Positions 1-64,000 of a stretch of DNA of 64,000 nucleotides are shown piece after piece; position 1 is the first letter of the stretch; the number at the start of each line of letters is the position of its first letter. The position numbers were made by a program, and so were the translations under genes. The notes beneath the pieces were generated by a model. That model worked only from the letters and a program-made list of their open reading frames with translations, did no database searches and was not told where the DNA came from. This stretch comes from Pseudomonadota bacterium (lineage in GTDB: Bacteria; Myxococcota_A; Polyangia; Fen-1088), in assembly GCA_023438785.1 (NCBI GenBank), contig JAEXQJ010000259.1, positions 4,816-68,815 of the forward strand, written 5' to 3'.

Positions 1-549
1 CTCCTGCGACAGGCGGCCCACGAAGGCGAAATAGTCACCCGGCTCGTCGCGAAAGGGCAGCAGGTCGAGTGGCAGGCCGTGGTACACGGTCCCCAGCCAA
101 TTGGCGTGCGGCAGCGGCCGCCGTTGCGCATCCGAGATGGAGACCACGGGCATGTCGCTGTACTCGGCGTAGAGCGGTTGCAGAGCCGGAATGTCGAGTC
201 GACCGTGCAGGGTGCTGAGGTTCGGGACGCCCAGGTGGCGAGCCAGGGGAAAATGCAGGTAATCGGTGTGGAAATGGACGACGTCGAAGTCGGCACGTCG
301 GGCTGCCACCCGTTCCAGAGCCGCCAGGTGGCGTGCCACGGGGTCGTCGCAGGTTCCGTCCAGGCGCAGGGCACGTGGACACAGCGGCACCAGGTGCGCC
401 GAGGTGACCGAATCGCCCGAGGCGAACAAGGTTACCTGGTGGCCTTGGCGCACCAATTCCTCGGTGAGGTAGTGCACGATTCGCTCGGTGCCGCCGTACA
501 GCTTGGGCGGCACGCTCTCGAAGAGCGGTGCAACCTGCGCGATGCGCAT
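1..549 (-). CDS. Glycosyltransferase family 4 (GT-B), N-terminal part; CDS continues beyond the window start
   Basis: Not in the ORF track because there is no stop in the window. The reverse complement from ATG at 549-547 reads MRIAQVAPLFESVPPKLYGGTERIVHYLTEELVRQGHQVTLFASGDS..., a typical GT4 N-terminus. It lies 5 nt after the upstream TAA. Confidence 0.7.
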   Translation of the reverse strand, partial: MRIAQVAPLFESVPPKLYGGTERIVHYLTEELVRQGHQVTLFASGDSVTSAHLVPLCPRALRLDGTCDDPVARHLAALERVAARRADFDVVHFHTDYLHFPLARHLGVPNLSTLHGRLDIPALQPLYAEYSDMPVVSISDAQRRPLPHANWLGTVYHGLPLDLLPFRDEPGDYFAFVGRLSQE

Positions 550-554
550 GGGCG

Positions 555-1400
555 TTAGCGACGGGTGCGGGCGGCCTTCTGCACGCGAGAGCGCACGTCG
601 CCTTGCATCTGGTAGTCGACCAGCGTGGCGGTCATCTCCTGGGCCAACCCGGCCAGCTGATCTGCGGAGAGCTGTTCGCTGGCCATCGGGAAGGCGGCGC
701 TCTCTTCTTCGTTGAGATGCTCCTCGACCATCGACTCCAACTCGCGAAGCTTGGGCAACAACTTGGCACTCCATTCAGGCTTCACAATTTCGGCCAGCAG
801 TTGCTTCATCGCTTGGTGTTCCTCGAGCGAGCGGTCGATCATCTCCCGACCCTCGTCGTGGTGGAGGAGGGGATAGAAGTGCCTCTCCTCGATAACCGCA
901 TGGGCATCCAGGAGGTCGGCCAGATCGCTGACCAGCTTCTTCGTGGCAGCCGTCGATTCCTTGCCGCCGGTGATGCGGGCAAAGAGGTCCCGCACGGCGC
1001 GGTGCTGCTCCTGGAGCAGGAGCACGCCATCCATACTCTCGGGCGCGGCCTCCGCAGGACGAGCCTGGGCGCGCGCCGTGCGTCCGCTGGCCCGGCGTTC
1101 GCCGTGGCGACTGGGCCTTTCGCCCTCGGCCGCGCGCACCAGCTTGCAGAACCGACTGGTCCGCCCGCCACTCGTGCGATCCTGATGCAAAAAGGCCAGG
1201 TCCTCCTCGTCGAATTTGTCGAAGAACTCGTCCCAGCTGATTTCGCGCAATTTGCCCTCGCCCGAGTAGCCGGGGAAGTCGATGCGCAAGATGCCGGCCC
1301 CCCCGTCGCCCGTTCCTTTGACGGTGGCCGGGTGCCCACCCCGTTGTTCGACCCAGCGTTTGATGTACCCGTGGTCCTTGGTGACCTGACCTCGCGGCAT
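555..1400 (-). CDS. Two-domain protein: conserved N-terminal domain (KDHGYIKRWVEQRGG...ISWDEFFDKFDEED) fused to a hemerythrin-like HHE cation-binding domain
   Basis: ORF 555..1604 trimmed to ATG at 1400 (MPRGQVTKDHGY) with GGAGG 6 nt upstream. C-terminal H/E-rich helices (HAVIEERHFYPLL, EEHQAMKQLL, MVEEHLNEEE) fit a hemerythrin domain. Appears co-transcribed with the GT4 gene. Confidence 0.75.
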   Translation of the reverse strand: MPRGQVTKDHGYIKRWVEQRGGHPATVKGTGDGGAGILRIDFPGYSGEGKLREISWDEFFDKFDEEDLAFLHQDRTSGGRTSRFCKLVRAAEGERPSRHGERRASGRTARAQARPAEAAPESMDGVLLLQEQHRAVRDLFARITGGKESTAATKKLVSDLADLLDAHAVIEERHFYPLLHHDEGREMIDRSLEEHQAMKQLLAEIVKPEWSAKLLPKLRELESMVEEHLNEEESAAFPMASEQLSADQLAGLAQEMTATLVDYQMQGDVRSRVQKAARTRR

Positions 1401-1549
1401 GTCGCTCCTCCTACCTGGACACCTATGTCCCGTCCCAGGCCTGTCAAACCAGGGCGCAAGCCAAGCGGGCGCGCCGGATGCGATTGCGCACCAAACAAAA
1501 CGGGCCGACCCGAAGGCCGGCCCGTTCAAAGGAGAGGACGGAGCGAGCT

Positions 1550-3283
1550 CTACAGGGGCGGGTAGGCGTTCTTCATCAGCTCCTGGAATTGGGCCGAGAA
1601 CCACTGGCCCGAGATCGGAGCATCAGCCAGCGCGCCCGACATGTTGTTCTTGTTGCGGCCGTTGCCACCATAGGTCGGATCGCACATGCGATCGAACCCC
1701 TTGCCCTCATCGTTCGGGATCTCCTTGCTGGCGCCGTCCGACTCTCCCGGGGGCTTGATCCACACGTAGGCGTGGATGCCATCCTTATTCACGACCTGAG
1801 GTCGCTCTCCCAATCCGGCCCCGGCCTGGTTGCACCAGTTGCCGGCATGGATGCGCCGATCGATGCGGCTCTGGTTGACCTGCGTTTCGATGTCGCTCGA
1901 ACTGCTCGCGCCCGTGGGTCGCGCGCTGCCGCCCCACCCGTTCCGGGAGGTGTCGATCAACATGCCGATCGTGGACTTGAAACCGTTGCTGACCAGCTTC
2001 TGCCGGAAGGCCTTAGCGAAGGTCAGCTCATCCACATACTGGTTGAAGTCAATCCACTTGGACTCCTTGGTCTTCTCGGTGAGCTGCAGGTAGGGCTCCG
2101 AGAGGACTGAGTAGTTGGCCGTGTTGGTGATGAAGCCGGTGACCGTGTCCACGCCGCCCTCGGCGCCCTTGGCCGTGGTGGCGAAGAGGTCGGCGGAGGG
2201 GCCGAAGCTGGTGTCCCACCCGATCCAGCCGTGGTGAGCCGCATCGATGTACGAGTAGGTGTTGCCCAGAGTGTGCAGCTTGCCGAGGGCGTACTGGATG
2301 CCCTTCACGTAGTTGCCATTGGCCTTCATGGTGTCGCACTGGGCCGTGGCTCCCGGCTGCCCTCCCGTGTTGGTGATCAGGTTGGGCAACGAATCGATCT
2401 CGATGATGTTGATGATGCGCAACTTGGCGTAGGCCTTATCGCTCATGATCTTGACGATGACGTCGATGTACTCGCTCTTGTAGCGCTCGATCTCCGTGGG
2501 GCCCAACTCGCCGTTGGACGCCAGGGCGGCGCAATCGCGGCCGGGCAGGTTGTAGATGACAATTTGGATGTAGCCCGCGTTCTGTTTGATGGCCTCGTCC
2601 AAGTGGTCGCGCAGGCCCATGCTGCCGTCGCCGCCATAGATGGCCGCGATGCGGTCCATCCACACGCCGGTGGGCGTGTTGGAGATGCGGCTGCCTTCGG
2701 GCTCGGCCTCGGCCTTGGCGCGCCACAAGGGGTTCACGTATCCGGTGGCGCCCTGATAGGGATTCTCGACGCGAGGCGCGTAGTCCGAGGAGTCCGCGGG
2801 AACGATGGCAGGGCCGGGGATCTCGCGAGGCCCGGTGCCCGTGCCCGTGTTGGTCTTCGTGCTGCCCGAACCACCGCCCGAACTTCCGGTCTCCACGGCC
2901 GTGGAGGTGAGGACCACGGTCTTGGTTTCGCTAACGGTCTCGATTCCCGTCACGGTGATTGTCACGGTGGCGGTGACGCTCTGGGTTTCGACCTGCGTCT
3001 GAGTGGCGGTGGCCGTGACGGTGTTGGTGCCGTCCATGGCGGTGACCGTGCCCGTGCCCACCGTGGTGACTGTCACGGTGAAAGACATTGTCCCGGTCTG
3101 AGTGGTGATCGCGGTGCGCGTGCTGGTCTCGACGGCGGTGCCCGTGCTGGTCGTGACGACCGTGTGCGAGTCATTGGACTTGCCACCGTCGCTGTCGCTG
3201 CCGGAACAGGCTGCCATCGGCAGGAGCAGCAACAGTCCGAGGGGTACCCAGGGTGTCCAGTGGCCGTGTCGGGTCTTTCTCAT
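1550..3283 (-). CDS. GH6 cellulase/cellobiohydrolase, secreted lipoprotein with Thr-rich linker
   Basis: ORF 1550..3376 trimmed to ATG at 3283 (MRKTRHG...LLLLLPMAACSG lipobox). GH6 hallmarks are present: GRDCAALASNGE, YIDAAHHGWIGWDTSFGPSADLF and GNWCNQAGAGLGERP. A long T/G/S linker follows the signal peptide. Confidence 0.9.
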   Translation of the reverse strand: MRKTRHGHWTPWVPLGLLLLLPMAACSGSDSDGGKSNDSHTVVTTSTGTAVETSTRTAITTQTGTMSFTVTVTTVGTGTVTAMDGTNTVTATATQTQVETQSVTATVTITVTGIETVSETKTVVLTSTAVETGSSGGGSGSTKTNTGTGTGPREIPGPAIVPADSSDYAPRVENPYQGATGYVNPLWRAKAEAEPEGSRISNTPTGVWMDRIAAIYGGDGSMGLRDHLDEAIKQNAGYIQIVIYNLPGRDCAALASNGELGPTEIERYKSEYIDVIVKIMSDKAYAKLRIINIIEIDSLPNLITNTGGQPGATAQCDTMKANGNYVKGIQYALGKLHTLGNTYSYIDAAHHGWIGWDTSFGPSADLFATTAKGAEGGVDTVTGFITNTANYSVLSEPYLQLTEKTKESKWIDFNQYVDELTFAKAFRQKLVSNGFKSTIGMLIDTSRNGWGGSARPTGASSSSDIETQVNQSRIDRRIHAGNWCNQAGAGLGERPQVVNKDGIHAYVWIKPPGESDGASKEIPNDEGKGFDRMCDPTYGGNGRNKNNMSGALADAPISGQWFSAQFQELMKNAYPPL

Positions 3284-3637
3284 TGCGTCACTATCCTTGT
3301 GCTCAGGGGAGGGCGAGTTGCGTCGATGGACGCACCAATGGCCTCGACTCAGCTTTCCCAACACGAAGCCCGGCACTCAGGACAAAGCTGGATCAGGGCG
3401 CCTAAGCTTGGAGTCTATGTAGACATGACAGCGACAGGTGGGAGAGTGGGAACCATTGTCGATCGGAAATTCGACAAGCACTCTCGCCCAGTTACGCGGT
3501 CGAGAAGGCGTGAGGTGATCCAAGGTAGGATGACGCGGGAAGAGGTTGGCGCGCGTTGTTAGCCGTCCCGCCTGGACCCCGCCGGTTCGAGTCGCCAGTC
3601 TTCTGCCCTGCGCTCGGCCGGGGCCGGGGTCGCCCCC

Positions 3638-4804
3638 CTACGGGATGAGCACGACGCGCTGACACCCATACACGAAGCTGATCTGCCCATCTCGCGAGGT
3701 GTTAACGCGTTCGCAGGTCTGGGGGCACAGCACGACCTTGGTGGGCTTGTCGGGGTTGTCGTAGTACCAACCCTTGCTGCCCGCCTTGTCGCAGTCGGCC
3801 TGTTTTACGCTCACCAGAGTCTCCTTGCTGGCGTAGTCCGTGAAGGTGACGTTCACCGCGTTGAAGTCCAAGTCGCCCTTCTCGGGCGGTGGAACCGTGT
3901 AATCGCACGTCAGGGTCTGGTTGCGGATGGCATCCAGGGCGGCGATGAACTGCTTGTCCACGTCCGCGGCCGTCGAGATGAGCGTGGCCTTCGCGGTGCC
4001 GCCCGCGACGGCGATGCTATCGAGCGCGGTCAATTCGCTGCCCACGCCGATAACGTAGACGGGGACCTTGGGCGCGCCCGCGTAGGCCTGGCCGCCAGCC
4101 ACGCGGCCCGCCGCCAACACGGCCTCTTCCAGCGAATTGGGCGGCGTGCTGCCGGCGCAGGTTCCGTCGGGAATGCCGTCCGTCGCCACCACGAGCACGG
4201 TGCGGTGATCGGGATGCGCCTGGGCCCACTCGGCCATGTACCTGCCCATGCCGTCCAGCGCCTGCACCAAGGGGGTGCCGCCGCTCATGCGCTGTCCGGC
4301 GAGCGACGCGCGCAAGGCATCGCCCACGCCGGGCAGCACGCCCATCTCCAGCGCGGGTTTGGTGTATCCCTCCTCGTCGCACGACAGCCGCAGGGGGAAG
4401 TACTGCAGGGCCATGGCCACGTTGGTATAGCGGGAACTCTGGGACACGATGCCCAGGGCGCCCGATACCTTGATCCACTTGTTCTCGTAGTCCATGGACG
4501 CCGACGTGTCGACGAGCAGGCCCAGGTCGAGCGGCGTGAGGTTCACCTTCTGCGTGCTGGTCGCGCACGTGTCCGCATCTCCAGGCGGTAGGCGATCTAC
4601 GGTCACAATGTCGGAGGTGGCGTCCCCCGGCATGTAGCTGATCGCGTCGCTCGTGCCGGCATCGTATTTTCCGTTCTGTCCTCCCGCGCCTCCCGTCCCG
4701 CTGCCACCGCCCTCTGGCGTTCTCTTCACGCCGCCACTGCCGCACGCGGGAATTGCCAGGGCCAGCGTTAACAGAGTGGTGCGTATGCTTCGATTGACCT
4801 TCAT
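3638..4804 (-). CDS. von Willebrand factor type A (VWA) domain lipoprotein
   Basis: ORF trimmed to ATG at 4804 (MKVNRSIRTTLLTLALAIPACGSGG). A MIDAS-like LVDTSASM motif precedes the VWA fold. GAGGA sits upstream. The gene is 8 bp downstream of the Cys-rich lipoprotein gene. Confidence 0.8.
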   Translation of the reverse strand: MKVNRSIRTTLLTLALAIPACGSGGVKRTPEGGGSGTGGAGGQNGKYDAGTSDAISYMPGDATSDIVTVDRLPPGDADTCATSTQKVNLTPLDLGLLVDTSASMDYENKWIKVSGALGIVSQSSRYTNVAMALQYFPLRLSCDEEGYTKPALEMGVLPGVGDALRASLAGQRMSGGTPLVQALDGMGRYMAEWAQAHPDHRTVLVVATDGIPDGTCAGSTPPNSLEEAVLAAGRVAGGQAYAGAPKVPVYVIGVGSELTALDSIAVAGGTAKATLISTAADVDKQFIAALDAIRNQTLTCDYTVPPPEKGDLDFNAVNVTFTDYASKETLVSVKQADCDKAGSKGWYYDNPDKPTKVVLCPQTCERVNTSRDGQISFVYGCQRVVLIP

Positions 4805-4812
4805 CGCCGTCC

Positions 4813-6738
4813 TCAGCAGGGGCCGCAGTTCAGTGTGCTGCCGCACTTGTCGTCCACGATTCCGCACTTGCCCGCGCATGTCGCCTTGGCGCAGCCACAC
4901 TCGTTGGACCTGCCGCTGCCTCCACAGGTCTCGTGAGGATTGGTGCAATCACAGGTCACGTTGACACCGCAGCCGTTGGGGAACGAGCCGCACTGGCCGG
5001 GGAAGTCGGCGCAGGTCTTGGCCGGGCAGGAGCAGGTGCCGGCAACCCCAGGCGTCGTGGAACTGCACGTGTTCCCGGTTCCGGCGCAGGGACAATCCAT
5101 CGTTCCGCCGAGACCATCGGGCAGCCTGGTGCCGCACTTGCCCGCGCAGCTATTCCGGCACTTGCCGTTCACGCACTCTTGCCCGCCGGGACAGCCGATC
5201 CAGCGGGTGCCGCACTCGTTGCTCACGTTCCCGCAGGTGCCCGTGGGCGCCGTGGGCAGGGTGCAGCAGTGGCCGTCCTTGCACACCTGATTCTCGCCGG
5301 TGCAGCCGAACTCCCGGCTGCCGCAGCTGTTGGTCGCGGTGCCACACTCGGCGCCGCCCAGCGCGCTCCTGTCGGGCAAGGTGCAGCACTTGTGGTCCGG
5401 GCCGCAGCCCTGTCCGTTCGGACAGGCGAAGTCCTTGCTGGCCCCGCAATCACTTGTCACGCGGCCACACTCCCAGCCCGGGGGCAGCGAGGTAGGCGGC
5501 GCGCAGCACACGCCCACGCCGTCGTTGTCCGGATCCACGCAGTCTGCGTTGTCCTTCCAGCAGTCGAAGCAGTTCAGCTTGCCGCCACACCCGTCGGGCA
5601 CGTTCCAGCCGCACACGCGCGGCGGGCCCGCGAGATCGTCGCAGGTCTTGGGTACGCACAGCTTCTCGCACTTGCCGTCGTCGTTGCACTTGAAGCCCGT
5701 GGGGCACGTGCCGCAGTCCACGCTCGACTTGCAGGCGTCGATGGCCGGGCCGCACTCGCGTCCCTCGGTGATGCACACCAAGGGGCGCGGCGGAACGTTG
5801 CAGCGGTTGGCCACACCGCCCGTGGCGCATTCCTTGCCCGAGGGGCAGTCACCGCAGTCGACGGTTTTGCCGCACCCATCGGTGACGAAGCCACACTCGT
5901 TGCCCAGGCCGGCGCAGGCCTGAGCCTTGGTCATGGGCGTGCACGTGCCACCCTCGGAGACGGGCTTCAGCTCGCAGGTGTTGAAGGCCGGGTTGCACAC
6001 GCGTCCGGTGGGGCAGGCCCCGCAGTCGGTCAACTCTGTAGTCGGACCACAACCCAACCAGGCCTCGCCGCAGGCGATACCCATGGCCGAGCAGGCGCCC
6101 GCCGCCTGCGCGGGCAACGTGCACGCGACGCAGCGGTTGGTATCGGGATTACACTCCTGACCGGTGGGGCAGGTGCCGCAATCGAGCACCGTCCCACAGC
6201 TATTGCGGATGCGGCCGCACTCGGCGCCCAGATCGGCGCACACCACCTTGGGCGTCACGCAGCGGTGCAAGGTCGGATCGCACGCCAGCCCCTTGGCGCA
6301 GGTTTCACACTCGAGGGTCTGGCCCGTGCACAGATCCAGCACGCTGCCACACAGACCCGTGCAGTCGGTGTATTGGGGCGTGCAGGTCAAGCCGACCTCA
6401 CCGCCGTCCGCCCAGGCATTTCCGTCGGCATCGAGCGCGGGGCCGCTGTCGACCAGCGGTTCGACCCGATCGGCCGGTTGCGTGTCGAGGGAGCGGGCGT
6501 CGGTGACCGGAACGGGAGCATCGGCGTTGCGGGTGTCGCCGGAGCGGCTGTCGCCGGGGGGCGAACGCAGATCCACGGCCGCGTCGTTGGCGTGCTTCTC
6601 GCCCGTCGGTGAGCACCCCGCTAGGAGCAGCGCGCTCAGCAGAGCCGTGGTGGCCCACCAGGGGGACGCCCAACGCCCATCTTTCACGCCGCTCGTCGGT
6701 ACGGACTTCTCGTGTACGCTCGCGTTTCGCTTCGCCAT
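4813..6738 (-). CDS. Secreted lipoprotein with about 11 tandem Cys-rich repeats (C-x-x-x-G-x-C-G-x(4-5)-C-G-x(2-3)-D-C-G-x-C-P-x-G-x-x-C-N)
   Basis: ORF 4813..6981 trimmed to ATG at 6738 (MAKRNASV...ALLSALLLAGCSPTGEK lipobox). The body consists of repeats of about 36-40 aa with 6-7 conserved Cys, for example VCADLGAECGRIRNSCGTVLDCGTCPTGQECNPDTNRC. Confidence 0.8.
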   Translation of the reverse strand: MAKRNASVHEKSVPTSGVKDGRWASPWWATTALLSALLLAGCSPTGEKHANDAAVDLRSPPGDSRSGDTRNADAPVPVTDARSLDTQPADRVEPLVDSGPALDADGNAWADGGEVGLTCTPQYTDCTGLCGSVLDLCTGQTLECETCAKGLACDPTLHRCVTPKVVCADLGAECGRIRNSCGTVLDCGTCPTGQECNPDTNRCVACTLPAQAAGACSAMGIACGEAWLGCGPTTELTDCGACPTGRVCNPAFNTCELKPVSEGGTCTPMTKAQACAGLGNECGFVTDGCGKTVDCGDCPSGKECATGGVANRCNVPPRPLVCITEGRECGPAIDACKSSVDCGTCPTGFKCNDDGKCEKLCVPKTCDDLAGPPRVCGWNVPDGCGGKLNCFDCWKDNADCVDPDNDGVGVCCAPPTSLPPGWECGRVTSDCGASKDFACPNGQGCGPDHKCCTLPDRSALGGAECGTATNSCGSREFGCTGENQVCKDGHCCTLPTAPTGTCGNVSNECGTRWIGCPGGQECVNGKCRNSCAGKCGTRLPDGLGGTMDCPCAGTGNTCSSTTPGVAGTCSCPAKTCADFPGQCGSFPNGCGVNVTCDCTNPHETCGGSGRSNECGCAKATCAGKCGIVDDKCGSTLNCGPC

Positions 6739-6826
6739 AGGTCTGTTCACCTCGGTAGGCCGGACTTCATCTTTATACGGGAACGCGAACACTGCGTCGC
6801 GAAGAAACCGAGGCAGCCGGCGGTGC

Positions 6827-6860
6827 GCGCCCGTGCGGGAGTGCGTGTGCGCACGGGCGC
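6827..6860. promoter_or_regulatory. Perfect 11-bp inverted repeat (GCGCCCGTGCG-N12-CGCACGGGCGC) in a divergent intergenic region
   Basis: Seen directly in the sequence between the start of the Cys-rich lipoprotein operon (6738, minus) and the NTase operon (6993, plus). No U-tract follows, so an operator is more likely than a terminator. Confidence 0.3.
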
Positions 6861-6992
6861 GGCGTCGTCGACGAACCGAAGCCGCGGGTCCTTCGTACAC
6901 ATGTGGTGCGCGTGTGCGCGTGCGGCGACATGTGATGCCGTTGTCCACTTGCTGCCCGAGCGAGCGGACCCATCCTCCCAAATGGGGGTAGT

Positions 6993-7658
6993 GTGGCGGG
7001 CGCGGATCGCGAACCGGCAGACAACCAGGCCTTCGAGGACGTCCTCGACGAGGCCGTCTTGGCCCTCGACGGCAGCGGCTTGCGCTACGCGGTGATGGGC
7101 GGCATTGCGGCCACCGCGTTGGGCGGCTATCGCCACACCCATGACATCGATGTATTCGTGAAGCCGGATGACGCCGAGGCGACCTTGGGCACCCTGGGCC
7201 GCAGCGGATTCGCCACCGAGAGGACCGACCCTCACTGGCTGTTCAAGGCCGTCAAGCGCGACATCACCGTGGACATCATCTTCAAGTCCGCGGGGGCCGT
7301 GTACTTCGACGAGAGCATGATCGAGCGCTCGGCCAAGGTGGACTTCCGTGGCCGCAAGATCCGTGTCATCGCGCCCGAGGACCTCTTCGTCATCAAAGCG
7401 TTGGTGCTCAACGAGCACAACCTGAGCCTGGATGAGCACTGCGTCCGCCACTTGAACGATCTGCTGGCCATCGTGCGTTCGTGCTCGCTGGATTGGGACT
7501 ACCTCCTGCGGCGGGCGCGCCTGGGACCGCGGCGCGTGTTGGGCCTGCTGCTCTACGCGCAGTCATTGGACCTGCTGGTCCCGGATCACCCGATCCGCGA
7601 GCTGGTCGACATGCTGCAACTGGGGAAGCGCTATGCTGAGTCAGACCGCAAAGGATGA
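6993..7658 (+). CDS. Pol-beta superfamily nucleotidyltransferase-family protein (uncharacterised NTase family)
   Basis: GTG start as given by the ORF track. The motif GG-x9-G-x5-D-I-D (MGGIAATALGGYRHTHDIDVF) is the minimal NTase signature. The start is uncertain. Confidence 0.6.
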   Translation: MAGADREPADNQAFEDVLDEAVLALDGSGLRYAVMGGIAATALGGYRHTHDIDVFVKPDDAEATLGTLGRSGFATERTDPHWLFKAVKRDITVDIIFKSAGAVYFDESMIERSAKVDFRGRKIRVIAPEDLFVIKALVLNEHNLSLDEHCVRHLNDLLAIVRSCSLDWDYLLRRARLGPRRVLGLLLYAQSLDLLVPDHPIRELVDMLQLGKRYAESDRKG

Positions 7659-7902
7659 ACCGCGCTATCTGGCGCCGCGCATTCGGCAGGCTTTGGCCGA
7701 CGACGCCCGCGTCAGCATGTTGGACATCAAGGTGCTGGTGAAGGACAGGGTTATCCACATCATGGGCCAGGTGGATACGGGGGAGCGGCGCGAGGCCGTG
7801 CGCGAGGTGGTGGCACAAGCAGCCCCGGGCTTCGAGGTGCGGGACGAGACCACGGAACTGGAACTGGCGCCGCCCGGGCATCCCGAGGTGATCGTTGATT
7901 AG
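7633..7902 (+). CDS. Small BON-domain protein
   Basis: 89 aa. ARVSMLDIKVLVKDRVIHIMGQVDTGERREAVREVVAQAAPGFEVRDE matches the BON fold pattern. It overlaps the NTase 3' end by 25 nt and the next gene by TTGATTAG. Confidence 0.5.
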   Translation: MLSQTAKDEPRYLAPRIRQALADDARVSMLDIKVLVKDRVIHIMGQVDTGERREAVREVVAQAAPGFEVRDETTELELAPPGHPEVIVD

Positions 7903-8635
7903 GGTCGCTGCCATCGCAGACATGCACTTCTCGGAGACGTCCGGCGGGACGTTGCGGCGCTATTGGGCGGCCATCAACGAGGTGGCGGACGTGCTGCTCA
8001 TCGCGGGCGACCTGACCACGCATGGCGAGCCCGAGCAGGCCATGGTCTTGGCCGAGGAGCTGGCCGTGGTCCAGGTCCCCATCGTCCTGGTCTTGGGCAA
8101 TCACGAGTACCAGAGCGGCAAGGAGGCGGAGCTGCGCCGTCGCTTGGAGGCGCGCAAGCTGACCGTGCTCGAGGGTGAGCGCATCGAGCTGCAGATCAAC
8201 GGCCATCGCCTGGCCGTGGTGGGCACCAAAGGTTTTGGCGGCGGCTTTGCGGGCGCCTGTGGCACCGCCTTCGGTGAGCCCGAGATGAAGGCGTTCATCC
8301 GCCACACCGAGAGACTGGCCGCCGTCCTGGAGGCCGAGCTCGCCGGAAGCTCCGCCGATTTCCGCGTGGCGCTGACCCACTATTCGCCCATCAAGGACAC
8401 GGTCATGGGCGAGCGTCTGGAGATCTTTCCCTTCTTGGGCAGCTACCTTCTGGCCGAGGCCATCGACCGGGCGGGTGCCGATCTGGTGGTCCACGGCCAC
8501 GCCCACCACGGCACGCACAAGGGCGTCACCTCGTGCGGGATCCCGGTGCGCAACGTGGCCATGCCCATGCTGCGCTCGCCCTACGTGATCTTCCACCTGA
8601 CCCGCGGCGCTGCTGCGCCCTGGGCCACCCGCTGA
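7895..8635 (+). CDS. Calcineurin-like metallophosphoesterase
   Basis: TTG start (IRVAAIADMHF). Motifs DxH (ADMHF), GDL(T), GNHE and GHAHH are present. An alternative ATG lies at 7922. Confidence 0.8.
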   Translation: MIRVAAIADMHFSETSGGTLRRYWAAINEVADVLLIAGDLTTHGEPEQAMVLAEELAVVQVPIVLVLGNHEYQSGKEAELRRRLEARKLTVLEGERIELQINGHRLAVVGTKGFGGGFAGACGTAFGEPEMKAFIRHTERLAAVLEAELAGSSADFRVALTHYSPIKDTVMGERLEIFPFLGSYLLAEAIDRAGADLVVHGHAHHGTHKGVTSCGIPVRNVAMPMLRSPYVIFHLTRGAAAPWATR

Positions 8636-8655
8636 GAAAGCCACGCGACGCTGAT

Positions 8656-8871
8656 TCAGTCGCGTGAATCCAGGGCGTGGGCCAGGGTCCAGCCGACGGC
8701 AAACGCACCCAGCAAGAAGAGCGCGGCGTGCTCGCGGTACCAGGCCCGCCAGTCTGCAGCCTGTTGCACCTGCGAGCGTAGGCCGGCCAGGCGCTGGGCC
8801 ACCCGTTCGCGCTTGGCGGCCACTTCCGCCTCAAGAGTCTGCAAGTCCTGCTCACCGGTGTTCCTCGGCAT
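8656..8871 (-). CDS. DUF883 (YqjD/ElaB-like) membrane-anchored small protein
   Basis: ORF trimmed to ATG at 8871 with GGAGGGGG upstream. It has a coiled-coil N-terminus and a C-terminal hydrophobic anchor (HAALFLLGAFAVGW). Confidence 0.6.
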   Translation of the reverse strand: MPRNTGEQDLQTLEAEVAAKRERVAQRLAGLRSQVQQAADWRAWYREHAALFLLGAFAVGWTLAHALDSRD

Positions 8872-9061
8872 GATGTCCCCCTCCCGAGCCATGCGAACGC
8901 GGTGCCGGGTGAAGCATCTCGGAATACGCGTCGCCGATGGGGGCACGGCGCACATTGCGCACGCCTGCCTCCCGCGCGCAGAGCGCTCGCCACGATGCCA
9001 CCCCGGCTTCGGTTACCGCGAGGGAACCGGCGTTACGCCAGCGTAACTCGACCCGTGCCGG

Positions 9062-9517
9062 TCAGCGGACAGGCTCTTGGCGTTGCCACAGGCGGCCGGC
9101 CACCTGTCGCGCAATCATTGCAGCCGCTGCGCCTCCAGCCGCCGACAGGATGCGGCCCGTTACGGTCTTCTCGCCGCTGGTCACGCGTTCGGGTTTCTCG
9201 CCGATGATGGCCAACGCCCGCGAGAAGCGACGGAAGCGACTGCTCAGCCGTGCGTGCATCCTGCGCCGGCGTGCGACGAGCGCGATGATCCCGCCCAGTG
9301 CAGAAATCACGGATGCGGCGACGACCACGATGGCCACCTTGTGGCGCTGCCACTGCAGGCGCACGTTGAAGGCCTCGTGACGGCGCCGGTCCAGATCGCC
9401 GAGCAAGCGATCCAGGTTGGACCGGATGTCCTCGATCTCATGTTCCAGCGACCCCGCACGCTCGGCGGGGGACTGGCTCTCCTCGGCACCTCCTGCGTAC
9501 GTGTCGTCCGCCATCAT
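9062..9517 (-). CDS. DUF3618-like coiled-coil/TM protein
   Basis: ORF trimmed to ATGATG at 9517 with AAGGAGAAGG upstream. SLEHEIEDIRSNLDRLLGDL resembles the DUF3618 core, followed by one TM segment. Its start overlaps the upstream stop (ATGA). Confidence 0.6.
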   Translation of the reverse strand: MMADDTYAGGAEESQSPAERAGSLEHEIEDIRSNLDRLLGDLDRRRHEAFNVRLQWQRHKVAIVVVAASVISALGGIIALVARRRRMHARLSSRFRRFSRALAIIGEKPERVTSGEKTVTGRILSAAGGAAAAMIARQVAGRLWQRQEPVR

Positions 9518-9957
9518 GACACCTTCTCCTTGGTCCACGTGATGTCGTCCTTGACCGTGGTGCGTGTGCGCCGCAGGGGCTGGGTGACCCGCCTCTTCCA
9601 GCCCAACCAGAAGGTGAGCAGAGCGACCAACAGCATGGCCCCCGCCACGATCAACGATGCACCCCAGGCCGGCAGGACCTCGGCCAGGCCCATGGCCCAC
9701 GCCACCATGAGCATGTTGACGAACAACAGCCCGGCCAAGGCCGAGATTCCGATGCGTTTGACCATGGCCAACTCGGACTGCATGTCGGCGCGCACTTCGG
9801 TCACCGCCAGTTGGACTTCCTTGCGCGCCAGTAACACGGCTTGATCGGCGATGTCACGGACCAGTGTGCCCAGCGGCAAATCGGACGGGCGCCCCGCCGG
9901 CGTGGGGGCTGCCGTTTTGCCCGGCGTTACATGGGTCTCCTTGTGTACCTCTGCCAT
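9514..9957 (-). CDS. Phage-holin family 3 (Holin-X/YqjE-like, PF07332-type) membrane protein
   Basis: ORF trimmed to ATG at 9957 with AAGGAGAGGG upstream. LVRDIADQAVLLARKEVQLAVTEVRAD is followed by two TM helices. Confidence 0.65.
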   Translation of the reverse strand: MAEVHKETHVTPGKTAAPTPAGRPSDLPLGTLVRDIADQAVLLARKEVQLAVTEVRADMQSELAMVKRIGISALAGLLFVNMLMVAWAMGLAEVLPAWGASLIVAGAMLLVALLTFWLGWKRRVTQPLRRTRTTVKDDITWTKEKVS

Positions 9958-9999
9958 TTCCCTCTCCTTCAGCTTTGCCGCTCGGGCCACCGCCGTCGT

Positions 10000-11187
10000 T
10001 TACTTCCGCTTGCGATTGCTCCGCTGATCGCTGCCGGTCCGCGCCTTGGGCGTGTCGTGGGGAAGGGTCTGCACGGCCTGTTTGCGCGCGCCTTGCTCCC
10101 CGCCGGTCGGGGGGGACGGCAGGCGGGCGAAGCTCTCGGTCAGCCCGATAGCGAATGCGTTGCGCAGAACGCCGACCAAGACTGGAAGGATTCGCTGATC
10201 GGGCTGGTCCAGGTTGGCGCGGATCAAAATCACATCGGCCGTGCCCTCGGCCTCCACCATGCGTTCCGAGGCTACGTCGACCGTCTGGTCCGTGACCCAC
10301 GTCTTCACCTGACCCACCCACGCGCTATCCGCCGGCCTCGCGTCCACGTCTTTGAGCAGGGGCCTGATCCCGCCGCGCAGCACGCCGTCCCTGCAGGTGA
10401 ACCCGACGCGCATGTCGAGAGCGCCCCGGGCGACCTGCAAATCGGCCTTGAACCCCACGAAGCCGTACAGGTCTGACAACTCCAGTCCCTGCAAGTGGCC
10501 GCGACCCGAGAAGGTGATGCCCTTGGCGGAGCGATCGACGACGACGAAGAGCGTGGCCGATCCGCTGCGCGCCACCTGGGCGCGCCCGGTCAACGTCGTG
10601 GAGGGTTGCTCTGCCCGGTCGGGGCGCTGGGCCAGGTTCGCCAGTACCAGATCCACGTCATGGATCCACAACTCGCCCGTGGCGCCGCGGCCCGGGTCCT
10701 CGTAGAGGAACTCACCGCCCTTGATGGCGACGCGATCCACGCTGACCAGTGGAAGCCGCTCGAGCAGGCGGAGCGGGCTGGCAACCTTCAGCGGCGCCTG
10801 GGGCAGGATCAGCTTGGGATCGTCGATGCGCAGCCACGCCACCAGCTTGCCGCGCAGCACATCGCGCATGTTGAAGCGAAAGTGTGCGTTCTCCAGGTAG
10901 AGCAGGGGACGTCGCCAATCACCCCCGGTGGGAACGAGCTTGAGGCGCCGGATTCGAAGGCCGGGCGGCAGCACCTGTACGTGCACGGACGCGAAGTCGC
11001 CCTCCAGAGCCCCGGAGCCCTTGAGGTACTTGCGCACGTAGTGCGCCGCTAGCGGGTCCAACACCAGGCGGACGCCGAAGACCACGGCGACGACGATGGA
11101 CAGACCGAGGACCAGCCGACTGAGCCAGCGCGAGCGAAACCAGCGGCTCCGATAGCCGCCTCTCGCATGCGCAGCCTCACCGGCCAT
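10000..11187 (-). CDS. DUF748-family protein with N-terminal TM anchor
   Basis: 395 aa with GGAGG upstream. The N-terminal helix is followed by a long beta-rich domain. Assigning DUF748 is from memory. Confidence 0.65.
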   Translation of the reverse strand: MAGEAAHARGGYRSRWFRSRWLSRLVLGLSIVVAVVFGVRLVLDPLAAHYVRKYLKGSGALEGDFASVHVQVLPPGLRIRRLKLVPTGGDWRRPLLYLENAHFRFNMRDVLRGKLVAWLRIDDPKLILPQAPLKVASPLRLLERLPLVSVDRVAIKGGEFLYEDPGRGATGELWIHDVDLVLANLAQRPDRAEQPSTTLTGRAQVARSGSATLFVVVDRSAKGITFSGRGHLQGLELSDLYGFVGFKADLQVARGALDMRVGFTCRDGVLRGGIRPLLKDVDARPADSAWVGQVKTWVTDQTVDVASERMVEAEGTADVILIRANLDQPDQRILPVLVGVLRNAFAIGLTESFARLPSPPTGGEQGARKQAVQTLPHDTPKARTGSDQRSNRKRK

Positions 11188-11440
11188 GATTCCACCTCCC
11201 TGCGCGCCCGTCGCTTCTGAGAGAACTCCCAGTCCTCGTGCCTCAAGGAGCGTGCCAGGGGCACGCGGCTCGGCCGCGGGCGCATCGGCGCGCCCAACGC
11301 GTCTGAGCCGTCACACGTCCGTAACACCGGGCTGTTCGCGTTACCAGATCGTGACCGGAACTGGCCCGGCGCACCGCCTTTATCGCAGACGTGCGATGGC
11401 ATGTGGCTTGAAACGCCGAGCCCACATGGGGGAACGAGCC

Positions 11441-11623
11441 ATGGAAAACGAAGAGACCGAGCAGAAGCTGGGGGAGGCGCAAGAAGCCGCCGACGAGGCT
11501 CGCCGGATGGCGGAGGACTGGAAGACCCGGGCCGCTGCGGCCATCCGAGAGAACCCACTGCCGTTCCTGGTAGGAGCATTCGCGGCTGGCTTCCTCATCG
11601 CGAGGGTGGCTCGTCATGTATGA
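11441..11623 (+). CDS. DUF883 (YqjD/ElaB-like) small protein, paralog 2
   Basis: Internal ATG of ORF 11186..11623. It reads MENEETEQKLGEAQEAADEARRMAEDW...ENPLPFLVGAFAAGFLIARV, matching the ElaB C-terminal pattern (NPW-x-VG-x-AAG-x-GFLLG). Confidence 0.5.
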   Translation: MENEETEQKLGEAQEAADEARRMAEDWKTRAAAAIRENPLPFLVGAFAAGFLIARVARHV

Positions 11624-11936
11624 GGGCAGCCTGGGCGACGCGGGCCAGACTCGCCACGAGGCTGAAGAGGCCTATTCGGAACTGCGCGATCTGGCGGCTC
11701 GCCTGCTCGCCGAGCTTCGGCGTGAAGCGGAGGACAACCCCCTGCGAACCGTCGCCATCGCCGCCGGCGCCGGCTTCGCGCTGGGCGGCGGCGTGTTCTC
11801 TTCTCTGACCGCGCGCGTGCTGGGCATCGGGCTGCGCGTGGTGTTGGGCGCGGCGGCGTTGCCCGCGGTGCTCCCCTTGGCCGCAGGCGGAATTTGGAAG
11901 TTGGTCAGGCTCCACCAACACGATTCGCAGGGCTGA
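11616..11936 (+). CDS. DUF883 (YqjD/ElaB-like) small protein, paralog 3
   Basis: It overlaps the previous gene by ATGTATGA. DNPLRTVAIAAGAGFALGGG is present. Confidence 0.55.
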   Translation: MYEGSLGDAGQTRHEAEEAYSELRDLAARLLAELRREAEDNPLRTVAIAAGAGFALGGGVFSSLTARVLGIGLRVVLGAAALPAVLPLAAGGIWKLVRLHQHDSQG

Positions 11937-11952
11937 AGGCGGGAGAACGAAG

Positions 11953-12276
11953 ATGAAAGCGACCTTATTCGTAATTGGTTTGGCCATCCTCATCGGCTGC
12001 AAATCGAGCAACAACAAGAGTGACGCCAGCGCCGCAGGCGGGAGCACGGCGACGGCCACGTCGAGCGGCACGGGCACCGGCGCCACGGCCACGGCAACCG
12101 GGACGGGCACGGGAACCGCTACCGCCGTGAAAGGCGACGCCGCCGCAGATATGGGCGCCCCCGCCGATGGAGGCATGAGCGAGGACGCGGGAGCCACGGG
12201 TGGGGTGGGTAAGAAGAGCCGCTCGGCGATGCGCTCTGAGCGGGTGCACAATGAAAAGCGCGTGGTGCACAGGTAG
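11953..12276 (+). CDS. Small lipoprotein with T/G/A-rich low-complexity region and basic C-terminus
   Basis: MKATLFVIGLAILIGCKSS lipobox. The signal region uses unusually AT-rich codons (tta ttc gta att ggt ttg) for this genome. GGGAGAACGAAG lies upstream. Confidence 0.45.
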   Translation: MKATLFVIGLAILIGCKSSNNKSDASAAGGSTATATSSGTGTGATATATGTGTGTATAVKGDAAADMGAPADGGMSEDAGATGGVGKKSRSAMRSERVHNEKRVVHR

Positions 12277-12438
12277 ACTGTCCGAAATGCCGGGGGGAAT
12301 AGGGTGAGGACAAGGCGAATGATGTCGGGCGAACGGCAGACGGTCGCGGATGGATCAAGCGACGGGAGTGAGCCGACGGTGTGCCGTGGTGGTTTTCCAC
12401 CGTCAGGATCAGCGAAGGGAACATCGGTGGGAGGGAGA

Positions 12439-13380
12439 ATGCAAATGCGGACCTTGGGATGGCTGTGTGGTTTGGCTTTGATGGGTGTGGCCGCAACGGC
12501 CTACGGGGACGATCAATCGGGGACGGTCGCGCAAGAGCAGACTGCGGCGCCCGCGCAGACCGCACCTCCTGGTGGCGAGCCCGGCGCGACTTCGACGCAA
12601 ACCTCGACCTCCACGACTCCGTGGGGGATCACTCCGTATACCGAGCGCCGGCTGATCTTGGACCAGGGAAGGGGCGCCGTGCGTGTGTTCGCCAAGATCA
12701 ACATGGCGACGGACAACGTGGGCCAGCCCACGACGATCACACCCGACGTGTTCTTCGGGATAACCGACAGGATCCAGTTCGGCGTGGTTCACATCAGCCC
12801 GCTCGACTGGCAGACCCCAGGTTTCATCCCCAACGCTCTGTGTGTCACGGGCAAGGACAACAACTGCCCCAAGGTGTACAACAACACCTCGTTCGACCTG
12901 CTGGCGCTCATTGTGCCCGGGCGCTACGAGATCGCGGCGCATGTTCGCTACGATTTCAGTTCGTGGGATCCGTTGTTCATGGACCTGTTGCTTGGCTTCA
13001 AGTCCAAGTTGCGCCTGCCCTACGTGTCGGTGTTGTTCAATCCGGCGGTTCAGATAGGCCTCAACAAGCGTGACGACGTCCGCGGTCCCACGCCTGACGG
13101 CAACAAGGAGATCATCTACCTGCCGGTGGAGGTCGTCTTCCAGGCGACGCCCCTGCTGGCTATTTCGGCGCAGAGCGCGCTGTGGGCTCCGGCCAAGAAC
13201 TTTGGGGATACCTTCCAGGTCCCGCTCGGTGGCGCGCTCCTCTTCACCATCAGCCCGATGGTGGACATCGGCGTGCGCTTCGCCTTCGACAACCTCGGTC
13301 GGGTGGAGACGCCTTACGGCCGTCGTGTCGCACGCAGCGACGCCCGCACGCTGACCGCCTTGGCCAATATCTACTTCTAA
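12439..13380 (+). CDS. Outer-membrane beta-barrel protein (C-terminal Phe), unknown function
   Basis: ORF 12304..13380 trimmed to ATG at 12439 with a strong GGGAGGGAGA RBS. The signal peptide is MQMRTLGWLCGLALMGVAATAYG. Alternating beta pattern ends in ...ALANIYF. Confidence 0.7.
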   Translation: MQMRTLGWLCGLALMGVAATAYGDDQSGTVAQEQTAAPAQTAPPGGEPGATSTQTSTSTTPWGITPYTERRLILDQGRGAVRVFAKINMATDNVGQPTTITPDVFFGITDRIQFGVVHISPLDWQTPGFIPNALCVTGKDNNCPKVYNNTSFDLLALIVPGRYEIAAHVRYDFSSWDPLFMDLLLGFKSKLRLPYVSVLFNPAVQIGLNKRDDVRGPTPDGNKEIIYLPVEVVFQATPLLAISAQSALWAPAKNFGDTFQVPLGGALLFTISPMVDIGVRFAFDNLGRVETPYGRRVARSDARTLTALANIYF

Positions 13381-13401
13381 ACCTGCGCGAGGCTTCCATG
13401 A

Positions 13402-13443
13402 GGGTTCCCGCCGCCGCCCCACGCGGGCAGACCGCGGGAACCC
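13402..13443. terminator. GC-rich hairpin (GGGTTCCCGC-N22-GCGGGAACCC) between convergent genes
   Basis: A 10-bp perfect inverted repeat sits between the OMP gene (stop 13380) and ligD (stop 13526). No clear U-tract, so possibly bidirectional. Confidence 0.35.
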
Positions 13444-13525
13444 TGTGCTCGCTTGGTCAGATGGCGCCGGGTTCGTCAGCCGATCCATTCCGGCCGGCGT
13501 TGGGCCTCGTTCGCATGGCATCCGG

Positions 13526-14539
13526 TCAAGGCTGGGGCATGCCGCATTCGTCGATCGGCTTGTCAGGCCGCCAGCGCAGGAACGTGGGCTGGCGCAAAAG
13601 ACCCTCAGCGGTCACCTCGCGGTAGCGAATCTCGCACACCAAGCGGGGCGCGACCCAGGTGCAGGGGAGGCCGCGTGGCACGGGACCGCCGCACGGCGGC
13701 TTCCGCACCGCGTCGGCGGCCAATTGGCGCGGCAGCCTCTCCAGATCCTCCTCGCTCAGTCCGCTGCCCGCGCGGCCCACGTAGACCAGGCCCGACGCGG
13801 CCGGCGCGGCGAGCAGCAAGGAGCCCAGGCCGGTACGCAGGCCGCCCGGCGCCGTGTAGCCCACCACCACGAGGTCGGCCACCCGATCGCGACGGATCTT
13901 CAGCCAGTGGCGCGAGCGCCCGGCCCGATAGGCCGCATCGGCCCGCTTGGCCATGATGCCCTCCAGGCCCATGCGGGCTACAGCCGCGAACACCTCCTCG
14001 CCGCGTGTCTCGATGTGGTCCACGTAGCGCAGGGGTCCCGTCGTGGGCAGCAGGCGCGCCAGCAGCCGCTTGCGTTCGAGCAAAGGCAGCGGCCGCACGT
14101 CGTGTCCCTCCACGCCCAGCAGATCGAAGACGAAGTACAGCGCGGGCAGGGTGGCGGCGGCTTGGGCGATCTCGGCGGGGTTGTTGAGCAGGGCGCGTCG
14201 CTGCAGGCGCTGGAAGCTGGGATGTCCGCGCTCGTCGGTGACCACGATTTCCCCATCCAACACCATGTCGACGGGCAGAGCGCGGAGTGCCACTTCCAGA
14301 TCGGGATAGACCGCCGTCGCATCGCCCCCGCCCCGGTGAAAGATATGCGCGGAGGGGCCGTGTCGCTCAGCCAGGGCGCGAAAGCCGTCGTACTTGATCT
14401 CGAAGAGCCAACCGGCGCCGGTGAAGGGCCGAGCGCGCATCTCGGCCAGCATCGGTGAGGCCGCCCCGGCGCGCACCGTTGCGGAAGGTGCGCCCAGTCT
14501 CTCCAACTCGGCCGCAAGCCAGTGCGATGTGTCCGCCAT
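13526..14539 (-). CDS. ligD: ATP-dependent DNA ligase, ligase-domain-only LigD/LigC type (NHEJ)
   Basis: KxDG adenylation motif (WLFEIKYDGFR) and PMLAE motif. 337 aa with no polymerase or phosphoesterase domains. Divergent from ku. Confidence 0.85.
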   Translation of the reverse strand: MADTSHWLAAELERLGAPSATVRAGAASPMLAEMRARPFTGAGWLFEIKYDGFRALAERHGPSAHIFHRGGGDATAVYPDLEVALRALPVDMVLDGEIVVTDERGHPSFQRLQRRALLNNPAEIAQAAATLPALYFVFDLLGVEGHDVRPLPLLERKRLLARLLPTTGPLRYVDHIETRGEEVFAAVARMGLEGIMAKRADAAYRAGRSRHWLKIRRDRVADLVVVGYTAPGGLRTGLGSLLLAAPAASGLVYVGRAGSGLSEEDLERLPRQLAADAVRKPPCGGPVPRGLPCTWVAPRLVCEIRYREVTAEGLLRQPTFLRWRPDKPIDECGMPQP

Positions 14540-14586
14540 GTTGGCAGCCCCGAGAATTGCCGCGCCCTGCTCGCTACATTTCGATC

Positions 14587-15447
14587 ATGGCTCGTGCGAT
14601 CGCGGGCGCCACTGTCTCGTTCGGCCTCGTGTCCATCCCTGTGAAGCTGTATCCGGCCACGCGGCGGGCCTCGGGCGTGGCGTTTCATCTCCTGCACAAG
14701 ACGGACGGGTCGCGTTTGCACCAGCAGTATCTGTGTGCCAAGGACGGCGACGTGGTGCCGCGCGACGAGATGATCAAGGGCTACGAATTCGCCAAGGACC
14801 AGTACGTGACCTTCACCAACGAAGAGCTGAAGGCCATGGAGGAGAAGTCGACCCAGACCATCGAGATCGCGCAATTTGTGCCGCTCGACAAGGTAGACCC
14901 GGTGTACTTCGACCGACCCTATTACCTGGCCCCGGAAAAGGGCGGCGAGAAGGCCTATCGCCTCCTGGTCGAGGTCATGGAGATGAGCGGGCGGGCCGCG
15001 GTGGGGCGCTACGCCGCGCGCGACCGTTTGTACCTGGTCATGTTGCGGCCCGCGCCGGGCGCCCAGGGCGGCGCGCACGGCATGGTCATGCAGCAGCTCC
15101 TCTTCTCCGATGAGGTGCGGCCGTTTTCCGAGGTCCCCATCCCTGAGAGTCGGGTGAGCGAGCCCGAGCTGAAGCTGGCCCAGCAGTTGGTCGACCAGAT
15201 CGCCTCGGACAGCTTCGATGCGAGCGCCTACCGCAACGAGGTGCGGGATCGCATCGAGGCCGAGATCCAACGCAAGTTGGAAGGCAAGGAGATCGCTGTC
15301 TCGCCCGCCGCGGCTCCGCCCGCCCAGGTCATCGATCTCATGGCGGCGCTCAAGGCCAGCCTGAGTGGCCAGCCCGCGGCCGCCTCGCCTTCGCCCGGCG
15401 TCCGGCGCCCGTCACGACACCGTCCGGGGGCGCGACGGACGCGCTGA
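14587..15447 (+). CDS. ku: Ku protein (NHEJ)
   Basis: Internal ATG at 14587. MARAIAGATVSFGLVSIPVKLYPAT is a canonical bacterial Ku N-terminus. It has a basic C-terminal tail. Confidence 0.9.
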   Translation: MARAIAGATVSFGLVSIPVKLYPATRRASGVAFHLLHKTDGSRLHQQYLCAKDGDVVPRDEMIKGYEFAKDQYVTFTNEELKAMEEKSTQTIEIAQFVPLDKVDPVYFDRPYYLAPEKGGEKAYRLLVEVMEMSGRAAVGRYAARDRLYLVMLRPAPGAQGGAHGMVMQQLLFSDEVRPFSEVPIPESRVSEPELKLAQQLVDQIASDSFDASAYRNEVRDRIEAEIQRKLEGKEIAVSPAAAPPAQVIDLMAALKASLSGQPAAASPSPGVRRPSRHRPGARRTR

Positions 15448-15480
15448 TCTCGAGTCCGCCCGCCTGTCGAACCTGCATCG

Positions 15481-18400
15481 TCAGTACCTGTAGGTCCATA
15501 GCGCGTCCAGGCTGCCCACACCCGCGTCGCCGAAAATGGTCTCCAGGATCCAGCCACGCGAAATGGTGTACTGCACGCTGGCCTCATTGGCGTTTTGCTC
15601 CGTGCTGGCGCCGAACACGTGGGCGTAGCTCAGGTAGACGCGGCTGCTGATGTACTTGCCCACCTCGAGGCGCGTGCCGGGCGTTCCCGCTGCCGCGGCT
15701 TCCACCGGCGCCGGCGCGCTCTGCACCCGCAGGACGTCCACGCCCAGGCGCGGCGCCAGCTTGTCCGCGATTTGCCCGAGCACGGCGCTGGCCACCGCGG
15801 CCTTGGGATCGAAGGCACTGTCGGCCGACGGCTGGCCACCGGCTTGCCCGGTGAGGATGAGGCTGACGATCTGGGCCTGATCGAAGGTGGGGGGATCGCT
15901 GCTCAGGCGCAGCTCGGGCTTCTGCGGTGTGCCCCTGACTTCCACGGCCACCAGGGCCTCGGGGAACAGGTGGGTCACGCGGATGTCCAGGCGGGGCTCG
16001 GTCGTGCCGTCGAAGGCCACGCGGCCGTAATCCACGTCGAAACGCTGTCCACTCACGTCGATGTGACCGCGCCGGATTTCGATGGTGCCCGCAAGGACGG
16101 TAGAGCCGCCGGCCGCCGTGCCCACGTGCAAGTTGCTGACCACGTCTATATCCAGATTCTGCCCGCGCACCTGCACGTTTTCGGCGTTGGCCTGCAGATC
16201 CAGGCGCAGGGCTGGGCCGCCGCCCGCTCGTTTGTGCTCCTCCGCCGCTGCCTTGGCCGCCTCGTCAACGAAGTGCACGTCGTCGCGAGGACCGATGGGC
16301 TGTAGCTTGCGCCCACCCAGGTCCAGCGACGGCAGCCGCAACGTGGCGCGCGGCACGTCGAGCCGGCCCGACAGCACCGATTCGTGCAGGGCCGCATCGA
16401 GGGCGAAGTCGCCGTTGAGGCGCAGGCCCGAGACCCCGCCCGTCGCGAGTGCGACCATGAAGCGACGGGCCTGGACGGTCAGCGCGATCTGCACGGGGCG
16501 CAGTCCCTCTAGCAGCACGAAGCCTTCGCCATCCAGGGTGCCGCCGGCCGATGAGGCGTGCAGAGTCTCCACGTCGATGCGACCTGGACGGAGCCGCACG
16601 TCCGCCCTCACATCGTCGAAGGTGGGTTGCCCCACCAAGCCCACGCGGCCCTCGCGCCAGGTGATGGTCCCGCGCAGTTCGGGGGCGTGCAGGGGACCGC
16701 TGGCCTGCACGTCAGCCTCGATCAGACCGTCCGCCTCCCGAAGCCGGGGCAAGAACAGACGAGCGAAACCCGGGTGCAGACGGTGGGCGCGCACGTCCGC
16801 CCGGATTCTGCGCGCCTGATCCATTTCGGCGCGGGCGTGCAGTTGGCCCCCGGCGATCTCGGCCACCTCCAAGAGCAAACGCGTGCCCTCGGGTTCCAGG
16901 CTGGCGTGGACGCGCACCGGGCCCAGGCGCAGCCGGTCCACACGGCCCGCGGTCAGGACCGCATCGATGGTGCCCAGGGGGCGATGCGGCGTGCCGCGCA
17001 GGCGGGCCGAGGCGGCCACCATCCCTCCCAAGTCAAGCAGCCGATCGTCGAGCTTCGACAGGGAGGCCAAATCAAGACGGCGGAGGTCCGCATTTAGCTC
17101 CACGGGCGCGTCTTGCACCTGGAGGCCGGCCAGCAGGGCGCCCACGGGGCGGCCGATGCGGCCCTCGGCCTGCAGGCTGGCACCGTCCCCCGTGATCATC
17201 TGCAGCCGGCCGCGCAGGCCCCCGGGCTCACTGTCGAGGGCCACCAGACCCTGCAGCCGGGGCAGGCGATGCAGGCGTGATCGGCGGCCCGGCAGGCGCA
17301 GATCCAGATCGTGCAGGCTGGCGCGGATGTGCACATCTGGGCGGGCCACGTCGCCTTGCACGCGTGCCAGCAGTTCGACGACGCCGCCTTCCACGCCGTG
17401 GGCGGTGAGTCGACGTGCGAGCAGCGGCAGACGTTCCAGGCGCGCGGCGCTGCTGGCCACGCGAATGGCCAGGGGACCGCGTCTGGCCAGGTGGGGAACA
17501 GACTGGCGGGTGAGCGGAACCTGCGCGTCGAGACGCAGGCGGGTGCATCCCGCATCGAGGTTCACGTGCAACTCGCCTTGGCCCACGCCCAGCACGGCCT
17601 GGGCCTGGCCGCTGAAGCGATCCACGCCCGGGAGCTGCACGTTGCTCGCGAGGAGCTTGGCGTGTCCGCGCGGCACGTGGCCCAATGTGAGGACGGCATC
17701 GAGTGCGAGTTGGCCGGCGTAGGTGCCCTGGCCTTGCACGCGCACTTCTTCAAGGGCAAGACGTCGGCCCGATGCCCAGCGGACGGTGGCCGGCTCAAGC
17801 AGTCGCAGGTGCTCGGCCAGATCGCGTCCTCGTAGTAAAAGCTCCAACTCGCGCACGCGCGCCACCACCTCATCCGCCTCCACGCGCCCACGGCCCGCGA
17901 CCCGGATGCGAAACTGGGGCCCCTGTGCACGGGCCGACACGTCCAAGGCACGCCCGTCGCCCACCACATCGAGGAAGACGCGATCGAAATCCGGCAGCCC
18001 GCTTGCCAGGTGCATCCCCTGGGCTACCAGGGTGAGCCGGCCGCGCGGGCGATGAAGATCGCCGGCCAGCTTGCCTCGTAGCCGGAGGGCCGAGATGTGC
18101 GACTGGCGCACGGCCAGGTGGGAGCCGACGGCAGCGAGATTCACGTCGAGCGCCGAGGGAAAGCGGCCGCGCAGCCTGGCCCGCAGCACACCGTGGCCGC
18201 GGATATCGGGATGAGGGCCGTCCTCGGGTGCGCCCGCGCGGGCTTGCAACTCGGCGTTGACGTCGCGGCCTACGCCACGGCCGCGCAGGGTGATGCGCGC
18301 GCCTGCGCCCCGCAGTGAGGCTTGCCGAATGGTCCAGCTCGTACCCAAGGCCTCCGCGTCCAGGCGCAGCTCAAGGATGCGGATGCCAGCCAGGTGGAAT

Positions 18401-19395
18401 GGCCGAGCCGTCAGGTGCGCGCGGGCGCGCGTCCCGGGCTGCAGAGGCGTGCCCGCGCCTTGCACCGCCCCTCGCGCACTGATCTGCCCCTCGGGTGCGC
18501 TGGGCGAGAACCAGCGCGGATTCACCCCCTGCAGGTCGAGCTGCAGGTCGTAGGCGACCGGCTCGCTGCGCAGGTCCACGGTCCCGCGCGCGCGCAGCGA
18601 CGAGGACTGGGCAGGCACATCCATGTCCACGTGCACGGCCAGGCGGTCGCGCGGTCCCGCGGCGCGGACCCGCAGAATCACGCGCGCGCCGTCGGGGCCC
18701 GCCAGGGTGACGGGGGCCGTTTCGACATCGAGCGAATTCCGCGCAACCCGCGCCCGCCCGCGCAGGGCGAGCTGACAAGGCCGCCCGTTGACGCGCACCG
18801 CGGTTTGCAGCTCGGTGGTGCCCAGGTCGATCTCTCCGTCGCCCAGCGTCCCACTTGACGACAACCGCAGGTCCGCCACCTGGATGCGCCGCCCGCCGGC
18901 CAGGATCACGTCCGCGCGGCCCTCTCGGAGGGTGAATTCTTGCACGCGGATTCGGCCGCGCCGCTGCCCGGTTGGCCCCGCGGTCCCTGCCGTCCCCAGG
19001 TGCTGCAGGTTGAGCGATCCGTCGTCGAGCGGACGGATGACCACCGAGGGACGGACAACACTCAGCCGCACGATCTCCAGACGCCCGCGCAGGAGAGCCC
19101 CCAGGCGGTAGCGTCCCTGCACGCGCGCCACGTGCACGGCAGGCCGCCCCTGGGCATCGCGAATGGTCACGTCCTCCAGCCACAGCTCGTGCAGCACGTC
19201 GCCGCCCACCTGACCCACATGCAGGCCCGGCCAGCGGGCGCGGCCGCGCGACTCGATGATCTCCTTCAGGTGCGCGTGACCCGCGTCGGTGCGCAGGTAC
19301 AGCATCAGTCCCACGATGGCCAGCCCCACGACGACCAGCGCCCCGGCCATCACCAGCCCTGCCACCTTCACCGTACGCCACAACACGTGCAGCAC
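15481..19395 (-). CDS. tamB: Translocation and assembly module subunit TamB (DUF490 C-terminus)
   Basis: 1304 aa. N-terminal TM (VAGLVMAGALVVVGLAIVGL), long beta-helical body and DUF490-like C-terminus. GTG start. Immediately downstream of tamA. Confidence 0.85.
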   Translation of the reverse strand: MLHVLWRTVKVAGLVMAGALVVVGLAIVGLMLYLRTDAGHAHLKEIIESRGRARWPGLHVGQVGGDVLHELWLEDVTIRDAQGRPAVHVARVQGRYRLGALLRGRLEIVRLSVVRPSVVIRPLDDGSLNLQHLGTAGTAGPTGQRRGRIRVQEFTLREGRADVILAGGRRIQVADLRLSSSGTLGDGEIDLGTTELQTAVRVNGRPCQLALRGRARVARNSLDVETAPVTLAGPDGARVILRVRAAGPRDRLAVHVDMDVPAQSSSLRARGTVDLRSEPVAYDLQLDLQGVNPRWFSPSAPEGQISARGAVQGAGTPLQPGTRARAHLTARPFHLAGIRILELRLDAEALGTSWTIRQASLRGAGARITLRGRGVGRDVNAELQARAGAPEDGPHPDIRGHGVLRARLRGRFPSALDVNLAAVGSHLAVRQSHISALRLRGKLAGDLHRPRGRLTLVAQGMHLASGLPDFDRVFLDVVGDGRALDVSARAQGPQFRIRVAGRGRVEADEVVARVRELELLLRGRDLAEHLRLLEPATVRWASGRRLALEEVRVQGQGTYAGQLALDAVLTLGHVPRGHAKLLASNVQLPGVDRFSGQAQAVLGVGQGELHVNLDAGCTRLRLDAQVPLTRQSVPHLARRGPLAIRVASSAARLERLPLLARRLTAHGVEGGVVELLARVQGDVARPDVHIRASLHDLDLRLPGRRSRLHRLPRLQGLVALDSEPGGLRGRLQMITGDGASLQAEGRIGRPVGALLAGLQVQDAPVELNADLRRLDLASLSKLDDRLLDLGGMVAASARLRGTPHRPLGTIDAVLTAGRVDRLRLGPVRVHASLEPEGTRLLLEVAEIAGGQLHARAEMDQARRIRADVRAHRLHPGFARLFLPRLREADGLIEADVQASGPLHAPELRGTITWREGRVGLVGQPTFDDVRADVRLRPGRIDVETLHASSAGGTLDGEGFVLLEGLRPVQIALTVQARRFMVALATGGVSGLRLNGDFALDAALHESVLSGRLDVPRATLRLPSLDLGGRKLQPIGPRDDVHFVDEAAKAAAEEHKRAGGGPALRLDLQANAENVQVRGQNLDIDVVSNLHVGTAAGGSTVLAGTIEIRRGHIDVSGQRFDVDYGRVAFDGTTEPRLDIRVTHLFPEALVAVEVRGTPQKPELRLSSDPPTFDQAQIVSLILTGQAGGQPSADSAFDPKAAVASAVLGQIADKLAPRLGVDVLRVQSAPAPVEAAAAGTPGTRLEVGKYISSRVYLSYAHVFGASTEQNANEASVQYTISRGWILETIFGDAGVGSLDALWTYRY

Positions 19396-19418
19396 GACGT
19401 CTCATCGCCTCAGCGTGA

Positions 19419-21350
19419 CTAGAATGCCTCGCCCAATGTGAAGTGTATGGTCCAACGCTGACCCGGGTCCGGGTTGGCCGGTGCCTGGTTCGGGATGACC
19501 ACGCCCGACAGGCGGTTGAGGCGAATGCCTACGCCCACCCGCACAATGCCAATCACGGTTTGATAGTCGAGGTCCGCGCCGGTCGCGTAGTGCAGGTTGC
19601 CCATGTCGAGCTGATCGAAGTGCACCGTCACGTCGCCCGCGTCGAAGAAGGGCACGATGCCCAGCCAGTTTCCCGAGAGGCGAAACAGGTCCAGCCGCGC
19701 CTCGGCGGACAGCAGAACGGCCCCGTCGCCGCCCACGGGGATGAGGTTGCCGTCTTGATCCGCGATCTGGGGAGACAGCCGGCCGAAGTTGAAGCCGCGG
19801 TGGCTGGCCGGACCGCCCAGGTAGAACCGTCGCGTGACCGGACTGTTGGTGGCCGCGCCCGCGGGCCCCAGCGGACGCAGCCAGCCGACCATGCCCCGCG
19901 CGGCCAGCACGAGCCGCGGACCCAGCGGCGCGTAAAGGCGCAGATCGGGCGTGGCCTTGGTGTAGCGGAATTCACCGCCCACCGCGCGCGCCCCTTGTTC
20001 CAGCGACACCGCCGCGTAGCCGCCGTAGCTGGGCGAGAAGGGCTTGTCACGCAGGTCGAACTGCACGGTCTCCATGACGAAGGCCAGCCGGTACGGATTG
20101 GTGAAGCCGAAACCCAGCTCGGTGCGCGTCGGATCGAAGACCGCCTCGTTGATGTTGAAGAACTGCAGAAACTGCAGGTTCCACGAGGCGGCCAAGAGCA
20201 GGCGATCGCGCACGAAGAGGCGTTGGGCTCCGATTTGGCCGCGCGGGCCGTAAGCCTGGTAGCCCTCGGTGAGGAGCAACTGGAAGCCCGCCAGCCCTTG
20301 CAGCGTCATGGCTGTACCCAGGGCATCCGGTTGGGTCAATTGTACGTCCGCGTCCAGCGCGGGGCCCTTCCGTTGTGGGTTGATGACGGTGGGCACGACC
20401 ACGTAGGCCGGGCGGAGGCGCACCTGCAAGCGGCGCAGCCCACCCAGAAAATCGCTCAAGGTCCACACGGCGCGCAGGCGCACCTCCTGTCGCTCGCGGT
20501 CAAGTGCCACGCCGCCGCCGAGCCGCAGTTCGTGCAGGCGACCGAGCTGAGTCTGAATGTTCACGTCGGCCACCGGCGTGGGCTGGGCCGGCAGGGTTAG
20601 GCGCACCGACGAGAAGACGCCCGTGTCGTAGAAGTGCCCTTGGGTGATAGCCAAATCATCCGGGTCGTAGCGATCGCCTGGTTTCCAGCTCACCCGCCGC
20701 TGCAGTTTCCAGGTGGGGACGCCGGGGCTGCCCTGAATGATGGCGCGGCCGAAATGCACCAACGGGCCTGGCCGGGCGCGCAGAAAGACCTGGGCCGTTC
20801 GGCGATCGCGGTCCACGTCGATGTGCGCGTCCAGTCGGGCGTAGGCAAATCCGTTCTGGCGCAAGATGTTCTGCGCCTCGGCCTTGAGCTCCGTGTATCG
20901 TCCGTAGTCGACGCGCTTGCCGGGCAGGATCTTGAGCGACCTGGCCCGGCGCTCGACGGCCTCCCGCTGGCGCGCATCGGGAAAGCCGTCCAGGTGCAGC
21001 GCCTCGATGAGGGTGGGCTGGCCCTCCGCGACGGTGACGCTCACCTCCACGGACCCATCACCGCGCTGGCGAACCCTCTGGCCCGTGACCCGCGCCTGGT
21101 AGTAGCCGCGCTCCGCGTAGAAGGCGGGAATGCGCTGCAGGTCCAACTCGAATGCGGCTGAGTCGAATGGCTGAGGCTCGGCCAGGGGCCACCAACCCGT
21201 GGGCTGCGTGGCCAGCCCGTGGCGCAACTGGCGGTCCGAGAAGGCGTGGTTGCCCTCGATGTGGAAGGAACGGACCCAGGTGGTCGGTAAGGGCTCGTGC
21301 GCGCACCCGCCCGACATCGCCAGGCAGAGCACGGCCACTCCCGGTCTCAC
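19419..21350 (-). CDS. tamA: Omp85-family outer membrane protein TamA (3 POTRA domains plus beta-barrel, C-terminal Phe)
   Basis: ORF 19419..21884. The N-terminal 178 codons are Arg-rich with low GC3, so the start was placed at GTG 21350 (VRPGVAVLCLAMSGGCA signal). POTRA-like repeats and a terminal ...HFTLGEAF are present. The start is uncertain (21350-21884). Confidence 0.8.
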   Translation of the reverse strand: MRPGVAVLCLAMSGGCAHEPLPTTWVRSFHIEGNHAFSDRQLRHGLATQPTGWWPLAEPQPFDSAAFELDLQRIPAFYAERGYYQARVTGQRVRQRGDGSVEVSVTVAEGQPTLIEALHLDGFPDARQREAVERRARSLKILPGKRVDYGRYTELKAEAQNILRQNGFAYARLDAHIDVDRDRRTAQVFLRARPGPLVHFGRAIIQGSPGVPTWKLQRRVSWKPGDRYDPDDLAITQGHFYDTGVFSSVRLTLPAQPTPVADVNIQTQLGRLHELRLGGGVALDRERQEVRLRAVWTLSDFLGGLRRLQVRLRPAYVVVPTVINPQRKGPALDADVQLTQPDALGTAMTLQGLAGFQLLLTEGYQAYGPRGQIGAQRLFVRDRLLLAASWNLQFLQFFNINEAVFDPTRTELGFGFTNPYRLAFVMETVQFDLRDKPFSPSYGGYAAVSLEQGARAVGGEFRYTKATPDLRLYAPLGPRLVLAARGMVGWLRPLGPAGAATNSPVTRRFYLGGPASHRGFNFGRLSPQIADQDGNLIPVGGDGAVLLSAEARLDLFRLSGNWLGIVPFFDAGDVTVHFDQLDMGNLHYATGADLDYQTVIGIVRVGVGIRLNRLSGVVIPNQAPANPDPGQRWTIHFTLGEAF

Positions 21351-22364
21351 GTGGCGCCCGACTGGCGCCCGTGGCAGGAATTTATCGAGAGGGCGCGCGG
21401 CCGGTGCGCGCGCGAAGGTGCGGGCCGGCGCGGCAAGGGAGCCCTGGGCCCCTTCGCCCAAGGCGCGTGCCCGTGCCCGGGGGCGAAAGAGGGTCATGGC
21501 AACCAGAGCAGAGCAGTTCAGGGCAGCCCAAGAGCGAACCGGTCGAGCGAGACTGCCCAACGGCGGGCACGAATCCGCAGGCAGGCGGGCGGCACGGGCC
21601 GGGCGCACCAAGGATCGTATCCCCAACCAGGCCTCGCACAACGAGGCCACGAGCGCCGGGCGCAAGAGCTCATACGAATTCGAGATCGCGCAGGGAGCGC
21701 GGCCCTCGCGCAAGTCCACACGCAAGAGCAACAACCGCCAGAAGACCGACGGCGGGCTGCGCATGACCGCCGTGAACCGCAGCAGCATGGCCAGCGCCCG
21801 CGCCCAGCGCCGGGGAGGCAATCGCGTCTGAACGGAACGGACCCGCTCCCTCTGCGGCTCGGTTTGGAAAGCGGGCCTGGGCATGGCGAGGAGAGCGGCC
21901 CATCACGCGAACGCTGGACCAGCGACCTCCCCCCAGAGGTGCCTCATCACTCGCCATGCCCCGCCCTAAAAACTGATCCGTGGCTGCCTCCGCTCACCCT
22001 TCTCCACTGTCGGTGATTTCAAAAGCGAGGCCGTTCCTCCAACCCAGTGGTCTCCGCCGAACCCCCCGGCCTATCTTCATGGTCTCCGACTGTCCATTCC
22101 CCGTCCACACGGTGCAGTCACGAATCGCCCTTAGGACATCTCAATTCTCGTGCCGGCCGCGGGCTCTCGTCCGGGCGGCGCCAAACGCGCGGAATCACAG
22201 GCGGCGTCTGCGTGGGGCCGTAACAGAGTGGCAACAGATGGCACCGGATGGAAACACGACGCGCACTTCCGTCGCGGGGACGCAGCGGGCCGGCAGATCT
22301 TTCGCTTGAGAGCGGGCAGGCGTGTGCTAGAGATTGCCGCCTCGCTCAGCCAGGAGGGTTGGAG

Positions 22365-22568
22365 ATGATCTCGTGCAGGTCGTGCGGAGCAGGACAGGTA
22401 AACGGGACGCGCGAAGACGTTGTGCGCATGCGGGTGACGCGTATCAAGTACGCCGGCCCCCAGGTGCAGCGCACCTATCTGTGCGAGGTGTGCGGGGCAA
22501 CTGAGGTCATTACGGGCCGCCTCAGATTCCCGAAGACATCTTCGCGCCGGTCGCGGGTGGAGAATTGA
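22365..22568 (+). CDS. Small zinc-ribbon protein (two CxxC pairs)
   Basis: Internal ATG of ORF 22248..22568 with strong AGGAGGG 7 nt upstream. MISCRSCGAG...YLCEVCGATE. 67 aa. Confidence 0.5.
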   Translation: MISCRSCGAGQVNGTREDVVRMRVTRIKYAGPQVQRTYLCEVCGATEVITGRLRFPKTSSRRSRVEN

Positions 22569-22611
22569 CGAGAGGGGAAGCGAGTCGCCCAGGCGTGACC
22601 GGCTGACCCGC

Positions 22612-23067
22612 TCAGTGCCGGCCGCGCACCGGGACCACGAGCACGGGGCAGCGCGAGCGGTGGAGCACGCGTTCGGCCACGCTGCCCAACACGGCGTGGG
22701 CCAAGCCGCCGTGGCCGTGCGTGCCCATCACGATGATGTCAGCACCCACGGCCTGCGCACGGTTGACGATCTCCACGTGCGGGGTGCCCTCCAGCAACTG
22801 GGTCTCACACGGCACACCCGTGGCGTCGATCCTCTCCTTCTCCGCGTCGAGGCGCTCTTGCACACGGGCGTTCAACTCGGGGATGAGAGCGGGGAAGGTC
22901 GCCGTCTCGAACGGCGGCGGTAGAAGCACCACCGTCGCTGTCACGTAGAGCAACTCGATCCTGGCGTTGAAGGCCTGCGCGATGCTGACCGCCGTGCGCT
23001 CGGCTTCCGCGGCCGCGTCGGAGAAGTCGGTGGGCACCAGGATCTTGTGGATACGCTTGACATCCAT
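22612..23067 (-). CDS. Universal stress protein (UspA family)
   Basis: KILVPTDFSDAA...DIIVMGTHGHGGL...GSVAERVLHRSRCPVLVVP. Confidence 0.85.
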   Translation of the reverse strand: MDVKRIHKILVPTDFSDAAAEAERTAVSIAQAFNARIELLYVTATVVLLPPPFETATFPALIPELNARVQERLDAEKERIDATGVPCETQLLEGTPHVEIVNRAQAVGADIIVMGTHGHGGLAHAVLGSVAERVLHRSRCPVLVVPVRGRH

Positions 23068-23171
23068 TCCGCCCGTCCTTCAAGAAAGCTTGGGCCCCAT
23101 CGGTGCGCATCTCAAGTGACCGTGTGCGCTGCCCGTGTGCCCCCTTGGCCCCGACGCGCTATGGTCGCGCT

Positions 23172-23903
23172 ATGCCAACGGTTCCCCACACCGAGGAGCG
23201 TCTTTCGTCCCCGGCGCCCCACGCCGAGAAGCACTTCACCGCCAGCGAGGCCGTGCGCGACGTGGTCATCGGCATGTCCGACGGTCTGACCGTACCGTTC
23301 GCCTTGGCCGCTGGTCTGTCGGGCGCCGCCGCCGCCAATCAAATCGTCATCACGGCGGGCTTGGCTGAACTGGCGGCCGGCGCCATCGCCATGGGGCTGG
23401 GCGGTTACTTGGCCGCGCGCTCAGACCGCGAGCACTTCGAAACCGAACTGGCTCGTGAGCGCGCCGAAACCGAGGCCATTCCCGCCAAGGAGCGCGAGGA
23501 GGTGGCGCAAATCCTGATCGAGTACGGCGTCCCCCACGACAAGGTCCCCGTCATCGTGGACGCCATCAGCGCGGACCGCGATCGTTGGATCGAGTTCATG
23601 ATGCGCTTCGAGCTGGGACTGGAGCGACCGGATCCCCGTCGAGCCCTGCGCAGCGCCCTGACCATCGGTCTATCATACGTGTTCGGAGGGCTCATTCCCT
23701 TGGCACCCTACATGCTCACGGAAACGGTCAGCACGGGACTGGGCATCTCGGCGGGCTTCACCGCGGCGGCGCTGCTGGTGTTTGGCATCGTGAAGGGGCG
23801 CATGACGGGCAGCACGCATCCGCTGCGCAACGGTCTACAGACTCTGGCCATCGGCGGCCTGGCGGCGAGCGCGGCCTTCATCATCGCGCGCCTCATCGGC
23901 TGA
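23172..23903 (+). CDS. VIT1/CCC1-family iron/manganese transporter
   Basis: Internal ATG at 23172 (MPTVPHTEE). VIGMSDGLTVPFALAAGLSGA and a C-terminal TM bundle are present. Confidence 0.8.
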   Translation: MPTVPHTEERLSSPAPHAEKHFTASEAVRDVVIGMSDGLTVPFALAAGLSGAAAANQIVITAGLAELAAGAIAMGLGGYLAARSDREHFETELARERAETEAIPAKEREEVAQILIEYGVPHDKVPVIVDAISADRDRWIEFMMRFELGLERPDPRRALRSALTIGLSYVFGGLIPLAPYMLTETVSTGLGISAGFTAAALLVFGIVKGRMTGSTHPLRNGLQTLAIGGLAASAAFIIARLIG

Positions 23904-23905
23904 CC

Positions 23906-24982
23906 ATGAAGCGACCCGCGGTTCTCGGTGTCATTCACCTCCTCGTCGATGCGGCCTGCGTGACCGCGGTCCTGCGCGGCTCGCACGCCCAGGGCGCGGG
24001 GGGACTGGACGCCTTCCGCATGGTGGTGGGCTACGACCTGTGCGCCTTCGCTCTGCAGTTTCCACTGGGGGTGCTCGTGGATCGGCTGCGCGCGACCCGG
24101 GGAGCGGCGGTGCTGGGCGTGTTGCTGGCCGCGCTGGTCGTGTCGCCGCTGCATCTGCCCGGAGCACTGATTATGCTGGCGGCGGGCGTAGGCAACGCCC
24201 TTTATCACTTGGGCGCGGGCGGGGAGGTGTTGCAGGGCTCGGCGGGACGAGCCGCGCCGGCCGGCGTCTTCGTGGCCCCGGGCGCGCTTGGCCTCGGCCT
24301 GGGGATGTGGATGGGGCGCACCGGGATTGGCCCCGTGTGGCCCTTCTACACGGGTTTGGCCCTGGCCTTCGTCGTGTTGCTTACGCTCTCGCGTCCCATC
24401 TCCGTCGAGATTCGCCCCGAAGCCCGCGTGCGTTTGGGCGTGGCCAGTCTGGTGGGACTGGGCGTGATGCTGTTGCTCCTGCTGTCGGTCACCGTGCGTT
24501 CCTTCGTGGGCCTGAGCGGCTGTCAGGGCTGCCCGCGTGAGCTGCTGGTGACGCTGGGACTTCCCCTAGTTGGTTGCCTGGGCAAGCTGGTGGGCGGCTT
24601 CGTGGCCGACCGCGTGGGTTGGATTCTGACCAGCGTGGTCGCGCTGCTGGTGTCCACGCCGCTCCTGGCCTTGGCCGAGGGGAGTCCCGCGCTCGCCTTG
24701 CCTGGGCTTCTGCTCTTTCAGATGACCATGCCGGTCACGCTCACCGCCGTGTACCTCATGCTGCCGCGCCATCCCGCCACCGCCTTCGGGCTGCCCTGCG
24801 TGGCGCTCGTCGCGGGCGCCCTGCTCACCTTCCATCCGCAGACCGCGGGCATGTTCGGACCCCGCACCTTCTTCGCACTCATCCCGCTGTCCGCCGTGGC
24901 CGTGCTGGTGGCCCTGCGGCGGCTGCAGCATTCAGTCGGCTCGACGACGGCGAAGCCGGCGCAACACGAACAGCGGGCTTGA
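23906..24982 (+). CDS. Polytopic membrane protein (about 10-12 TM), possibly MFS-like
   Basis: Internal ATG at 23906, 2 nt after the VIT stop. Two DR-x-G-like loops (VDRLRATRG and FVADRVGW) suggest two-fold MFS symmetry. Confidence 0.55.
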   Translation: MKRPAVLGVIHLLVDAACVTAVLRGSHAQGAGGLDAFRMVVGYDLCAFALQFPLGVLVDRLRATRGAAVLGVLLAALVVSPLHLPGALIMLAAGVGNALYHLGAGGEVLQGSAGRAAPAGVFVAPGALGLGLGMWMGRTGIGPVWPFYTGLALAFVVLLTLSRPISVEIRPEARVRLGVASLVGLGVMLLLLLSVTVRSFVGLSGCQGCPRELLVTLGLPLVGCLGKLVGGFVADRVGWILTSVVALLVSTPLLALAEGSPALALPGLLLFQMTMPVTLTAVYLMLPRHPATAFGLPCVALVAGALLTFHPQTAGMFGPRTFFALIPLSAVAVLVALRRLQHSVGSTTAKPAQHEQRA

Positions 24983-24984
24983 TT

Positions 24985-25311
24985 TCACGGCACGCCGAAT
25001 AGATGACGGGACAGCATGCCCAACCCGAAGCTGGCCGCGTTGGCGGCCAGTGAGCCCACGAGGGCCCAGCCCCTGCCGAACACGAAGCGGAAGTAGGCGG
25101 CCTCGGCCAGCCAGGCGAAGAGCTCCGCCGCCACGACCTTGCCCCAGTACCCGCCTGGCACCGCGGGGTGGAAGAACACGAACCACACCAGGGGATGGGT
25201 GATGGCGCTGGCCCCGAACGCGGCCCACACGGAGGCCCGCAGCACGCGCCGGTAGACCGGGATCTCGATGAGCTGGGTGAAGACGAAGGCGGTCAGCCAG
25301 GGGCGAAGCAC
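24985..25311 (-). CDS. Small (108 aa) integral membrane protein, unknown function
   Basis: GTG start. GC3 is about 94%, a strong coding signal. Three hydrophobic helices. It lies 10 nt downstream of the MYXO-CTERM gene pair on the same strand. Confidence 0.55.
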   Translation of the reverse strand: MLRPWLTAFVFTQLIEIPVYRRVLRASVWAAFGASAITHPLVWFVFFHPAVPGGYWGKVVAAELFAWLAEAAYFRFVFGRGWALVGSLAANAASFGLGMLSRHLFGVP

Positions 25312-25320
25312 GGGGCGGAA

Positions 25321-25725
25321 CTACTTGCCACGACGGCGTCGGATGAGCATCACGGCCGCGCCAAAGAGGCCAGCCAACAACCACGGTCCCAGGCTGCGTG
25401 CCGCGCTTCCACCCACGCTGCAGCCGCTATCATCATCTTTCGTGTCCGTCGTGGTCGTTCCCGTTCCCGTTACCGTTCCCGTGGCCGTTGGCTGGGCGAT
25501 GCAGACGAGGCAGTCGTACGGCACGCTGGGGGGCATGGGCGAGGCGTCCTGGTCCCAGTTGGTGTAGTCGCGGCGATAACACGTCTCGACCACGCAGGTG
25601 CCGCCGGTGCAGGGATCACCCGCCTTGCGCGACTGGCATTCCGAGGTGTCAGGCGGCGCCACGTCGGCCCACGCCGCGCTGGCGACCAGGACGAGGCATG
25701 CGCCCAGTGCGACCGGGGCCTTCAT
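25321..25725 (-). CDS. Small secreted Cys-rich protein with MYXO-CTERM sorting signal (paralog B)
   Basis: ATG at 25725 with GGGGAGG upstream. Signal peptide MKAPVALGACLVLVASAAWA, a 6-Cys domain, T/G linker, then DDDSGCSVGGSAARSLGPWLLAGLFGAAVMLIRRRRGK. Confidence 0.75.
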   Translation of the reverse strand: MKAPVALGACLVLVASAAWADVAPPDTSECQSRKAGDPCTGGTCVVETCYRRDYTNWDQDASPMPPSVPYDCLVCIAQPTATGTVTGTGTTTTDTKDDDSGCSVGGSAARSLGPWLLAGLFGAAVMLIRRRRGK

Positions 25726-25727
25726 GT

Positions 25728-26315
25728 CTACTTGCCTCCCCGACGACGGAGCAGCGTGACGGCGGCGCCGAAGAGGCCAGCCAACAACCACGGTCCCAGG
25801 CTGCGCGCCGCGTTTCCACCCACGCTGCAGCCGCTGTCGTCCTTTCCGGTGTCCGTTCCCGTGCCCGTCGCGGTCGCAGTGGCCGCGAGGCCGCTGCTCG
25901 TGGCGGTGCCCACGTCGGTGACACTGCTGCTGGCGGAGGTCGCCGAGGTGGTTTCGGTGGCCGAGGCCACGGGGCTGGTGTTTGTGGCGACAGAGGTGGC
26001 GGAGGTGGCGGTCTCCGTGCCCGTGGCCGTGACAATCGTGCCGCTGCCCGTATCGGTGGCCGTGCTGGTGCTCACGACGGCGGTGGTTGAGCACTTGACG
26101 CAGTCGTATGCCACGCTGGGCGGGCCGGCCGAGGCGTCTCGGTCCCAGTTGGCGTAGTCGGCGCGGCTGCATGTACTGGCCACGCAAACCCCGCCCGTGC
26201 ACGCGTCTCCGACCTGCCGATTCTGGCATTCGGCCACCTCTGGCGGAATGACGTCCGCGTGGGCCCGCCCCGCCGCTGAAAGGAGAACCAAGACCATCAA
26301 ACCGGTGCGCTTCAT
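25728..26315 (-). CDS. Small secreted Cys-rich protein with MYXO-CTERM sorting signal (paralog A)
   Basis: ATG at 26315 with GGAGGG upstream. Signal MKRTGLMVLVLLSAAGRAHA, the same 6-Cys domain (ECQNRQVGDACTGGVCVASTCSRADYANWDRDAS...YDCVKC), an S/T linker and a GCSVGG...RRRGGK tail. Confidence 0.8.
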   Translation of the reverse strand: MKRTGLMVLVLLSAAGRAHADVIPPEVAECQNRQVGDACTGGVCVASTCSRADYANWDRDASAGPPSVAYDCVKCSTTAVVSTSTATDTGSGTIVTATGTETATSATSVATNTSPVASATETTSATSASSSVTDVGTATSSGLAATATATGTGTDTGKDDSGCSVGGNAARSLGPWLLAGLFGAAVTLLRRRGGK

Positions 26316-26399
26316 TTTGCCCTCCGAAGCAAGGATCGTCGTCCGGGCGCACGCTGTCAACGCGGGCGGCCCTCCTCTCGCATGTCGGTGTGATGCCCG

Positions 26400-27926
26400 C
26401 TACGGGGTCATTTGCCAGGCCGGCAGGACCGTGCTTCCCAGCAGGCTGCGGCCGTTGCTGGCGATGACCTGCTTGTAGAAGTGGTACGAGTCCTTAGGGA
26501 TGCGCTTCTGGCTGGGGTAGTCCACGTACACGAGGCCAAAGCGCTCGCGGAAGCCGTCGGCCCACTCGAAATTATCGAGCAGCGACCAGGCGTAGTAGCC
26601 GCGCACAGGCACGCCGTCCTTGATGGCGCGGGCCAGCTCCAGCAGCACGCGGTGCAGGTAGTCCACCCGCTGCGCATCGTGCACCTTGCCGTCGAGGAAG
26701 ACGTGATCGCGGCTGGAGACGCCGTTCTCCGTGATGGCGATGGGCAGCTTGTACTTGTCGTACATGAAGCGCGGGGCCCAGTACACGGCGTCTGGCGCCA
26801 GAAGGTGCCAAAGGGTCGCGCCGCGCGGGTATCCCGCCGGGAAGGGAACCCTTTCAGGCTTGCCGTCCGCGCCCTGGCGCCAGTTTTCGCTGCCGTAGAT
26901 GTTGAGGCCAAGGAAATCGACGGGCTGTTTCATCAGGTCGAGGTCCGACGACTTGAAGGCCGGCACGTCCTTGCCGTACAGGGCGAGCCCATCCTCGGGA
27001 TAGCGGCCGAGCAGCACCGGATCCATCCACCAGGCGTTCATCCAGGGAGTGCGCACCGTCACCGCGTGCAGACCCCAGCGGGCGGCCTCCACGTCCTCGG
27101 GCTTGGGGCTGGCCGGGCGCGTGGTGCTGCAGGCCACGCAGTATCCCACCTGCGCGTCCTTCACGTGCGCGCGCAGGGCCTGCACCGACTTGCCATGGGC
27201 CAGGAACGCATGGTGCGCGGCGGTCAGGTATTCGCCGAAGGTCTTCTTCAGACCGGGGGCCATGCTGCCACTCAGATAGCCGTTGCCGATGAACGCCTGG
27301 GGTTCGTTCTGCGTGACCCAGAGCTTGACGCGATCGCCGTAGCGCTTGGCCAGGACCGTCGTGTATTCGGCGAACCAGTCGGCCATGTCACGGTTGAGCC
27401 AGCCGCCCCGCGCCTCCAGGGCCTGGGGCGTGTCCCAGTGATACACGGTGCACATGGGCGTGATGCCCGCCCGGTGCAACTCGTCCAGCAGGCGGTCGTA
27501 GAAATCCAAGCCCTTGGCATTGACCGCGCCCACGCCCGCGGGCAGCACGCGTGGCCAGGAGATGCTGAAGCGATAGTTCTTGAGGCGTAGGCCTCTCATG
27601 AGGGCCGCGTCGTCGCGAAAGCGATGGTAGTGGTCGCACGCCACCTCGCCCGTGTTGCCCTCCCACACGGCGCCCGGCTTCTTGCTGAACACGTCCCACA
27701 CCGAGGGACCGCGCCCATCCTCCGCGGCGGCGCCCTCGACTTGGTAGGCTGCGGTCGCCGCGCCCCACTGGAAATCGTTGGGAAAGGGGCCCGGATGCGT
27801 GGCCGGGCGGGGCTTCTTGTCGGCAGCCGCGGCCCTGCGGCTCAAGCCGAACTGGCCCAGGGCGAGGCTGGCGGCACCGAGGAAGCCCCGGCGGGACAGC
27901 GAAGGATCGGAGGAGCGCTGGCTCAT
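26400..27926 (-). CDS. GH1 beta-glucosidase with Tat signal peptide
   Basis: ORF trimmed to ATG at 27926 (MSQRSSDPSLSRRGFLGAASLALG twin-arginine motif) with AGGAGA upstream. GH1 motifs are YRFSISWPRV, LWVTQNEP (acid/base Glu) and ITENG (nucleophile Glu). Confidence 0.9.
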   Translation of the reverse strand: MSQRSSDPSLSRRGFLGAASLALGQFGLSRRAAAADKKPRPATHPGPFPNDFQWGAATAAYQVEGAAAEDGRGPSVWDVFSKKPGAVWEGNTGEVACDHYHRFRDDAALMRGLRLKNYRFSISWPRVLPAGVGAVNAKGLDFYDRLLDELHRAGITPMCTVYHWDTPQALEARGGWLNRDMADWFAEYTTVLAKRYGDRVKLWVTQNEPQAFIGNGYLSGSMAPGLKKTFGEYLTAAHHAFLAHGKSVQALRAHVKDAQVGYCVACSTTRPASPKPEDVEAARWGLHAVTVRTPWMNAWWMDPVLLGRYPEDGLALYGKDVPAFKSSDLDLMKQPVDFLGLNIYGSENWRQGADGKPERVPFPAGYPRGATLWHLLAPDAVYWAPRFMYDKYKLPIAITENGVSSRDHVFLDGKVHDAQRVDYLHRVLLELARAIKDGVPVRGYYAWSLLDNFEWADGFRERFGLVYVDYPSQKRIPKDSYHFYKQVIASNGRSLLGSTVLPAWQMTP

Positions 27927-28034
27927 GGAATGTCTCCTGCGGTGGAGGGGAGTCTTCGAACCAGGCAACCCGGCCGGCGCCGGATCTGGGAATGCGGGTT
28001 TGCGCCGCGACCGCTTCCGTGGCACAAGCGGCCT

Positions 28035-28679
28035 GTGTCGGTCGAGATCGTCGTCGAGTCGCACCCGCTTTTGGATCTGGCCGCCTTCGTGGCGCGCTTC
28101 CCGGCCCCGCTTGCCGAGTGCGCCTGCCCTCCGTCGGTGCAACAGGGCCTTGTGCCGGGCGCGGGAGCGCCCTTGGCGGTGGACGAGCACGTGCGCACGG
28201 CCGTGCGCGATCTGTTGCGCTCGTCGGAATTCAAACCCACGGGACGCAACAAGCCCGCCTCGGAATATCTGGCGCGGGCGGTGGGCGAGGGCACCCTGGG
28301 GACCATCAACCTGGCGGTTGACGTCTGCAACCTGTGCTCATTCCATGCGGGACTGCCCATGAGCGTGGTGGACCTGGACCGCCTACAGCCGCCCCTGCGC
28401 GTGGCCTTGGCCCCGGCGGGCGCGCGCTACGCCTTCAACAGCGCAGGGCAGATCATCGAGGTGGCTGGCCTTCTGTCGCTGATCGATGCGGACGGCCCCT
28501 GCGCCAACCCCGTCAAGGATGCCCAGCGTACCAAGACCCATGCCCAGACCCGCAACGCGGTCTACGTCATCTGGGGCACCTGCGGCCTGCCCGAGCGCAC
28601 GACGCGCACGGCCGCCTGGTGTCGCGACCTCCTCGCCGGCTGCAACGTGATCTGCGAGGACATCCAGCTACGGCGGTGA
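28035..28679 (+). CDS. B3/B4 tRNA-binding-domain protein
   Basis: The conserved core EFKPTGRNKPASEYLARAVGEGTLGTINLAVDVCNLCSFHAGLPMSVVDLDRL is B3/4-like. The start is uncertain (GTG 28035 chosen). The upstream part of the track ORF is antisense to the bgl gene. Confidence 0.55.
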   Translation: MSVEIVVESHPLLDLAAFVARFPAPLAECACPPSVQQGLVPGAGAPLAVDEHVRTAVRDLLRSSEFKPTGRNKPASEYLARAVGEGTLGTINLAVDVCNLCSFHAGLPMSVVDLDRLQPPLRVALAPAGARYAFNSAGQIIEVAGLLSLIDADGPCANPVKDAQRTKTHAQTRNAVYVIWGTCGLPERTTRTAAWCRDLLAGCNVICEDIQLRR

Positions 28680-28690
28680 CCGCAGCCGGC

Positions 28691-29491
28691 TCAGACGTCG
28701 GTGTCGTCCGCCTCGCCTGACAGCGCCAGCGCGTCGAAGGCGGCCTCGGAGATCTCCGGATCGTCGCTCGTGGTCAACTCGTGCAGCAGGCGCGCCGACT
28801 TGGTGGGCTGGATGCCGGCCAGCGCTTCGATAGCGGCCAGCCGCAGCTCCTTGTCCGTGGATTCGGAGCGCGCCAGCCCCGCCACGTGCCCCCAGGCCGC
28901 ACTCAGCTCGCTCTCTCCGGCGGCCAACACGGCCTGCAGGTGAATGCGCGGATCGGGGCTGTCCAGGGCCTGCCCGATCTGGGCTTCGAAACCCACCACG
29001 TAGCGCATGCAGAAGACCGCGGTGAGCATCCAGTCCGGATCGCCCGACTGGAACGCCGCCCGCACCGCGCCCTTGTGCCAGTCCTGACCGGCACGAATGG
29101 AGGCCTCCAGGACCCGTCGGCGCACGTCCGTGGGCACGTCCGCGTCGTGATACAGGTCCGACAGCGTCTTCTGGATGCGGTGGAAGGTCGCCTCGGTGAT
29201 GGGGACCTCATCCGGATCGTCGAAACCCTGGGTGTCCGCCAACTCCAGCACGGGACCCAGGGCGATGGCCGTTGCCTCACGCAGTTCTTGTGGGGTGTCG
29301 GGGTCGGCGGTCACGCCCAGCAGAACGGCCACGACCTGGTCATCCACGACGGTTGAGTCGCCGGCGAATTCTGCCGCGGTCAGCCGATCCTCCAGATTGG
29401 CCGTTCGATCGGTGACGACGTTCTGCAAGAACCTCCCGACATTCTCGGGCCATTCCCAGGGCGGCGTGAGCTTGAGTTGCTGGAGGTCCAT
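28691..29491 (-). CDS. Acidic HEAT/PBS-lyase-repeat protein
   Basis: ORF trimmed to ATG at 29491 (MDLQQLKLTPPWEW). C-terminal repeats read LQAVLAAGESELS...LRLAAIEALAGI...EAAFDALAL. Confidence 0.55.
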   Translation of the reverse strand: MDLQQLKLTPPWEWPENVGRFLQNVVTDRTANLEDRLTAAEFAGDSTVVDDQVVAVLLGVTADPDTPQELREATAIALGPVLELADTQGFDDPDEVPITEATFHRIQKTLSDLYHDADVPTDVRRRVLEASIRAGQDWHKGAVRAAFQSGDPDWMLTAVFCMRYVVGFEAQIGQALDSPDPRIHLQAVLAAGESELSAAWGHVAGLARSESTDKELRLAAIEALAGIQPTKSARLLHELTTSDDPEISEAAFDALALSGEADDTDV

Positions 29492-29558
29492 GCCCTCTTT
29501 TGTACCGCCCTTTTCCCGTCCTGCCGAGCCCATGCCCTGTGCTAGAAGCCCGCCCATC

Positions 29559-31112
29559 ATGAGCAAGGTAACGCGCGCGCTCGTTTCCGTGTCGGACAAG
29601 ACAGGCGTGGTCGATCTGGCCCGCCGACTGGCCAAGCTGGGGATCGAGATTCTGTCGACGGGCGGCACGGCCAAGTCTCTGCGCGACGCGGGGTTGAAGG
29701 TGCGCGATGTGAGTGAGTTCACGGGTTTTCCCGAGATGCTGGATGGCCGGGTCAAGACCCTGCACCCGCGCGTGCACGGCGGCATCCTGGGCCGGCCCAC
29801 GCCCGAGCATCAGAAGCAGATGAAGGAGCATGGCATCGACCCCATCGATCTGGTGGTCGTCAACCTTTATCCCTTCCGCGAGACGGTGGCCCGCGGCGCC
29901 TCGTTCGAAGAGACCATCGAGAACATCGACATCGGCGGCCCGGCCATGGTCCGCTCGTCGGCCAAAAACCACGAGCGCGTGGCCATCGTGGTTGATCCCG
30001 CGGACTACGACCGGGTGCTGACCGAGATCGAGAAGACGGGCGAGGTCCCGGCCAAGCTGCGCTTCGAGCTGTGTCGCAAGGCTTTCGCGCACACCGCGGC
30101 CTACGACGGCGCCATCGCCAGTCACCTGGGGCGGCTGTCCGACGAGGGCGTGCCGGCCGCCGATTTTCCGAGCACCATGCATCCGGCGCTCAAGCTGGAG
30201 CGCGTGCTCCGCTACGGCGAGAACCCGCACCAGAAGGCGGCCTTCTATTCGTGGGAGGCGCCGTCCGGCATGTCGCTGGCCAAGGCCGAGGTCCTGCAAG
30301 GCAAGGAGCTGTCGTACAACAACCTGCTCGACCTGGATGCGGCCATGAAGCTTTGCGCTGAGTTCGACGCGCCCGCGGCCTGCATCATCAAGCACACCAA
30401 CCCGTGCGGCATCGCGGTGTCCGACAAGGGCGTGACCGAGGCCTTTCGCCTGGCCAAGGAGACCGACCCCGTGTCCGCGTTCGGCGGCATCTGCGCCTTC
30501 AACCGCGAGGTGGATGCCGATCTGGCCACGATGATGGGCGAGGGTTTTCTCGAGTGCGTGGTGGCGCCGGCCTACACGGCCGAGGCGTTGCGCGTCTTCG
30601 CGGCCAAGAAGAACCTGCGTCTGCTGCGCGCGCCGCTGGCCCTGGGTGCGGCGGGGCAGCTCGACATGCGCACCATCTCGGGCGGCGTGCTCGTGCAGTC
30701 CGTCGATGCCACGACCTGCGCCGCGGGCGCGGGCAAGGTGGTGTCGGATCGCCAGCCCACGGCGCAAGAGCTGGCCGACCTGGATTTCGGCTGGCGCGTG
30801 GGCAAGCACGTGAAGTCCAACGCCATCGTCTTCGTGGGCGGCGGCCGCACCTTGGGCGTGGGCGCGGGTCAGATGTCCCGCGTGGACTCGGTCAAGCTGG
30901 CCGTGTCCAAGGCGCGTTTGCCCCTGCGTGGCTCCGTGCTGGCCTCGGATGCGTTCTTCCCGTTCCGCGACGGCATCGATGAAGCCGCCAAGGCCGGCGT
31001 CACCGCGGTGATCCAGCCCGGCGGTTCCGTGCGCGACGCCGAGGTCATCGCCGCGGCCAACGAACACAAGATCGCGCTCGTCTTCACGGGCGAGCGTCAC
31101 TTCAGACACTAA
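29559..31112 (+). CDS. purH: Bifunctional AICAR transformylase / IMP cyclohydrolase
   Basis: Internal ATG at 29559. It reads [21 protein letters not shown]...FTGERHFRH. Confidence 0.95.
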
Positions 31113-31118
31113 TCGCAG

Positions 31119-31135
31119 CGGGAACCCGGTTCCCG
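31119..31135. terminator. Short GC palindrome CGGGAACC-C-GGTTCCCG immediately after purH
   Basis: Seen in the sequence, 7 nt after the purH stop. No U-tract. It shares the GGGAACCC core with the hairpin at 13402-13443. Confidence 0.25.
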
Positions 31136-31218
31136 AAACTCCCGCGAGGTGCGCGAGGCCGCGCCGGCCGACTGCCCCCGCGGGCGTGTTCAGGCTACAA
31201 ACGCTTCTGGTGCAAACC

Positions 31219-32529
31219 ATGGGACACAGAATTCTTCTCGTCGGATCAGGCGGGCGCGAGCACGCGCTGGCTTGGAAGCTGCTGCAGAGTCCGCTGTGCG
31301 ATCACCTGGTGGCCGCACCGGGCAATCCGGGCATCGAAGCGCTGGGCCGCGGCCTGGGCGCGGGGCGGGTCACCTTGGCGCCCGTCGGTGCGGAGGCGGT
31401 GGCGGACCTGGTTGCCTTGGCTGAGCGCGAGCACATCGACTTCGTGGTGTGTGGGCCCGAGGCCGCCCTGACCGCGGGGCTGGGCGACGCCTTTACCGCC
31501 CGGGGCTTGCGCTTCTTCGGACCCAGCAAGGCGGCCGCGGAGATCGAGGGCTCCAAGAGGTTCGCCAAGGATCTCATGAAGGGCGCCGGCGTGCCCACCG
31601 CGGCCTACGGCAGCTTCGAAGACGTGGATGCGGCGCTGGCCTTCATCGACGCCCAAACGGGCAACGTGGTGGTCAAGGCCGACGGCCTGTGCGCGGGCAA
31701 GGGCGTGGTGGTGGCGTCGTCGAAAGACGAGGCCAAGGCCGCCGTGCGCACCATGATGGTCGACCACACCTTCGGGACGGCGGGCAACCGCGTGGTCATC
31801 GAGGAGCGGCTCACGGGGCGCGAGGTGTCCATGATGGCCCTGTGCGACGGCACGCGCTTCGTGCTGCTGGCCTCGGCCGAGGATCACAAGGCGGTTCTCG
31901 ACGGTGATCGCGGGCCCAACACGGGCGGCATGGGCGCCTACTCGCCTTCACCCCTGGTGGACGCGGCGCTGACCGAGCACATCGCCAAGACCATCTTTGC
32001 GCCCACGGTGGCCGCCATGGCGGCGGCAGGGCGACCCTTCCGCGGTCTGCTGTACGGCGGGCTCATGCTCACCGAGCGCGGACCGATGGTCATCGAGTGG
32101 AACTGCCGTTTCGGCGATCCCGAGACGCAGGCCGTGCTGCCGCGCCTGGATGAGGATCTTCTGCCCTGGCTGCTCGCCGCGGCCGAGGGGCATCTGCCGG
32201 CGCGCCAGCCACGTTGGTGGCCGGGCCTGTCCGTGTGTGTGGTGCTGGCCGCCCCGGGCTACCCGGGCAAGGTCAAGACGGGCGACGAGCTCGCGGGCTT
32301 GGCCGAGGACGGGCAACTGGCCGGCGAGGGTGCGGAGCTGGTGGTCTTCCACGCGGGCACCAAGCGCGACGGGGCTCGTCTGGTCACCGCCGGCGGGCGC
32401 GTACTGGGCGTGACCGCGCGGGCCGCAGATCTGGACGCCGCACGGGCGCGAGCCTACAGCGGTATCGGGCGCATCTCGTGGCCGGGGATGCACTTCCGCA
32501 AGGACATCGGCCTGCGAGGACGAACATGA
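31219..32529 (+). CDS. purD: Phosphoribosylamine--glycine ligase
   Basis: Internal ATG at 31219 ([21 protein letters not shown]). ATP-grasp core is present. Confidence 0.95.
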
Positions 32530-33023
32530 GTCAGCCCAGTGACGTCGCCATCCTGATGGGGTCCAAGTCGGACCTGGAGACCATGAAGCCCGCGGCCGAG
32601 CTGTGCAAGAGGCTCGGTCTGCGCGTGGACGTGCGTATCCTTTCGGCCCACCGCACGCCCGAGCAGACCGCGGCCTTCGTGCGCGAGGCGACGCAGACCG
32701 GCACCAAGGTCTTCATCGCCGGCGCCGGCGCCGCGGCCCACCTGGCGGGTGCCGTGGCCGCGCAGACCACGCGCCCGGTGATCGGCGTGCCTATCGCGTC
32801 GGGTAGTCTGCAGGGCATGGACGCCTTGCTGTCCACGGTGCAGATGCCGCCGGGAATGCCCGTGGCCACCGTGGCGGTGGGGGGCGCGGAGAACGCCGGC
32901 TTGTTGGCCGCCCAGATCATCGGCGTGGGCGACGCGGACCTGGCGGCCCGCGTGGCTGCCGAGCGCGCGGCACGCACGGCCAAGGTGCTGGAAGCGGACG
33001 CCGAGGTGCGGGCGAAATTCTGA
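32526..33023 (+). CDS. purE: N5-carboxyaminoimidazole ribonucleotide mutase
   Basis: ATGA overlap with the purD stop. Motifs AILMGSKSDLETM and GAGAAAHL are present. Confidence 0.95.
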   Translation: MSQPSDVAILMGSKSDLETMKPAAELCKRLGLRVDVRILSAHRTPEQTAAFVREATQTGTKVFIAGAGAAAHLAGAVAAQTTRPVIGVPIASGSLQGMDALLSTVQMPPGMPVATVAVGGAENAGLLAAQIIGVGDADLAARVAAERAARTAKVLEADAEVRAKF

Positions 33024-33055
33024 GCTGACGGCCGGAAGAGCGGTGTTTCTCGCGC

Positions 33056-33631
33056 ATGGACGCCATAGTCGATAGGGTGGCCCAAGCCGCCGCGGCGATC
33101 GCCCAGGGGCAGATCGTGGCCTACCCCACGGAGACGTTCTACGGCCTGGCCGTGGGTGCGTTCGACCTGAAGGCGCTGGCCCGGCTGCGCGAGCTCAAGG
33201 GCCGGGGCGTGGAGAAGGCCTTTTCGGTCCTGGTGGCGGATCGCCGCATGCTCGATTTGCTGTGCGCGGAGATCTCGCCCACGGCGGAGGCGTTGATGGC
33301 GCGCCATTGGCCGGGGCCTCTCACGCTGGCGTTGCCGGCGCGCCCCGGGCTGCCCGAGGCCATCGTCCTGGATGGTTGTGTGGCCGTGCGCATGTCGCCT
33401 CATCCGTTGGCGCAGGCCCTGGTCGCCGTGGCCGCGCAACCCATCACCGCCACCAGCGCCAATCCCGCGGGTGCGCCCGCTCCCACCACGGCGGCCGGCG
33501 TGGCCGCCTATTTCCCGGCCGGCTGTCATCTCCTCGACGGTGGCTCCACCCCCGGCGGTGCGGCCAGCACCCTGGCCCGGGTTCGCGAGGACCGCATCGA
33601 GATCCTGCGTCCCGGCCCGGTCCGCCTCTGA
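33056..33631 (+). CDS. tsaC: L-threonylcarbamoyladenylate synthase (YrdC/Sua5 family)
   Basis: IVAYPTETFYGLAV...TATSANPAG. Confidence 0.85.
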   Translation: MDAIVDRVAQAAAAIAQGQIVAYPTETFYGLAVGAFDLKALARLRELKGRGVEKAFSVLVADRRMLDLLCAEISPTAEALMARHWPGPLTLALPARPGLPEAIVLDGCVAVRMSPHPLAQALVAVAAQPITATSANPAGAPAPTTAAGVAAYFPAGCHLLDGGSTPGGAASTLARVREDRIEILRPGPVRL

Positions 33632-33696
33632 GCCGCATCCACGGCGAGCCCCACGGCCGCCGCCCGGTGCGCGCACGGATGGGCCGGGTGCCAGGC

Positions 33697-35649
33697 TCAG
33701 GGCAGCGGCGCTGGCAGGTGTCCCAGGGCCTGCTTGACCTTGGCCAGCAACTCCTGGCTGGTGTACGGCTTCTGCACGAAACCGGCGAGGCCCTTTCCGG
33801 CGAAGCGATTGACCACGTCTTGCTCGTTGTAGCCCGAGCTGAGCAGCACACGGACGTCGGACTTGACCTGTCTCAACTCGCGGTAGCAGGCGTCGCCGTC
33901 CAGGTGGGGCATGGTCAGATCGAGGATGACCAAGGCGATGCGGTCTCGGTCACGGCGGAAGATCTCCAGAGCCTCGCGGCCATCCCCCGCCACGAGCACC
34001 GTGAAACCAGACTTCGCCAGCATACGGCGGCCCAGGTTGCGCACCGTCTCCTCGTCGTCGGCGAGCAGGATGGGACCGCATGTCCTCCAGGGGGCCGACT
34101 CGTGTGGCGCAATGGGTTTGGCCACCTGGCGCTCGGCGATGGGGAAGAGCAGCTTGAACGTCGTGCCGCGACCAAGCTCGCTGTAGACCTTGATGGCCCC
34201 GCGGTGACCGCGCACGATGCCCAACACGGCGGCCAGGCCCAGACCACGCCCAGTGAATTTGGTCGTGAAGAAGGGATCGAAGATGCGGTCCAGGGTGACC
34301 TTGTCCATGCCCTTGCCCGTATCCGCCACTTCCAGATAGGCGAAGTCGCCCGGCGCAATGCCGTCCGCGCTGAAGCAGCCGCGCAAGTACTCCGAGTCGC
34401 AGTGAGCCAGTCCGGTGGTCACGGAGATGACGCCGCTGCGCTCGCCGATGGCCTCGGAGGCGTTCACGATGAGGTTCATGAGCACCTGGCGGAGCTGCGT
34501 GGCGTCCGCCTCCACCGGCGGCACACCTTGCGCGAAGTGATACTTGAGCACCACCTTCTTGCTGATGCTCACCGCCAGCAGGTGCCCCATCTCCTCGACC
34601 AGTTCCACGAGGTCAACGGGCTCGATGAGGAAACGTCCCTTGCCGCTGTAGGCGAGCAACTGGCGGCACAGCTCGGCGGCCCGGCGCGCGGCGGTCTCGA
34701 TACCCTCCAGACTGGAGCACGCGGGCGAGAGGGGCGACAGATCGGCACGCGCCAGATCGGCGTTGCCCAGGATACCGGTGAGCAGGTTGTTGAAGTCGTG
34801 GGCGATACCGCCGGCCAGCACACCTAGGCTCTCCAGTTTCTGGCTCTGCAGCATCCGCCGTTCGAGCGCCTGTTGATCGGTGATGTCGCGAAGGACGGTG
34901 AGGACCATCCGTTCGTCGCCCAGGGGCAGGGCCAGGGCCGTGATCTGCACGTTGCGACGCTTGCCGTCCTGGCGCCGCAACTCGGCCTCCAGGCCCATCA
35001 CCCGATCCTCGCGCAGAAGGGCGTCGGCCAGCGCCCGGCGCTGCTCGGGGCGGGGCAACAGGTCCAGCTCGGAGCCGCTACGGCCGATCAATTCGTCCGG
35101 GCCATAGCCGGTTGCCTCCGAGAAGGCGAGGTTGCACAGCGCGATGGTGCCGTCCGCCCGAGTGAGCGAGAGGGGCGTGGGCACCAGTTCGAAGATGCGA
35201 CGAAAGCGCTCCTCGCAGGCGCGCAGCTCGCCTTCCCGGGCCGCGCGCGCGCTGACATCGCGTGCTGTGGCGAGGAACTGCCCTGCACCGGTGGGCGAGG
35301 ACCGCCATTCGAGGGTTCGGTAGAGGCCATCCTGGCCGCGGACGCGGTTTGTGAACCCCCTCGCGTCGCCGTGTTGGGGCCAGCGCTGCATGGCCGTCGC
35401 GGTGGCCATGCGGTCGTCCGCGTGAACCAGGTCGAGCAACCGCCTGTTCAACAGCTCGGCCGCGGGCCAACCCAGGACGGTGGTCCAGGCTCGATTGACA
35501 CGAGAAAGGTGACCGTCGGCCGCGGCCAAACAGATGAGGTCAGGCGCCAGGTCGAGCATCTTCTCTCCATCGACGCGGCCTCCGCGGGCCAGCACATCGC
35601 CGCCACCGCTGTTTCCCTCTGGTCTTGTCGCGCTCGTCGTGTCCGCCAT
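33697..35649 (-). CDS. Hybrid sensor histidine kinase/response regulator (2x PAS, HisKA, HATPase, REC)
   Basis: Phospho-acceptor His box HDFNNLLTGILG, G-box DTGKGMD and a C-terminal receiver (ILLADDEETV...DLTMPHLDG). Start set to ATG 35649 (uncertain; ORF extends to 35778). Confidence 0.85.
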   Translation of the reverse strand: MADTTSATRPEGNSGGGDVLARGGRVDGEKMLDLAPDLICLAAADGHLSRVNRAWTTVLGWPAAELLNRRLLDLVHADDRMATATAMQRWPQHGDARGFTNRVRGQDGLYRTLEWRSSPTGAGQFLATARDVSARAAREGELRACEERFRRIFELVPTPLSLTRADGTIALCNLAFSEATGYGPDELIGRSGSELDLLPRPEQRRALADALLREDRVMGLEAELRRQDGKRRNVQITALALPLGDERMVLTVLRDITDQQALERRMLQSQKLESLGVLAGGIAHDFNNLLTGILGNADLARADLSPLSPACSSLEGIETAARRAAELCRQLLAYSGKGRFLIEPVDLVELVEEMGHLLAVSISKKVVLKYHFAQGVPPVEADATQLRQVLMNLIVNASEAIGERSGVISVTTGLAHCDSEYLRGCFSADGIAPGDFAYLEVADTGKGMDKVTLDRIFDPFFTTKFTGRGLGLAAVLGIVRGHRGAIKVYSELGRGTTFKLLFPIAERQVAKPIAPHESAPWRTCGPILLADDEETVRNLGRRMLAKSGFTVLVAGDGREALEIFRRDRDRIALVILDLTMPHLDGDACYRELRQVKSDVRVLLSSGYNEQDVVNRFAGKGLAGFVQKPYTSQELLAKVKQALGHLPAPLP

Positions 35650-35889
35650 GCTGGTGTCCGTCGCAGGCGGCCATTGTAGCCATCCTGCGCCATTTCGCGA
35701 ACGCAATAGCGCAGCGCCGCGAAAGGTTGGCCCATCGCGTGGTGCCCTGTCGGCCGGTGGGCGCCGCGATCGACGCATGACCCGATTCGCCAGTCGTTGC
35801 GCTGCCTTGCCCGACGCCGCGTGGGTACAGTTTTGATGTGGATAAAAAGTATTCTAGCTTACGATGAATACTTGGGACACAATGGGGCC

Positions 35890-36558
35890 ATGAGAGTCAG
35901 GTCAGCAGCACTCGCCGTGGTTCTGGCCCCCATCGTCTGCGCCGCTGGCCCGGCCTGGGCCTGGGAGGACTACGAGCGGGGCGAGGACGCACCGGTGGTC
36001 TCGGTGCCTGCTGCGCCCGTCAACAAGGGCGAGGGGCACCTGCCCATCTTCGGTCTGGGCGGCGACGTGGGCGTGCCCGATGGCGTGGTGGGCTCCCTGG
36101 TCGTGCGGCCCTTCTCGTGGCTGCGCCTGCAGGGTGGCCTGGGCACGAACGGCATCAGCCGTTGCTGGCGAGGGGGATTGACACTTCTGCCCTTCCGCGC
36201 CGGTCCCTCCCTGACCGCCGAATACGGCCGCTACGGCGAGGGCAACGCCAACGGGCTGGCGCGCAAGTTCGTGGGCGACGACTTCGAGGGCAGCCCGCTG
36301 CTCGAGCGCGTGGGCTACGAGTTCGGCAATCTGCACCTGGGGCTCGATTTCGGCTCGCGGCGCTTCGTCTTCTTCATCCACGGCGGCTACAGCTTCGTGC
36401 GCGGCCAGATCCGCAACGTGGACACCGCCATCGCCGACAGCGCCAACGCTGCCGGGTCCGCCGACTCGGGAACCACGGAGGTCTCGGTCCGTCAGGATCC
36501 CAAGGTCAAGGCCACGGGCACCTCGGTCAAGCTCGGGCTCATCATCTACATCTGGTGA
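35890..36558 (+). CDS. Outer-membrane beta-barrel protein (C-terminal aromatic YIW)
   Basis: Internal ATG at 35890. Signal peptide MRVRSAALAVVLAPIVCAAGPAWA. An AT-rich promoter-like tract lies at about 35831-35875 upstream. Confidence 0.65.
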   Translation: MRVRSAALAVVLAPIVCAAGPAWAWEDYERGEDAPVVSVPAAPVNKGEGHLPIFGLGGDVGVPDGVVGSLVVRPFSWLRLQGGLGTNGISRCWRGGLTLLPFRAGPSLTAEYGRYGEGNANGLARKFVGDDFEGSPLLERVGYEFGNLHLGLDFGSRRFVFFIHGGYSFVRGQIRNVDTAIADSANAAGSADSGTTEVSVRQDPKVKATGTSVKLGLIIYIW

Positions 36559-36562
36559 AGCC

Positions 36563-37105
36563 ATGAACACGCGTCGCTCGTCCATGCTGTCGGTGCTCTT
36601 CGGACTGGGCTTGTCCCAGGGCGCATGCTCGTTGGCCGTAGAGGCCGACATCCCTGATGTGGAGATCACCCAGCGTGGCGTGCGTTTCGACGGCTTCCCC
36701 CTGGGCGATAGGCTGGGTGTCTTGTCGACTTCTCGCTCGTTCGAGTTGTCGTCGTCGAACACGGCGTGGGCCAAGGAGCTCAACTCCGAGGTGCGTGCCA
36801 TGTCCGTCAGCGTGCGCGCGGCGAGCGGGGTGTCCGATCTCGACTTCGTGAAGTACGCGGGCGTGAACATGTCCGACGCCGCCGAATCGGCGGCTCCCGT
36901 GCAGGTCATGGCCTACGAGCGCGCCGATGACGCGCCATCGAGCTCGATCATCGAGGTGACCATGACCGAGCCCGTCGACGTCACCGCCCTGTGGACATCC
37001 ACAGGCGCCCGGCTGGAGGTGCAGGTGGCTGGCGAGCTGCCCACGCAGTCGTGGACGGCAGACATCACGCTGCGCCTCTCCGGCAAGATCAACTACGAGT
37101 ACTGA
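36563..37105 (+). CDS. Putative lipoprotein, unknown function
   Basis: 4 nt after the OMP gene stop. MNTRRSSMLSVLFGLGLSQGACS with Cys after the signal region. Confidence 0.55.
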   Translation: MNTRRSSMLSVLFGLGLSQGACSLAVEADIPDVEITQRGVRFDGFPLGDRLGVLSTSRSFELSSSNTAWAKELNSEVRAMSVSVRAASGVSDLDFVKYAGVNMSDAAESAAPVQVMAYERADDAPSSSIIEVTMTEPVDVTALWTSTGARLEVQVAGELPTQSWTADITLRLSGKINYEY

Positions 37106-37205
37106 CCGCGCACACGAGCGGCGGCTGCCCCTCGGCCCGGCCTCGTCGAGCCGGTCTTGCGTCGGAGCGTGGGGCGGGGCAGTCTGGGCCGGCAGGAGGT
37201 CAGAC

Positions 37206-38075
37206 ATGATCGGCATCATCGGTGGAACCGGATTGGGTGACGCGCTCGGCGCCATCGGCAAGGGGCAGCGCCACGACTTGGACACGCCCTTCGGGCGCCC
37301 GTCCGCGCCCATCGTGACCACCGAGATCGACGGTGTGCCGGTGGCCCTTCTGGTTCGCCACGGCGAGGGGCATCTGTTCAACCCGTCCCTGGTCCCCTAT
37401 CGGGCCAACATCTACGCCCTCAAGCAGTTGGGCGTGACCCACATCCTGGCCAGCGGCGCGGTGGGCAGTTTGCGCGAGAAGATCGCCCCGCGCGATCTGG
37501 TCCTGCCCGACCAGGTGATCGACAAGACCTACCGACGGCCGGGCACCTTCTTCGAAGGCATGGCCGTGCACGTGGAGCTATCGTCGCCCTTCTGCCCGGC
37601 CATGCGCAGCGCCCTTGCGGCGGGCGCCGTCGGGCTCCCGTACAAGGTCCACATGCAGGGCACCTACGTGTGCATGGAGGGGCCGCAGTTCTCGTCGCGC
37701 GCCGAGAGCGAGATGCACCGCCAGTGGGGCGGGGATCTCATCGGCATGACGCTCATGCCCGAGGCCAAGTTGGCCCGCGAGGCCGAGCTCTGCTACGCGC
37801 CCATCTCGCTGGCCACCGACTACGACTGCTGGCACCAGCGCCCGGCCAACACGGATCAGCTGCGCCTGCTGGAAGAGATCGTGGGCAACGTTTCGGCGGC
37901 CACTCAGAACGCCATCGGGCTCATTCGCGCCGCCCTGCCGCGGGTGGCAGCTCTGGCGGCCGAGCCGTGTCCCTGCCAGCGTGCCTTGGCCTTGGCCATC
38001 TGGAGCGATCGCAAGCGTATTCCGCTCGAGGTGCGCGAGCGTCTGGCCTTGCTCGTCGCTCGCTACGTCGACTGA
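37206..38075 (+). CDS. mtnP: S-methyl-5'-thioadenosine phosphorylase
   Basis: MIGIIGGTGL...PNP/MTAP fold with AGGAGG upstream. Confidence 0.9.
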   Translation: MIGIIGGTGLGDALGAIGKGQRHDLDTPFGRPSAPIVTTEIDGVPVALLVRHGEGHLFNPSLVPYRANIYALKQLGVTHILASGAVGSLREKIAPRDLVLPDQVIDKTYRRPGTFFEGMAVHVELSSPFCPAMRSALAAGAVGLPYKVHMQGTYVCMEGPQFSSRAESEMHRQWGGDLIGMTLMPEAKLAREAELCYAPISLATDYDCWHQRPANTDQLRLLEEIVGNVSAATQNAIGLIRAALPRVAALAAEPCPCQRALALAIWSDRKRIPLEVRERLALLVARYVD

Positions 38076-38115
38076 CGTTGCCATCGGCGCGCCGTCCACC
38101 TACAACTGACCGGCC

Positions 38116-39213
38116 ATGAAGGTCGCCGGCGTTCCCACTCGCACCATCTTCCTGCACGACGACGGCTGGTCCGTCCAGGTCATCGATCAGACGCTCCTGC
38201 CGCACGAGTATCGACTGGCCTGCCTGACCTCACTCGGCGAGGCGGCCGACGCCATCGCGCATATGGTGGTGCGCGGGGCGCCGCTCATCGGGGCCACGGC
38301 GGCCTACGGATTGGCCCTGGGCCTGCGCGCCGACGCTACCGACGCCGGCCTTTCCCGGGCCTACGACTGCCTGCTGGCCACGCGGCCCACGGCGGTCAAC
38401 CTGCGTTGGGCCCTGGACCAGGTCAGCGCGGCCGTGAAGGCCCTGCGGCCTGAAGAGCGGCCGGCCGCGGCCTACGCCTGCGCGGCCCGCATCTGCGACG
38501 AGGATGTGGCCCTCTGTTCGGCCATCGGCGATCACGGCCGGCGCATCATCGACGAGGTCTGGCAGCGCAAGGGCCGCCAGGGCGTGGTCAATGTGCTCAC
38601 CCACTGCAACGCCGGCTGGCTGGCCACGGTAGATTGGGGCACGGCACTGGCCCCCGTGTACAAGGCGCACGAGGCCGGGATTCCGGTGCACGTGTGGGCC
38701 GAGGAGACGCGGCCGCGCAACCAGGGGGCCTCGCTGACCGCCTGGGAATTGGGCCAGCACGGCGTGCCCCACAAGGTCATCGTGGACAACGCGGGCGGCC
38801 ACCTCATGCAGCACGGGTTGGTGGACCTATGTTTCGTGGGCACCGACCGCACCACGGCGACGGGTGACGTGTGCAACAAGATCGGCACCTACCTCAAGGC
38901 CCTGGCCGCCCACGACTGCGGCGTGCCGTTCTACGTCTGTCTGCCCGGTCCGACCATCGACTGGACGCTCACCGATGGCGTGGCCCAGATCCCCATCGAG
39001 GAGCGCGGCGCCGATGAGGTTCGCCTGGTGCGCGGGCTGGGCGCGGATGGGCGGCCCGCCTCGGTGCTGGTCACGCCGCCCCACAGCCCGGTGGCCAACC
39101 CCGGGTTCGACGTGACGCCCGGGCGATTGGTCACGGGCCTGGTCACCGAACGCGGCGTGTGTACAGCCTCGGCCGCCGGGCTGGCCAGCCTTTATCCCGA
39201 ACACGCGCGATAG
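38116..39213 (+). CDS. mtnA: S-methyl-5-thioribose-1-phosphate isomerase (eIF-2B-like)
   Basis: [39 protein letters not shown]. Confidence 0.9.
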
Positions 39214-39264
39214 GCGTCAACCAGGGCGGCCCTGGACCCGTTCCCGTTGTAGAGTGCGCGGTCC

Positions 39265-40584
39265 ATGGCACGGATAGCACCCTTTCGCGCACTCAGGTTC
39301 GACCTCGCCCGTTTCGCTGATCCCTCGGCGCTCATCGCTCCGCCCTATGACGTGATTGGCGAGGCCCAGCGCCAGGCCCTGGAGGCGGCCAGCCCGCGCA
39401 ACATCGTGCGCCTGGACCTGCCGCGCGGCGAGGGCGACGCGCGCTACGAGTATGCGCGCGCCGAGTTGGAACGCTGGATCGCCGAAGGCACGTTGCGCGA
39501 GGACGCCAAGCCGGCCATCTACCGCTACGAACAGACCTTCACCTTCGCGGGCGCGGCGGGCACGAGGACGTACACGCGCAAAGGCTTCTTCTCCCTCATC
39601 GAGCTGACGCCGTTTTCCGAGCGCATCGTGCTGCCCCACGAGCACACCCTGTCCGGCCCCACGGTGGATCGCTTCAAGCTCATCAGGCGCACGCGGGCCC
39701 ATTTCTCCCAGGTGTTCTCGTTGTACCGCGATCCGGCCGGCGAGGCCGAGGCGGCGCTGGACAGTGCCTGCCAGGTCGCACCCGACTTCGATGCCACCAC
39801 GCCCGATGGCTGCCGCCACCGCCTGTGGGCGGTGAGCGCGCCGTCGGTGATCGCCAAGGTGGCCGCCACGCTGGCCCCGCGTCAGGTGATGATTGCTGAC
39901 GGACACCACCGCTACGAGACCATGATCGCCATCCGCGATGAGCTGCGTCCGGCGGGCCTGCCCATGGGCCAGTCACTGGCCGACTGGGGCTGTATGTTCT
40001 TCGCTCGCGCCGAGGATCCGGGGCTGCTGGTGCTGCCCACCCACCGTATGGTGCATGGCCTGCCCGACGGCGCGCTGCCGGGGCTGGCCGAGCGGGCGCG
40101 TCCCTGGTTCGAGGTGTCCGTGGGACAGGAGCGCGACCCCGCGGCCCTGGAGGCGCGGCTGCGGCGCGAGGGTGAGCAGACGGTGAGCTTTGCGCTTCGT
40201 CGGGCCGGCGAGGCGAACACCACGTGGCTCAGGCTGCGCGCCGACGCGGACCTCAGCCGCCTGGGACCGCCCGCCCTGGCTCGCCTGGATGTGAGCGTGC
40301 TGCACGGCTTGCTTCTGGAGCCGCTGCTGGGTATCGGCGCCGAGGCCATGGCCAAGCAGTCCAACCTCTCTTACAGCCACGAGCTGCGCGAGACCCTGGA
40401 TCGGGTCGAGGCCGGCAAGGTGCAGGGCGCGTTTTGTATGAACCCCACCAAGGTGGGGCAGGTGCTCGACGCGTGCGAGGCGGGATTCGTGCTGCCGCAG
40501 AAGTCCACCTACTTTCAGCCCAAGCTGGCCACCGGTCTGGTGATGATGCGCATCGATCCCGGCGCGCGGCCCACGCTGTCCTGA
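39265..40584 (+). CDS. DUF1015 family protein
   Basis: MARIAPFRALRF...PPYDVI...ADGHHRY, consistent with DUF1015 from memory. Confidence 0.75.
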   Translation: MARIAPFRALRFDLARFADPSALIAPPYDVIGEAQRQALEAASPRNIVRLDLPRGEGDARYEYARAELERWIAEGTLREDAKPAIYRYEQTFTFAGAAGTRTYTRKGFFSLIELTPFSERIVLPHEHTLSGPTVDRFKLIRRTRAHFSQVFSLYRDPAGEAEAALDSACQVAPDFDATTPDGCRHRLWAVSAPSVIAKVAATLAPRQVMIADGHHRYETMIAIRDELRPAGLPMGQSLADWGCMFFARAEDPGLLVLPTHRMVHGLPDGALPGLAERARPWFEVSVGQERDPAALEARLRREGEQTVSFALRRAGEANTTWLRLRADADLSRLGPPALARLDVSVLHGLLLEPLLGIGAEAMAKQSNLSYSHELRETLDRVEAGKVQGAFCMNPTKVGQVLDACEAGFVLPQKSTYFQPKLATGLVMMRIDPGARPTLS

Positions 40585-40586
40585 CG

Positions 40587-41315
40587 ATGAACGCTGCCGC
40601 CGACGAGGTGACGCGCGACTCGCTCCTCCGCGGGCGGGTCAAGCTGCTCCAGCCGGCGCGCGGTTTTCGGTCCAGCCTGGACCCCGTGCTCCTGGCGGGA
40701 TTCGTAGGCGTGCCCTGCGGGCACTTCTTGGACATCGGCTGTGGCACAGGCGCGGTGGCCTTCCTGCTGCTGACCCGCGATCCGCAGGCCACCGGCCTGG
40801 GCGTCGAGATCCAGCCCCGTCTGGCCGGCTTGGCGGCGCGGGCCGTGGAGGAGAACGGCTTTGGCGCGCGTTTCGTTCTGCAGAACGCGGACGTGCGCGA
40901 GCCCGGGCGGGTGGCGGCCGCGTCTTTCGACTTGGTGGCCACCAATCCGCCCTTTCGTCCCGTGGGCAAGGGCGTGCTGCCGCCGCACCACGAGCGTTCG
41001 CTGGCCCACCACGAGGTGACGCTGAGCTTGGCCGAGTGGCTGGATGTGGCCCGGCTGGCGCTCAAGTCCACGGGGAGGCTGTGCGTGGTGTACCCGGCCG
41101 AGCGCCTGGCCGAATTGCAGGCCGGCCTCGCGGCACGCGGCCTTCATGCCTCGCGCGTTCGCCTGGTCGAGCCTCACGCCGGCCAGACTCCCAACCGCGT
41201 CTTGCTGGAGGCGCGCCTCGGTTCGGGCCCTACGCTGCGCGAGCCACCCCTGGTTCTGCACGAGGGCGGTACTTACAGCCCGGAGGTTCGGTCCATGCTG
41301 GGCGAGGAGACCTGA
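40587..41315 (+). CDS. Class I SAM-dependent N6-adenine methyltransferase (TrmN6/YfiC-like)
   Basis: Internal ATG at 40587. SAM-binding motif DIGCGTGAV and catalytic NPPF motif. Confidence 0.75.
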   Translation: MNAAADEVTRDSLLRGRVKLLQPARGFRSSLDPVLLAGFVGVPCGHFLDIGCGTGAVAFLLLTRDPQATGLGVEIQPRLAGLAARAVEENGFGARFVLQNADVREPGRVAAASFDLVATNPPFRPVGKGVLPPHHERSLAHHEVTLSLAEWLDVARLALKSTGRLCVVYPAERLAELQAGLAARGLHASRVRLVEPHAGQTPNRVLLEARLGSGPTLREPPLVLHEGGTYSPEVRSMLGEET

Positions 41316-41770
41316 TGTACCGGCTCGCCTATGTCTTGTCGATCTGGTTTGGGTGCGGCCGCTTTCCCAAGGCACCGGGGACGGCGGGGACGTTGGGTGC
41401 GATCCCGCTCTATCTCTTGCTGCGCTACCTGGGCGGCGCACCGGCGGTGGCCGCGGCGGCCCTGCTCATCACCGCGGTCGGCATCTGGTCGTCCAACCAG
41501 GTGGTGCGCAGGCTGGGCGTCAAGGATCCGCAAATCGTGTGCATCGACGAGGTGGCGGGCGTGCTCATCACCCTGGTGGCCGCGCCCGCCAACTTGACGG
41601 GCCTGGTGGTCGGGGTGGTCCTCTTCCGCGTCTTCGACCAATTCAAGCCGCCGCCCGCCCGCGCCGCCGAGCGGCTACCCGAGGGGTGGGGGGTCGTGAT
41701 GGATGACGTCTTAGCCGGGCTGTGGGGCGTGGTCGTTCTGGTGATAGCCCGCGCCGTCGGGCTGCTCTGA
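41315..41770 (+). CDS. pgpA: Phosphatidylglycerophosphatase A
   Basis: TGATG overlap with the upstream gene. FGCGRFPKAPGTAGTLGAIPL is the PgpA signature. Confidence 0.85.
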   Translation: MYRLAYVLSIWFGCGRFPKAPGTAGTLGAIPLYLLLRYLGGAPAVAAAALLITAVGIWSSNQVVRRLGVKDPQIVCIDEVAGVLITLVAAPANLTGLVVGVVLFRVFDQFKPPPARAAERLPEGWGVVMDDVLAGLWGVVVLVIARAVGLL

Positions 41771-41775
41771 CCACC

Positions 41776-42426
41776 ATGGGGTGCATCCTGTGCGGCGGGA
41801 CCGGCGTGGGGCCGTTCTTCGCCGACCGCCGTCGCACGTTCGTGCATTGCCCGCAATGCGATTTGGTCTTCGTGCCGCGCGCGCAATTGCTTGGCCCCAC
41901 CGAGGAGCGGGCCCGCTACGCCCAGCACCACAACACGGCCGCCGACCCGGCCTATCTGCGCTACATCGATGGCTGCATCGCCGAATTGCGCCGCCTGCCC
42001 CTGGAGGGCGCCCGCATCTTGGACTTCGGCTGTGGCGAGCACGCGGTCATGGCGGCTCGTCTGCGTTCTCTGGGCTTGGAGTGCACGGCCTATGATCCGT
42101 TGTACGGACTGGGCGCGCACGCCCTGGCGGGAACCTACGACGTGGTCGCCGCGGTCGAGGTGATGGAGCACCTGCGCGAGCCGCGCCAGGAAATCGAGCG
42201 GCTGGTCGCTTGTTTGGGCCTGCACGGACGTCTCTTCGTGCGCACCCTGCTGCGCAGCGAGGACGCGCCGTTCTGCACCTGGTGGTACAAGAACGACCCC
42301 ACCCACGTGAACTTCTTCTCGGAGGAGACCTGGCGCCACGTGGCCCGCCGGTTCGCTCTGAGATGGGATTTTTGCGACGGCCGTCAGATCACGGTCCTGA
42401 GGGCCCAAGAAGCGCGGGTGCCCTAA
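41776..42426 (+). CDS. Class I SAM-dependent methyltransferase with N-terminal zinc ribbon
   Basis: Internal ATG at 41776. CILCGG...HCPQCD, then LDFGCGEH and VVAAVEVMEHL. Confidence 0.7.
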   Translation: MGCILCGGTGVGPFFADRRRTFVHCPQCDLVFVPRAQLLGPTEERARYAQHHNTAADPAYLRYIDGCIAELRRLPLEGARILDFGCGEHAVMAARLRSLGLECTAYDPLYGLGAHALAGTYDVVAAVEVMEHLREPRQEIERLVACLGLHGRLFVRTLLRSEDAPFCTWWYKNDPTHVNFFSEETWRHVARRFALRWDFCDGRQITVLRAQEARVP

Positions 42427-44978
42427 GGCAGCCGGCCCACTTGCAGGGTGGCCTTCTCCTCGGCTGTTTCCAGCGCCACGCGCGCCGCGCCCCGGGCCCT
42501 CTTCCACAACAGCAGCACGGCAGGCAAAACGGCCAGCGCGGTGATGAGGCAGGTCAGCTCGCCCAACACGGCCACCAGACCGAAGAGGAACAGGCCGTGG
42601 TTCTTGGCTAGAAGCAGCGAGGAGTAGCCGATGATGGTGGTGGCCGAACAAAGGCCCACGGCGGCCCCCGTGGATTCGATGGGCCCCACGATGTCGTCGC
42701 ACCCCTCCTGCACGTAGCGCGAGACCACGTTCACCGCGTAGTCCACGCCAATGCCGAAGGTGATGGGAAAGGCGATGAAGTTCACGAAGTTGATCTTCAC
42801 GCCGAGCAGGAACGTGGAGGCCACCAGCCACAACACGCCCAAGGCCAGCGAGCCGGTGACCAGCAAGGTGGAGGCGCTCCAGCGGAACATGAGGATCACC
42901 ATGATGGCCACCCCGCAGAAGGCGACCAGGCTGGCCATGGGACCGTCACGGCTGATGGAGGACACGATGTCGGCTGACAGCGGCAAGGTGCCGGCCACGC
43001 GGGGCGGCCGCTTGACCGAGACCGCCTCGGTCGACGTCTTGCGCACCTCATGGACGAAGGTCTGCAGCGCCTTGCCGTGCCAGATGGCCTTGGACAGGGT
43101 GGGGTAGACCAACACCGAGCGGCCCAGCGAGCCGTCGTGCTCGCGCAAGGCCGTGGTGAAGGTGGCGGGCAGATCCTGCTCACGGATGGGCGACAGGGGC
43201 TCCGTGCCGATGAGCTTGTCCACCTTGGTCAGAAGTGCCGGATCCACCTCGGCCCGGGTCACGGGCGAAAGGAGACGCCGGATCTTCTCAATCTCGGCGA
43301 TCTTCTCCTCCTGATGCGGCGGAAGCACGGTGTCCAGGCTGCGCAGGTCAGAGAGCAGCGGCCCCAGGGGCGGGTGGCCCATGGCCTTGCGCAGGCTCTC
43401 GTCGACGAGGCGGGCATCTTTCGCCGAGTCGGTGAGCACGACGGTGGGGGTCAGATACTGACCCAGCACCTTGTCCATCTTGGGGCCCCAATAGCCCTCG
43501 CCACTGGTCCAGGTCTCGCGTTGGCGCAGCTTGGAGAAATTGGTCTCGATGCGCGAGGCATTCAGGCGGGGCAGGGTGGTCAGCGACGCGGCCGTGAGCA
43601 GGGCGCCTCCCAGAGCCATGGCCAGCGGGTGCGCGGCCACGAAGCGTGCGAAACGCTGCATGGGCAGGCGTCCCTGCTCGGCGCTGCGCTTGGGGCGCGG
43701 TGCCGTCTGCGGGCCTCGATCCAGCCAGGCCAGAAGGGGCGGCGTGAGCGCGAAGCTGCATATCCAACACAGCACCATGCCGAGGCCGCCAATCACGCCG
43801 AACTGCCGGAATCCGCGGAACTCGGTGAGCATGAGCGAGGCGTAGGCCGCGCCCGCCGCCAGGGCCGCCACCAGGGTGCCCAGACGTGCTCCCCACACCG
43901 CCTCGACCAGCGAGTCCTCGATGTTCTGCCCGCGCCGGCGTGCCTCCACGTAGCGCGACAGAAGCATGATGCCGAAGTTGACACCGTTGCCGATGATGAT
44001 GGAGCCCAGGAAGGCCGTGTTGGAATTGAGCTCCGTGACCCGCCAGGGGGGCAGCGTGGCCACCGCGAACGAGTACATGACGGCGGTGACCAGCGGCAGG
44101 AAGAGCGCGGGAATGGCGCGCCACCAGCGGAAGTAGAGCAGGACCACCGCGATGACCGCCGCCAGGACCAGCAGCGACGCCAGCGTCAGATCCACCTCCA
44201 GCGCCGACGTCTCCTCGACGGTGATGGCCACGTCCCCCGAGAATCCTAGGCGCATGCCCGGCGCGTAGTGGGCCGTTCCGCCCAGGGCCGCGATGTCCTT
44301 CTGCACGCGTTCCAGCAGCGCGCGCGCCGCCGGCGCCCCCGTCGAGAACCCGCCCTTCTCGATGAGCAGCACGGCGGTCGCCAAGTCGGGCGAGGAGAAG
44401 CGATCGCCGGGCGCGCCCCTGCTCTTGCCCTCGTACTTGGCGACGATGTCCGAGAAATCCAGCGTCGGGGCCGGCTCGTCGTCGAGCAGGGACAGCTCCA
44501 GCTTCTTGGACATCTCCCAGCGCTTGCGCTCGCCGATGCGTTCGCGAATGGTGCGCAGATCCGAGAGATCGACGTACAGGGCCGCGTTCTTGTCGAGGAA
44601 ACGCCGCTCTTCACCCGCGCCCGTGCGCACGGCCCGCACCATGTCCTTGGGATAGCCGCGGATGCGCGCCGCCAGATCGTCAAGCATGCGCTCGGCGGCC
44701 GGCAACTTGTCGCGACTGCCCGCGTCCACCACCACGCCCAAGTACTGCAGGCCGGGCATGCGCCGCCGCAGCTCGTCCACCGCCCGCACGCTGGCCGAAT
44801 CGCGCGGCAGGAGCTCCTCGATATCGCTGTTGAGGTGCAGATAGAGCCGCGCCGTGGCCAGGCCCGCGGGGATGGCCAATAGCAGGGCCGCCGCCCACAG
44901 GAGGCGGCCGCGTCGGATGGTCCAGCGTACGAACCGGCGGGTCCGTGGACCGGGCTTGGAGATGGTCTTACTGATCAT
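42423..44978 (-). CDS. MMPL/RND-superfamily exporter (HpnN-like)
   Basis: 851 aa. Two 6-TM bundles plus two large periplasmic loops, the MMPL pattern. Confidence 0.85.
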   Translation of the reverse strand: MISKTISKPGPRTRRFVRWTIRRGRLLWAAALLLAIPAGLATARLYLHLNSDIEELLPRDSASVRAVDELRRRMPGLQYLGVVVDAGSRDKLPAAERMLDDLAARIRGYPKDMVRAVRTGAGEERRFLDKNAALYVDLSDLRTIRERIGERKRWEMSKKLELSLLDDEPAPTLDFSDIVAKYEGKSRGAPGDRFSSPDLATAVLLIEKGGFSTGAPAARALLERVQKDIAALGGTAHYAPGMRLGFSGDVAITVEETSALEVDLTLASLLVLAAVIAVVLLYFRWWRAIPALFLPLVTAVMYSFAVATLPPWRVTELNSNTAFLGSIIIGNGVNFGIMLLSRYVEARRRGQNIEDSLVEAVWGARLGTLVAALAAGAAYASLMLTEFRGFRQFGVIGGLGMVLCWICSFALTPPLLAWLDRGPQTAPRPKRSAEQGRLPMQRFARFVAAHPLAMALGGALLTAASLTTLPRLNASRIETNFSKLRQRETWTSGEGYWGPKMDKVLGQYLTPTVVLTDSAKDARLVDESLRKAMGHPPLGPLLSDLRSLDTVLPPHQEEKIAEIEKIRRLLSPVTRAEVDPALLTKVDKLIGTEPLSPIREQDLPATFTTALREHDGSLGRSVLVYPTLSKAIWHGKALQTFVHEVRKTSTEAVSVKRPPRVAGTLPLSADIVSSISRDGPMASLVAFCGVAIMVILMFRWSASTLLVTGSLALGVLWLVASTFLLGVKINFVNFIAFPITFGIGVDYAVNVVSRYVQEGCDDIVGPIESTGAAVGLCSATTIIGYSSLLLAKNHGLFLFGLVAVLGELTCLITALAVLPAVLLLWKRARGAARVALETAEEKATLQVGRLP

Positions 44979-44993
44979 AAGGCTTTTGACGGG

Positions 44994-45749
44994 CTAGGTC
45001 CGCGACGCCTCGGCGGCCTTGGCGGCTTGCCACAGGCGATCTTGTTCCTCGGGCGAGGCGTCGGACACGCTGCGGCCCTGGGCCTCCAACGTTTGTTCCA
45101 CGTGCCCGAAGCGGCGCCCAAAACGGTCCGTGGCCGCGCGCAGAGCGTTCTCCGCGTCCAGTCCCAGCTTGCGTGCGTAGTTCGTGATGGCGAAGAGCAG
45201 GTCGCCCAGTTCGTGCACCATGTGGGCCTGGTCGCCTGAGGCGCAGGCCTGGTCCAACTCGGCCAGCTCTTCGTTGATCTTCTCGCGCGGTCCGGCGGCG
45301 TCGGGCCAGTCGAAGCCCACGGCGCTGGCCTTCTCGCCGGCACGCATGGCACGCACCAGGGCGGGGGCACTGCGTGGGATGCCGTTCAGCGCACCCTTCT
45401 TGCCCTTCTTGGCCTTCTCCGCCGCCTTGACCTTGGCCCAGTTCACCAGCACCTCATCCGAGGTCTCGGCGTGCACCTCACCGAAGACGTGCGGGTGCCG
45501 CCGCACCAGCTTGGCCACGATGCCCCTGATCACGTCGTCGATGCCGAAGGTGCCCTCGCCCGATCGCAGCTCAGCCTGGAACACCACCTGCAACAGCAGG
45601 TCACCCAACTCCTCGGCGTGGTCGTGCGCGTTTCCCGAGTGGACCGCGTCCACCACCTCGTAGGTCTCCTCGACCACGTAGGGCAGCAAGGATTCCAGCG
45701 TCTGCTCTCGATCCCAGGGACATCCGCCGGGCGCCAGCAGCCGCTGCAT
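44994..45749 (-). CDS. mazG: Nucleoside triphosphate pyrophosphohydrolase MazG (tandem MazG domains)
   Basis: GCPWDREQT, EEAYE-like EETYEVVDAV, ELGDLLLQVVF and ELGDLLFAITNYAR. ATG 45749 chosen; an upstream non-ATG start is possible. Confidence 0.8.
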   Translation of the reverse strand: MQRLLAPGGCPWDREQTLESLLPYVVEETYEVVDAVHSGNAHDHAEELGDLLLQVVFQAELRSGEGTFGIDDVIRGIVAKLVRRHPHVFGEVHAETSDEVLVNWAKVKAAEKAKKGKKGALNGIPRSAPALVRAMRAGEKASAVGFDWPDAAGPREKINEELAELDQACASGDQAHMVHELGDLLFAITNYARKLGLDAENALRAATDRFGRRFGHVEQTLEAQGRSVSDASPEEQDRLWQAAKAAEASRT

Positions 45750-45920
45750 CAGGCCCACGAGGTCGGAGAAATTGTGTCCGGTTTGCTTGCCGGGCAGCGG
45801 TGCCAAATCGAGGGCGGGGGCAGGTGTGTCCACGTGGATGTGCGAGTGTAACCGTGCTCGCCGGGGCTGCAACCGGGGTTTTTCGACGAGCGCGACGGCC
45901 CACGGCCGGCGAACCACCTG

Positions 45921-47000
45921 GTGGCACCTTGGGTTCCGTGGTACAGACACGGTGTACTGTTGCAGCGCCCAATCGATTCCCCACGCAGCCGAGACGACGT
46001 CGAGTCAGACCGAGTGGTCCTCGACGATAACCGCGTCGCCCTGACCCTGTTCGGGGAGAAGAACTCGAACCTGAAAAGGATTGAGCAGGAGACGGGGGCG
46101 AAGCTGCACTCCCGCGGTAACGAGCTCACGTTTCTCGGTTCGAACGACGCTATCGCGCAGGCGCGCCGGCTAGTCGAACAGCTGTACCGCATGGTGCGCA
46201 GCGGCCGTCCGGTGGGCGTGGATGACGTCACGCGCGCGGCCCACGTCCTGCGGGGCGATGCCAACGCCAACCTGCAGGAGGTGTTCTCCGACACCATCCT
46301 GGTGGGCAGCCGTGCCCGCCCCATCGCGCCCAAGGGCCTGGCCCAGAAGCGCTACGTGGATGCCATTCGCGAGCGCGACATCGTGTTCGCCATCGGTCCC
46401 GCGGGCACCGGCAAGACCTACCTGGCTATGGCCCTGGCCCTGCGTGAGCTGATGGAGAAGCGGGTCAAGCGCATCGTCCTCACCCGCCCGGCCATCGAGG
46501 CAGGCGAGCGACTGGGCTTTCTCCCCGGCAGCATGGAGGAGAAGGTCTCTCCCTACCTGCGGCCGCTGTACGACGCCCTCCACGACATGATGGATTTCGA
46601 TCGGGCGCACCAGTTGGTGGAACGCGGGATGATCGAGATCGCGCCCATCGCCTTCATGCGCGGGCGCACGCTCAACGATTCCTTCGTCATTCTCGACGAG
46701 GCCCAGAACACCACGACCGAACAGATGAAGATGTTCCTCACGCGCCTGGGCTACGATTCCAAGGCGGTGATCACGGGCGACATCACGCAAATCGACTTGC
46801 CCGACCACCGGCGCTCGGGCCTGACCGAGGCCGAGTCCATCTTGCGCGGCATCGAGGGCATCGCCTTCTGCTACTTCACCGAGGTGGACGTGGTGCGCCA
46901 CCCGCTGGTCAGCGAGATCATCAAGGCCTACGACCGCAAGGCCCAAGCCAACGGCAACGGTCGAGGTCCCGCTGAGCCTTCCGCCGACGGCGAGAAGTGA
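45921..47000 (+). CDS. phoH: PhoH-like ATPase (YbeZ)
   Basis: Walker A GPAGTGKT and a KH-like N-terminal part. The start is uncertain (GTG 45921 or GTG 46014). Confidence 0.9.
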
Positions 47001-47101
47001 CACCTTCGCCCGCCCTGTCCTGGCCGGACACGGAAGCGCCGATCCGTCGGCGGATGGTTCGTCTTCACCGACGCTGAGATTTGCGAGAGGGTGCCGCAAC
47101 C

Positions 47102-47551
47102 ATGCCCATCGACGTGCTCGTGCGCGGAAATGCCGGGAAGCTGCTCGACGCGGCCGGGCGAAGGGCGGTGGCCACTCGCCTGCGCGCGGCCTTGCGCCTA
47201 CTCGGGCGCTCGCGCTCGTCGGCCACCCTGGTCTTCACCGACGATCAGGAGATCCGCGCGCTCAACCGCGACTACCGCCAGATCGATCGCGCCACCGACG
47301 TGCTCAGCTTCCACATGCAGGTCCTGTCCGGTGAGACCGATCCCGCCGGCGATCACGCCTTTCTCGGCGACATCGTGATCTCGGTCGAGACGCTGCTTCG
47401 GCGCAGTGGGCGATCCCGGCTGGCCCGCGATTTGGACCGGGTGGCCGTGCACGGCCTCTGCCACCTCTTCGGTCACGACCACCACCGGCCCGGCCAGGCC
47501 GTGCGCATGCGCGCCCTGGAGCGACGGCTGCTCGCCGGTACCCGTCCCTGA
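47102..47551 (+). CDS. ybeY: rRNA maturation endoribonuclease YbeY
   Basis: Internal ATG at 47102 with GAGAGGG upstream. Metal-binding HGLCHLFGHDH motif. Confidence 0.9.
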   Translation: MPIDVLVRGNAGKLLDAAGRRAVATRLRAALRLLGRSRSSATLVFTDDQEIRALNRDYRQIDRATDVLSFHMQVLSGETDPAGDHAFLGDIVISVETLLRRSGRSRLARDLDRVAVHGLCHLFGHDHHRPGQAVRMRALERRLLAGTRP

Positions 47552-47621
47552 GCATCGGTGTTGACCCGCGCGGGGCCTGGAGGTAATCGGCACGGATTGG
47601 CCTCTCGCGCATCGGACACCC

Positions 47622-49127
47622 GTGATGGAAGCTGACGGACGCGTATGCGAACGGCTGGCGGCGCGGGGATCTACGCTGGCGGCCTGGCTGGCCCGGCACG
47701 CCGACGTGGTGCTGCTGTGGCTGGTGGCCTGGGCGTCGGGGATGCTCATGGGCTTCGGCGCGCAGGTCTACTGGGACAGCGCGGGTTATGTGCAGCAGGC
47801 CATCACCGGTCAGGTGGGCGGTCTGGCGTTGGGACGTCCGGTCTTCGTGTGGGTTTCGCACGGCCTCGTGGTGGCCAGCCACGCGCTGGGCGTGTCGCTG
47901 TGGCACGCGGAGAGACTGCTGCAGGTCTTCTGGATGTGCGTCTCTGCCTGCTCGGCGCCCTTGACCCTCCTGTTGGCGCGGGAGTGCGGGGCCAATCAGC
48001 GGGCAGCCCTCCTGGCGGGCCTGGCAGTGGCTGCCTCACCGGCGCTGGCCCACGTGGCCGGCGCCGTGCTGACCGATGGTCCTGCCCTGGCCGCAACTTG
48101 CTGGGGGCTGCTGCTCGCCTTGCGCGCCCTCAATCCGGCGCGCGCTGTGGTCCGTCCGGGCCTGCGGGGGCTGGCCGCCGGCCTGGTGCTGGGCTTGGCG
48201 GTGGGCATGCGCGAGCAGTCCCTCGCTCAGGGCTTGGTCTGTGCCTTGGCCCTGCTGGGCGCACCGGCCGGCCGCCGTGTGCGCTTCGCCTTCGGGTGCC
48301 TGGCAGGCCTGGTGCTCGCGGCGGGCTTGCCGGTGCTCTGGGCTGTGGTGTCCCAGCCGGAGTACGTGGATACGGTGCGGGACTGGATCCAGGCCATGCA
48401 GAGCGAGCGCGACCAGCGCCCCTACACGATATGGGATTTCCGGGTCTTCCTCATCTGGCTTGTGACGCTCGGGCCTCTCACCACCTTGGCCGGGCTTACG
48501 GCTTGGTGGGGCCAACGAGCCCGGCTGTGGCGGATCCGATCGCTGGCCTTCGCGCTCTGTGTTCCCGCGCTGCTGCAGCTCGGAATGCTGGCCTTCTATC
48601 AGGACATCTCGTACAGCCCGCGCTACCTCCTGCCCGCGCTGCCCGGCGCCCTGGCCATTCCGGCCGGACTGGCTCTGGACGACTGGTTGCGCGGCCGGCA
48701 CCTTTACCGGTTGGGCCTGGTCGTTGTCCTGGCACCCGTCCTCCTGGCCGCGCCCCTGGTGGCCGACGAACAGCGCGACCTGGAGCAATCCCTGCGGGGC
48801 CTGCCGAGCCTGCTGCAGAAGGTTCCGCGACGCACTGTTTTGATCACTGGCCAGCCCTGCGAGAGCGTGCGCTTGTGGTCCGTGATCGCCGCACGCGAGC
48901 CTGCCTCCTGGCACGGACGCAGACCCGCGTGGCACATCCTGTGCCCGGGATGGGCGTGGCCTGCCGATCTGGATGCGCATCTCAACGGCAAGCTGGAAGC
49001 GGGCTACGCGCTCATCTTGGACGCACGCCAGGGTAGCTGGCAGGACGGCGACCAGCGTGAGACCATGTATGAGGTGGAAGCCTGGGCCGGTGAACACCCC
49101 CAGGCCCGCGTGCGGATCTGGCGCTGA
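47622..49127 (+). CDS. Polytopic membrane protein, possibly GT-C-like (ArnT/PMT-like) glycosyltransferase
   Basis: 501 aa with about 11 TM segments. Function is inferred from topology only. Confidence 0.5.
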   Translation: MMEADGRVCERLAARGSTLAAWLARHADVVLLWLVAWASGMLMGFGAQVYWDSAGYVQQAITGQVGGLALGRPVFVWVSHGLVVASHALGVSLWHAERLLQVFWMCVSACSAPLTLLLARECGANQRAALLAGLAVAASPALAHVAGAVLTDGPALAATCWGLLLALRALNPARAVVRPGLRGLAAGLVLGLAVGMREQSLAQGLVCALALLGAPAGRRVRFAFGCLAGLVLAAGLPVLWAVVSQPEYVDTVRDWIQAMQSERDQRPYTIWDFRVFLIWLVTLGPLTTLAGLTAWWGQRARLWRIRSLAFALCVPALLQLGMLAFYQDISYSPRYLLPALPGALAIPAGLALDDWLRGRHLYRLGLVVVLAPVLLAAPLVADEQRDLEQSLRGLPSLLQKVPRRTVLITGQPCESVRLWSVIAAREPASWHGRRPAWHILCPGWAWPADLDAHLNGKLEAGYALILDARQGSWQDGDQRETMYEVEAWAGEHPQARVRIWR

Positions 49128-49297
49128 GGCCGCCCCCGCCTTTCTGGCGATGGGCGTGGGCGAGGCGTGCGGGATCGCCGCGTGGGGACGTGGGCTCCTA
49201 AAGACTGCCATCCCATCCGACGAAGGCGTGACTGATGCTGCGGCCTAACCGTGAATTTGGGCCGAGCGCTGGCTCCCAGCGCCGCTCTGGAGAGTGC

Positions 49298-51622
49298 ATG
49301 GGTCCCGCCCGTCGCCATTCTCGGAGGTGGGCAAGCGCGTGGGCCCTGCTCGCGGGCTTCTGGGCCATCCGGCGGGCGGCGCGCGCCGACGGCCTCGGTG
49401 ATCTGGAGAGTCTGCTCAGCGAGCAAATCGTCACCTCGGCCTCCAAGCAGGCGGAGGGCGCAAGCTCGGCCCCCGCATTGTCCACCAGCCTCTCCGCCGA
49501 CGATTTGCGTCGCTACGGCGTCAAGACCCTGGCCGAGGCCATCGACTTCCTCACCGTCGGCGTGAAGACCTCCGGCAACCTCAACGGACGCGAGATCGGT
49601 GCTCGGGGTGTGTTGCTGACGGGTGACCGCGGCAGCCACTTCCTGCTGCTGGTGGATGGCCACGCCGTCAACGAGCCCCTGCGCGGCAGCGCCTGGCTCG
49701 GCGTTGGTGCGGGCGTTCCCATGGAGATAATCGACCACATCGAGGTGATTGTGGGCGCCGGCTCTGTGCTCTATGGGTCGAATGCCATGCTGGGCCTCAT
49801 CAATGTGGTCACCAAGCGGGCCAAGGACAACGCGGGCCTGCATCTAGTGGCCGAGTCTTCGGTCTGGACCAGCGCCCGTATGGGTGCGGGCTACACCCAC
49901 AAATTCTCGCTGTTCGGCAGCGAGGCAGAGATCACCGCTCACGGCGAGTACTACCGGCAATTCGGCCCGTACATGACCTTTGGCCCGGTCAATACCGGCG
50001 TGGAACCCGATACGGGCAGCCCAGGCCGCAACAGCCGCGATGCCCTGGGCACCGGCATTTGGGGCGGAACGCAGTCGGAGAACAGCCCCTTCGCCGAGGT
50101 CCCGGCGGGTATGCTTCGCGTCAGCGTGGGCGATGTGGAGCTGAACTACCGAGAGGTGCACTACACGCACTCTGCCCCGACCGGTGTGGGCAACTACGAC
50201 GATCCGGGAACCAAGCAGTGGGAAGTGCGGCGCTCCGCGGACCTCAAGTATCGCCACACGATGTCCGCCCTGCTTGACGTGTCGGCTCGCTTGTATGGCG
50301 ACTACTTCTCCTATCGCAACGACCTGCTCGCCTCCCGCTTCAGCCTGTGTCCCGTGTCCTCCGACGCCGGGGCGCCGACCTGCGACCTCCTCGACAAGGG
50401 CACCGCCATGTGGGCGGGCACGGAGCTTCAGACCTCGTGGGACTGGCTCAAGGACGCTCGCCTGGTCACCATGGCCGGTGTGGACGCGCGCTGGCGTTCC
50501 ATGAACACGAAGCACGATCGCCTCAACGTCACCACCGGCCTGTCGACGCTGCCAAGGACGCAGCAGATTCCAGGCATCGATAGGTCAGACATCACCGTCG
50601 GTGCCTATCTGCAGCAGACATGGACGCCCATGCCGAATCTGCGCTTCAACGGCGGCCTTCGTGTCGACCGCGACTCGCGCTTCGATCCTGTTTTGGTGAA
50701 GCGCTTGTCAGCGAACTGGGAGGCTTGGAAGAACGGTCAGCTGAAGCTGGCCTACGCCGAGGCGTTTCGCGCGCCGAGTTGGGATGAGTCGGATGACTCC
50801 GCCGCCGATCGCATCGCGGCCAATGCGGCATCGAGGCCCAACGTCGACACGCGCGGCGTGAACCTGGGGACGCCGCTGAAGCCCGAGACGGTCAAGTCTA
50901 TCGAGGGCAGCATTCAGCAGAAGCTCGGAGCCCATCGCTTCCTCGTGGGCGGCTTCTACTCGCGCTGGAACAACCTGGTTCACCTGCGCCAGCTCAGCGC
51001 CGCTGAAACAAACACGGCCCGCAGCAACGGCCTGACCGCTCCCCTCGCAAACGGCGTGCTCCTGACGCAATACCAGAACGTCAGCACCATCGACAATTAC
51101 GGGCTCAACGTGGGGATAGATGGCGCGGTGGGATTCGATGCCCTGCAATACGGTCTGAGCGCCACGCTCGCCGAGGCCAGGGTCAAGACGCCGGACGCGC
51201 CAGGTGCGACCACCGTGACGGCAGGAGCCCAGCGCAACGGCAATATTGCCCCCGCCGTCTTCGGCAACGCCCGTATCGCCTACATCCCCGGGGGCATGTG
51301 GCCCACCATCGCCCTGGCCGCCCAATTCATGGGCAAACAATCACCGGACCAGTACCTAGTCCTGGAGGACGGCACGAGCCTGGAGCCTCGCGTGCCTGCC
51401 CAGGTGGAGGGACGTTTGACGCTTTCGGGTGCCGTCCCGGCGGTTAAGCACCTGAGCTATCGCGTGATTGCCAACTACGCCTTGGCCGACCAGGGCCCCT
51501 ATGTGGTGGGCCCGGTCATGGTCGCGAGGAGCTCGGCCCTCTATACGTTCGACCAGACTCCGCCGCGCCTCATCCCCGTCGATCGCTTTCGAGTCACGTG
51601 CGGTTTGCAGGTGGATTTCTAG
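49298..51622 (+). CDS. TonB-dependent receptor (plug plus beta-barrel, C-terminal Phe)
   Basis: Internal ATG at 49298 with GGAGAG upstream. Plug motif IDHIEVIVGAGSVLYGSNAMLGLINVVTK and terminal ...CGLQVDF. Confidence 0.85.
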   Translation: MGPARRHSRRWASAWALLAGFWAIRRAARADGLGDLESLLSEQIVTSASKQAEGASSAPALSTSLSADDLRRYGVKTLAEAIDFLTVGVKTSGNLNGREIGARGVLLTGDRGSHFLLLVDGHAVNEPLRGSAWLGVGAGVPMEIIDHIEVIVGAGSVLYGSNAMLGLINVVTKRAKDNAGLHLVAESSVWTSARMGAGYTHKFSLFGSEAEITAHGEYYRQFGPYMTFGPVNTGVEPDTGSPGRNSRDALGTGIWGGTQSENSPFAEVPAGMLRVSVGDVELNYREVHYTHSAPTGVGNYDDPGTKQWEVRRSADLKYRHTMSALLDVSARLYGDYFSYRNDLLASRFSLCPVSSDAGAPTCDLLDKGTAMWAGTELQTSWDWLKDARLVTMAGVDARWRSMNTKHDRLNVTTGLSTLPRTQQIPGIDRSDITVGAYLQQTWTPMPNLRFNGGLRVDRDSRFDPVLVKRLSANWEAWKNGQLKLAYAEAFRAPSWDESDDSAADRIAANAASRPNVDTRGVNLGTPLKPETVKSIEGSIQQKLGAHRFLVGGFYSRWNNLVHLRQLSAAETNTARSNGLTAPLANGVLLTQYQNVSTIDNYGLNVGIDGAVGFDALQYGLSATLAEARVKTPDAPGATTVTAGAQRNGNIAPAVFGNARIAYIPGGMWPTIALAAQFMGKQSPDQYLVLEDGTSLEPRVPAQVEGRLTLSGAVPAVKHLSYRVIANYALADQGPYVVGPVMVARSSALYTFDQTPPRLIPVDRFRVTCGLQVDF

Positions 51623-51644
51623 TTCACGAGGGGCCAGGGGACCT

Positions 51645-52304
51645 ATGAACCAGAAATCGACACCAGCGACGGCGCAACAAGGCGTGCCTGCCTCTTCCGG
51701 CAGCGCCGGCCGGCTGGTGTGGCCGCACAGGGCCAACCCATGGCTCGTCTGTGCCATGGTCTGGCTCTGCCTGTGTCTGTGCGGAGTGCGACAGGTGCGC
51801 GCCGACGACGTTGCCGTGCCCATTCCCATGCAGGTCCAGCTCCTCGCCAGCGTGGCCGACTACGACAAGGCGTTCGCCGAGCGTGCCAAGGGCAGCGTGA
51901 AGATTGTCCTGCTGACCTCCAAGGACCCCGACAGTGCCCGTGCGGCGGCGCAGGTCCGGGTCGCCCTACGGGGTGTCTCACAGATCGCCGGCTTGCCGCA
52001 CGAAGAGTCGATCGTGCAATTCGAGTCCGCGGCCGCGCTGAGGGATCTGTGCCGCAGCAAGGGCGTCGGTGTCGTCTTCGTCATGCCTGGCTTCCAGAAA
52101 GAGGTCGCCGACATCAAGCGCAGCTTGGATGGCGTGAGTGTGCTCTCGGTCGCCACCGTCGGGGCCTACGTCCAAGAGGGCGTGGTGCTGGGATTCGACG
52201 TCATCTCCGGCAAGCCCAAGTTGCTCGTGAACCTGCCGCAGGCCCGAGCCCAGAAGGTCGCCTTCAAGGCCGAGTTGCTGAAGATGGTGAAGGTCATCGA
52301 ATAG
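51645..52304 (+). CDS. YfiR-like (DUF4154) periplasmic protein
   Basis: Internal ATG at 51645 with GAGGGG upstream. Signal peptide present. The C-terminus KLLVNLPQARAQKVAFKAELLKMVKVIE resembles the YfiR-family C-terminal pattern. Assignment from memory. Confidence 0.45.
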   Translation: MNQKSTPATAQQGVPASSGSAGRLVWPHRANPWLVCAMVWLCLCLCGVRQVRADDVAVPIPMQVQLLASVADYDKAFAERAKGSVKIVLLTSKDPDSARAAAQVRVALRGVSQIAGLPHEESIVQFESAAALRDLCRSKGVGVVFVMPGFQKEVADIKRSLDGVSVLSVATVGAYVQEGVVLGFDVISGKPKLLVNLPQARAQKVAFKAELLKMVKVIE

Positions 52305-52357
52305 ACGGACGCGGAACGAGGCGTTCGCGCGTGCGGTGACTGCTCAGAAGGATTGCC

Positions 52358-52882
52358 ATGAATACCGATGACGAGCTCGCACAGGTCAATACGGAGCTAA
52401 GGGGTGTCTGCCAGGACATGTTCCCGGGCATCCAATGTGAACTCGGAATCGACGTGCCCGAGAAACCGGCGTCGCAGATGACCATTCTGGCCACGCTCGG
52501 CCTCAGCTCGGAAAATGTGCGCGGCGCCCTCGTGGTGTTCGGGCCGCCCGAGTTCTTTCGGGCCACGTACCCACTTGCCGGACCACGGGAGAGCGACGTC
52601 CGGGATTGGGCCGGCGAAGTCGCCAACCAGACCTTGGGGCGTCTCAACAACCGATTCGCGCGGCGGGGCTGCATCTTCTCCCACGGCATACCCGCGATTG
52701 TCTCCGGCGATGCCCTCCAACTCGCGCTCGGCGAAAATCGCCGCCGCGCCACCCTGCGTGGCCGGCTGGGGGCCCACGAGGTCGTGATGGTGTTGGACGT
52801 CCAACGCACCGACGGCACGGCTCTCTTCCATCCGGGTGAAAGGTCCGAGACGGTGAGCGAAGGAGAAGGGATTCTCTTCTAG
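52358..52882 (+). CDS. cheX: CheX/CheC-type CheY-P phosphatase
   Basis: DWAGEVANQTLGRLNNRFARRGCIFSHGIP matches D/S-x3-E-x2-N-x22-P exactly (D..E..N then P at +22). 174 aa with GAAGGA RBS. Confidence 0.75.
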   Translation: MNTDDELAQVNTELRGVCQDMFPGIQCELGIDVPEKPASQMTILATLGLSSENVRGALVVFGPPEFFRATYPLAGPRESDVRDWAGEVANQTLGRLNNRFARRGCIFSHGIPAIVSGDALQLALGENRRRATLRGRLGAHEVVMVLDVQRTDGTALFHPGERSETVSEGEGILF

Positions 52883-52910
52883 TCCTCCGAACCCGCAGAG
52901 GAAGCACCAG

Positions 52911-53282
52911 ATGGCACACAAGATCCTGCTCGTGGACGACTCAAGGACGGTTCGCCAACAGGTCGCCGCGGCCCTGACCGAGGCGGGATTCGCTGTCGTT
53001 GAGGCGGGAGATGGCGGCGAGGCCCTGGATCAGCTCGCCAAGAACGGCGATGTCCGGATGGTTGTCTGTGACGTCACGATGCCACGTATGTCCGGTCTGG
53101 AATTCCTGGCGGCCATGAAGGACCAGGGACGCATGGGGAGTCCGCCGGTCATCATGCTGACCACCGAGGGCAAGAGCGAAGTCATCGAGAAGGCCAAGGC
53201 ATTGGGTGTGCGTGGCTGGGTGGTGAAGCCCGTCCAGGCCGCGCAGCTCGTCGCCGCCGCCAAGAAGCTGACCGACGGCTGA
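52911..53282 (+). CDS. Single-domain CheY-like response regulator
   Basis: ILLVDDS...DVTMPRMSG...VVKP. AGAGGAAG RBS. Confidence 0.9.
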   Translation: MAHKILLVDDSRTVRQQVAAALTEAGFAVVEAGDGGEALDQLAKNGDVRMVVCDVTMPRMSGLEFLAAMKDQGRMGSPPVIMLTTEGKSEVIEKAKALGVRGWVVKPVQAAQLVAAAKKLTDG

Positions 53283-53294
53283 GGCGCGTGCCGC

Positions 53295-54317
53295 TCAGAA
53301 CGCCTCGGGAAGGTAGCTCGCGGCGTTGGTCGCGTCGAAGGTGCGGTCGTTGTTTTTCATCACCGTGGGGATCTGCTCACCCTGGGCGTACTTGAGGATG
53401 GTGTCGAAGACCACGGGGCCGAACTTGGGGTTGCACTCAGTCAGCTCGGAGATCTTGCCCTCGATGACGTACTGGGTGGCCTTCAGCGTCCCGTCTATCG
53501 ACAGCAGCATGATGTCTCTGCCGGGCTCCTTCCCCAGTTGCTGCAGGGCCGTGATGATGCCGAAAGACATACCGTCGTTGTGCGAAAAGATGACGTCGGC
53601 CGTCGGGTATTGGGGGAGGACCTCGAGGAGCAGGTCGTGCGCCTTCTGCTCGTCGAAGTCGGCGTCCTGCGAGAAGAGCAGCTTCATGCCAGGCTGGCCC
53701 GCGATTCTGCCGTCGAAGCCTTGCTTTCGTCCCACGGCGGCCGAGGAACCGACCGTGCCCTCGAATTCGATGATGTTGGCGTGGCCGCCGGTCTTTTGGA
53801 TGAGCCAGTCAGCCGTCAGCTCGCCCTCCTTGACGAAGTCCGAGCCGATGTAAGTCACGTAGTCGAGCCCGGGCACGGCGATGTTGGTGTCGACGGCGCG
53901 GTCCTCGATGAACACCGGGATGCAGGCCTTGCGCGCGGCCACGACGGTCGGAGCGAGATTGGCCTCGTCGTGGGGGGCTAGCAGGATGACGTCGACTTTG
54001 GCGTCGATGAGGGCCTGCATGCGGTCCACCTGTTCGGCGGCGTCGGCGGTGGTTCCTGGGGTGTAGACCAACTCCCAACCGCGCCTGGCGGCCTCGTCGA
54101 CGATGCTCTTCGTGTTGGCGTCACGCCAGGGGCCGTTGGCCTCGTAGAGCTGTGCGAATCCGACCCGGTACGTGTCTTTGAGGGCCAGGGGCGGCAGGCT
54201 GGTGCAGGTCTGGCCTTGGGCCGCGGAGTCGCTCGCGTCATTGCTGCTGCTGCAGGCCGAAAGGGTGGTGGCCACCGCGATTCCACCGATGGTCAGCCAT
54301 CTTTGCAGTTGCGTCAT
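53295..54317 (-). CDS. Periplasmic-binding-protein type I (sugar-binding/LacI-like fold) lipoprotein, orphan (no ABC permease or ATPase nearby)
   Basis: ORF trimmed to ATG at 54317 (MTQLQRWLTIGGIAVATTLSACSS lipobox). It is divergent from the CheA-like kinase gene. Confidence 0.8.
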   Translation of the reverse strand: MTQLQRWLTIGGIAVATTLSACSSSNDASDSAAQGQTCTSLPPLALKDTYRVGFAQLYEANGPWRDANTKSIVDEAARRGWELVYTPGTTADAAEQVDRMQALIDAKVDVILLAPHDEANLAPTVVAARKACIPVFIEDRAVDTNIAVPGLDYVTYIGSDFVKEGELTADWLIQKTGGHANIIEFEGTVGSSAAVGRKQGFDGRIAGQPGMKLLFSQDADFDEQKAHDLLLEVLPQYPTADVIFSHNDGMSFGIITALQQLGKEPGRDIMLLSIDGTLKATQYVIEGKISELTECNPKFGPVVFDTILKYAQGEQIPTVMKNNDRTFDATNAASYLPEAF

Positions 54318-54419
54318 GTTCGTGGGCCTTCGCTGCAGTTGCACCCTTCTGAGCGCCGACGTTCGGCGCGGGATGTCGCCTGCGCCGGGGCGAACTGACG
54401 TGAACCACTGCGCAGTCTT

Positions 54420-54436
54420 GCCTCCCGGGGGGAGGC
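54420..54436. promoter_or_regulatory. Palindrome GCCTCCC-GGGG-GGAGGC in the SBP/kinase divergent intergenic region
   Basis: Seen directly in the sequence. A second palindrome CGCCGA-CGT-TCGGCG lies about 60 nt upstream. Confidence 0.25.
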
Positions 54437-54534
54437 TTCGTCACCTCGGGCCCACAGCTTTAGCGCACGTGTGAACGAGTGAGGTCGGCTTCAGATTCAG
54501 GCGGGACAGCCGAACTGGGGACGAGGGCAAAGCC

Positions 54535-57500
54535 GTGCCGAAGCAAGAGAGAAGACGACGGTTCCTCTCGGTGGGGACCAAGCTGGCCGTCGCCACGGTT
54601 GCCGTGATGGCCACGGCGTCGTTCTTGCTCTTCAGGGAATTGACCGAGCGCGAGCGCAGGCGACTCGTCGATGCGAAGGCGGTTGCCGGCTCGATGGTGA
54701 CCGAGCTTTTCGCCGCGTCCTGTGCCGCCCCTTTGGTGTTCGCGGACGACGATGCGGTGGCGGTCGAATTGGAGAAGCTGCGCAGCAATGGGGCCATCGT
54801 CTATGCCGCCGTCTACTCGAGCAAGGAAGACAAGACGGTCAGGGAGCTCAATCCCGAGAAGAGACCTTCGTACGACTTCAAGCATGGCAAGACGGCGAGT
54901 CGCCTGCTCGAGTACGCGGACAGGATCGAGCTGGTGAAGGACATCCGAGACACCCGCGGGAAGGTGGTGGGATTCGCGGCGTTGAACTTCTCGCTGGCCG
55001 ACGAGAATGCCGCCTTCCGGGTCAGCCGCCGTCGGTTGCTGTGGTTCGCGTTCCTCATCGCCGGGGGCACGGCGGGGCTGCTCATCATGCTGACGCGCAG
55101 GGTGATCGTGGCTCCGCTGGCGCGGGTCACCGAGGCCGCTCGCCGCCTTGAGCAAGGCGACTTGCACGCGCGTGCTGACGTGAAATCAAGCGACGAGGTG
55201 GGGAACCTGGCGCTCGTCTTCAACAGCATGGGCGACGCCATCGTGGATCGTGAACAGAAGCTCGTTCAGGCGCGAAAGAACCTGCAGGACCTCTTCGACA
55301 ACATGCTGCAGGCCATCTTCACGGTTGGCCCAGATGGCCGCATCGATGCGGAGGTGTCTGCTTACGCCAAGCAGATCTTCGGCGACGTGCCGATCGCCGG
55401 CCAATCCGTGGTCGAGTTCTTGCGCCTCGAATCCATGGCCGAAAAGGAGGTGGTCAGCCGCATGAAGTTCTGGCTGCAGCACATCTTCGGCGCCGACGAT
55501 TTTCAGTGGGAGCTCTCCGAGCCGGAGCGAATCCGCGGGCTGAACTACACGCGCACGAACGCGGATGGCGTGGCCGACGAGCGCGTGCTGGAGCTGGACT
55601 ACGCGCCCCTCTACAAGGACGGGGAAATAGTGAAGATCATGTTCTTGGTGAAGGACGTGACCGAGGTGCATCGCCTGCAGGCCGAGATCGCCCGTCGCGA
55701 GGAGCAGAACAAGGAGAATCTGGCTCGCATTCGGCAGATCGCGGCCATGGAGCCCGATCTGTTCAACACGTTCATCGCGGAGGCCAAGATCGTGCTCGAC
55801 GGGTGCGAGGAGGCGCTCGCCGATTTGGAGGAGCCCAGCCGACGGCAGGCTGCCGTGAACTCGTTGTTCCGCGGCATGCACACGCTCAAGGGAAATGCGC
55901 GCATGTTCAAGCTCACGGCGGTGCAGGATATCGCGCACGCCACGGAGGACTACTTCCAGCGGGTGCGAGACGGTGAGGTGGGGCTCGGCCCCGAAATCGG
56001 GCTGGCCATGCACGAGCGCATCGCGGACGTGCGAAAGTTGCTGGGCGAGTTCGAGAAGCTTGGACGGCAGGTCCTGGGCGGGGAGCAGGAGAGCCCGGGC
56101 GAAGCCGCCTTGTCCTTCCTGCGCGCCCAGGAGCGGCCCTTCGACGATGGGCAGAGCGATCTGGCTTCGCTGGGCGACCCGGACGGCGACAAGCCGGCGC
56201 GCGCGCGCCTGGTGGCAAGGGCGACCCAACTGCGGGCCGAGGCGCAGGGCCACGGCTTCGTCAACGTGACCGCGGCCTTCGACTCGGTCCTCCAGGTCCT
56301 GGGTCGCGCCGAGACCACGGCGCTGGACCTGGTGCCCTGCCTGCACGAGGTGAACCAGGCTCTGCAGCTCACCCGTTCACTGTCTGCAGAAGTGGCGACG
56401 GCCGAGCTTTGGCCGTACTTCCGCGACGAGGCCCGGGCGACCTTGCGTGCCCTGGCCGCCAAGCTCAGCGCAGGGGGAGACCGAGCCCGCGAGGCCCTCG
56501 ATGTGTTCTTGCTGGCCGCAGGGGCGCGGTCCTTTGGCCTGGCCACCCTGGCCAACGTGGCGTCGGATTACCATCGGGCCATGACGGAGGACGGTGTGGA
56601 TGGGCGCACCGTCCTGAACGCCCTCGAGTCGTGGGTGGTCGATGGGCACAACCTGGTGGAGATGAGGTCGAAGCCCGAAGCGGACGTGGACGTGCTGGGC
56701 CGCTTCCATGGCGAGGCGGAAGACCTGGTGGAGCGGCTCAACGGGGCGAGCGCCAGTCAGGTCCCGCTGCTGCTCCTGGCGGCCATCGCCTGCGCTCGTC
56801 GGTACCGCTTCCGGGTGGCCCAAGCCGTCCTCGAATCCCTGGCCCAAACTGGGCCCAAGGACGGTGGCGTGGTGGCCGAGGCTTTGCGTCGCGAAGTGCT
56901 TGCCTACGAGGCCATTCGGCGCGAGATGCGCGACAACGAGGCGGCGGAGCACCTGCTGCTCGTGCCGCCTGGCGAGGACGACGAAAGGGAGCTGGCGAAT
57001 TGGTGGGAGGCGGCCGGGCAGGCTGGCCTCAATACGCTGCTGGCTCGCGCGCGCTCGCTGGCCGAGCCGGCTCGTCGGCATCTGCTCGACGACGTTCGTC
57101 ACTTCCGCGTGTTGATGCCGGCCATGCGCGGCGCAAAGACCGGGCAGCCGATCCAGCGGGTGCTCGAAGGCCGTATCGCCGCCCTCCGCGACGCTCTGAG
57201 AGGACTGCGCCAAGCCGTGGCGCACGTGCGGGAGGATCGGCAGGCCATCTTGCCGCCGCTCAACGATCTGGAGAAGGCGGTGGTTCATCTCACCACATCA
57301 TCCCTCGGTGACGTGCTGGCCCCGGTGGCCTCCACGGCGGCCGATCTGGCGCGCGAGCGCGGCAAGCCCCTCGAAGAGGTCAGTCTGGAGAACCTGGACT
57401 TCTTCTTGGAGGCCAGGGCGATGCAGAAGGTTCGGGGCGCGGTCATGCATGCCGTGCGGAACGCGGTCGATCACGGCCTGGAAACCGCCGATGCGCGTGT

Positions 57501-57921
57501 GAGCTCGGGCAAGGCCCCGCGTGGCCGCATCTCCATCAGCGCGCGGGAGCGCGACGGGTGGATCGACTTGACGGTCGAGGACGACGGCCGCGGTGTGGAC
57601 ACGGCTCGCGTGAAGCAAGTCGCTCTCAAACGCGGTCTCATCACGGCTGAGCAGGCGGCGGCGTTGTCCACTGAGGAAGCCCACGAGCTCCTTTTCCTGC
57701 CCGGATTCTCGACCGCGGCCACCGTGTCTTCCGTGTCCGGCCGGGGCGTGGGCATGGATGCCATCCGGGCCATCGCCCGCGATCTGGGCGGCGACGCCAG
57801 ACTGGCCTCCGCGCCAGGGCGGGGCAGTCGGCTCACCATGCACTTCCCCGTCCGGTTCGCGGCGGAGTCGGTCAGACCCGGCAAGGTCGCGCTGGGCAGC
57901 AGCGCACATTTGCCGAACTGA
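54535..57921 (+). CDS. Membrane-bound CheA-class histidine kinase: TM, periplasmic domain (about 140 aa), TM, HAMP, PAS, Hpt, CheA-type ATP-binding core; no CheW-like P5 domain
   Basis: GTG start with GAGGG upstream. HAMP (EQGDLHARADVKSSDEVGNLALVFNSM), Hpt His (RGMHTLKGNARMF), CheA N-box (VMHAVRNAVDHGLE) and G2 box (SGRGVGMDAI) are present. The protein ends right after the HATPase domain. Confidence 0.85.
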   Translation: MPKQERRRRFLSVGTKLAVATVAVMATASFLLFRELTERERRRLVDAKAVAGSMVTELFAASCAAPLVFADDDAVAVELEKLRSNGAIVYAAVYSSKEDKTVRELNPEKRPSYDFKHGKTASRLLEYADRIELVKDIRDTRGKVVGFAALNFSLADENAAFRVSRRRLLWFAFLIAGGTAGLLIMLTRRVIVAPLARVTEAARRLEQGDLHARADVKSSDEVGNLALVFNSMGDAIVDREQKLVQARKNLQDLFDNMLQAIFTVGPDGRIDAEVSAYAKQIFGDVPIAGQSVVEFLRLESMAEKEVVSRMKFWLQHIFGADDFQWELSEPERIRGLNYTRTNADGVADERVLELDYAPLYKDGEIVKIMFLVKDVTEVHRLQAEIARREEQNKENLARIRQIAAMEPDLFNTFIAEAKIVLDGCEEALADLEEPSRRQAAVNSLFRGMHTLKGNARMFKLTAVQDIAHATEDYFQRVRDGEVGLGPEIGLAMHERIADVRKLLGEFEKLGRQVLGGEQESPGEAALSFLRAQERPFDDGQSDLASLGDPDGDKPARARLVARATQLRAEAQGHGFVNVTAAFDSVLQVLGRAETTALDLVPCLHEVNQALQLTRSLSAEVATAELWPYFRDEARATLRALAAKLSAGGDRAREALDVFLLAAGARSFGLATLANVASDYHRAMTEDGVDGRTVLNALESWVVDGHNLVEMRSKPEADVDVLGRFHGEAEDLVERLNGASASQVPLLLLAAIACARRYRFRVAQAVLESLAQTGPKDGGVVAEALRREVLAYEAIRREMRDNEAAEHLLLVPPGEDDERELANWWEAAGQAGLNTLLARARSLAEPARRHLLDDVRHFRVLMPAMRGAKTGQPIQRVLEGRIAALRDALRGLRQAVAHVREDRQAILPPLNDLEKAVVHLTTSSLGDVLAPVASTAADLARERGKPLEEVSLENLDFFLEARAMQKVRGAVMHAVRNAVDHGLETADARVSSGKAPRGRISISARERDGWIDLTVEDDGRGVDTARVKQVALKRGLITAEQAAALSTEEAHELLFLPGFSTAATVSSVSGRGVGMDAIRAIARDLGGDARLASAPGRGSRLTMHFPVRFAAESVRPGKVALGSSAHLPN

Positions 57922-57968
57922 TCCCGATCCGCTGCGGGTCACGGAGGCGCCGGCGCGAGCGGGCCGGC

Positions 57969-59018
57969 CTACCAGCCGGCGTCGAGGAGCAGCGAACCTG
58001 CGCCGAAGGGATAGCCCCACGTCGCGGCCTCGTTGCCGGCGAAGCGGACGACCAAGCGGCCGAACGATGCTCCTGCGGCGAGCCGCAGCGTAAGTCTCAG
58101 CCAGCGCGTGAAGGCCAGACCCGTATCGAAACGGGCGTATCCGATCCCCATGGTGGTCGAGTCAGGAAATGCGGTCACCAGGGGCGGGGTGGCTTTGCCC
58201 TCGACACCGATATGCAGAATCCCGCCGCCCAGTCCGGCCGTGAGCGAGAGCCGCGATTCCGGCGCGCCCCAGCGTCGCAGCAGAACCAGGGCCGCCAGGG
58301 AGGGTCTCAGGCTCGCCGAGCCCTCGGGCCCGGAGGGCTTCATGCCCCGGATGGGGGCAGCCAGATCCAGGGCCACGCCCATGCGATGTCCCACCATTTG
58401 CAGTGACAGCCACATTTCCAGCGCGGCGCCCGCGCCTCCCGGGCTGGCGAGGAATCCCGCCCCGGTCTGCACACGCGCGCACCACGTACACGGCTCGCCC
58501 CTGGAACCGATCAGTTCGGGCGGCAGCGCAGGTTGCGGCGCGGCGGAGGGCGCCGAGGATGCGGCCGGGTGTGGGTCGACGAGCAGGCTGGTGCGCAGCA
58601 ACTCGACGAGCTGCATGGCCACCAGGTTCTCGTCAGGACCCTCGGGGCTCTCGTCGACGATGAGTTGGCGCAACAGCGAGCGCCCCGAGGTCTCGTCGGC
58701 CATCCAGATCTCCACCCCGCGTCGGGACGGAACCAGCCGAATCGCCGCCGCGGCACGCTGCTCGCGCGCTGCCGTCTCCATCTGCTCAGGGCGTTCGGGC
58801 TCTCGCCAGGCTTGCAGGACGACGATCTTGAGTCCCATGCCCTCAATCTCGGCGCGCAGCCGATCGGCGAAGGGATCAGCCGCGCGGTCGAGGATGAACA
58901 GCACCTGCTTGGCCGGTCGCGCGTCGCCCTCTGCGGCAGCGCTGTCCGCCGGGCGGCCCGCCAGCAGGAACTGCGCTGCCAGGAGTCCGGCAAAGGCGGC
59001 CAGGACGCGACGGGGCAT
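57969..59018 (-). CDS. Secreted two-domain protein, likely small outer-membrane beta-barrel (C-terminal Trp)
   Basis: Signal peptide MPRRVLAAFAGLLAAQFLLAG. The C-terminal 170 aa show an alternating hydrophobic beta pattern ending ...LLLDAGW. Its start overlaps the anti-sigma stop (TGATG). Confidence 0.55.
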   Translation of the reverse strand: MPRRVLAAFAGLLAAQFLLAGRPADSAAAEGDARPAKQVLFILDRAADPFADRLRAEIEGMGLKIVVLQAWREPERPEQMETAAREQRAAAAIRLVPSRRGVEIWMADETSGRSLLRQLIVDESPEGPDENLVAMQLVELLRTSLLVDPHPAASSAPSAAPQPALPPELIGSRGEPCTWCARVQTGAGFLASPGGAGAALEMWLSLQMVGHRMGVALDLAAPIRGMKPSGPEGSASLRPSLAALVLLRRWGAPESRLSLTAGLGGGILHIGVEGKATPPLVTAFPDSTTMGIGYARFDTGLAFTRWLRLTLRLAAGASFGRLVVRFAGNEAATWGYPFGAGSLLLDAGW

Positions 59019-60259
59019 CAGTCTTCAGTGAGGATCGAGCGCGCTTCGCGGGCGTACGGACCTTCCGGGAAACGGCGCAGGTAGCGCTCGGCGTCCGCGC
59101 GCGCACCTCGCCTGTCGCCGGCGTAGCGACGGGATTCCATCAGTCGCCCCACTGCATCTCCCATGAGGGCTCCGCTTGGCTGCTCATCGAGGTAGGTAGA
59201 AAACCAACGTACAGCCTCATCATACCCGCCGCGCCTTTCGAAGGCGATACGGCCCAGCGCGAAGGCGGCATTGGAGGCGTCCGCCGTGTGGGCAAAACGC
59301 GAGCGCAGGACGCGCAAAGCGGTGGTCGCCCTTTGGGTGCGGCCCGAGAGCCGGGCGGCGTCGGAGATCTGGAGCAATTCCCTCGGGCTCGCGGCCTGGC
59401 ACACCCGATCGAACCCCGCGCTTTCGGCGGCGCGCAAGCCCTCATTCAGGCGGCCACTGCCCAGCAGGGCGCGCCAGTTGGCCGCCGACCCGGCTTCACG
59501 GCCGAGGCGCGCCGGCTCTCCCACGCTCGGGGCCTCCCCGGGCTGTGCCGGGGCAACCGGGAGCACGCTGGCTTGAGGCTGGGGGATGGCAGTGGGGGAC
59601 TCGGGACAGGACATCTGCAAGGCCTGACCGGCGGCCAGACTGCGCGGCTCCGGCATGCAGCGGCCAGACACCACGACCGAGCCCTCGCGCATCGATACGG
59701 AGAGCGTCTGGGTAGAGGCATTCCAGCCCGCGCGGAACTTCGTGCCGGTGACGAGGACCTGGAAGGGCCCCAATTCGAACTGCCAGTTGGTCCTGCGGAC
59801 CTTGCGATGCACGATGGCGACGTCCACGGAGCCTGATTCGACCAGAACCCGCGCACCGCTGGCCTGCGCGGCGAGCACGCGCATGCGGCTACCCTCGCGC
59901 AATACGATCGAACTGCCCTCCGAGAAGTTGAGGGCCAGCGGGGCATCGCTCATCGCTTCGATGACGTCGCCGGTGCGCCCCGCCGTGGCCGCCCCGCCCA
60001 CCTGGAAGGTCACCGGCGCGCGCAGGATCAGGGCGAGCGCACCCACGCCCAGGGCCACACCCAAGCCCGGCAGGAGCCAACCGAGCCTCAATGACCTGAG
60101 GAAGCGGGGCCGCTCCATTCGCTTTTCATTGCGGAGCGCGACCTGCTCCAGGAGCCGGCGGCGAGCCGTGCGTATCTGCTCGTTCCCGTCGAGTTCCATC
60201 GACAGCGCGTCGCGGATGGTCCTCCCGACGTCGGTTAACTGTTCTTGAGAAGGCTCCAT
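59018..60259 (-). CDS. Anti-sigma factor (FecR-domain, single TM, C-terminal TPR-like)
   Basis: N-terminal cytoplasmic anti-sigma region, a TM segment (LGWLLPGLGVALGVGALALIL) and a FecR-like beta domain (LNFSEGSSIVLREGSRMRV...VLVESGSVDVAIV). Confidence 0.75.
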   Translation of the reverse strand: MEPSQEQLTDVGRTIRDALSMELDGNEQIRTARRRLLEQVALRNEKRMERPRFLRSLRLGWLLPGLGVALGVGALALILRAPVTFQVGGAATAGRTGDVIEAMSDAPLALNFSEGSSIVLREGSRMRVLAAQASGARVLVESGSVDVAIVHRKVRRTNWQFELGPFQVLVTGTKFRAGWNASTQTLSVSMREGSVVVSGRCMPEPRSLAAGQALQMSCPESPTAIPQPQASVLPVAPAQPGEAPSVGEPARLGREAGSAANWRALLGSGRLNEGLRAAESAGFDRVCQAASPRELLQISDAARLSGRTQRATTALRVLRSRFAHTADASNAAFALGRIAFERRGGYDEAVRWFSTYLDEQPSGALMGDAVGRLMESRRYAGDRRGARADAERYLRRFPEGPYAREARSILTED

Positions 60260-60840
60260 CGCGATCCCTCCTTAAGCCATGTCGCAAGAGCCGGGCGAGC
60301 CTGGGCCCCGGCAATAAACTGCTTTTCTGCTCTAGATAGCCGCCGCTTCAGGGTGGCCAACGAAACGCCACTGGCCTCTGCCGCGTCGGGTAGTGTCATG
60401 CCCTCGATATAGCGGAGGGCAAAAGCCATTCGGTCGTTCACCGGGATCTGGTCCATGAGGCGGTACACCTCGCGGAGCGCGTTGCGCGCATCCAGACACG
60501 GCGGATCCTGCTGCGTGTTCGGTGTAGGTGAGCGCAGGCCGAGCCAGTTGCGACGCGTGCGGCGACGAATGTGAGAGCGCGCTGTGAAAATGGCAATGCT
60601 CGTCAGCCAGCCGCGCAGGCGGTCCGATTCCTTCAGTCCCCTGATGCCGTCGATGGCACGAATGAAGACTTCCTGGAGGAGGTCCGGGACATCCGCGTCC
60701 GCTCCCATCATCGACTGCAGCGTCCGGAGCACATGCGGCGCGTAGCGATCGTAGAACGCCGCCACCGCGCCCGGATGGCCGTCCGGCAGCGCGCGAATCA
60801 TCGCGTGGTCATCCCCAAGAAATGTCAAAGGCGTGACCAT
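60235..60840 (-). CDS. ECF-subfamily sigma-70 factor
   Basis: Region 2 (AFYDRYAPHVLR...LQEVFIRA) and region 4 HTH (LRYIEGMTLPDAAEASGVSLATLKRRLSRA). It overlaps the anti-sigma start by 25 nt. Start ATG 60840 or 60801. Confidence 0.8.
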   Translation of the reverse strand: MVTPLTFLGDDHAMIRALPDGHPGAVAAFYDRYAPHVLRTLQSMMGADADVPDLLQEVFIRAIDGIRGLKESDRLRGWLTSIAIFTARSHIRRRTRRNWLGLRSPTPNTQQDPPCLDARNALREVYRLMDQIPVNDRMAFALRYIEGMTLPDAAEASGVSLATLKRRLSRAEKQFIAGAQARPALATWLKEGSRWSLLKNS

Positions 60841-60925
60841 TGTCTTCGAGAAGGTGTCCTTCTCGTCACGAAATCGGCTCATGACGAGGCGCACCTGAGG
60901 CGCGCGCCGGCCTACCCTGACGCGT

Positions 60926-62119
60926 TTAGTTGTGCGTGCCGACGTCGCTGTCGCCCAGCGCGTCCAGGGCGTCCACCGGAATCTGGCCCATGTACACCTT
61001 CCCGTTGATGAGGAAGCTGGGCGTTCCCTCGAGCTTAAGGCCGATGCCTTGCTGCACGTCGCGCTCCAGGGTCTCCTTGCCCTCCCCCGCCATGCAGCGG
61101 GTGAGCTGCTCGGGCTGCAGGCCCAGGTCGCGCGCCACGTCCCGGTCGGACTTGGACGCGAGGCCGTGCGTCTCTTCGAACAGGTAATCGTTGGCTTCCC
61201 AGAATCGGCCCACGCGGCCGGCGCACTCGGCGATGAGCGCGGCCCGGCAGGCGTTGTGGTGGAACGGCTGCTTGATGTCGGGGTTGCAGGCTTGGTCGAG
61301 CGGGAAGTGGCGGTGGACGACGCGCAGCTTGCTGGGGAAGGCACGGACCTTGTTGCGGAGCTGGTGATGGGCCTGTTTGCAGTAGGGGCACTCGTAGTCC
61401 GAGTACTCGTAGATGGTGAGCACGGGGTGCTCGGCCCCGATCCAGTGGCCCTCGGCAGACTCGCCGTGCGGAAGGTCGATGGGGGCCGCGGGCGCCCGTT
61501 TGCTCTCGCGCCAATAGGCGGGGAAGCCCAGGGCTACACCCAGCAGGCTGACCAGCGCCCCGCCCACCACAACCGACGAGAAAACCGGACGCTCACGCAG
61601 GGTGTGCAGGGGGGCGGCCATGGCCTTGCCGAACCCCACGCGAACGGATTGCCTCAGCGCCACCCCCACCAGCAATGCATTCACGCCATAGGTTGCCATG
61701 CACAAGACGCATATCGAGCCCACGCCCAGGGCGGAGACGATGGCCAGGCCCACGCTGGTCAGGAGATACAGGGACGTGAGGAGCACGGCCAAACCCGATG
61801 GCAGTTCGGGCTGGCGCCGCGCACGCAGGCCCCACAGGGCCAGAACCGACGAAAACAGGTAACCGAGGATGCCCCAGGCTGCTAGCGGCGCGCCGGCGAT
61901 CACGGCGTGGGAGCTGCGCGCGACGGTGTCGCAGTTCAGGGTCTCGCCTTGCGCGCAGAAGCTGTGGAAGGCGGGCTCCGTGTGCACCTTGAAATGGATG
62001 CGCAGGAGGGCCACCGAAATCGCGAGCCCGACGAGCGAGATGGCCAACAGAGCCCACCACAGCGCTGGGCGCGCGCTGCGCTGAGCACGGTCGGGGGCGG
62101 CTGTGTCTTGCTGGGTCAT
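60926..62119 (-). CDS. VKOR-domain / DsbA-like thioredoxin fusion protein
   Basis: VKOR Cys pairs (FCAQGETLNC and CVLC) sit in a 5-TM N-terminus. The C-terminal thioredoxin fold carries CPYC. Confidence 0.85.
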   Translation of the reverse strand: MTQQDTAAPDRAQRSARPALWWALLAISLVGLAISVALLRIHFKVHTEPAFHSFCAQGETLNCDTVARSSHAVIAGAPLAAWGILGYLFSSVLALWGLRARRQPELPSGLAVLLTSLYLLTSVGLAIVSALGVGSICVLCMATYGVNALLVGVALRQSVRVGFGKAMAAPLHTLRERPVFSSVVVGGALVSLLGVALGFPAYWRESKRAPAAPIDLPHGESAEGHWIGAEHPVLTIYEYSDYECPYCKQAHHQLRNKVRAFPSKLRVVHRHFPLDQACNPDIKQPFHHNACRAALIAECAGRVGRFWEANDYLFEETHGLASKSDRDVARDLGLQPEQLTRCMAGEGKETLERDVQQGIGLKLEGTPSFLINGKVYMGQIPVDALDALGDSDVGTHN

Positions 62120-62190
62120 CGGCGGCCAGAACCCTTACCACGAACCGGCCTCGACGACCGGGCATTCCGTCCATCCCCCTCGGGAGCGAT

Positions 62191-62724
62191 TTACCCCAGG
62201 CCGTAGCTCTGGACGATCTCATGCGCCGCGCCCGTGCGGCGAAGGGTGCTGCGGTAAAGATGGAACTCACGCACGGACCAGGGCCCGGCCGCGAATTGGC
62301 CATGGTCGGCGAGGAACTGGGCTAGCTCGTCGCGCGGGCGGGTGGTGAAGCGGGCCAGCGTCAGGTGCGGTGAAAACGGCCTCTGGGCGGTCTCTGGATC
62401 AGGGCCGAGGACCGCATCCACCTGCTCCTTGAGTCTGCACAGAGGCTCGACGGGGGCGAGCCCCAGCCACAGCACGCGCGGCAACTTGCGGGGCGGAAAG
62501 ACGCCCACACCGCGCAGCCCCAATTCAAAGGCCGGCGCGTGCACCGCCTCCAGCGCCCGACGGATGCGGTCGAGATCGCTCTCGGGCACGAAACCCAAGA
62601 AACGCAGGGTGACGTGCAACTGCTCGGGTTTGCTCCAGCGCGCACCCGCGATGCCCCGGCACAGGGGCACCACCATGTCGCGCGCCGTTTGGGGCAGATC
62701 CACCGCGACGAACAGCCTCAGCAT
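62191..62724 (-). CDS. thpR: RNA 2',3'-cyclic phosphodiesterase (2H/LigT family)
   Basis: ORF trimmed to ATG at 62724 (MLRLFVAVDLP). Two H-x-T-x motifs (HVTLRF, HLTLAR). Confidence 0.85.
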   Translation of the reverse strand: MLRLFVAVDLPQTARDMVVPLCRGIAGARWSKPEQLHVTLRFLGFVPESDLDRIRRALEAVHAPAFELGLRGVGVFPPRKLPRVLWLGLAPVEPLCRLKEQVDAVLGPDPETAQRPFSPHLTLARFTTRPRDELAQFLADHGQFAAGPWSVREFHLYRSTLRRTGAAHEIVQSYGLG

Positions 62725-62728
62725 GAAT

Positions 62729-63862
62729 TCAGTATGTCGCCGCCGCCGCCAGCCAGTCGGCCACGGCGCGCAGCGAATCGAGGTTGGAGACGTCGCGGGC
62801 CAGGAGCGGCACGCGGGTGATGTTGAGTCCAGGTGCCCGGCTCGCCAAGCGCGCCAGTTCGGTGCGTTGGGCCTGGGCGATGCTGGCCAGATACGCCGCC
62901 AGCTCGCCGATGATCCGCGTCGGCTCTTGCAGGTCCCGTCCTCGCAGGGCGGGCACTCCCGCCAGGCGCGCGGCGATGTCGCCTTCCTGAATGCGCACCG
63001 GCATGTCGAGGACACGGTTCGCGATGAAGCCCGTCAGCGGTGTGCCGGCTTCGCGCAGCCGGCGCGCCAGCTCGATGGCTTCATCGATGGCCGCGACCTC
63101 AGGTGACAGCACGAGCAGGAACGCGACCTCTGGCCGGCGCAAGAGCCGTTCGATTTCCTGCGAGCGCGCCAGGAATGCGCCGAGCACACCCTGCACATCC
63201 AGAAGAAAGTCACCCAGATCGTCGAGGAATTGGCTCCCCACCAGACGTCCCATGCGGCGCATAGCCAAGGCCCCGCCGGCGCGCAGGCTCTGCCACGAGA
63301 AGCGGCCCGCGTGCGGATCGGGGCGGGCGAACCAGCGCAGGGCCGGGCTGCCGATGGCCTCCGCCAAGCGCTGCGGGGCCTGCAGAAAGTCGAGGGCGTG
63401 GGCCGCGGGCGGCGTATCCAGCACGATGATGTCGTGCGCGTGACGCCTTTGCAGCTCGAAGAGAGACAACGTGGCCGCATACTCTTGCGCGCCCGTCAGG
63501 TCGTTGGTCAGGTGGCGGTAGAGATGATTGGAGAGGATGCGTTGGCGCAGGGCCGGGTCGGCCACCTCCTCGACCAATTGGTCGAAGGCGCGCGCCGTGT
63601 CTACCCGTGCAGCCTCCAGTCGCCCCGGACCCTCGATGCCGAGCGCGCGACTGGTCTCCTGCGACACGGGGATCGGCTCGGGACCCAAGCTGTGCAACCC
63701 GAGCGCGTCGGCCAGGCGAGGCGCCGGATCGATGGTGCACACCAGGGTGCGCCGACCCGTGCGTGCCGCCAGCACGCCAAGCGCCGCTGCCGTGGTGGTC
63801 TTGCCGACCCCGCCTGGCCCCACGCAGACCAGGATCTCGCGCCGCCGAACCAGCTCTCTCAC
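62729..63862 (-). CDS. ArsA/GET3-family P-loop ATPase
   Basis: GTG start with GAGGG upstream. P-loop VCVGPGGVGKTTTAAAL and LDTPP switch motif. It lies 4 nt upstream of thpR. Confidence 0.85.
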   Translation of the reverse strand: MRELVRRREILVCVGPGGVGKTTTAAALGVLAARTGRRTLVCTIDPAPRLADALGLHSLGPEPIPVSQETSRALGIEGPGRLEAARVDTARAFDQLVEEVADPALRQRILSNHLYRHLTNDLTGAQEYAATLSLFELQRRHAHDIIVLDTPPAAHALDFLQAPQRLAEAIGSPALRWFARPDPHAGRFSWQSLRAGGALAMRRMGRLVGSQFLDDLGDFLLDVQGVLGAFLARSQEIERLLRRPEVAFLLVLSPEVAAIDEAIELARRLREAGTPLTGFIANRVLDMPVRIQEGDIAARLAGVPALRGRDLQEPTRIIGELAAYLASIAQAQRTELARLASRAPGLNITRVPLLARDVSNLDSLRAVADWLAAAATY

Positions 63863-63863
63863 G

Positions 63864-64000
63864 TCAACGGACCCTCGTGCGCCAGGCCGCGGTGAGAGCG
63901 TCGTGACTCCGCCGTCCTCTCGGGCCCCGCGGGCCGGAGGCGCGGGCGAGGTGAGGCGGGCGGGGAAGAAGTGGGTGACAAATCAGGTCCTGGCCAGAGC
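63864..64000 (-). CDS. 3' end of an upstream minus-strand CDS (partial, unidentified); its stop overlaps the ArsA-like GTG start
   Basis: The reading frame ends ...HDALTAAWRTRVR-TGA with the stop at 63864-63866. There is no start in the window and function is unknown. Confidence 0.3.
   Translation of the reverse strand, partial: SGQDLICHPLLPRPPHLARASGPRGPRGRRSHDALTAAWRTRVR

Follow-up and report, generated by a model that had tools for sequence, protein, structure and literature searches.

Organization of the Locus

The window, i.e., the whole 64-kb stretch of DNA that was analysed, comes from an uncultured soil myxobacterium of the class Polyangia and contains two neighbouring lipoprotein genes on its minus strand, a gene for a Cys-rich repeat protein and, immediately downstream of it, a gene for a VWA-domain protein:

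Positions 4813–6738 (including the stop codon), minus strand: Cys-rich repeat lipoprotein gene, 641 aa with 85 Cys, as given by the ORF and its translation
Positions 4805–4812, minus strand: intercistronic junction of 8 nt, TGA-GGACGGCG-ATG, read from the sequence
Positions 3638–4804 (including the stop codon), minus strand: VWA lipoprotein gene, 388 aa with 9 Cys

The ORF of the Cys-rich protein runs from an ATG at 6738 to a stop codon at 4815–4813, and this gene is also called on the source contig; an in-frame alternative GTG start is found at 6750. The ORF of the VWA protein runs from an ATG at 4804 to a stop codon at 3640–3638. The first-pass annotation, which was made from the sequence, described two lipoprotein genes 8 bp apart, and this description was confirmed, with the gap measuring 8 nt and a lipobox present in both of the products. 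A Shine-Dalgarno-like GGA is located directly 3′ of the stop codon of the Cys-rich gene. The short junction, together with a stop codon lying beside this motif, points to coupled translation and approximately equal amounts of the two proteins.

Upstream, a 254-bp divergent region separates the Cys-rich gene from a nucleotidyltransferase gene starting at 6993. Downstream of the pair, at a distance of 262–355 bp and on the same strand, lies a GH6 gene, the product of which has a lipobox-like PMAAC sequence. No motility, pilus or secretion genes were found near the pair in the annotated part of the window.

The Cys-Rich Repeat Protein

The following features were recognized in the Cys-rich protein:

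Positions 6613–6738, minus strand: signal peptide and lipobox, residues 1–42 (LLAG-C42), read from the sequence
Positions 6400–6612, minus strand: acidic, Pro-rich disordered tether, residues 43–113 (AF2 pLDDT below 50 for residues 1–113)
Positions 5656–6384, minus strand: canonical Cys repeats of 37–40 aa, residues 119–361, supported by hits of the repeat HMM
Positions 4816–5655, minus strand: divergent Cys-rich modules including CC doublets, residues 362–641

The lipobox Cys, C42, is conserved in at least 90% of 44 homologues, and 84 of the 85 Cys are found within residues 119–641. The canonical repeat has the consensus CxxLGAECGxxxxGCGxxxDCGxCPxGxxCxxxxxNxC. The repeat HMM detected four strong units (residues 167–203, 216–255, 275–313 and 322–361, with iE values of 1e-13 to 1e-21), and residues 130–160 make up a fifth, degenerate one. 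Residues 366–641 are occupied by six to seven further, more divergent Cys modules, some of which contain CC doublets. About 11 repeats of approximately 38 aa, each with 6–7 Cys, had been reported by the first-pass annotation, which is a fair summary of the protein, although only the four to five N-terminal units are canonical according to the repeat HMM. The protein ends with the conserved ...CGxxDDxCGxxxxCGPC, and the CGPC-stop ending is kept in relatives.

The Cys columns are invariant across the 44 homologues. In the AF2 model, pLDDT reaches 85–95 in the repeats with a pTM of 0.46, a combination that would be expected of a chain of small modules. Counted after the lipobox, the Cys of the window protein and of its closest relatives add up to even numbers (84, 84, 106, 116 and 106), while parity in the wider family, after a crude lipobox filter, is inconsistent (49 even vs. 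37 odd).

None of the 375 homologues of the Cys-rich protein carries a Pfam domain. No family in Pfam or NCBIfam matched the protein itself at E ≤ 0.1, none of the 44 stalk homologues matched any Pfam family at E ≤ 0.01, and neither the whole-family profile nor the repeat profile found a significant sequence match in the PDB. Thus, searches of Pfam, NCBIfam and the PDB link the repeat to no known family with a defined role. It is, nevertheless, widespread: clustering at 50% identity gave 3394 clusters with the uncatalogued repeat, of which a single protein may carry as many as 22 copies, and it occurs also in proteins with GH123 and CBM9, FGE-sulfatase, SBBP, PPC or CBM2 domains.

The VWA-Domain Protein

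The VWA protein, for which 221 homologues were found, consists of three parts:

Positions 4742–4804, minus strand: signal peptide and lipobox, residues 1–21 (AIPA-C21)
Positions 3914–4576, minus strand: VWA domain, residues ~77–297, with MIDAS residues D99, S101 and S103 (positions 4496–4510), T177 and D209
Positions 3641–3913, minus strand: C-terminal domain of ~90 aa, mostly beta, with conserved C300, C338, C360, C364 and C381

The Rossmann-like alpha/beta fold of the VWA domain was confirmed, and in an alignment of 42 homologues the complete MIDAS (DxSxS...T...D; D99, S101, S103, T177 and D209) as well as the lipobox Cys, C21, are invariant. The eight non-lipobox Cys are invariant or nearly so in the same set, five of them being located in the C-terminal domain, in agreement with an earlier description of a MIDAS-like VWA domain followed by a Cys-containing tail. 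The lipobox is atypical in having Pro at position −2.

The score of the window protein against PF00092 (18.5 bits) is below the gathering cutoff of 23.8 bits; because many members of its family carry a precomputed PF00092 match, it is a divergent member of this family rather than a non-member. Among the proteins structurally closest to the domain are many ligand-binding adhesins, and also matrix proteins. The C-terminal domain is modelled with a pLDDT of 85–95, and neither a Pfam scan nor a PDB profile search gave a sequence match for it; as far as can be judged from its sequence, this domain belongs to no known family. Weak sequence matches of the VWA protein to cobaltochelatase CobT were also observed.

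Conservation of the Gene Pair

The pair is kept in all of the neighbourhoods that could be evaluated, namely 11 contig neighbourhoods and 44 of 44 loci from GTDB species. Starting from the VWA homologues, the gene immediately upstream encodes a Cys-rich homologue in every neighbourhood examined, and, starting from the Cys-rich homologues, the next gene encodes a VWA-type protein of 360–398 aa. In the GTDB species representatives, an ORF with 10–19% Cys abuts the VWA gene in each of the 44 loci. The junction type is likewise conserved (4–15 nt in 10 other loci), and no protein in which stalk and head are fused was found among the 387 proteins collected. Judged from these sequences, the two genes form a module that is conserved without exception.

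All of the relatives found come from MAGs or metagenome contigs, and the neighbourhoods and loci that were evaluated all belong to MAGs of Polyangia or other Myxococcota. A scan of GTDB with VWA-family motifs returned 46 loci, all of them in MAGs, and none in a Myxococcus, Corallococcus or Stigmatella isolate.

The flanking genes vary between lineages. In the relative with 79% protein identity, the pair is followed by genes on the other strand, of which the nearest to have a Pfam match encodes an arabinofuranosidase. In other lineages, SGL, peptidase M90, kinase or TonB-receptor genes, and no GH6 gene, follow the pair, and in some a second VWA paralogue is located directly downstream. The GH6 gene was considered as a further member of the module and was rejected, as its adjacency is not conserved.

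The Palindrome and the Conserved Upstream Block

Two overlapping elements are located in the divergent region upstream of the Cys-rich gene:

Positions 6826–6861, no strand assigned: perfect inverted repeat with 12-nt arms (6826–6837 and 6850–6861) that are 100% complementary, and a 12-nt loop
Positions 6837–6857, minus strand: conserved 21-nt block, 19/21 identical with the nearest relative

The palindrome had been described as a perfect inverted repeat with an 11-bp arm and a 12-nt spacer; it is perfect, and the spacer is correct, but the arms are 12 nt long. It had also been put forward as a candidate operator. In that role, it would be bound by a dimeric transcription factor acting on the Cys-rich/VWA operon, on the divergently oriented nucleotidyltransferase gene or on both of them. 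The symmetry, the 12-nt spacing, the position in a divergent intergenic region and the fact that the palindrome is the sole inverted repeat of its kind within the 64-kb window are in line with such a role. However, in Markov-shuffled windows of the same composition, perfect inverted repeats occur on average 0.86 times when an arm length of 11 nt or more is required and 0.25 times when 12 nt or more is required, and 18% of the windows have one or more of the longer kind; the palindrome alone is not beyond chance. Furthermore, the closest relative (L003/L005, the proteins of which are 79% identical) has lost the right arm and with it the 12-bp symmetry. The palindrome is absent from orthologous loci of 60% identity, and no related element was found upstream of the orthologues in L016, L018 and L065 or in any of the other loci fetched. 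A comparison of inverted repeats upstream of the orthologues in eight other loci revealed no shared element.

Only the 21-nt block is conserved. It overlaps the loop of the palindrome and, read in gene orientation, its left arm, and its 19/21 identity was reached by 0 of 200 shuffles. Inside it, at 6841–6854, lies an inner repeat, GTGCG-N4-CGCAC, which in L003 reads GTGCA-N4-TGCAC, so that both arms have changed and the symmetry is kept, a compensatory change seen in two sequences only. On the other hand, no copy of the block occurs in 578 kb of loci, and a promoter and terminator scan gave nothing useful, with no sigma-70-like promoter detected near the palindrome. Taken together, these results make the operator a weak candidate and its existence unlikely, and the palindrome is of little added value. 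A sigma-54 or sigma-70 reading of the 21-nt block was also considered and rejected, since neither fitted by eye.

It is even less probable, to the point of being scarcely plausible, that the palindrome functions at the RNA level, as a leader hairpin of the Cys-rich mRNA with an effect on stability or translation, or that it belongs to a dispersed REP-like family. The hairpin dominates the minimum-free-energy fold of the leader, but shuffled sequences fold equally well (z = −0.62), the nearest relative has not kept the stem, and neither the window nor the intergenic region matched any Rfam family at E ≤ 1. As for a dispersed REP-like element, the window contains no second copy of the hairpin; the arm 12-mer recurs three times, each copy standing alone within an ORF, and these copies have no flanks in common. 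Nine exact-arm matches in JGI metagenomes differ in both loops and flanks and are regarded as unrelated hairpins. On the basis of the window and these metagenome matches, the REP-like reading was rejected.

Putative Function of the Gene Pair

On balance, the pair is probably an operon whose products form a bipartite adhesin of integrin-like type in the cell envelope. Both lipoproteins would be extracytoplasmic and would act together as one adhesin. The first product would contribute a lipid anchor, a disordered tether of ~70 aa and an elongated stalk composed of some dozen small modules stabilised by disulfides, and the second a lipid anchor, a Gly-rich linker of ~55 aa and a VWA head, in which the MIDAS is complete, together with a novel C-terminal domain. 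Coupled translation would supply stalk and head in roughly equal amounts. The MIDAS metal may bind an acidic group, which either the stalk protein itself or an external ligand (the substratum, a matrix polymer or a different cell) would provide. Beyond the gene pairing, the folds and the invariant MIDAS and Cys positions, which are observed, we infer for both proteins the stalk–head association, the surface exposure and the adhesive role. The first-pass annotation had suggested an extracellular adhesion or matrix module, and the strict pairing, the MIDAS, the structural neighbours of the VWA domain and the tethered disulfide stalk all fit this suggestion, its functional part being putative.

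A more specific version of the adhesin model would make the pair a two-chain bacterial counterpart of integrins, in which a lipid-anchored stalk and a MIDAS head, produced in equal amounts from coupled genes, form a heterodimeric surface adhesin specific to uncultured Polyangia-type myxobacteria, with the stalk drawn from a Myxococcota-wide, uncatalogued family of 38-aa disulfide repeats (more than 3000 clusters). This version is put forward tentatively and is rather doubtful as a whole. To our knowledge, no bacterial adhesins other than CglB and CglD, both from one cultured genus, have so far been compared to integrins. If the model is true, the design of a VWA head with a Cys-rich stalk extends to a large group of uncultured Polyangia, and stalk and head can exist as separate subunits that are inherited together, a point of relevance to the assembly and evolution of integrin-like architectures.

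The best reading is that the pair would be functionally analogous to CglB and CglD, but with stalk and head on separate chains. Both are lipoproteins of M. xanthus and experimentally supported adhesins (PMC9946355; bioRxiv 10.1101/2023.10.19.562135). [quoted passage not shown] Compared by its published description, CglD resembles the pair in being a myxobacterial lipoprotein with a stalk of small disulfide repeats and a MIDAS VWA domain. In contrast to the single chain of CglD, two genes are found here in every locus, never fused, and the stalk has 13% Cys. CglD also has a COMP-like Ca-binding region (DxDxDG), whereas the window proteins have none, either by Pfam or in their sequences. No thrombospondin-type or EGF Pfam match was obtained for the pair or the 44 stalk homologues.

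CglB, an outer-membrane lipoprotein with a VWA domain, is an adhesin of the Agl-Glt gliding machine and has been reported to co-occur with agl/glt genes (PMC9946355). No agl/glt-type genes were found among the proteins scanned (~1.5–31 kb of the window) or in the flanks of the related loci. The VWA protein has the features of the CglB type (lipobox C21, full MIDAS and eight further conserved Cys) and, compared by published description, is of similar size (388 vs. 416 aa in CglB), with the lipobox Cys near residue 20 and the full MIDAS in both. Both proteins also have extra Cys, for which disulfides are predicted in CglB, and a second small beta-rich domain. They differ in the number of non-lipobox Cys (16 in CglB vs. 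8), in the spacing from DxSxS to Thr (126 vs. 78 residues) and in the start of the MIDAS, which is D56 in CglB vs. D99 in the VWA protein, where it follows a long Gly-rich linker.

A VWA-like head and a Cys-rich stalk are also combined in the eukaryotic integrin beta subunit and in the heavy chain of the Entamoeba Gal/GalNAc lectin. These have a transmembrane helix, whereas here a lipid anchor is used and the parts are on separate chains. The stalk gave no significant match (best E-value, 0.03; probability, 0.16), and nothing points to common descent other than shared membership in the VWA superfamily.

Exported myxobacterial proteins are known to contain multiple copies of the Myxococcus cysteine-rich repeat, which is ~40 aa long and has many Cys, and which we take to be TIGR02232/Pfam DUF4215. 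The window repeat is alike in its length, its many Cys and its multiple copies in an exported protein; its consensus, CxxLGAECGxxxxGCGxxxDCGxCPxGxxC, is distinct, and no Pfam or NCBIfam match was obtained for the window protein or the 44 homologues even at permissive thresholds. The Cys-rich/VWA pair itself, an uncharacterised family with a putative function, is of modest interest. Whatever its function, the 38-aa repeat represents an extracellular domain family of considerable size that neither Pfam nor NCBIfam lists, and describing it would improve the annotation of Myxococcota secretomes.

Instead of forming the adhesive head, the VWA protein might serve, via its MIDAS, in the assembly, retention or maturation of the Cys-rich protein, which would then be the sole functional surface component, e.g., a matrix or S-layer-like fibre. 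Strict co-occurrence, a junction suggestive of coupled translation, the conserved acidic C-terminus of the stalk (...VDDxCG...CGPC) and the second VWA paralogue of some lineages are compatible with such a partner, and no result distinguishes it from the adhesin model; the many ligand-binding adhesins among the structural neighbours of the VWA domain speak against it, and we regard it as improbable. Still less support can be given to the pair as part of a polysaccharide-degrading apparatus, with the stalk displaying or spacing the VWA head beside the GH6 cellulase. The neighbouring GH6 gene with its lipobox-like sequence and the presence of the same Cys repeat in GH123+CBM9 and CBM2 proteins suggest this role, which the changing genes downstream of the pair in the 79% relative and in other lineages render very unlikely; the promoter and terminator scan spoke neither for nor against it.

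With respect to the bipartite adhesin, the least credible alternative is a metallothionein-like periplasmic thiolate buffer for metals with a chelatase-like VWA partner: a Cys content of 13% and the CobT matches could be cited for it, but no AAA+ chelatase partner is encoded nearby, both proteins are exported and hence reside in an oxidising compartment, the post-lipobox Cys count is even in close relatives, and the Cys are invariant within regular, confidently modelled beta-hairpin modules.

Gene pair and genomic context

Two lipoprotein genes, each encoding its own signal peptide, lie 8 nt apart on the minus strand of the window, as the first-pass annotation had proposed and as the ORFs, lipoboxes and intergenic gap confirm. 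The features of the region are as follows.

6738 to 4813, minus strand: Cys-rich lipoprotein gene (stalk protein; 641 aa, 85 Cys, 91 Gly), the upstream gene
4804 to 3638, minus strand: VWA lipoprotein gene (head protein; 388 aa, 9 Cys), the downstream gene
1550–3376, minus strand: GH6 glycoside hydrolase (Pfam E-value, 6e-88), immediately downstream of the VWA gene
6993–8635, plus strand: divergent upstream cluster (DUF2204/NTP_transf_5 nucleotidyltransferase, BON-domain protein, metallophosphoesterase)
13526–15447: NHEJ pair, ATP-dependent DNA ligase and Ku, convergent and overlapping
15481–21884: TamB/Omp85 (TamA-like) pair, adjoining the NHEJ pair

The Cys-rich protein has an N-terminal signal peptide with the lipobox LLAG-C42, and the signal peptide of the VWA protein is closed by the lipobox AIPA-C21. 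Judging from the sequences and the conservation of the lipobox Cys, both proteins are predicted to be exported and lipid-anchored. The gap between the genes reads TGA-GGACGGCG-ATG, so that a Shine-Dalgarno-like GGA stands immediately 3' of the Cys-rich stop codon. Overall, the window has 68% G+C. Near the annotated start of the Cys-rich gene, the motif N-x-P-x-A-K-R is common to window positions 6739–6760 and to positions 1113–1150 of L005, a locus of the nearest relative; as it is kept there, GTG 6750 may be the true start instead of ATG 6738.

The GH6 product has a long low-complexity linker rich in Thr and Val, together with a lipobox-like LLLLPMAAC, and would be the third putative lipoprotein in a row; its adjacency is not kept in relatives. 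On the other side, the small BON-domain gene overlaps the end of the nucleotidyltransferase gene, and the nearest relative has an acetyltransferase in place of the latter. Genes for Ku/LigD, TamA/TamB, GH1 and PurH are found farther along the window, the NHEJ and TamB/Omp85 pairs being ordinary housekeeping genes. No motility, pilus or secretion system is suggested by the annotated neighbour genes in the window.

Conservation of the two-gene module

Searches with the VWA protein gave 221 matches, named solely as Polyangiaceae, Polyangia, Myxococcales or Labilithrix MAG proteins, and searches with the Cys-rich protein gave 375, every one annotated as hypothetical. In all of the six neighbourhoods surveyed, including the window's own contig (104-kb metagenome scaffold LEMO22-1_SAMN17278943 scaffold_25), a 617–819-aa protein without a Pfam domain is encoded directly upstream of the VWA homologue, at a distance of 4–14 nt; the homology of these upstream proteins to the window Cys-rich protein is clear. 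Conversely, the gene after a Cys-rich homologue encodes a VWA-type protein of 360–398 aa in five out of five cases. A motif-seeded scan of 185,579 GTDB species representatives yielded 46 loci, all of them from MAGs. The first-pass annotation had left it as a question whether VWA and repeat proteins co-occur in Myxococcota; they are paired in all neighbourhoods examined and in 44 out of 44 evaluable GTDB loci, where an ORF with 10–19% Cys ends at the VWA gene. The junction itself is conserved, with the C-terminal ...CGPC-stop of the Cys-rich protein followed by GGA. No protein with both the Cys repeat and a VWA domain was present among the 387 fetched.

The flanking genes vary by lineage (GH6, arabinofuranosidase, SGL/peptidase M90/kinase, or TonB receptor), which indicates that the conserved unit is just the two genes. 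In some lineages, a third gene directly follows the VWA gene. In several loci (six by count, seven as listed below) it overlaps or abuts the VWA stop codon and encodes a VWA paralogue, about 340 aa long, that shares the C-terminal Cys domain; the operon in those lineages comprises a stalk and two heads. The loci concerned are listed below.

L010, 7071–8108: VWA paralogue directly 3' of the VWA gene
L014, 8599–9630: the same
L034, L038, L044, L046 and L062: the same

In four other loci (L051, L053, L054, L060), the third gene encodes an unrelated secreted protein of 425–528 aa without a Pfam match, whose C-terminal half looks rich in beta-strands and could be an outer-membrane barrel. Neither type of third gene is present in the window's clade. 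So far, the pair represents a conserved, uncharacterised two-gene family restricted to uncultured Myxococcota.

The Cys-rich stalk protein

The stalk protein had been described as about 11 repeats of about 38 aa with 6–7 Cys each, which is a fair summary; four to five canonical units followed by six to seven divergent Cys modules would be a better one. Four canonical units of 37–40 aa occupy residues 167–361 and were matched both by a seed HMM made from these four obvious units (iE-values, 1e-19 to 1e-23) and by an HMM rebuilt on units of the wider family (1e-13 to 1e-21). Both HMMs also matched a degenerate first unit at residues 130–160 and, more weakly, the C-terminal half, where the modules have diverged and CC doublets are present. 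Seven Cys are invariant in the family consensus, CxxLGAECGxxxxGCGxxxDCGxCPxGxxCxxxxxNxC.

Across 44 homologues, conservation of the Cys columns is complete or at least 90% in almost every case. Downstream of the lipobox, the window protein and its close relatives have even numbers of Cys (84, 84, 106, 116 and 106), which fits complete disulfide bonding; in the wider family, selected with a crude lipobox filter, 49 counts were even versus 37 odd. The AlphaFold2 model, based on the 44-sequence alignment (pTM, 0.46), has pLDDT values below 50 for residues 1–113 and of 85–95 for residues 114–640, consistent with a disordered tether that leads into a long series of small beta-hairpin modules.

The repeat does not correspond to a known family: the window protein had no match in Pfam or NCBIfam at E ≤ 0.1, none of the 44 homologues hit a Pfam family at E ≤ 0.01, and PDB sequence searches with both the full-length and the repeat profile of the family returned nothing. 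The best Foldseek matches in the PDB were LRP2, TNF-receptor CRDs, Pfs25, the Entamoeba Gal/GalNAc lectin and follistatin, all with E-values of at least 0.03 and probabilities of at most 0.16; such weak matches place the stalk among elongated disulfide-repeat ectodomains in general, with no recognised fold family. The 38-position repeat profile retrieved 3,394 cluster representatives at E ≤ 1e-3 (1,356 at 1e-10 and 221 at 1e-30), and a single protein can have as many as 22 copies; the few that were named came from Myxococcota, Bradymonadaceae among them. Three of ten repeat proteins scanned with Pfam have known domains (GH123 with CBM9; FGE-sulfatase; FGE-sulfatase with SBBP and PPC), and one member of the Cys-rich family (P0228) bears CBM2. 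The repeat behaves like a mobile module that serves as an extracellular spacer or stalk.

The VWA head protein

The VWA domain, noted earlier as MIDAS-like, has a full metal site: D99, S101, S103, T177 and D209 are invariant among 42 homologues, as are eight Cys beyond the lipobox Cys. Residues 22–76 form a Gly-rich linker of low model confidence. The Cys-containing tail proved to be a confidently modelled, mostly beta domain (residues 298–388) in which five Cys are conserved; its signature is C-D-Y-x-I-P...VNV...GWYYDD...LCP..C...FGC, and Pfam and PDB sequence searches found no relative of the domain.

Proposed function and related systems

The first-pass reading of the pair as an adhesion module is plausible, and is strengthened by the strict co-occurrence and the structural models. 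Proven adhesins that combine a VWA head with a Cys-rich stalk include integrin beta, the Entamoeba lectin and Myxococcus xanthus CglD. Because this combination recurs in such proteins, and because the two genes have stayed together through evolution without ever being fused, we infer that their products may form a single adhesive assembly at the cell envelope. Coupled translation would supply both proteins in matched amounts. As modelled, the stalk would be a rigid rod of disulfide modules on a flexible tether, and the VWA protein would present a functional MIDAS, invariant throughout the family, through whose metal the unit could bind its ligand.

By their published descriptions, the functionally closest proteins are CglB of M. 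xanthus, a VWA lipoprotein with a MIDAS and disulfides that is essential for gliding (PMC9946355), and CglD, a lipoprotein with an EGF-like Cys-rich stalk and a VWA domain (bioRxiv 10.1101/2023.10.19.562135). In CglD both parts lie in one chain, whereas here they are separate in all proteins fetched; the Ca-binding repeats of CglD are absent from the pair, and the annotated part of the window showed no Agl-Glt genes. We would class the module as a variation on the theme of myxobacterial VWA-lipoprotein adhesins that uses a repeat family not yet catalogued.

Intergenic palindrome and conserved 21-nt block

An 11-bp perfect inverted repeat with a 12-nt spacer had been proposed as a candidate operator in the divergent promoter region. 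The repeat is indeed perfect and its spacer is 12 nt, but the arms are slightly longer than reported.

6826–6837 and 6850–6861: palindrome, 12-nt arms, 12-nt loop

The conserved unit is not the palindrome; there is probably a short cis element at 6837–6857. In the closest relative (L003/L005), whose proteins are 76–79% identical to those of the window, the left arm (in gene orientation) and the loop are kept as a 21-nt block, CCCGTGC[G/A]CACA[C/T]GCACTCCC, with 19 of 21 positions identical, a level reached in none of 200 shuffles. The inner inverted repeat of the block changes in both arms, from GTGCG-CACA-CGCAC to GTGCA-CACA-TGCAC. The block is absent from the 60%-identity orthologous loci (L016, L018, L065) and from all other fetched loci, and no shared inverted repeat was found upstream of other orthologues.

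The operator reading is largely unsupported, since the right arm is not conserved in L003/L005, so that the 12-bp stem is gone there, and the repeat is within chance frequency. It is the sole perfect inverted repeat in the window (arms of at least 11 nt, spacer of 3–20 nt); random sequence of the same composition is expected to hold 0.86 per window at that arm length. If the arms must reach 12 nt or more, the expectation falls to 0.25, and one or more such repeats occur in 18% of random windows. Speaking against a structural role, the leader RNA fold is no more stable than shuffled sequences (z = −0.62), and Rfam gave no match. A dispersed REP-like element is unsupported: an exact-arm search of JGI metagenomes found nine hairpins whose loops and flanks are unrelated, and we regard them as independent GC-rich hairpins.

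The arm 12-mer, CGCGCCCGTGCG, is the commonest 12-mer in the window (5 copies versus 0.23 expected from dinucleotide shuffles), an excess likely due to codon bias. Its three extra copies lie inside ORFs, unpaired and without shared extended flanks, although a 15-nt stretch, CGCGCCCGTGCGGCG, is common to two of them.

32439–32450: extra arm copy
44616–44627: extra arm copy
62227–62238: extra arm copy

A second GC-rich quasi-palindromic stretch, with CACATGTG ... GACATGTG flanking GTGCGCGTGTGCGCGTGC, is located in the same intergenic region at 6899–6934. It is not conserved in L003, and its positions 6905–6919 are an 87% direct copy of the palindrome loop and arm (6838–6852).

Follow-up and report, generated by a model that had tools for sequence, protein, structure and literature searches.

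The sensor kinases of the ChvE-VirA, LuxP-LuxQ and TorT-TorS systems use a separate periplasmic binding protein. In the Wsp system, the CheA-like kinase WspE, which has a P5 domain, signals to the REC-GGDEF protein WspR, and the system uses an MCP (WspA), CheW-like proteins, CheR and CheB. The YfiBNR (TpbB) system of Pseudomonas aeruginosa and E. coli and the HmsCDE system of Yersinia have, next to a gene for a secreted DUF4154 protein, one for a signalling protein of the inner membrane, which has two transmembrane helices, a HAMP domain and a small, Cache-like domain in the periplasm. In YfiBNR, the membrane enzyme is repressed by the periplasmic protein YfiR, which is in turn sequestered by YfiB, the partner in the outer membrane (PMC4655355). 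In Myxococcus xanthus, the Dif pathway (DifE-DifD-DifG) uses its CheY/CheC pair as a phosphate sink, and the output is carried by a different receiver (PMC4671073). Lastly, a survey of 13,673 CheAs reported that 100% of them have a CheW domain, and it described CheA as being without a sensor domain (PMC10782961).

Here we describe a locus within a stretch of 64,000 nucleotides (the window) that combines elements of these systems. The six genes concerned (Table 1) are real, and gene calls made independently for the metagenome contig of origin concur. A preliminary description had identified them as a candidate signalling system, and every domain call holds, the CheX call scoring below the Pfam gathering cut-off (GA) but being rescued by other evidence. 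The six genes are a coherent, uncharacterised system, and the locus is a variant that is built from known signalling components and does not amount to a novel type of machine.

Table 1. Features of the locus, with window positions or, for kinase domains, residue numbers.
Feature	Position	Strand	Size	Basis or detail
TonB-dependent receptor (TBDR)	49298..51622	+	774 aa	Pfam Plug 47.8 bits, TonB_dep_Rec_b-barrel 80.8 bits
YfiR-like (DUF4154) periplasmic protein	51645..52304	+	219 aa	Pfam PF13689 38.3 bits (GA 24.9)
CheX-family phosphatase ('B' paralogue)	52358..52882	+	174 aa	Pfam, fold, motif
CheX catalytic-motif codons				D83 52604-52606, E87 52616-52618, N90 52625-52627, P112 52691-52693
CheY-like receiver ('B' paralogue), single-domain	52911..53282	+	123 aa	Response_reg 90.7 bits
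Phospho-acceptor codon of receiver	53070-53072			D54
Orphan type-I sugar-binding protein (SBP)	53295..54317	-	340 aa	Peripla_BP_4 137 bits
Divergent intergenic region SBP/kinase	54318..54534	.	217 bp	Gene coordinates only
Membrane sensor kinase	54535..57921	+	1128 aa	Pfam, NCBIfam, PDB profile search, AF2, Foldseek
Kinase TM1	residues 13-35
Kinase periplasmic alpha/beta Cache/PAS-like domain	residues 36-160
Kinase TM2	residues ~164-187
Kinase HAMP	residues 187-237
Kinase PAS	residues 255-375
Kinase Hpt/P1	residues 405-513			H449 in HTLKGNA, codon 55879-55881
Kinase all-helical insert	residues 520-860; 56092..57114	+
Kinase P3 hairpin	residues 876-942
Kinase CheA-type P4	residues 943-1106
Kinase disordered tail	to residue 1128

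The kinase fuses its own periplasmic sensor and HAMP domain with a CheA-class P1-P3-P4 core without P5, as had been proposed. It shares with CheA a P1 domain bearing the phospho-histidine motif, as well as the P3 hairpin and a P4 domain of the CheA type. Pfam scored HAMP, Hpt and HATPase_c at 50.5, 47.3 and 61.6 bits, with weak matches to CHASE8 (19.7 bits, and a precomputed match in some homologues) and PAS_4 (19.5 bits). In a PDB profile search, residues 906-1116 matched P3-P4 with E-values of 1e-44 to 8e-47 and P1 was matched with an E-value of about 1e-10; Foldseek gave TM-scores of 0.66 to CheA P3P4 and of up to 0.94 to P4 alone. The kinase alignment comprised 14 sequences, and the AF2 model has a mean pLDDT of 79. 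The periplasmic domain of the kinase is modelled with a Cache/PAS-like alpha/beta fold (pLDDT 86-91) and equals the catalytic domain in conservation (73% vs 73%). The helical insert, confidently predicted with some 15 helices (pLDDT 85-95), is the least conserved domain (56% vs 72-81% elsewhere) and is missing from the more distant kinases of 720-760 aa. No family was detectable for it, and its similarities to Hpt (E 0.05) and to an MCP-like protein (E 0.44) were not significant. Since the protein stops about 20 residues past P4, it has no P5/CheW domain. Unlike CheA and the Dif pathway, the window has neither this domain nor a CheW gene, and the kinase carries its own transmembrane sensor, HAMP and PAS domains. 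If CheA is defined by a CheW domain and the absence of a sensor domain (PMC10782961), the window kinase falls outside CheA so defined.

Synteny was examined over ten close loci and over two loci from Polyangiaceae that are more distant. In all nine close loci whose contig extends far enough, the kinase gene is directly preceded by the TBDR and DUF4154 genes, and a family HMM detected the YfiR-like protein in each of these as well as in the more distant loci. TBDR orthologues adjoining the kinase are 69-74% identical in the close loci. In the two Polyangiaceae genomes, all three genes recur, with identities of 41% for the TBDR, 46-52% for the DUF4154 protein and 36% for the kinase; their order differs there, and the DUF4154 and TBDR genes overlap by 4 bp. 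A third, fragmented locus (L009) has two sets of DUF4154 and TBDR genes around the kinase gene. The three genes are therefore grouped in every related locus examined, over 36-82% sequence identity and in two gene orders. The TBDR, the secreted YfiR-like protein and the membrane kinase with its YfiN-type periplasmic domain and HAMP are inherited together and form the conserved core, and the SBP and the CheX-REC pair are accessories, present in 8 and 5 of the 10 close loci, respectively. As synteny is conserved, the genes form one system; the CheX and receiver genes belong to it, but the earlier six-gene delimitation is too wide for the core.

It is very improbable that the six genes are unrelated neighbours. 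This would fit with the separate transcription of the kinase gene, with the SBP gene on the opposite strand, and with the absence of CheX-REC and SBP from some relatives, but for the core it is contradicted by the synteny data. Moreover, CheX_B-REC_B is found next to P5-less Hpt kinases in five different contexts, namely the window, L013, L036 (immediately preceding the kinase gene and co-oriented with it), L015/L016 (with a 465-aa soluble kinase) and L031 (with a Rieske-PAS kinase).

The reading that we favour, with somewhat better than even chances, is that of a three-part sensor that spans the envelope and is joined to a CheA-type transmitter, with YfiR-style control and a CheX-CheY branch. 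By analogy, we infer that YfiR-style repression may operate at this locus. As in YfiBNR, the YfiR-like protein would bind the periplasmic domain of the kinase and set its activity, and the TBDR would replace YfiB, either titrating the YfiR-like protein when loaded or TonB-energised, or delivering a ligand. The contacts between the proteins are putative, since they are drawn from gene order and homology. The general arrangement is that of YfiBNR and HmsCDE, whose clusters likewise encode an outer-membrane partner. Unlike in YfiBNR, the partner in the window is a 22-strand TBDR instead of the OmpA/Pal-like lipoprotein YfiB, and the output is a CheA-type kinase instead of a GGDEF cyclase.

The YfiR-like gene begins 23 bp after the TBDR gene, and NCBI names the homologues of its product 'YfiR family protein'. 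However, it should be noted that this protein is only remotely related to YfiR, which speaks against the favoured reading. It gave no PDB sequence match to YfiR, its match to the NCBIfam TOL_0243 model reached 23.6 bits (E 4e-5) against a cut-off of 125, and a cysteine census of the mature part revealed one cysteine (C136) instead of the two conserved pairs of YfiR, so that the redox behaviour of YfiR cannot be assumed. The TBDR also counts against this reading. In it, a signal peptide is followed by about 25 residues with a TonB-box-like EQIVTSAS, the plug and the barrel, as read from the N-terminal sequence; an N-terminal signalling (STN) domain is not present. Because of this ordinary transporter layout without a signalling domain, the TBDR may simply import a substrate.

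The same three parts are already curated in NCBIfam as NF053590 (TOL_0244 family TBDR), NF053591 (TOL_0243 family YfiR-like protein) and NF053592 ('sensor histidine kinase, YfiR-like protein-associated'). These models were the best or near-best NCBIfam matches, with 83.5 bits for the window TBDR, over the plug only, and 96 bits for the plug in a more distant locus. For the kinase N-terminus, NF053592 gave E-values of 4e-16 (window, residues 17-234) and 1e-16, and DgcN/YfiN was matched with an E-value of 6e-7 in the window and again by the more distant kinase, which bears out the suggested YfiN-like character of this region. The scores are far below the cut-offs of 645, 125 and 194, and the window proteins are therefore not members of these equivalogs. 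The window kinase bears a CheA-class Hpt-P3-P4 transmitter, and its likeness to NF053592 lies in the N-terminus. The sole paper found to mention TOL_0244 presents it as an alkane-induced transporter and not as a signalling part (PMC6304351). The statement that this combination had not been described is thus correct in that no paper on the triad was found, but not with regard to NCBIfam.

In the favoured reading, the signal would pass from HAMP via PAS to the dimeric P3-P4 core, which would phosphorylate H449 without CheW or a receptor array. The phosphoryl group would then move to D54 of the 123-aa receiver and be removed by CheX. The receiver has all five catalytic residues (D9, D10, D54, T84 and K106, read from the sequence), has CheY as its best NCBIfam model (81.7 bits, cut-off 189), and is 79-85% identical to the receivers following CheX_B in L013, L015 and L036. 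The window CheX scored 21.4 bits with Pfam CheX (GA 27). The call was nevertheless rescued because all 78 members of its family match Pfam CheX (best E 4e-16), the motif D83-x3-E87-x2-N90...P112 varies hardly or not at all within the family, and the best 13 PDB fold matches of the AF2 model (pLDDT 92) are all CheX/CheC-like (TM 0.57-0.77). It shares its fold (TM 0.58-0.73 to 3hzh, 1squ and 1xko) and the two catalytic residues of the long helix, E and N, with CheX of Borrelia burgdorferi (CheX-CheY3) and Thermotoga, but unlike these it is associated with a non-array kinase. As in the Dif pathway, a single-domain CheY-like receiver is paired with a CheC/CheX-family phosphatase and, by analogy with DifD/DifG, this pair is more likely to be a tunable branch or phosphate sink than the sole output. 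Other receivers may provide the main output in the genomes of relatives (REC-GGDEF in close ones, Ser/Thr-kinase-REC in distant ones), and in the window's genome such a receiver, if there is one, would have its gene elsewhere. The more distant loci have a Ser/Thr-kinase-REC gene in place of CheX-REC and SBP. Two observations argue against the favoured reading: CheX-REC was not found in L004 despite full 10-kb flanks, and the 123-aa receiver is the only candidate effector receiver in the window.

Alternatively, the locus may serve nutrient sensing, the TBDR only importing carbohydrate and the SBP binding sugar and docking on the kinase as in ChvE-VirA or LuxP-LuxQ, with the YfiR-like protein as a secondary modulator or chaperone-like partner instead of the central switch. 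We consider this possible but rather unlikely. The SBP, a lipoprotein by its L-S-A-C signal, resembles YtfQ/RbsB-type monosaccharide binders (nearest solved relatives YtfQ galactofuranose-binding proteins, E 3e-49, and RbsB, 1e-25), and it also matches the PBP-fold sensor domain of the Bacteroides hybrid kinase BT1754 (2x7x, E 3e-21). It is an orphan, as had been claimed, with no ABC-transporter genes within 10 kb, and where present in the close loci it adjoins the kinase gene. The plain transporter layout of the TBDR also fits this alternative, as does P0015, in which a cytoplasmic sugar-binding domain of the LacI type is fused to the same kinase core; however, this domain has no significant similarity to the SBP (E 1.7), and the fusion therefore does not link the two. 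Moreover, the SBP is missing from L036, the P0011 contig and both distant loci, whereas the TBDR and YfiR-like protein are constant. Thus, the likeness to the ChvE-VirA type of system and BT1754 lies in an orphan type-I PBP beside a membrane kinase without transporter genes; the differences are a CheA-class partner kinase and an SBP that is dispensable in part of the family. In the favoured reading the SBP would, where present, contribute a monosaccharide input. The SBP gene is transcribed convergently to that of the receiver and divergently from that of the kinase, and it has an alternative GTG start at 54344. The intergenic region presumably holds both promoters, and a sigma-70 consensus scan of its 217 bp gave no match.

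The Pfam-annotated gene calls contain no MCP, CheW, CheB or CheR genes within 10 kb on each side, and tblastn gave no match to CheW, the MCP signalling domain or CheA P5 within the 64-kb window, with CheW and Tsr among the queries. CheW is absent from every locus examined. A GGDEF gene is likewise absent from the window. In three of the five loci with upstream DNA (L008, L013 and the P0011 contig), a REC-GGDEF gene with intact GGEEF and RxxD motifs and a second pair, CheX_A-REC_A, are located directly upstream of the TBDR gene; this module was lost from the window lineage or was never there. These relatives resemble Wsp in encoding a REC-GGDEF protein with a CheA-class kinase, but the window lacks the MCP, CheW-like proteins, CheR, CheB and P5 of Wsp as well as the GGDEF gene. 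In L013/L014 and the free-standing L015/L016 cassette, the orthologous CheX_B-REC_B genes are followed within 3 bp by a gene for a soluble, 332-aa MCP-signal-like protein. The earlier statements 'no MCP' and 'instead of GGDEF' are therefore true of the window, but not of the system at large.

The favoured model leaves the MCP-like protein without an explanation, which counts against this model, and one may ask whether the working unit consists of the kinase, the MCP-like protein, CheX and CheY, as in L013 and L015, with the MCP-like protein directly controlling the kinase. The window would then be a degraded copy from which the REC-GGDEF module and the MCP-like gene have disappeared, with which the mere 12 bp between the stops of the receiver and SBP genes would agree. 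This appears improbable. The MCP-like gene is present in only 1 of the 10 close loci, the closest relative L036 (77%) also being without it, and its product scores 31.4 bits in Pfam, below the threshold of 34.6. Furthermore, CheW and P5, the known couplers of MCP to kinase, are absent everywhere examined, and the genes of the window all have unbroken open reading frames whose codon bias is normal (GC3 0.78-0.87).

A minor observation concerns the C-terminus of CheX. Unlike the canonical 155-aa CheX, the window protein has about 20 extra residues in a disordered tail that terminates in a conserved E-G-E-G-I-L-F, and the motif E-G-[DE]-x-x-L-F is common to this CheX family and the MCP-like protein of the relatives.

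The genes for the TonB-dependent receptor (TBDR), the YfiR-like (DUF4154) protein, the CheX-like protein and the CheY-like receiver (REC) are separated by gaps of 23, 53 and 28 bp, and they probably form one operon. The gene for the sugar-type binding lipoprotein (SBP) is convergent with these four genes, with only 12 bp between the REC and SBP stops in the window, and divergent from the kinase gene over 217 bp. A scan for promoter and terminator consensus sequences gave nothing above the shuffled controls. A protein identical to the window kinase is encoded on a metagenome scaffold of 104 kb (ENA ERZ28600165, sample SAMN17278943), and the independent gene calls on this scaffold agree with our reading of the six genes. 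The G+C content of the 64-kb window is approximately 68%, and the hosts are uncultured Polyangia that are known from metagenomes only.

Coordinates of the six genes, of the predicted elements of the kinase, and of the C-terminal EG-LF motif and MCP-like genes in the window and in related loci (L013, L015)
Feature	Position	Strand	Length	Basis or remark
TBDR	window 49298-51622	+	774 aa	
DUF4154 / YfiR-like	window 51645-52304	+	219 aa	
CheX-like	window 52358-52882	+	174 aa	
REC	window 52911-53282	+	123 aa	
SBP	window 53295-54317	-	340 aa	
Kinase	window 54535-57921	+	1128 aa	
TM1	kinase residues 13-35			AF2 model
Periplasmic alpha/beta Cache/PAS-like domain	kinase residues 72-153			AF2 model, pLDDT 86-91
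TM2, then HAMP	kinase, after periplasmic domain			AF2 model
PAS	kinase residues 259-374			AF2 model
Four-helix Hpt	kinase residues 407-513			AF2 model
All-helical insert	kinase residues 520-860 (window 56092-57114); 521-855 in the model			AF2 model, pLDDT 85-95
P3 hairpin	kinase residues 878-920 (helices 878-897, 903-920)			AF2 model
P4	kinase residues 946-1105			AF2 model
Disordered tail	kinase, after P4 to residue 1128			AF2 model
EG-LF motif, window CheX	window 52862-52882	+		last 7 codons
EG-LF motif	L013 5553-5573, 9745-9765, 11155-11175			
EG-LF motif	L015 10514-10534, 11925-11945			
MCP-like protein	L013 10180-11178; L015 10950-11948		332 aa	

To see which of these genes are inherited together, ten distinct loci with a kinase at least 60% identical were compared. 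The TBDR and YfiR-like genes lie directly upstream of the kinase gene in every locus whose contig extends that far (9/9), but the conservation of the neighbourhood does not extend to all six genes. The SBP gene adjoins the kinase gene in 8 of the 10 loci and is absent from locus L036 and from the contig of the kinase homologue P0011. In the window, L013 and L036, a CheX-REC pair of the window type (CheX_B-REC_B) separates the YfiR-like gene from the SBP or the kinase gene, the CheX_B orthologues being 56-70% identical to the window CheX and the REC_B orthologues 79-85% identical to the window REC. L008, the P0011 contig and L013 have a second paralogous pair (CheX_A-REC_A), only 33% and 45% identical to the respective window proteins, which stands behind a REC-GGDEF gene in a module immediately 5' of the TBDR gene. 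Neither pair is present in L004, which has full 10-kb flanks; four other contigs break off within the TBDR gene or a short distance upstream of it, and an A module is possible there. Between its DUF4154 and SBP genes, L020 has a gap of 870 bp, in which neither an ORF nor a CheX/REC remnant is convincing. In L019 the SBP gene (3246-4145) is co-oriented with the TBDR, YfiR-like and kinase genes, while it is inverted in all other loci.

The same three genes recur at greater distance. The Polyangiaceae loci L011 and L012 encode a kinase of 723-761 aa without the helical insert, divergent from YfiR-like and TBDR genes that overlap by 4 bp. Identity to the window proteins is 36% for the kinase, 46-52% for the YfiR-like protein and 41% for the TBDR, and the three components have therefore diverged together. 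No CheX, CheY or SBP is encoded in L011 or L012, and a gene for a Ser/Thr-kinase-REC protein is located further downstream. Specifically, the YfiR-like and TBDR genes are followed (L011 12528-16329, L012 12347-16042) by a gene for a 685-729-aa protein with a faint DUF4215 match and by that for the Ser/Thr kinase-receiver fusion, which is a candidate alternative output. The triad does not reach the marine kinases of 27-37% identity (L021-L034), because no DUF4154 or TBDR gene is located near them. We therefore regard the TBDR, the YfiR-like protein and the kinase as the core of the system, and the SBP, CheX-CheY, REC-GGDEF and Ser/Thr-kinase-REC proteins as interchangeable accessories. The fragmented locus L009 has two sets of YfiR-like and TBDR genes around the kinase, and a 734-aa CHASE8-HAMP-Hpt protein is encoded there amid broken TBDR and DUF4154 ORFs, and genes for IS21-type transposases lie close by. 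Either the assembly is rich in frameshifts here or a duplicated locus is decaying.

Pfam searches with each protein bore out most of the domain calls of the preliminary description, namely DUF4154, Response_reg, Peripla_BP_4 and, in the kinase, HAMP, Hpt (47.3 bits) and HATPase_c, with the CHASE8 and PAS_4 matches of the kinase being weak; no H-kinase_dim match was found in the kinase by Pfam. A profile of 14 kinase orthologues searched against the PDB matched CheA P1 chains over residues 407-505 (E ~1e-10) and CheA P3-P4 structures over residues 906-1116 (E 1e-44 to 8e-47). Residue H449, which is located in the sequence FRGMHTLKGNA, is invariant among 23 homologues. An AF2 model of the full-length kinase (mean pLDDT 79) was aligned by Foldseek with the Thermotoga CheA P3P4 fragment 4xiv at TM-scores of 0.66-0.67, and with P4 alone at up to 0.94. 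The kinase stops at residue 1128, about 20 residues past the last P4 strand, and 14/14 orthologues stop at the same point, which implies that it has no P5 domain. Consistently, Pfam found no CheW domain (PF01584) in the kinase, and the P5 parts of two complete CheAs had no match in the 64-kb window.

A survey of CheA proteins found a CheW domain in 100% of 13,673 CheAs, and described CheA as having no sensor domain (PMC10782961). The window kinase shares with CheA the P1 domain with its phospho-accepting histidine and the P3 hairpin followed by a CheA-type P4. However, it lacks the P5/CheW-like domain found in all CheAs surveyed (PMC10782961) and, whereas CheA receives its input via MCP/CheW arrays, two predicted transmembrane segments, a periplasmic domain, HAMP and PAS precede P1. 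Because of its own sensor and the missing P5, the protein does not fall under CheA as defined in that survey (PMC10782961), although its engine is of the CheA class, and the earlier view of a P5-less CheA-class membrane kinase with its own sensor holds. A CheA catalytic engine is thus wired straight to a transmembrane sensor, although CheA is usually held to be unable to sense alone and to carry a CheW-like P5 domain in every case (PMC10782961).

Conservation within the kinase is lowest in the helical insert (56%), compared to 73% for both the periplasmic and the catalytic domains. That the periplasmic domain is conserved to the same degree as the catalytic one fits a sensor constrained by partner binding. 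The insert has no Pfam match and is missing from the relatives of 720-760 aa. We rejected the views that it represents degenerate Hpt repeats (hhalign against Hpt E 0.05, self-repeats E 0.28) or an MCP-like bundle (hhalign against the MCP-like protein E 0.44). When 185,579 species genomes were scanned by pattern, the 1128-aa kinase type turned up in only 3 genome bins, all from uncultured Myxococcales or ‘delta proteobacterium’. In kinase homologues, the PAS-Hpt-(insert)-P3-P4 core itself occurs behind other sensors, i.e. dCache (P0016), CHASE4 (P0042) and CHASE8 (P0017, P0060), and the P0060 gene adjoins a canonical cheB-cheA-cheW-cheY cluster. This modular class bears on the kinship of chemosensory kinases with ordinary two-component kinases.

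Two soluble kinases deserve mention. P0015 (L005 7370-11800; 1476 aa, 42% identity) has the PAS-Hpt-insert-P3-P4 core; the membrane sensor is replaced by a sugar-binding domain of the LacI type together with a GAF-like region. We rejected P0015 as a fusion linking the SBP to the kinase, as its binding domain is of the cytoplasmic LacI type without signal peptide or TM helix; nor does this domain significantly resemble the SBP of the window (E 1.7). L031 (425-5023) supplies a further sensor for this core, once more in the company of CheX-CheY: after CheX-like and REC genes comes that for a 1177-aa soluble kinase whose N-terminal Rieske-type CPH...CPLH motifs are succeeded by PAS, Hpt, an extended helical stretch and P3-P4.

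The YfiR-like protein matched PF13689 with 38.3 bits (gathering threshold 24.9), has an N-terminal hydrophobic signal region, and its homologues are named ‘YfiR family protein’ by NCBI. As a PDB sequence search gave no YfiR match, the DUF4154 assignment rests on Pfam and the family naming. A tblastn search of plasmids with this protein gave no match. YfiR has two conserved cysteine pairs, C71-C110 and C145-C152 (PMC4655355), but the mature window protein has a single cysteine, C136, which is kept in 73% of 120 homologues. On the kinase side, residues 17-234 matched NF053592 (‘sensor histidine kinase, YfiR-like protein-associated’; E 4e-16) and residues 54-251 matched NCBIfam DgcN/YfiN (E 6e-7); the CHASE8 match of the window kinase reached 19.7 bits, and some orthologues have a precomputed CHASE8 match. 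The system thus has in common with YfiBNR a secreted DUF4154/YfiR protein and the predicted YfiN-type layout of transmembrane segment, CHASE8-like periplasmic domain, transmembrane segment and HAMP. It differs in that the membrane partner has an Hpt-P3-P4 instead of a GGDEF output, and in that the conserved outer-membrane partner is a TBDR instead of the OmpA/Pal-like lipoprotein YfiB. No OmpA/Pal-like YfiB gene was found among the gene calls within 10 kb.

The TBDR matched the Pfam plug and barrel domains. Its best NCBIfam model is the TOL_0244 family TonB-dependent receptor, and the only YfiR-type NCBIfam match of the YfiR-like protein is the TOL_0243 family YfiR-like periplasmic protein. 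The gene adjacency of the three parts is also a feature of the NCBIfam TOL_0244/TOL_0243/HK_near_YfiR_like triad. However, the scores (NF053590 83.5, NF053591 23.6 and NF053592 59.1 bits) are far below the cut-offs of 645, 125 and 194 bits, respectively, and the window proteins are therefore remote relatives, not members, of this triad. A more distant locus gave 96.1 bits for NF053590, no match for NF053591 and 61.1 bits for NF053592. Literature on YfiR-like/TBDR/kinase systems, DUF4154, CHASE8 and P5-less CheA-like kinases yielded no description of the arrangement. The earlier statement that no description of this combination was known thus agrees with the literature searched, but a comparable TBDR/YfiR-like/kinase triad is already curated in NCBIfam.

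With about 25 residues between signal peptide and plug and no STN domain match, the TBDR looks like an ordinary transporter. This bears on a FecA-type circuit, for which genes immediately 3' of the kinase gene, on the other strand (57969-60900, -), could be considered. These encode a 349-aa protein without family match, a 413-aa FecR-domain/TPR protein (PF04773, 25.3 bits) and an ECF sigma factor. In FecA-FecR-FecI, the receptor has an STN domain and a conserved adjacent anti-sigma/ECF pair, but the window TBDR has no STN domain, and in L004 such genes are not located beside the system. We therefore rejected this circuit, and the FecR-like and ECF genes are probably unrelated to the system.

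Among the accessories, the CheX-like protein scored 21.4 bits against PF13690, which is under the gathering threshold of 27. The family as a whole was therefore examined. An exhaustive profile search gave 920 representative relatives, of which 78 were aligned; 78/78 match Pfam CheX at E ≤ 0.01 (best 4e-16). W84, E87, N90, G94, P112 and G169 are invariant in this alignment and D83 is conserved in at least 90%. Judged by sequence, these residues include the catalytic signature of the CheC/CheX/FliY phosphatases, [DS]-x3-E-x2-N-x22-P, of which D83, E87, N90 and P112 are present with an N-P spacing of 21, not 22. In a sequence search of the PDB, CheX and CheC proteins occupy the first seven places. 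Likewise, the top 13 PDB matches of the AF2 model (pLDDT 92) are all CheX/CheC-like (E 5e-9 to 4e-6, TM-score 0.57-0.77) and include CheX of the Borrelia CheX-CheY3 complex. Fold and active-site motif are thus those of the CheC/CheX/FliY phosphatases, and the protein is predicted to dephosphorylate CheY-P. The catalytic residues D9, D10, D54, T84 and K106 are present in REC.

In both the A and B paralogues of the CheX family, a variable disordered linker leads to a C-terminal E-G-[DE]-x-[ILVM]-L-F, and LF are the last two residues in 66/78 members. The MCP-like proteins of related loci end with RGDVMLF or RGEVQLF, and CheX_A ends with EGSLLFF. When the six-frame ORFs (60 aa or longer) of the window and of part of the related loci were scanned, the motif matched only CheX_A, CheX_B and MCP-like proteins. 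The tail may serve as a docking peptide, with the CheY-like receiver or the kinase as candidate partners. If so, it would resemble the C-terminal peptide of CheZ or the NWETF tether of MCPs.

The preliminary description had stated that no MCP, CheW, CheB or CheR genes are present, and had suggested a Che-type output instead of GGDEF. This is true for the window: none of the four was found among the Pfam-annotated genes within 10 kb, approximate queries for CheW and the MCP signalling domain had no match in the 64 kb, and no GGDEF gene is present in the window. The system thus differs from a classical chemosensory pathway, which has all four. The relatives, however, are different. In L013/L014, a 332-aa soluble protein encoded 3 bp after REC_B matches the MCP signalling tip PF00015 (E 2e-7; 31.4 bits, gathering threshold 34.6), and L015/L016 have a free-standing CheX_B-REC_B-MCP-like cassette, preceded by the gene for a soluble PAS-Hpt-P3-P4 kinase of 465 aa. 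Neither the MCP-like nor the REC-GGDEF protein has a homologue in the window. Because relatives carry these proteins, ‘no MCP’ and ‘not GGDEF’ describe the window locus and not the family. What does hold more widely is the absence of CheW and P5 from the window and the relatives compared, and the relatives with an MCP-like gene have no CheW, CheR or CheB. L008 (3142-4584) and L013 (3550-4992) each encode a REC-(middle domain)-GGDEF protein in which both the GGEEF and the RxxD motif are intact.

Beyond the domain identities, the catalytic residues, the predicted membrane topology and the joint inheritance of the three core genes, the functional steps are those that we infer from characterized systems. 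By analogy with YfiBNR (PMC4655355), the YfiR-like protein would bind the periplasmic domain of the kinase, and the TBDR, in place of YfiB, would set the amount of free YfiR-like protein or supply a ligand. Receptor loading or TonB energisation could then switch on the membrane kinase. For YfiR/YfiN-style repression, as proposed earlier, speak the YfiN-like sensor and the DUF4154 partner, but the YfiR cysteine pairs are absent and the repression is modelled on YfiBNR. In the Dif system of M. xanthus, DifD and DifG drain phosphate from DifE and EpsW carries the output (PMC4671073). By the same logic, CheX-CheY may be a regulated branch or sink, with other receivers, where present, carrying the output.

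The main rival is a sugar sensor in the style of ChvE/VirA with the SBP as the real input. The SBP has the lipobox LSAC, and its nearest matches are galactofuranose binders of the YtfQ type (E 3e-49), followed by RbsB. The rival is weakened by the absence of the SBP from part of the family. The constant pairing of TBDR and YfiR-like protein suggests a second way, besides the FecA/FecR type, in which a transporter of the outer membrane could signal to the cytoplasm. The complete TBDR-for-YfiB reading, in which the TBDR replaces YfiB and captures the YfiR-like inhibitor, the CheA P1-P3-P4 part works as an ordinary sensor kinase and E-G-[DE]-x-x-L-F is a docking tag, is a tentative one that we consider possible but rather doubtful. 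If true, it would represent a new outer-membrane-to-cytoplasm signalling route in which a CheA P1-P3-P4 engine runs without CheW, P5 or a receptor array, and the C-terminal peptide of CheX and MCP-like proteins would dock receiver or kinase as a tag that had so far escaped notice.

All parts belong to known families. New are the CheA-class P5-less transmitter on a YfiN-type sensor, the repeated pairing of the P5-less kinase with a tailed CheX subfamily and CheY, and the evidence for receivers swapped around a fixed input device, the variable receivers (CheY plus CheX, REC-GGDEF, Ser/Thr-kinase-REC) meaning one input device with different outputs.

Lastly, two other genes of the window should be noted. 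Directly upstream of the TBDR gene (47622-49127, +), a gene that is not kept in the related loci encodes a polytopic membrane protein of 501 aa, whose match to PMT/PMT_2 (glycosyltransferase family 39-like) is weak. A second, unrelated histidine kinase ORF of 693 aa with a C-terminal receiver-like segment is located at 33697-35778 (-), and was seen only through tblastn side hits.

Follow-up and report, generated by a model that had tools for sequence, protein, structure and literature searches.

Sensor kinases that depend on a separate binding protein form a small group, with a handful of cases known, in which a protein of the periplasmic binding protein (PBP) type gives a membrane kinase its ligand specificity (PMC8050422). 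The pairs LuxP-LuxQ, XylFII-LytS, TorT-TorS, ChvE-VirA and CBP-ChiS resemble the locus described here in that the binding-protein gene stands by the kinase gene and not by a transporter; the Peripla_BP_4 domain is present in LuxP, XylFII and ChvE, and PAS-like domains are present in the LuxQ sensor (PMC8050422). A second likeness is with the YfiBNR (TpbB) system of Pseudomonas aeruginosa, where the gene for a DUF4154 protein, YfiR, neighbours that for an inner-membrane enzyme carrying HAMP and, on its periplasmic side, a PAS-like domain, and where a lipoprotein and a component of the outer membrane are also involved, the outer-membrane lipoprotein sequestering YfiR (PMC4655355). The PAS/Cache-like fold is the class to which LuxQ, LapD and YfiN belong, all of which bind periplasmic partner proteins (PMC4655355; PMC8050422). 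A three-gene logic is also represented in NCBIfam by the triad NF053590/NF053591/NF053592, which comprises the TOL_0244 TonB-dependent receptor, the TOL_0243 YfiR-like protein and a YfiR-like-associated sensor histidine kinase and, judged by the names of its models, has no sugar-binding protein. Control of the YfiR type is known mainly from c-di-GMP cyclases. A further parallel is offered by BT1754, a hybrid two-component sensor of Bacteroides (2x7x), in which a periplasmic PBP type I domain reads a monosaccharide and controls the kinase, and whose locus also encodes a SusC-type importer that depends on TonB.

Within the 64-kb window (the whole stretch of DNA that was analysed), a gene at 53295..54317 on the reverse strand encodes a GafA/YtfQ-like PBP type I sugar-binding lipoprotein of 340 aa, here called the substrate-binding protein (SBP). 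We consider it likely that this protein is an ABC-derived, furanose-type binding protein that has been recruited as the ligand reader of a conserved, envelope-spanning sensory module. The core of this module has four parts: a TonB-dependent receptor in the outer membrane, a YfiR-like protein in the periplasm, the SBP, and an inner-membrane sensor with a PAS/Cache-like domain. The open reading frame of the SBP begins at a GTG (53295..54344, reverse strand), and the start consistent with the orthologues is the ATG at 54317. The N-terminus (MTQLQRWLTIGGIAVATTLSAC) has the features of a bacterial lipoprotein, namely a signal peptide followed by a lipobox of the form [LVI][ASTG][GA]C, in this case LSAC at residues 19-22, and the lipid-bearing Cys22 is invariant among the 57 clade members aligned. 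The match to Pfam Peripla_BP_4 (PF13407) lies well above the cutoff (8e-40; 137.4 bits against 35.1), and the AF2 model (pLDDT 88.7) shows a two-lobed alpha/beta fold of PBP type I. The earlier note had described a PBP-I fold lipoprotein of the sugar-binding type, and these three lines of evidence confirm it. In Foldseek searches the top solved matches of the model were 6hbd, 2vk2 and RbsB, that is, furanose (Galf/Araf) and ribose binding proteins, with TM-scores of 0.75-0.89 to sugar SBPs; the model also resembles the BT1754 structure 2x7x (E 9e-23). The score against the YtfQ equivalog model NF041827 was 158.2 bits, below its cutoff of 510.

The likeness to the furanose ABC transporters GafABCD and YtfQRT-YjfF (2vk2, 6hbd, 5ocp) extends to the fold and to those site residues that could be mapped in a partial check of the GafA/YtfQ site (PMC10191376), and in structural alignments the SBP is 29-34% identical to solved GafA proteins. 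The pocket residues of the SBP are W64, R65, D139, R140, R197, D220, F221, N247, D248 and D275. In the GafA account, the site is described as a Trp/Phe sandwich with an Asp-Arg salt-bridge pair, and sugar selectivity is said to hinge on subtle changes in geometry (PMC10191376). The canonical pocket residues, including the Asp-Arg pair and the Trp/Phe sandwich, are invariant across the alignment of the SBP clade to which this protein belongs (the module clade); among the residues that could be placed against that account these are W64, R65, D139, R140 and F221, with D139 aligning with Asp105 of GafAMs. Judged from these conserved residues, the ligand is probably an arabinofuranose- or galactofuranose-like monosaccharide. 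Compared with the GafABCD and YtfQRT-YjfF systems, the SBP has no transporter genes, carries a lipid anchor and an extra Cys pair, and is changed at residues 116/117, 99 and 277. The same positions (Cys22, the pair Cys38 and Cys132, H116 and D117, R99, and T277) distinguish the module clade from its closest relatives that are linked to ABC transporters; the lipid Cys is present in every module-clade member aligned and mostly missing from this ABC-linked sister clade. T89 and an N-terminal segment with LPPL and Cys38 are likewise specific to the module clade, and Cys38 and Cys132 may form a disulfide.

The 65 loci whose SBP is about 51% or more identical to this one make up a single clade, the module clade. 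The database search gave over 370 homologues of the SBP, the best 120 all being 58-100% identical, and the named records among the homologues are uncultured Myxococcales or deltaproteobacterial MAGs; the clade spans dozens of soil-bacterial lineages. In a neighbour-joining tree it is monophyletic (52 loci and five short contigs), and the ABC-linked clade is separate (12 and three). This sister clade is made up of relatives at 46-51% identity that are found in LacI-SBP-ATPase-permease operons, with the CUT2 genes immediately downstream of the SBP gene. When its Pfam-verified ATPase and permease proteins were used as tblastn queries, no CUT2 ATPase or permease was matched in the 64-kb window at E<=1e-3, which bears out the earlier observation that such genes are missing from the neighbourhood. 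Moreover, no CUT2 ATPase or permease gene was present beside any module-clade SBP in the 65 loci, within the available DNA of up to 10 kb on each side. An ABC transporter as the partner would have spoken against a sensory role, and no module-clade member is accompanied by one, the ABC linkage being found in the sister clade. The automatic annotation of module-clade SBPs as ‘sugar/ribose ABC transporter substrate-binding protein’ is thus probably misleading.

Nevertheless, a role in transport deserves consideration. The SBP might pass cargo of the receptor to an ABC transporter that is encoded elsewhere, and the kinase system might regulate uptake or be co-regulated with it. The usual partners of TonB-dependent receptors are an inner-membrane transporter and a binding protein in the periplasm, and known SBPs with a dual use, ChvE, RbsB and MalE among them, work for transporters as well. 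The ancestors of the SBP and its sister clade are transporter subunits, the pocket is unchanged, and the portion of the genome that is visible amounts to 64 kb. This scenario is nonetheless improbable in view of the lack of CUT2 genes near any of the 65 loci, when the sister clade has both immediately downstream, and of the fact that the SBP tracks the sensor even where the output domain of the sensor changes.

The association of the SBP with its neighbours is very regular. At least one module gene was found in all 55 clade loci with at least 500 bp of flank, and each of the 17 loci with 4 kb or more on each side had all three of receptor, YfiR-like protein and sensor; when the loci were clustered at 90% identity, all 32 clusters with 1 kb or more of flank were positive, and precomputed Pfam contexts agree. 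The same gene set is kept through at least seven gene orders and orientations in 43 sequence clusters. The SBP gene stands on the opposite strand, between the CheY-like and kinase genes, and could on that account be viewed as an unrelated insertion between two halves of an operon, but the recurrence of the set across these loci, arrangements and clusters effectively refutes a chance neighbourhood. The earlier note had suggested that co-conservation of the SBP and kinase genes be checked, and the sensor gene proved to be co-conserved with the SBP in every informative locus. The notion of a pair needs amendment, however: the co-conservation stands, and the two genes are really part of a four-gene core that includes the receptor and the YfiR-like protein. 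The locus thus shows the pattern of the SBP-dependent kinase systems, an SBP gene that is linked to and co-conserved with a sensor gene, with no cognate transporter nearby. The functional partnership of SBP and kinase is well supported, because the two are co-conserved in the informative loci and no member of the clade is accompanied by an ABC transporter.

More distant relatives place this association in an evolutionary context. One spirochaete locus encodes an SBP 36% identical to the one here, with a LytS/YesM-type kinase gene directly after it and then an AraC-type regulator, an arrangement familiar from the XylFII-LytS paradigm. Another locus (L129) has a distant triad of TonB-dependent receptor, YfiR-like protein and kinase with no SBP within 22 kb, so the SBP is not obligatory for sensors of this kind. 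As distant kinase relatives at two other loci (L128 and L130) also occur without the module, the SBP looks like a lineage-specific addition. A protein of 1476 aa from yet another locus (P0137, L127), which joins a PBP domain to the kinase core, was considered as a Rosetta-stone fusion and rejected, being retained as an analogy only. Its identity to the kinase is 42% across residues 247-1105 of the latter. The PBP domain is LacI-type, was not significantly similar to the SBP in blastp (E>1), and is probably cytoplasmic, as no N-terminal signal peptide or hydrophobic segment was seen.

The kinase gene (54535..57921, forward strand; 1128 aa) starts with a GTG that is conserved in the orthologues. 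Its product is laid out as a first transmembrane segment, a periplasmic PAS/Cache-like domain, a second transmembrane segment, HAMP, a PAS-like region, Hpt, some 460 aa without a Pfam match, and HATPase_c. The hydrophobic segments lie at residues ~13-35 and 167-190, and the Pfam domains at residues 187-237 (HAMP, 50.5 bits), 409-500 (Hpt, 47.3 bits) and 969-1106 (HATPase_c, 61.6 bits). His449 of the Hpt domain is found in HTLKG, which fits the CheA-type HxxKG. NCBIfam CheA models match the C-terminus, NF041336 covering residues 912-1112, with scores far under the cutoff (203 against 950), and neither a CheW-like P5 domain (PF01584) nor an H-kinase_dim P3 domain (PF02895) was matched by Pfam. 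The label CheA-like, under which the divergent kinase had originally been described, is fair in view of the Hpt, HATPase_c and CheA model matches, although the CheW-like domain was not detected.

Residues 36-175 of the kinase (54640..55059, forward strand) make up its periplasmic sensor domain, which has a single PAS/PDC (Cache-like) fold and in sequence is weakly like CHASE8/YfiN and the sensor domain of NF053592. The Pfam CHASE8 score was 19.7 (cutoff 27) and that of the YfiN model 28.6 (cutoff 325); CHASE8 is present in the precomputed annotation of four homologues, and a search with the kinase N-terminus alone returned two matches only. The homologous periplasmic domain is fused to three outputs: a long CheA-like kinase, a short CheA-like kinase, and a PP2C phosphatase. 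Since one sensor domain joins three different outputs, the conserved unit appears to be the periplasmic assembly. One way for such an assembly to work would be for the liganded SBP to bind the PAS-like domain of the kinase, as in LuxP-LuxQ, TorT-TorS, XylFII-LytS and ChvE-VirA, with the YfiR-like protein and the receptor acting as separate inputs. Such direct docking is a serious possibility, to which we give somewhat less than even weight: in four of the gene orders (B, C, E and G) it is the gene for the receptor or the YfiR-like protein, and not that for the kinase, which the SBP gene adjoins, and by homology YfiR is the known partner of this type of sensor. PAS/Cache domains also often bind small ligands directly, as in CitA and DcuS, which counts against a sensor that is read through the SBP.

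The SBP gene is directly adjoined by four cluster genes on the strand of the kinase, of which the earlier note makes no mention; besides the receptor and the YfiR-like protein, they encode one protein like CheX and one like CheY. The TonB-dependent receptor (49235..51622, forward strand; 795 aa) combines a Plug with a beta-barrel domain, contains the TonB-box-like EQIVTSA and ends in Phe, and Pfam matched no STN signalling domain in it. The YfiR-like periplasmic protein (DUF4154; 51645..52304, forward strand; 219 aa) scores above the cutoff of Pfam PF13689 (38.3 bits against 24.9), and on reading its sequence has one Cys only after the predicted signal peptide. The CheX-like protein (52358..52882, forward strand; 174 aa) is a weak match (Pfam CheX 21.4 bits, cutoff 27), and homologues of it occur in many module loci. 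The CheY-like protein (52911..53282, forward strand; 123 aa) is a single-domain response regulator (Pfam Response_reg 9e-26; top NCBIfam match CheY, 81.7 bits) that retains D10, D11, D54, T84 and K106. All three of the receptor, the YfiR-like protein and the kinase match their counterpart models in the NCBIfam triad, the receptor with this model as its best hit, the YfiR-like protein with it as the only hit, and the kinase with it ranked third, at scores far below the cutoffs (83.5 against 645, 23.6 against 125, and 59.1 against 194, respectively). The locus differs from the triad in its SBP and in its CheA-like kinase.

The YfiBNR precedent makes the YfiR-like protein a likely binder of the sensor domain (PMC4655355), and a wiring from SBP to YfiR-like protein to kinase could therefore apply; by analogy, the YfiR-like protein is as plausible a contact for the SBP as the kinase itself. 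In its strict form this alternative holds that the sugar-loaded SBP sequesters a YfiR-like inhibitor and so relieves the sensor, the kinase never being contacted by the SBP. In its favour, the cluster encodes a PAS-like sensor with HAMP alongside a DUF4154 protein, all clade members aligned have the SBP as a lipoprotein when most of the ABC-linked sister clade lacks the lipid Cys, the SBP gene adjoins that of the YfiR-like protein in many gene orders, and no YfiB-like gene was found among the cluster genes scanned. Yet the YfiR-like protein is a remote DUF4154 member for which phmmer gave no match to the solved YfiR, and we know of no precedent for a PBP-I protein that binds YfiR. We consider this form of the scheme rather doubtful. 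The locus departs from YfiBNR in its output, which is a CheA-like kinase or a PP2C phosphatase and not a GGDEF cyclase (the cluster genes scanned contained neither a GGDEF nor an OmpA-like domain), in having a TonB-dependent receptor and a sugar-binding lipoprotein in place of YfiB, and in the strong divergence of the YfiR-like protein.

The SBP and kinase genes are divergent, and the region between them (54318..54534) is exactly 217 bp long and contains two perfect 7-bp inverted repeats with 3-nt loops, at 54353-54369 (GCGCCGAcgtTCGGCGC) and 54420-54436 (GCCTCCCgggGGGAGGC), so that both the length and the two palindromes claimed for it in the earlier note are correct. The pair is mildly unusual, as two or more such hairpins also occur in about 2% of shuffled sequences and in 1.7% of the 217-bp tiles of the window. 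In the orthologous loci the first repeat is semi-conserved in position, unlike the second, which shows no conservation. Another conserved element, TTCAGATTC at 54492-54500, lies upstream of the kinase start. With about 2% of controls alike and one repeat alone conserved in position, the palindromes were rejected as a strong regulatory signal and are kept as a lead only.

Returning to the SBP as ligand reader of the module, it is most likely the sugar-reading part of a four-part envelope sensor, because it is always beside the receptor, the YfiR-like protein and the kinase. The observations cover the gene content, the folds, the conserved pocket, the structure of the clade and its co-conservation; for the ligand, the protein-protein contacts, the direction of regulation and the cellular output we infer the following course. 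A sugar or glycan fragment would enter the periplasm through the TonB-dependent receptor, and the SBP would close on a monosaccharide, probably of the arabinofuranose or galactofuranose kind. The liganded SBP would then alter the activity of the sensor, whether through docking on its PAS-like domain, in the manner of LuxP, TorT and XylFII, or by titrating the YfiR-like inhibitor. The kinase would autophosphorylate on His449 of its Hpt domain and pass the phosphate to the CheY-like receiver, which the CheX-like protein may reset. In comparison with systems of the LuxPQ type, the kinase is CheA-like, with Hpt and HATPase_c and no HisKA, the SBP is a lipoprotein, a YfiR-like protein and a TonB-dependent receptor belong to the conserved unit, and the sensor domain may have a PP2C phosphatase as its output in place of the kinase. 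BT1754 differs in that its PBP domain and kinase form one fusion protein, where the SBP described here is a lipoprotein of its own; moreover, the kinase class differs and BT1754 has no YfiR-like protein.

In our search of the literature on DUF4154/YfiR-like proteins, TonB-dependent receptors, histidine kinases and CHASE8, no account was found of such a module, in which SBP sensing, control of the YfiR type and a TonB-dependent receptor appear as one conserved unit. A more speculative proposal, which we hold to be unlikely as it stands, is that of a new kind of trans-envelope relay, in which the receptor gates a furanose signal and the sugar-loaded lipoprotein, as a substitute for YfiB, captures the YfiR-like inhibitor and so switches the kinase or the PP2C phosphatase. 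If true, such a relay would join outer-membrane import of the nutrient type, sensing by an SBP and YfiR-type inhibition in one pathway. For the evolution of the family, the clade offers the case of a transporter subunit that was exapted into signalling, with a clean contrast to the sister clade and a short list of clade-specific residues. As for the organisms themselves, soil predators or degraders may use a Che-like phosphorelay to keep track of furanose sugars that are released from the walls of plants, fungi or bacteria.

The ORF of the sugar-binding lipoprotein (SBP) occupies 53295..54344 on the reverse strand of the window (G+C ~68%), the most plausible start being the ATG at 54317, in agreement with the N-termini of orthologues. 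The 340-aa product carries a signal peptide and the lipobox LSAC, belongs to the Peripla_BP_4 family (Pfam, 8e-40), and yields a confident AF2 model (pLDDT 88.7) whose best matches among solved structures are MSMEG_1712 (6hbd, Galf/Araf-binding, 34% identity), YtfQ (2vk2), ribose-binding proteins, and the fructose-sensing domain of BT1754. The lipoprotein with a PBP-I fold described in the earlier note is thus borne out. The SBP scores below the YtfQ equivalog cutoff and lacks a transporter operon; tblastn with Pfam-verified CUT2 proteins detected neither ATPase nor permease genes in the 64-kb window, in keeping with what had been said of its neighbourhood.

Directly past the 3' end of the SBP gene are four further genes, absent from the earlier note, that lie on the forward strand with the kinase. 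They encode a TonB-dependent receptor (49235-51622; Pfam and NCBIfam matches), a DUF4154/YfiR-like protein (51645-52304; Pfam 38.3 bits, above the cutoff), a CheX-like protein (52358-52882; a weak match), and a CheY-like receiver (52911-53282) with every catalytic residue there. Three curated NCBIfam models that name one conserved triad are matched here, albeit remotely and with scores far under the cutoffs: NF053590 (TOL_0244 receptor) by the receptor, NF053591 (TOL_0243 YfiR-like protein) by the YfiR-like protein, and NF053592 (YfiR-like-associated kinase) by the N-terminus of the kinase. The locus is therefore a remote relative of the recognised receptor/YfiR-like/sensor triad and carries the SBP gene as an insertion on the other strand. 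Immediately downstream of the kinase gene, two reverse-strand genes (57969-60259) encode a FecR-domain/TPR protein and a 349-aa protein that matches no family and whose N-terminus is hydrophobic; because tblastn matched neither at E<=1e-6 in any locus (0/126), both probably fall outside the module of receptor, YfiR-like protein, SBP, and sensor.

Co-conservation was assessed from precomputed contexts and by tblastn on 126 fetched loci. The database holds more than 370 SBP homologues, the best 120 all being 58-100% identical; few carry names, and the named records are Myxococcales or deltaproteobacterial MAGs. There are 65 loci with an SBP at least ~51% identical to that of the window (the module clade). 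Of the receptor, the YfiR-like protein, and the sensor, one or more turned up in all 55 that have 500 bp or more of flank, and the full set in each of the 17 loci flanked by 4 kb or more on each side. Clustering at 90% identity left 43 clusters, and all 32 of those whose flank reaches 1 kb or more were positive. The gene set is kept across at least seven arrangements or orientations, the divergent SBP-kinase layout recurring in L005-L007, L074, L079, and L093. Genes of the CheY-like, CheX-like (two paralogue types), and SpoIIE/PP2C kinds are frequent companions but not constant ones. The earlier note, which viewed the SBP as an orphan and a candidate co-sensor that may dock on the kinase, held that partner ABC genes or a pair that is not co-conserved would speak against this view; neither was encountered in the module clade, where the pair is co-conserved in every informative locus.

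SBPs of 46-51% identity reside in LacI | SBP-ATPase-permease(s) operons (Pfam, tblastn). The NJ tree recovers the module-linked SBPs (52 plus 5 short contigs) as monophyletic, with the ABC-linked SBPs (12 plus 3) in a separate clade. A third small clade of orphan SBPs (L103, L104, and L108-L110), the sister of the module clade, also has the Cys38 and Cys132 pair; the sole member examined (L110:5542-6546) lies beside GH95-like and malectin-domain genes for glycan degradation, with neither ABC nor module genes nearby.

Ten positions (W64, R65, D139, R140, R197, D220, F221, N247, D248, and D275), which correspond to the sugar contacts of RbsB and GafA given what we take to be the RbsB numbering, show no variation in either the module or the ABC clade. 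SBP D139 corresponds in the alignment to Asp105 of GafAMs and R65 to the Arg in the GafA Asp-Arg pair, which together with a Trp/Phe sandwich is the furanose determinant in GafA (PMC10191376). A furanose-type monosaccharide is our best guess for the ligand, subject to the warning that selectivity of the GafA type hangs on subtle geometry (PMC10191376). This shared pocket would suit an SBP serving purely for transport, its transporter being unlinked; such a role seems quite improbable. Other residues separate the clades: the lipid Cys22 marks the module clade, the site being mostly Ser in the ABC clade; Cys38 and Cys132, invariant in the former, are Phe and Gly in the latter, and probably form a disulfide pinning the N-terminal linker; and H116/D117, R99, and T277 stand against R/E, D, and E. 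The module-specific residues are candidates for a surface that meets a new partner.

Across from the SBP, the CheA-like kinase (54535-57921) was correctly recognised, with two hydrophobic segments (~13-35 and 167-190), HAMP, Hpt, and HATPase_c domains, and CheA-like similarity at the C-terminus. The Hpt and ATP-binding domains are separated by some 460 residues (~501-968; window 56035-57438) with no Pfam match, a stretch missing from short-form kinases of ~730 aa. Comparison of the sensor domain, which has a PAS/Cache-like fold, gave values of 13.0 for the WalK extracellular domain, 12.4 for the periplasmic domain of a Legionella LapD orthologue, 11.6 for CitA, 9.3 and 8.7 for LuxQ, and 6.9 for LapD. 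In LapD-LapG this fold binds a partner protein; CitA and DcuS use it to bind small ligands directly. Protein partners are likewise bound in LuxQ-LuxP (PMC8050422) and YfiN-YfiR (PMC4655355), and CHASE8, the YfiN sensor family of the Cache-like clan (PMC8846402), matches the kinase below threshold and is precomputed for several homologues. Since the fold binds proteins in some systems and small ligands in others, it permits docking of the SBP on the kinase without singling that model out, and we regard direct docking as a real possibility, at somewhat less than even chances.

Three protein types share the sensor's periplasmic domain over its full length: CheA-like kinases in a long and a short (~730 aa) form, and ~480-aa sensor-PP2C proteins. 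The last are encoded directly after the SBP gene (L075:1368-2807, L102:770-2218, and L087:2713-3852) and combine the sensor domain with a SpoIIE/PP2C (SiaA-like) phosphatase in the kinase's place; for a ~480-aa protein in the same position at L003:11492-12925, the PP2C part only was confirmed. It is the periplasmic assembly that is conserved; the cytoplasmic output can be exchanged.

The two genes diverge across exactly 217 bp, the length previously claimed. Both 7-bp GC palindromes noted in this region are present, but their standing as a notable signal is weakened by the occurrence of a similar pair in ~2% of controls. The first, GCGCCGAcgtTCGGCGC (54353-54369, ~36-52 nt upstream of the SBP start), is semi-conserved in position, as CCGCCGAAnGTCGGCG, in L005, L006, L074, and L079; the second lacks positional conservation in orthologous loci. 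A TTCAGATTC motif (54492-54500, 35-43 nt upstream of the kinase GTG) is kept in four orthologous loci, and it and the GCGCCGAcgtTCGGCGC repeat are candidate operator or promoter elements.

Fourteen long-form kinase orthologues share 60-77% identity, and the SBP gene adjoins the kinase in all those with DNA examined (L005, L006, L074, L093, and partial L079). On the contig of homologue P0133, a truncated convergent gene after the module may be the SBP; there, the module's CheX-like and CheY-like genes come after a response-regulator-GGDEF gene (1319-3760). At L129:6800-15300, YfiR-like and TonB-dependent receptor genes stand in duplicate around a distant short-form kinase, all of them broken up by frameshifts, which could reflect an assembly artefact or a decaying locus, and no SBP lies within 22 kb; the distant kinase relatives at L128 and L130 lack the module. 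With such relatives lacking SBP or module, the SBP seems to have joined an older triad in a lineage-specific way.

Homologue P0137 (L127:7370-11800; 1476 aa) joins a LacI-type sugar-binding domain to the same PAS-Hpt-HATPase core (42% identity), has no evident signal peptide or membrane segment, and is encoded divergently from a GH5 cellulase gene; it appears to be a form of the kinase that senses sugar in the cytoplasm. As a Rosetta stone for the SBP-kinase pair it was rejected, its PBP part being related to the SBP in fold class only, an analogy. Of the spirochaete loci (L008-L040), the one examined, L010:9872-13944, encodes an SBP 36% identical to that of the window, followed directly by a HAMP-His_kinase (LytS/YesM-type) and an AraC-type response regulator, the three-component layout of XylFII-LytS, with a CUT2 ABC transporter ~5 kb away. 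In Hymenobacter (L041-L046, ~10000-12300), a PBP-like segment ~30% identical to the SBP precedes a receiver-domain match by ~1.3 kb on the same strand and may belong to an HTCS-like hybrid sensor with a fused PBP domain.

In its proposed working the window system resembles both the SBP-dependent sensor kinases (PMC8050422) and YfiBNR (PMC4655355), but it is a member of neither: its kinase is CheA-like without a CheW-like domain, and it has neither YfiB nor the GGDEF output of YfiBNR. That the SBP titrates the YfiR-like protein, as a putative inhibitor, in the manner of YfiB we consider unlikely. No description of a module of receptor, YfiR-like protein, SBP, and CheA-like kinase was found in the literature searched. 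The best-supported reading is that the module is an envelope-spanning sensor: the receptor would let in a sugar or glycan fragment, the SBP would read it and sensor activity would then shift, Hpt His449 would be phosphorylated and pass its phosphate to the CheY-like receiver, and the CheX-like protein would reset that receiver. PP2C phosphatases at several loci, and the GGDEF response regulator at one (the P0133 contig), hint at partner-switching or c-di-GMP outputs in some lineages.
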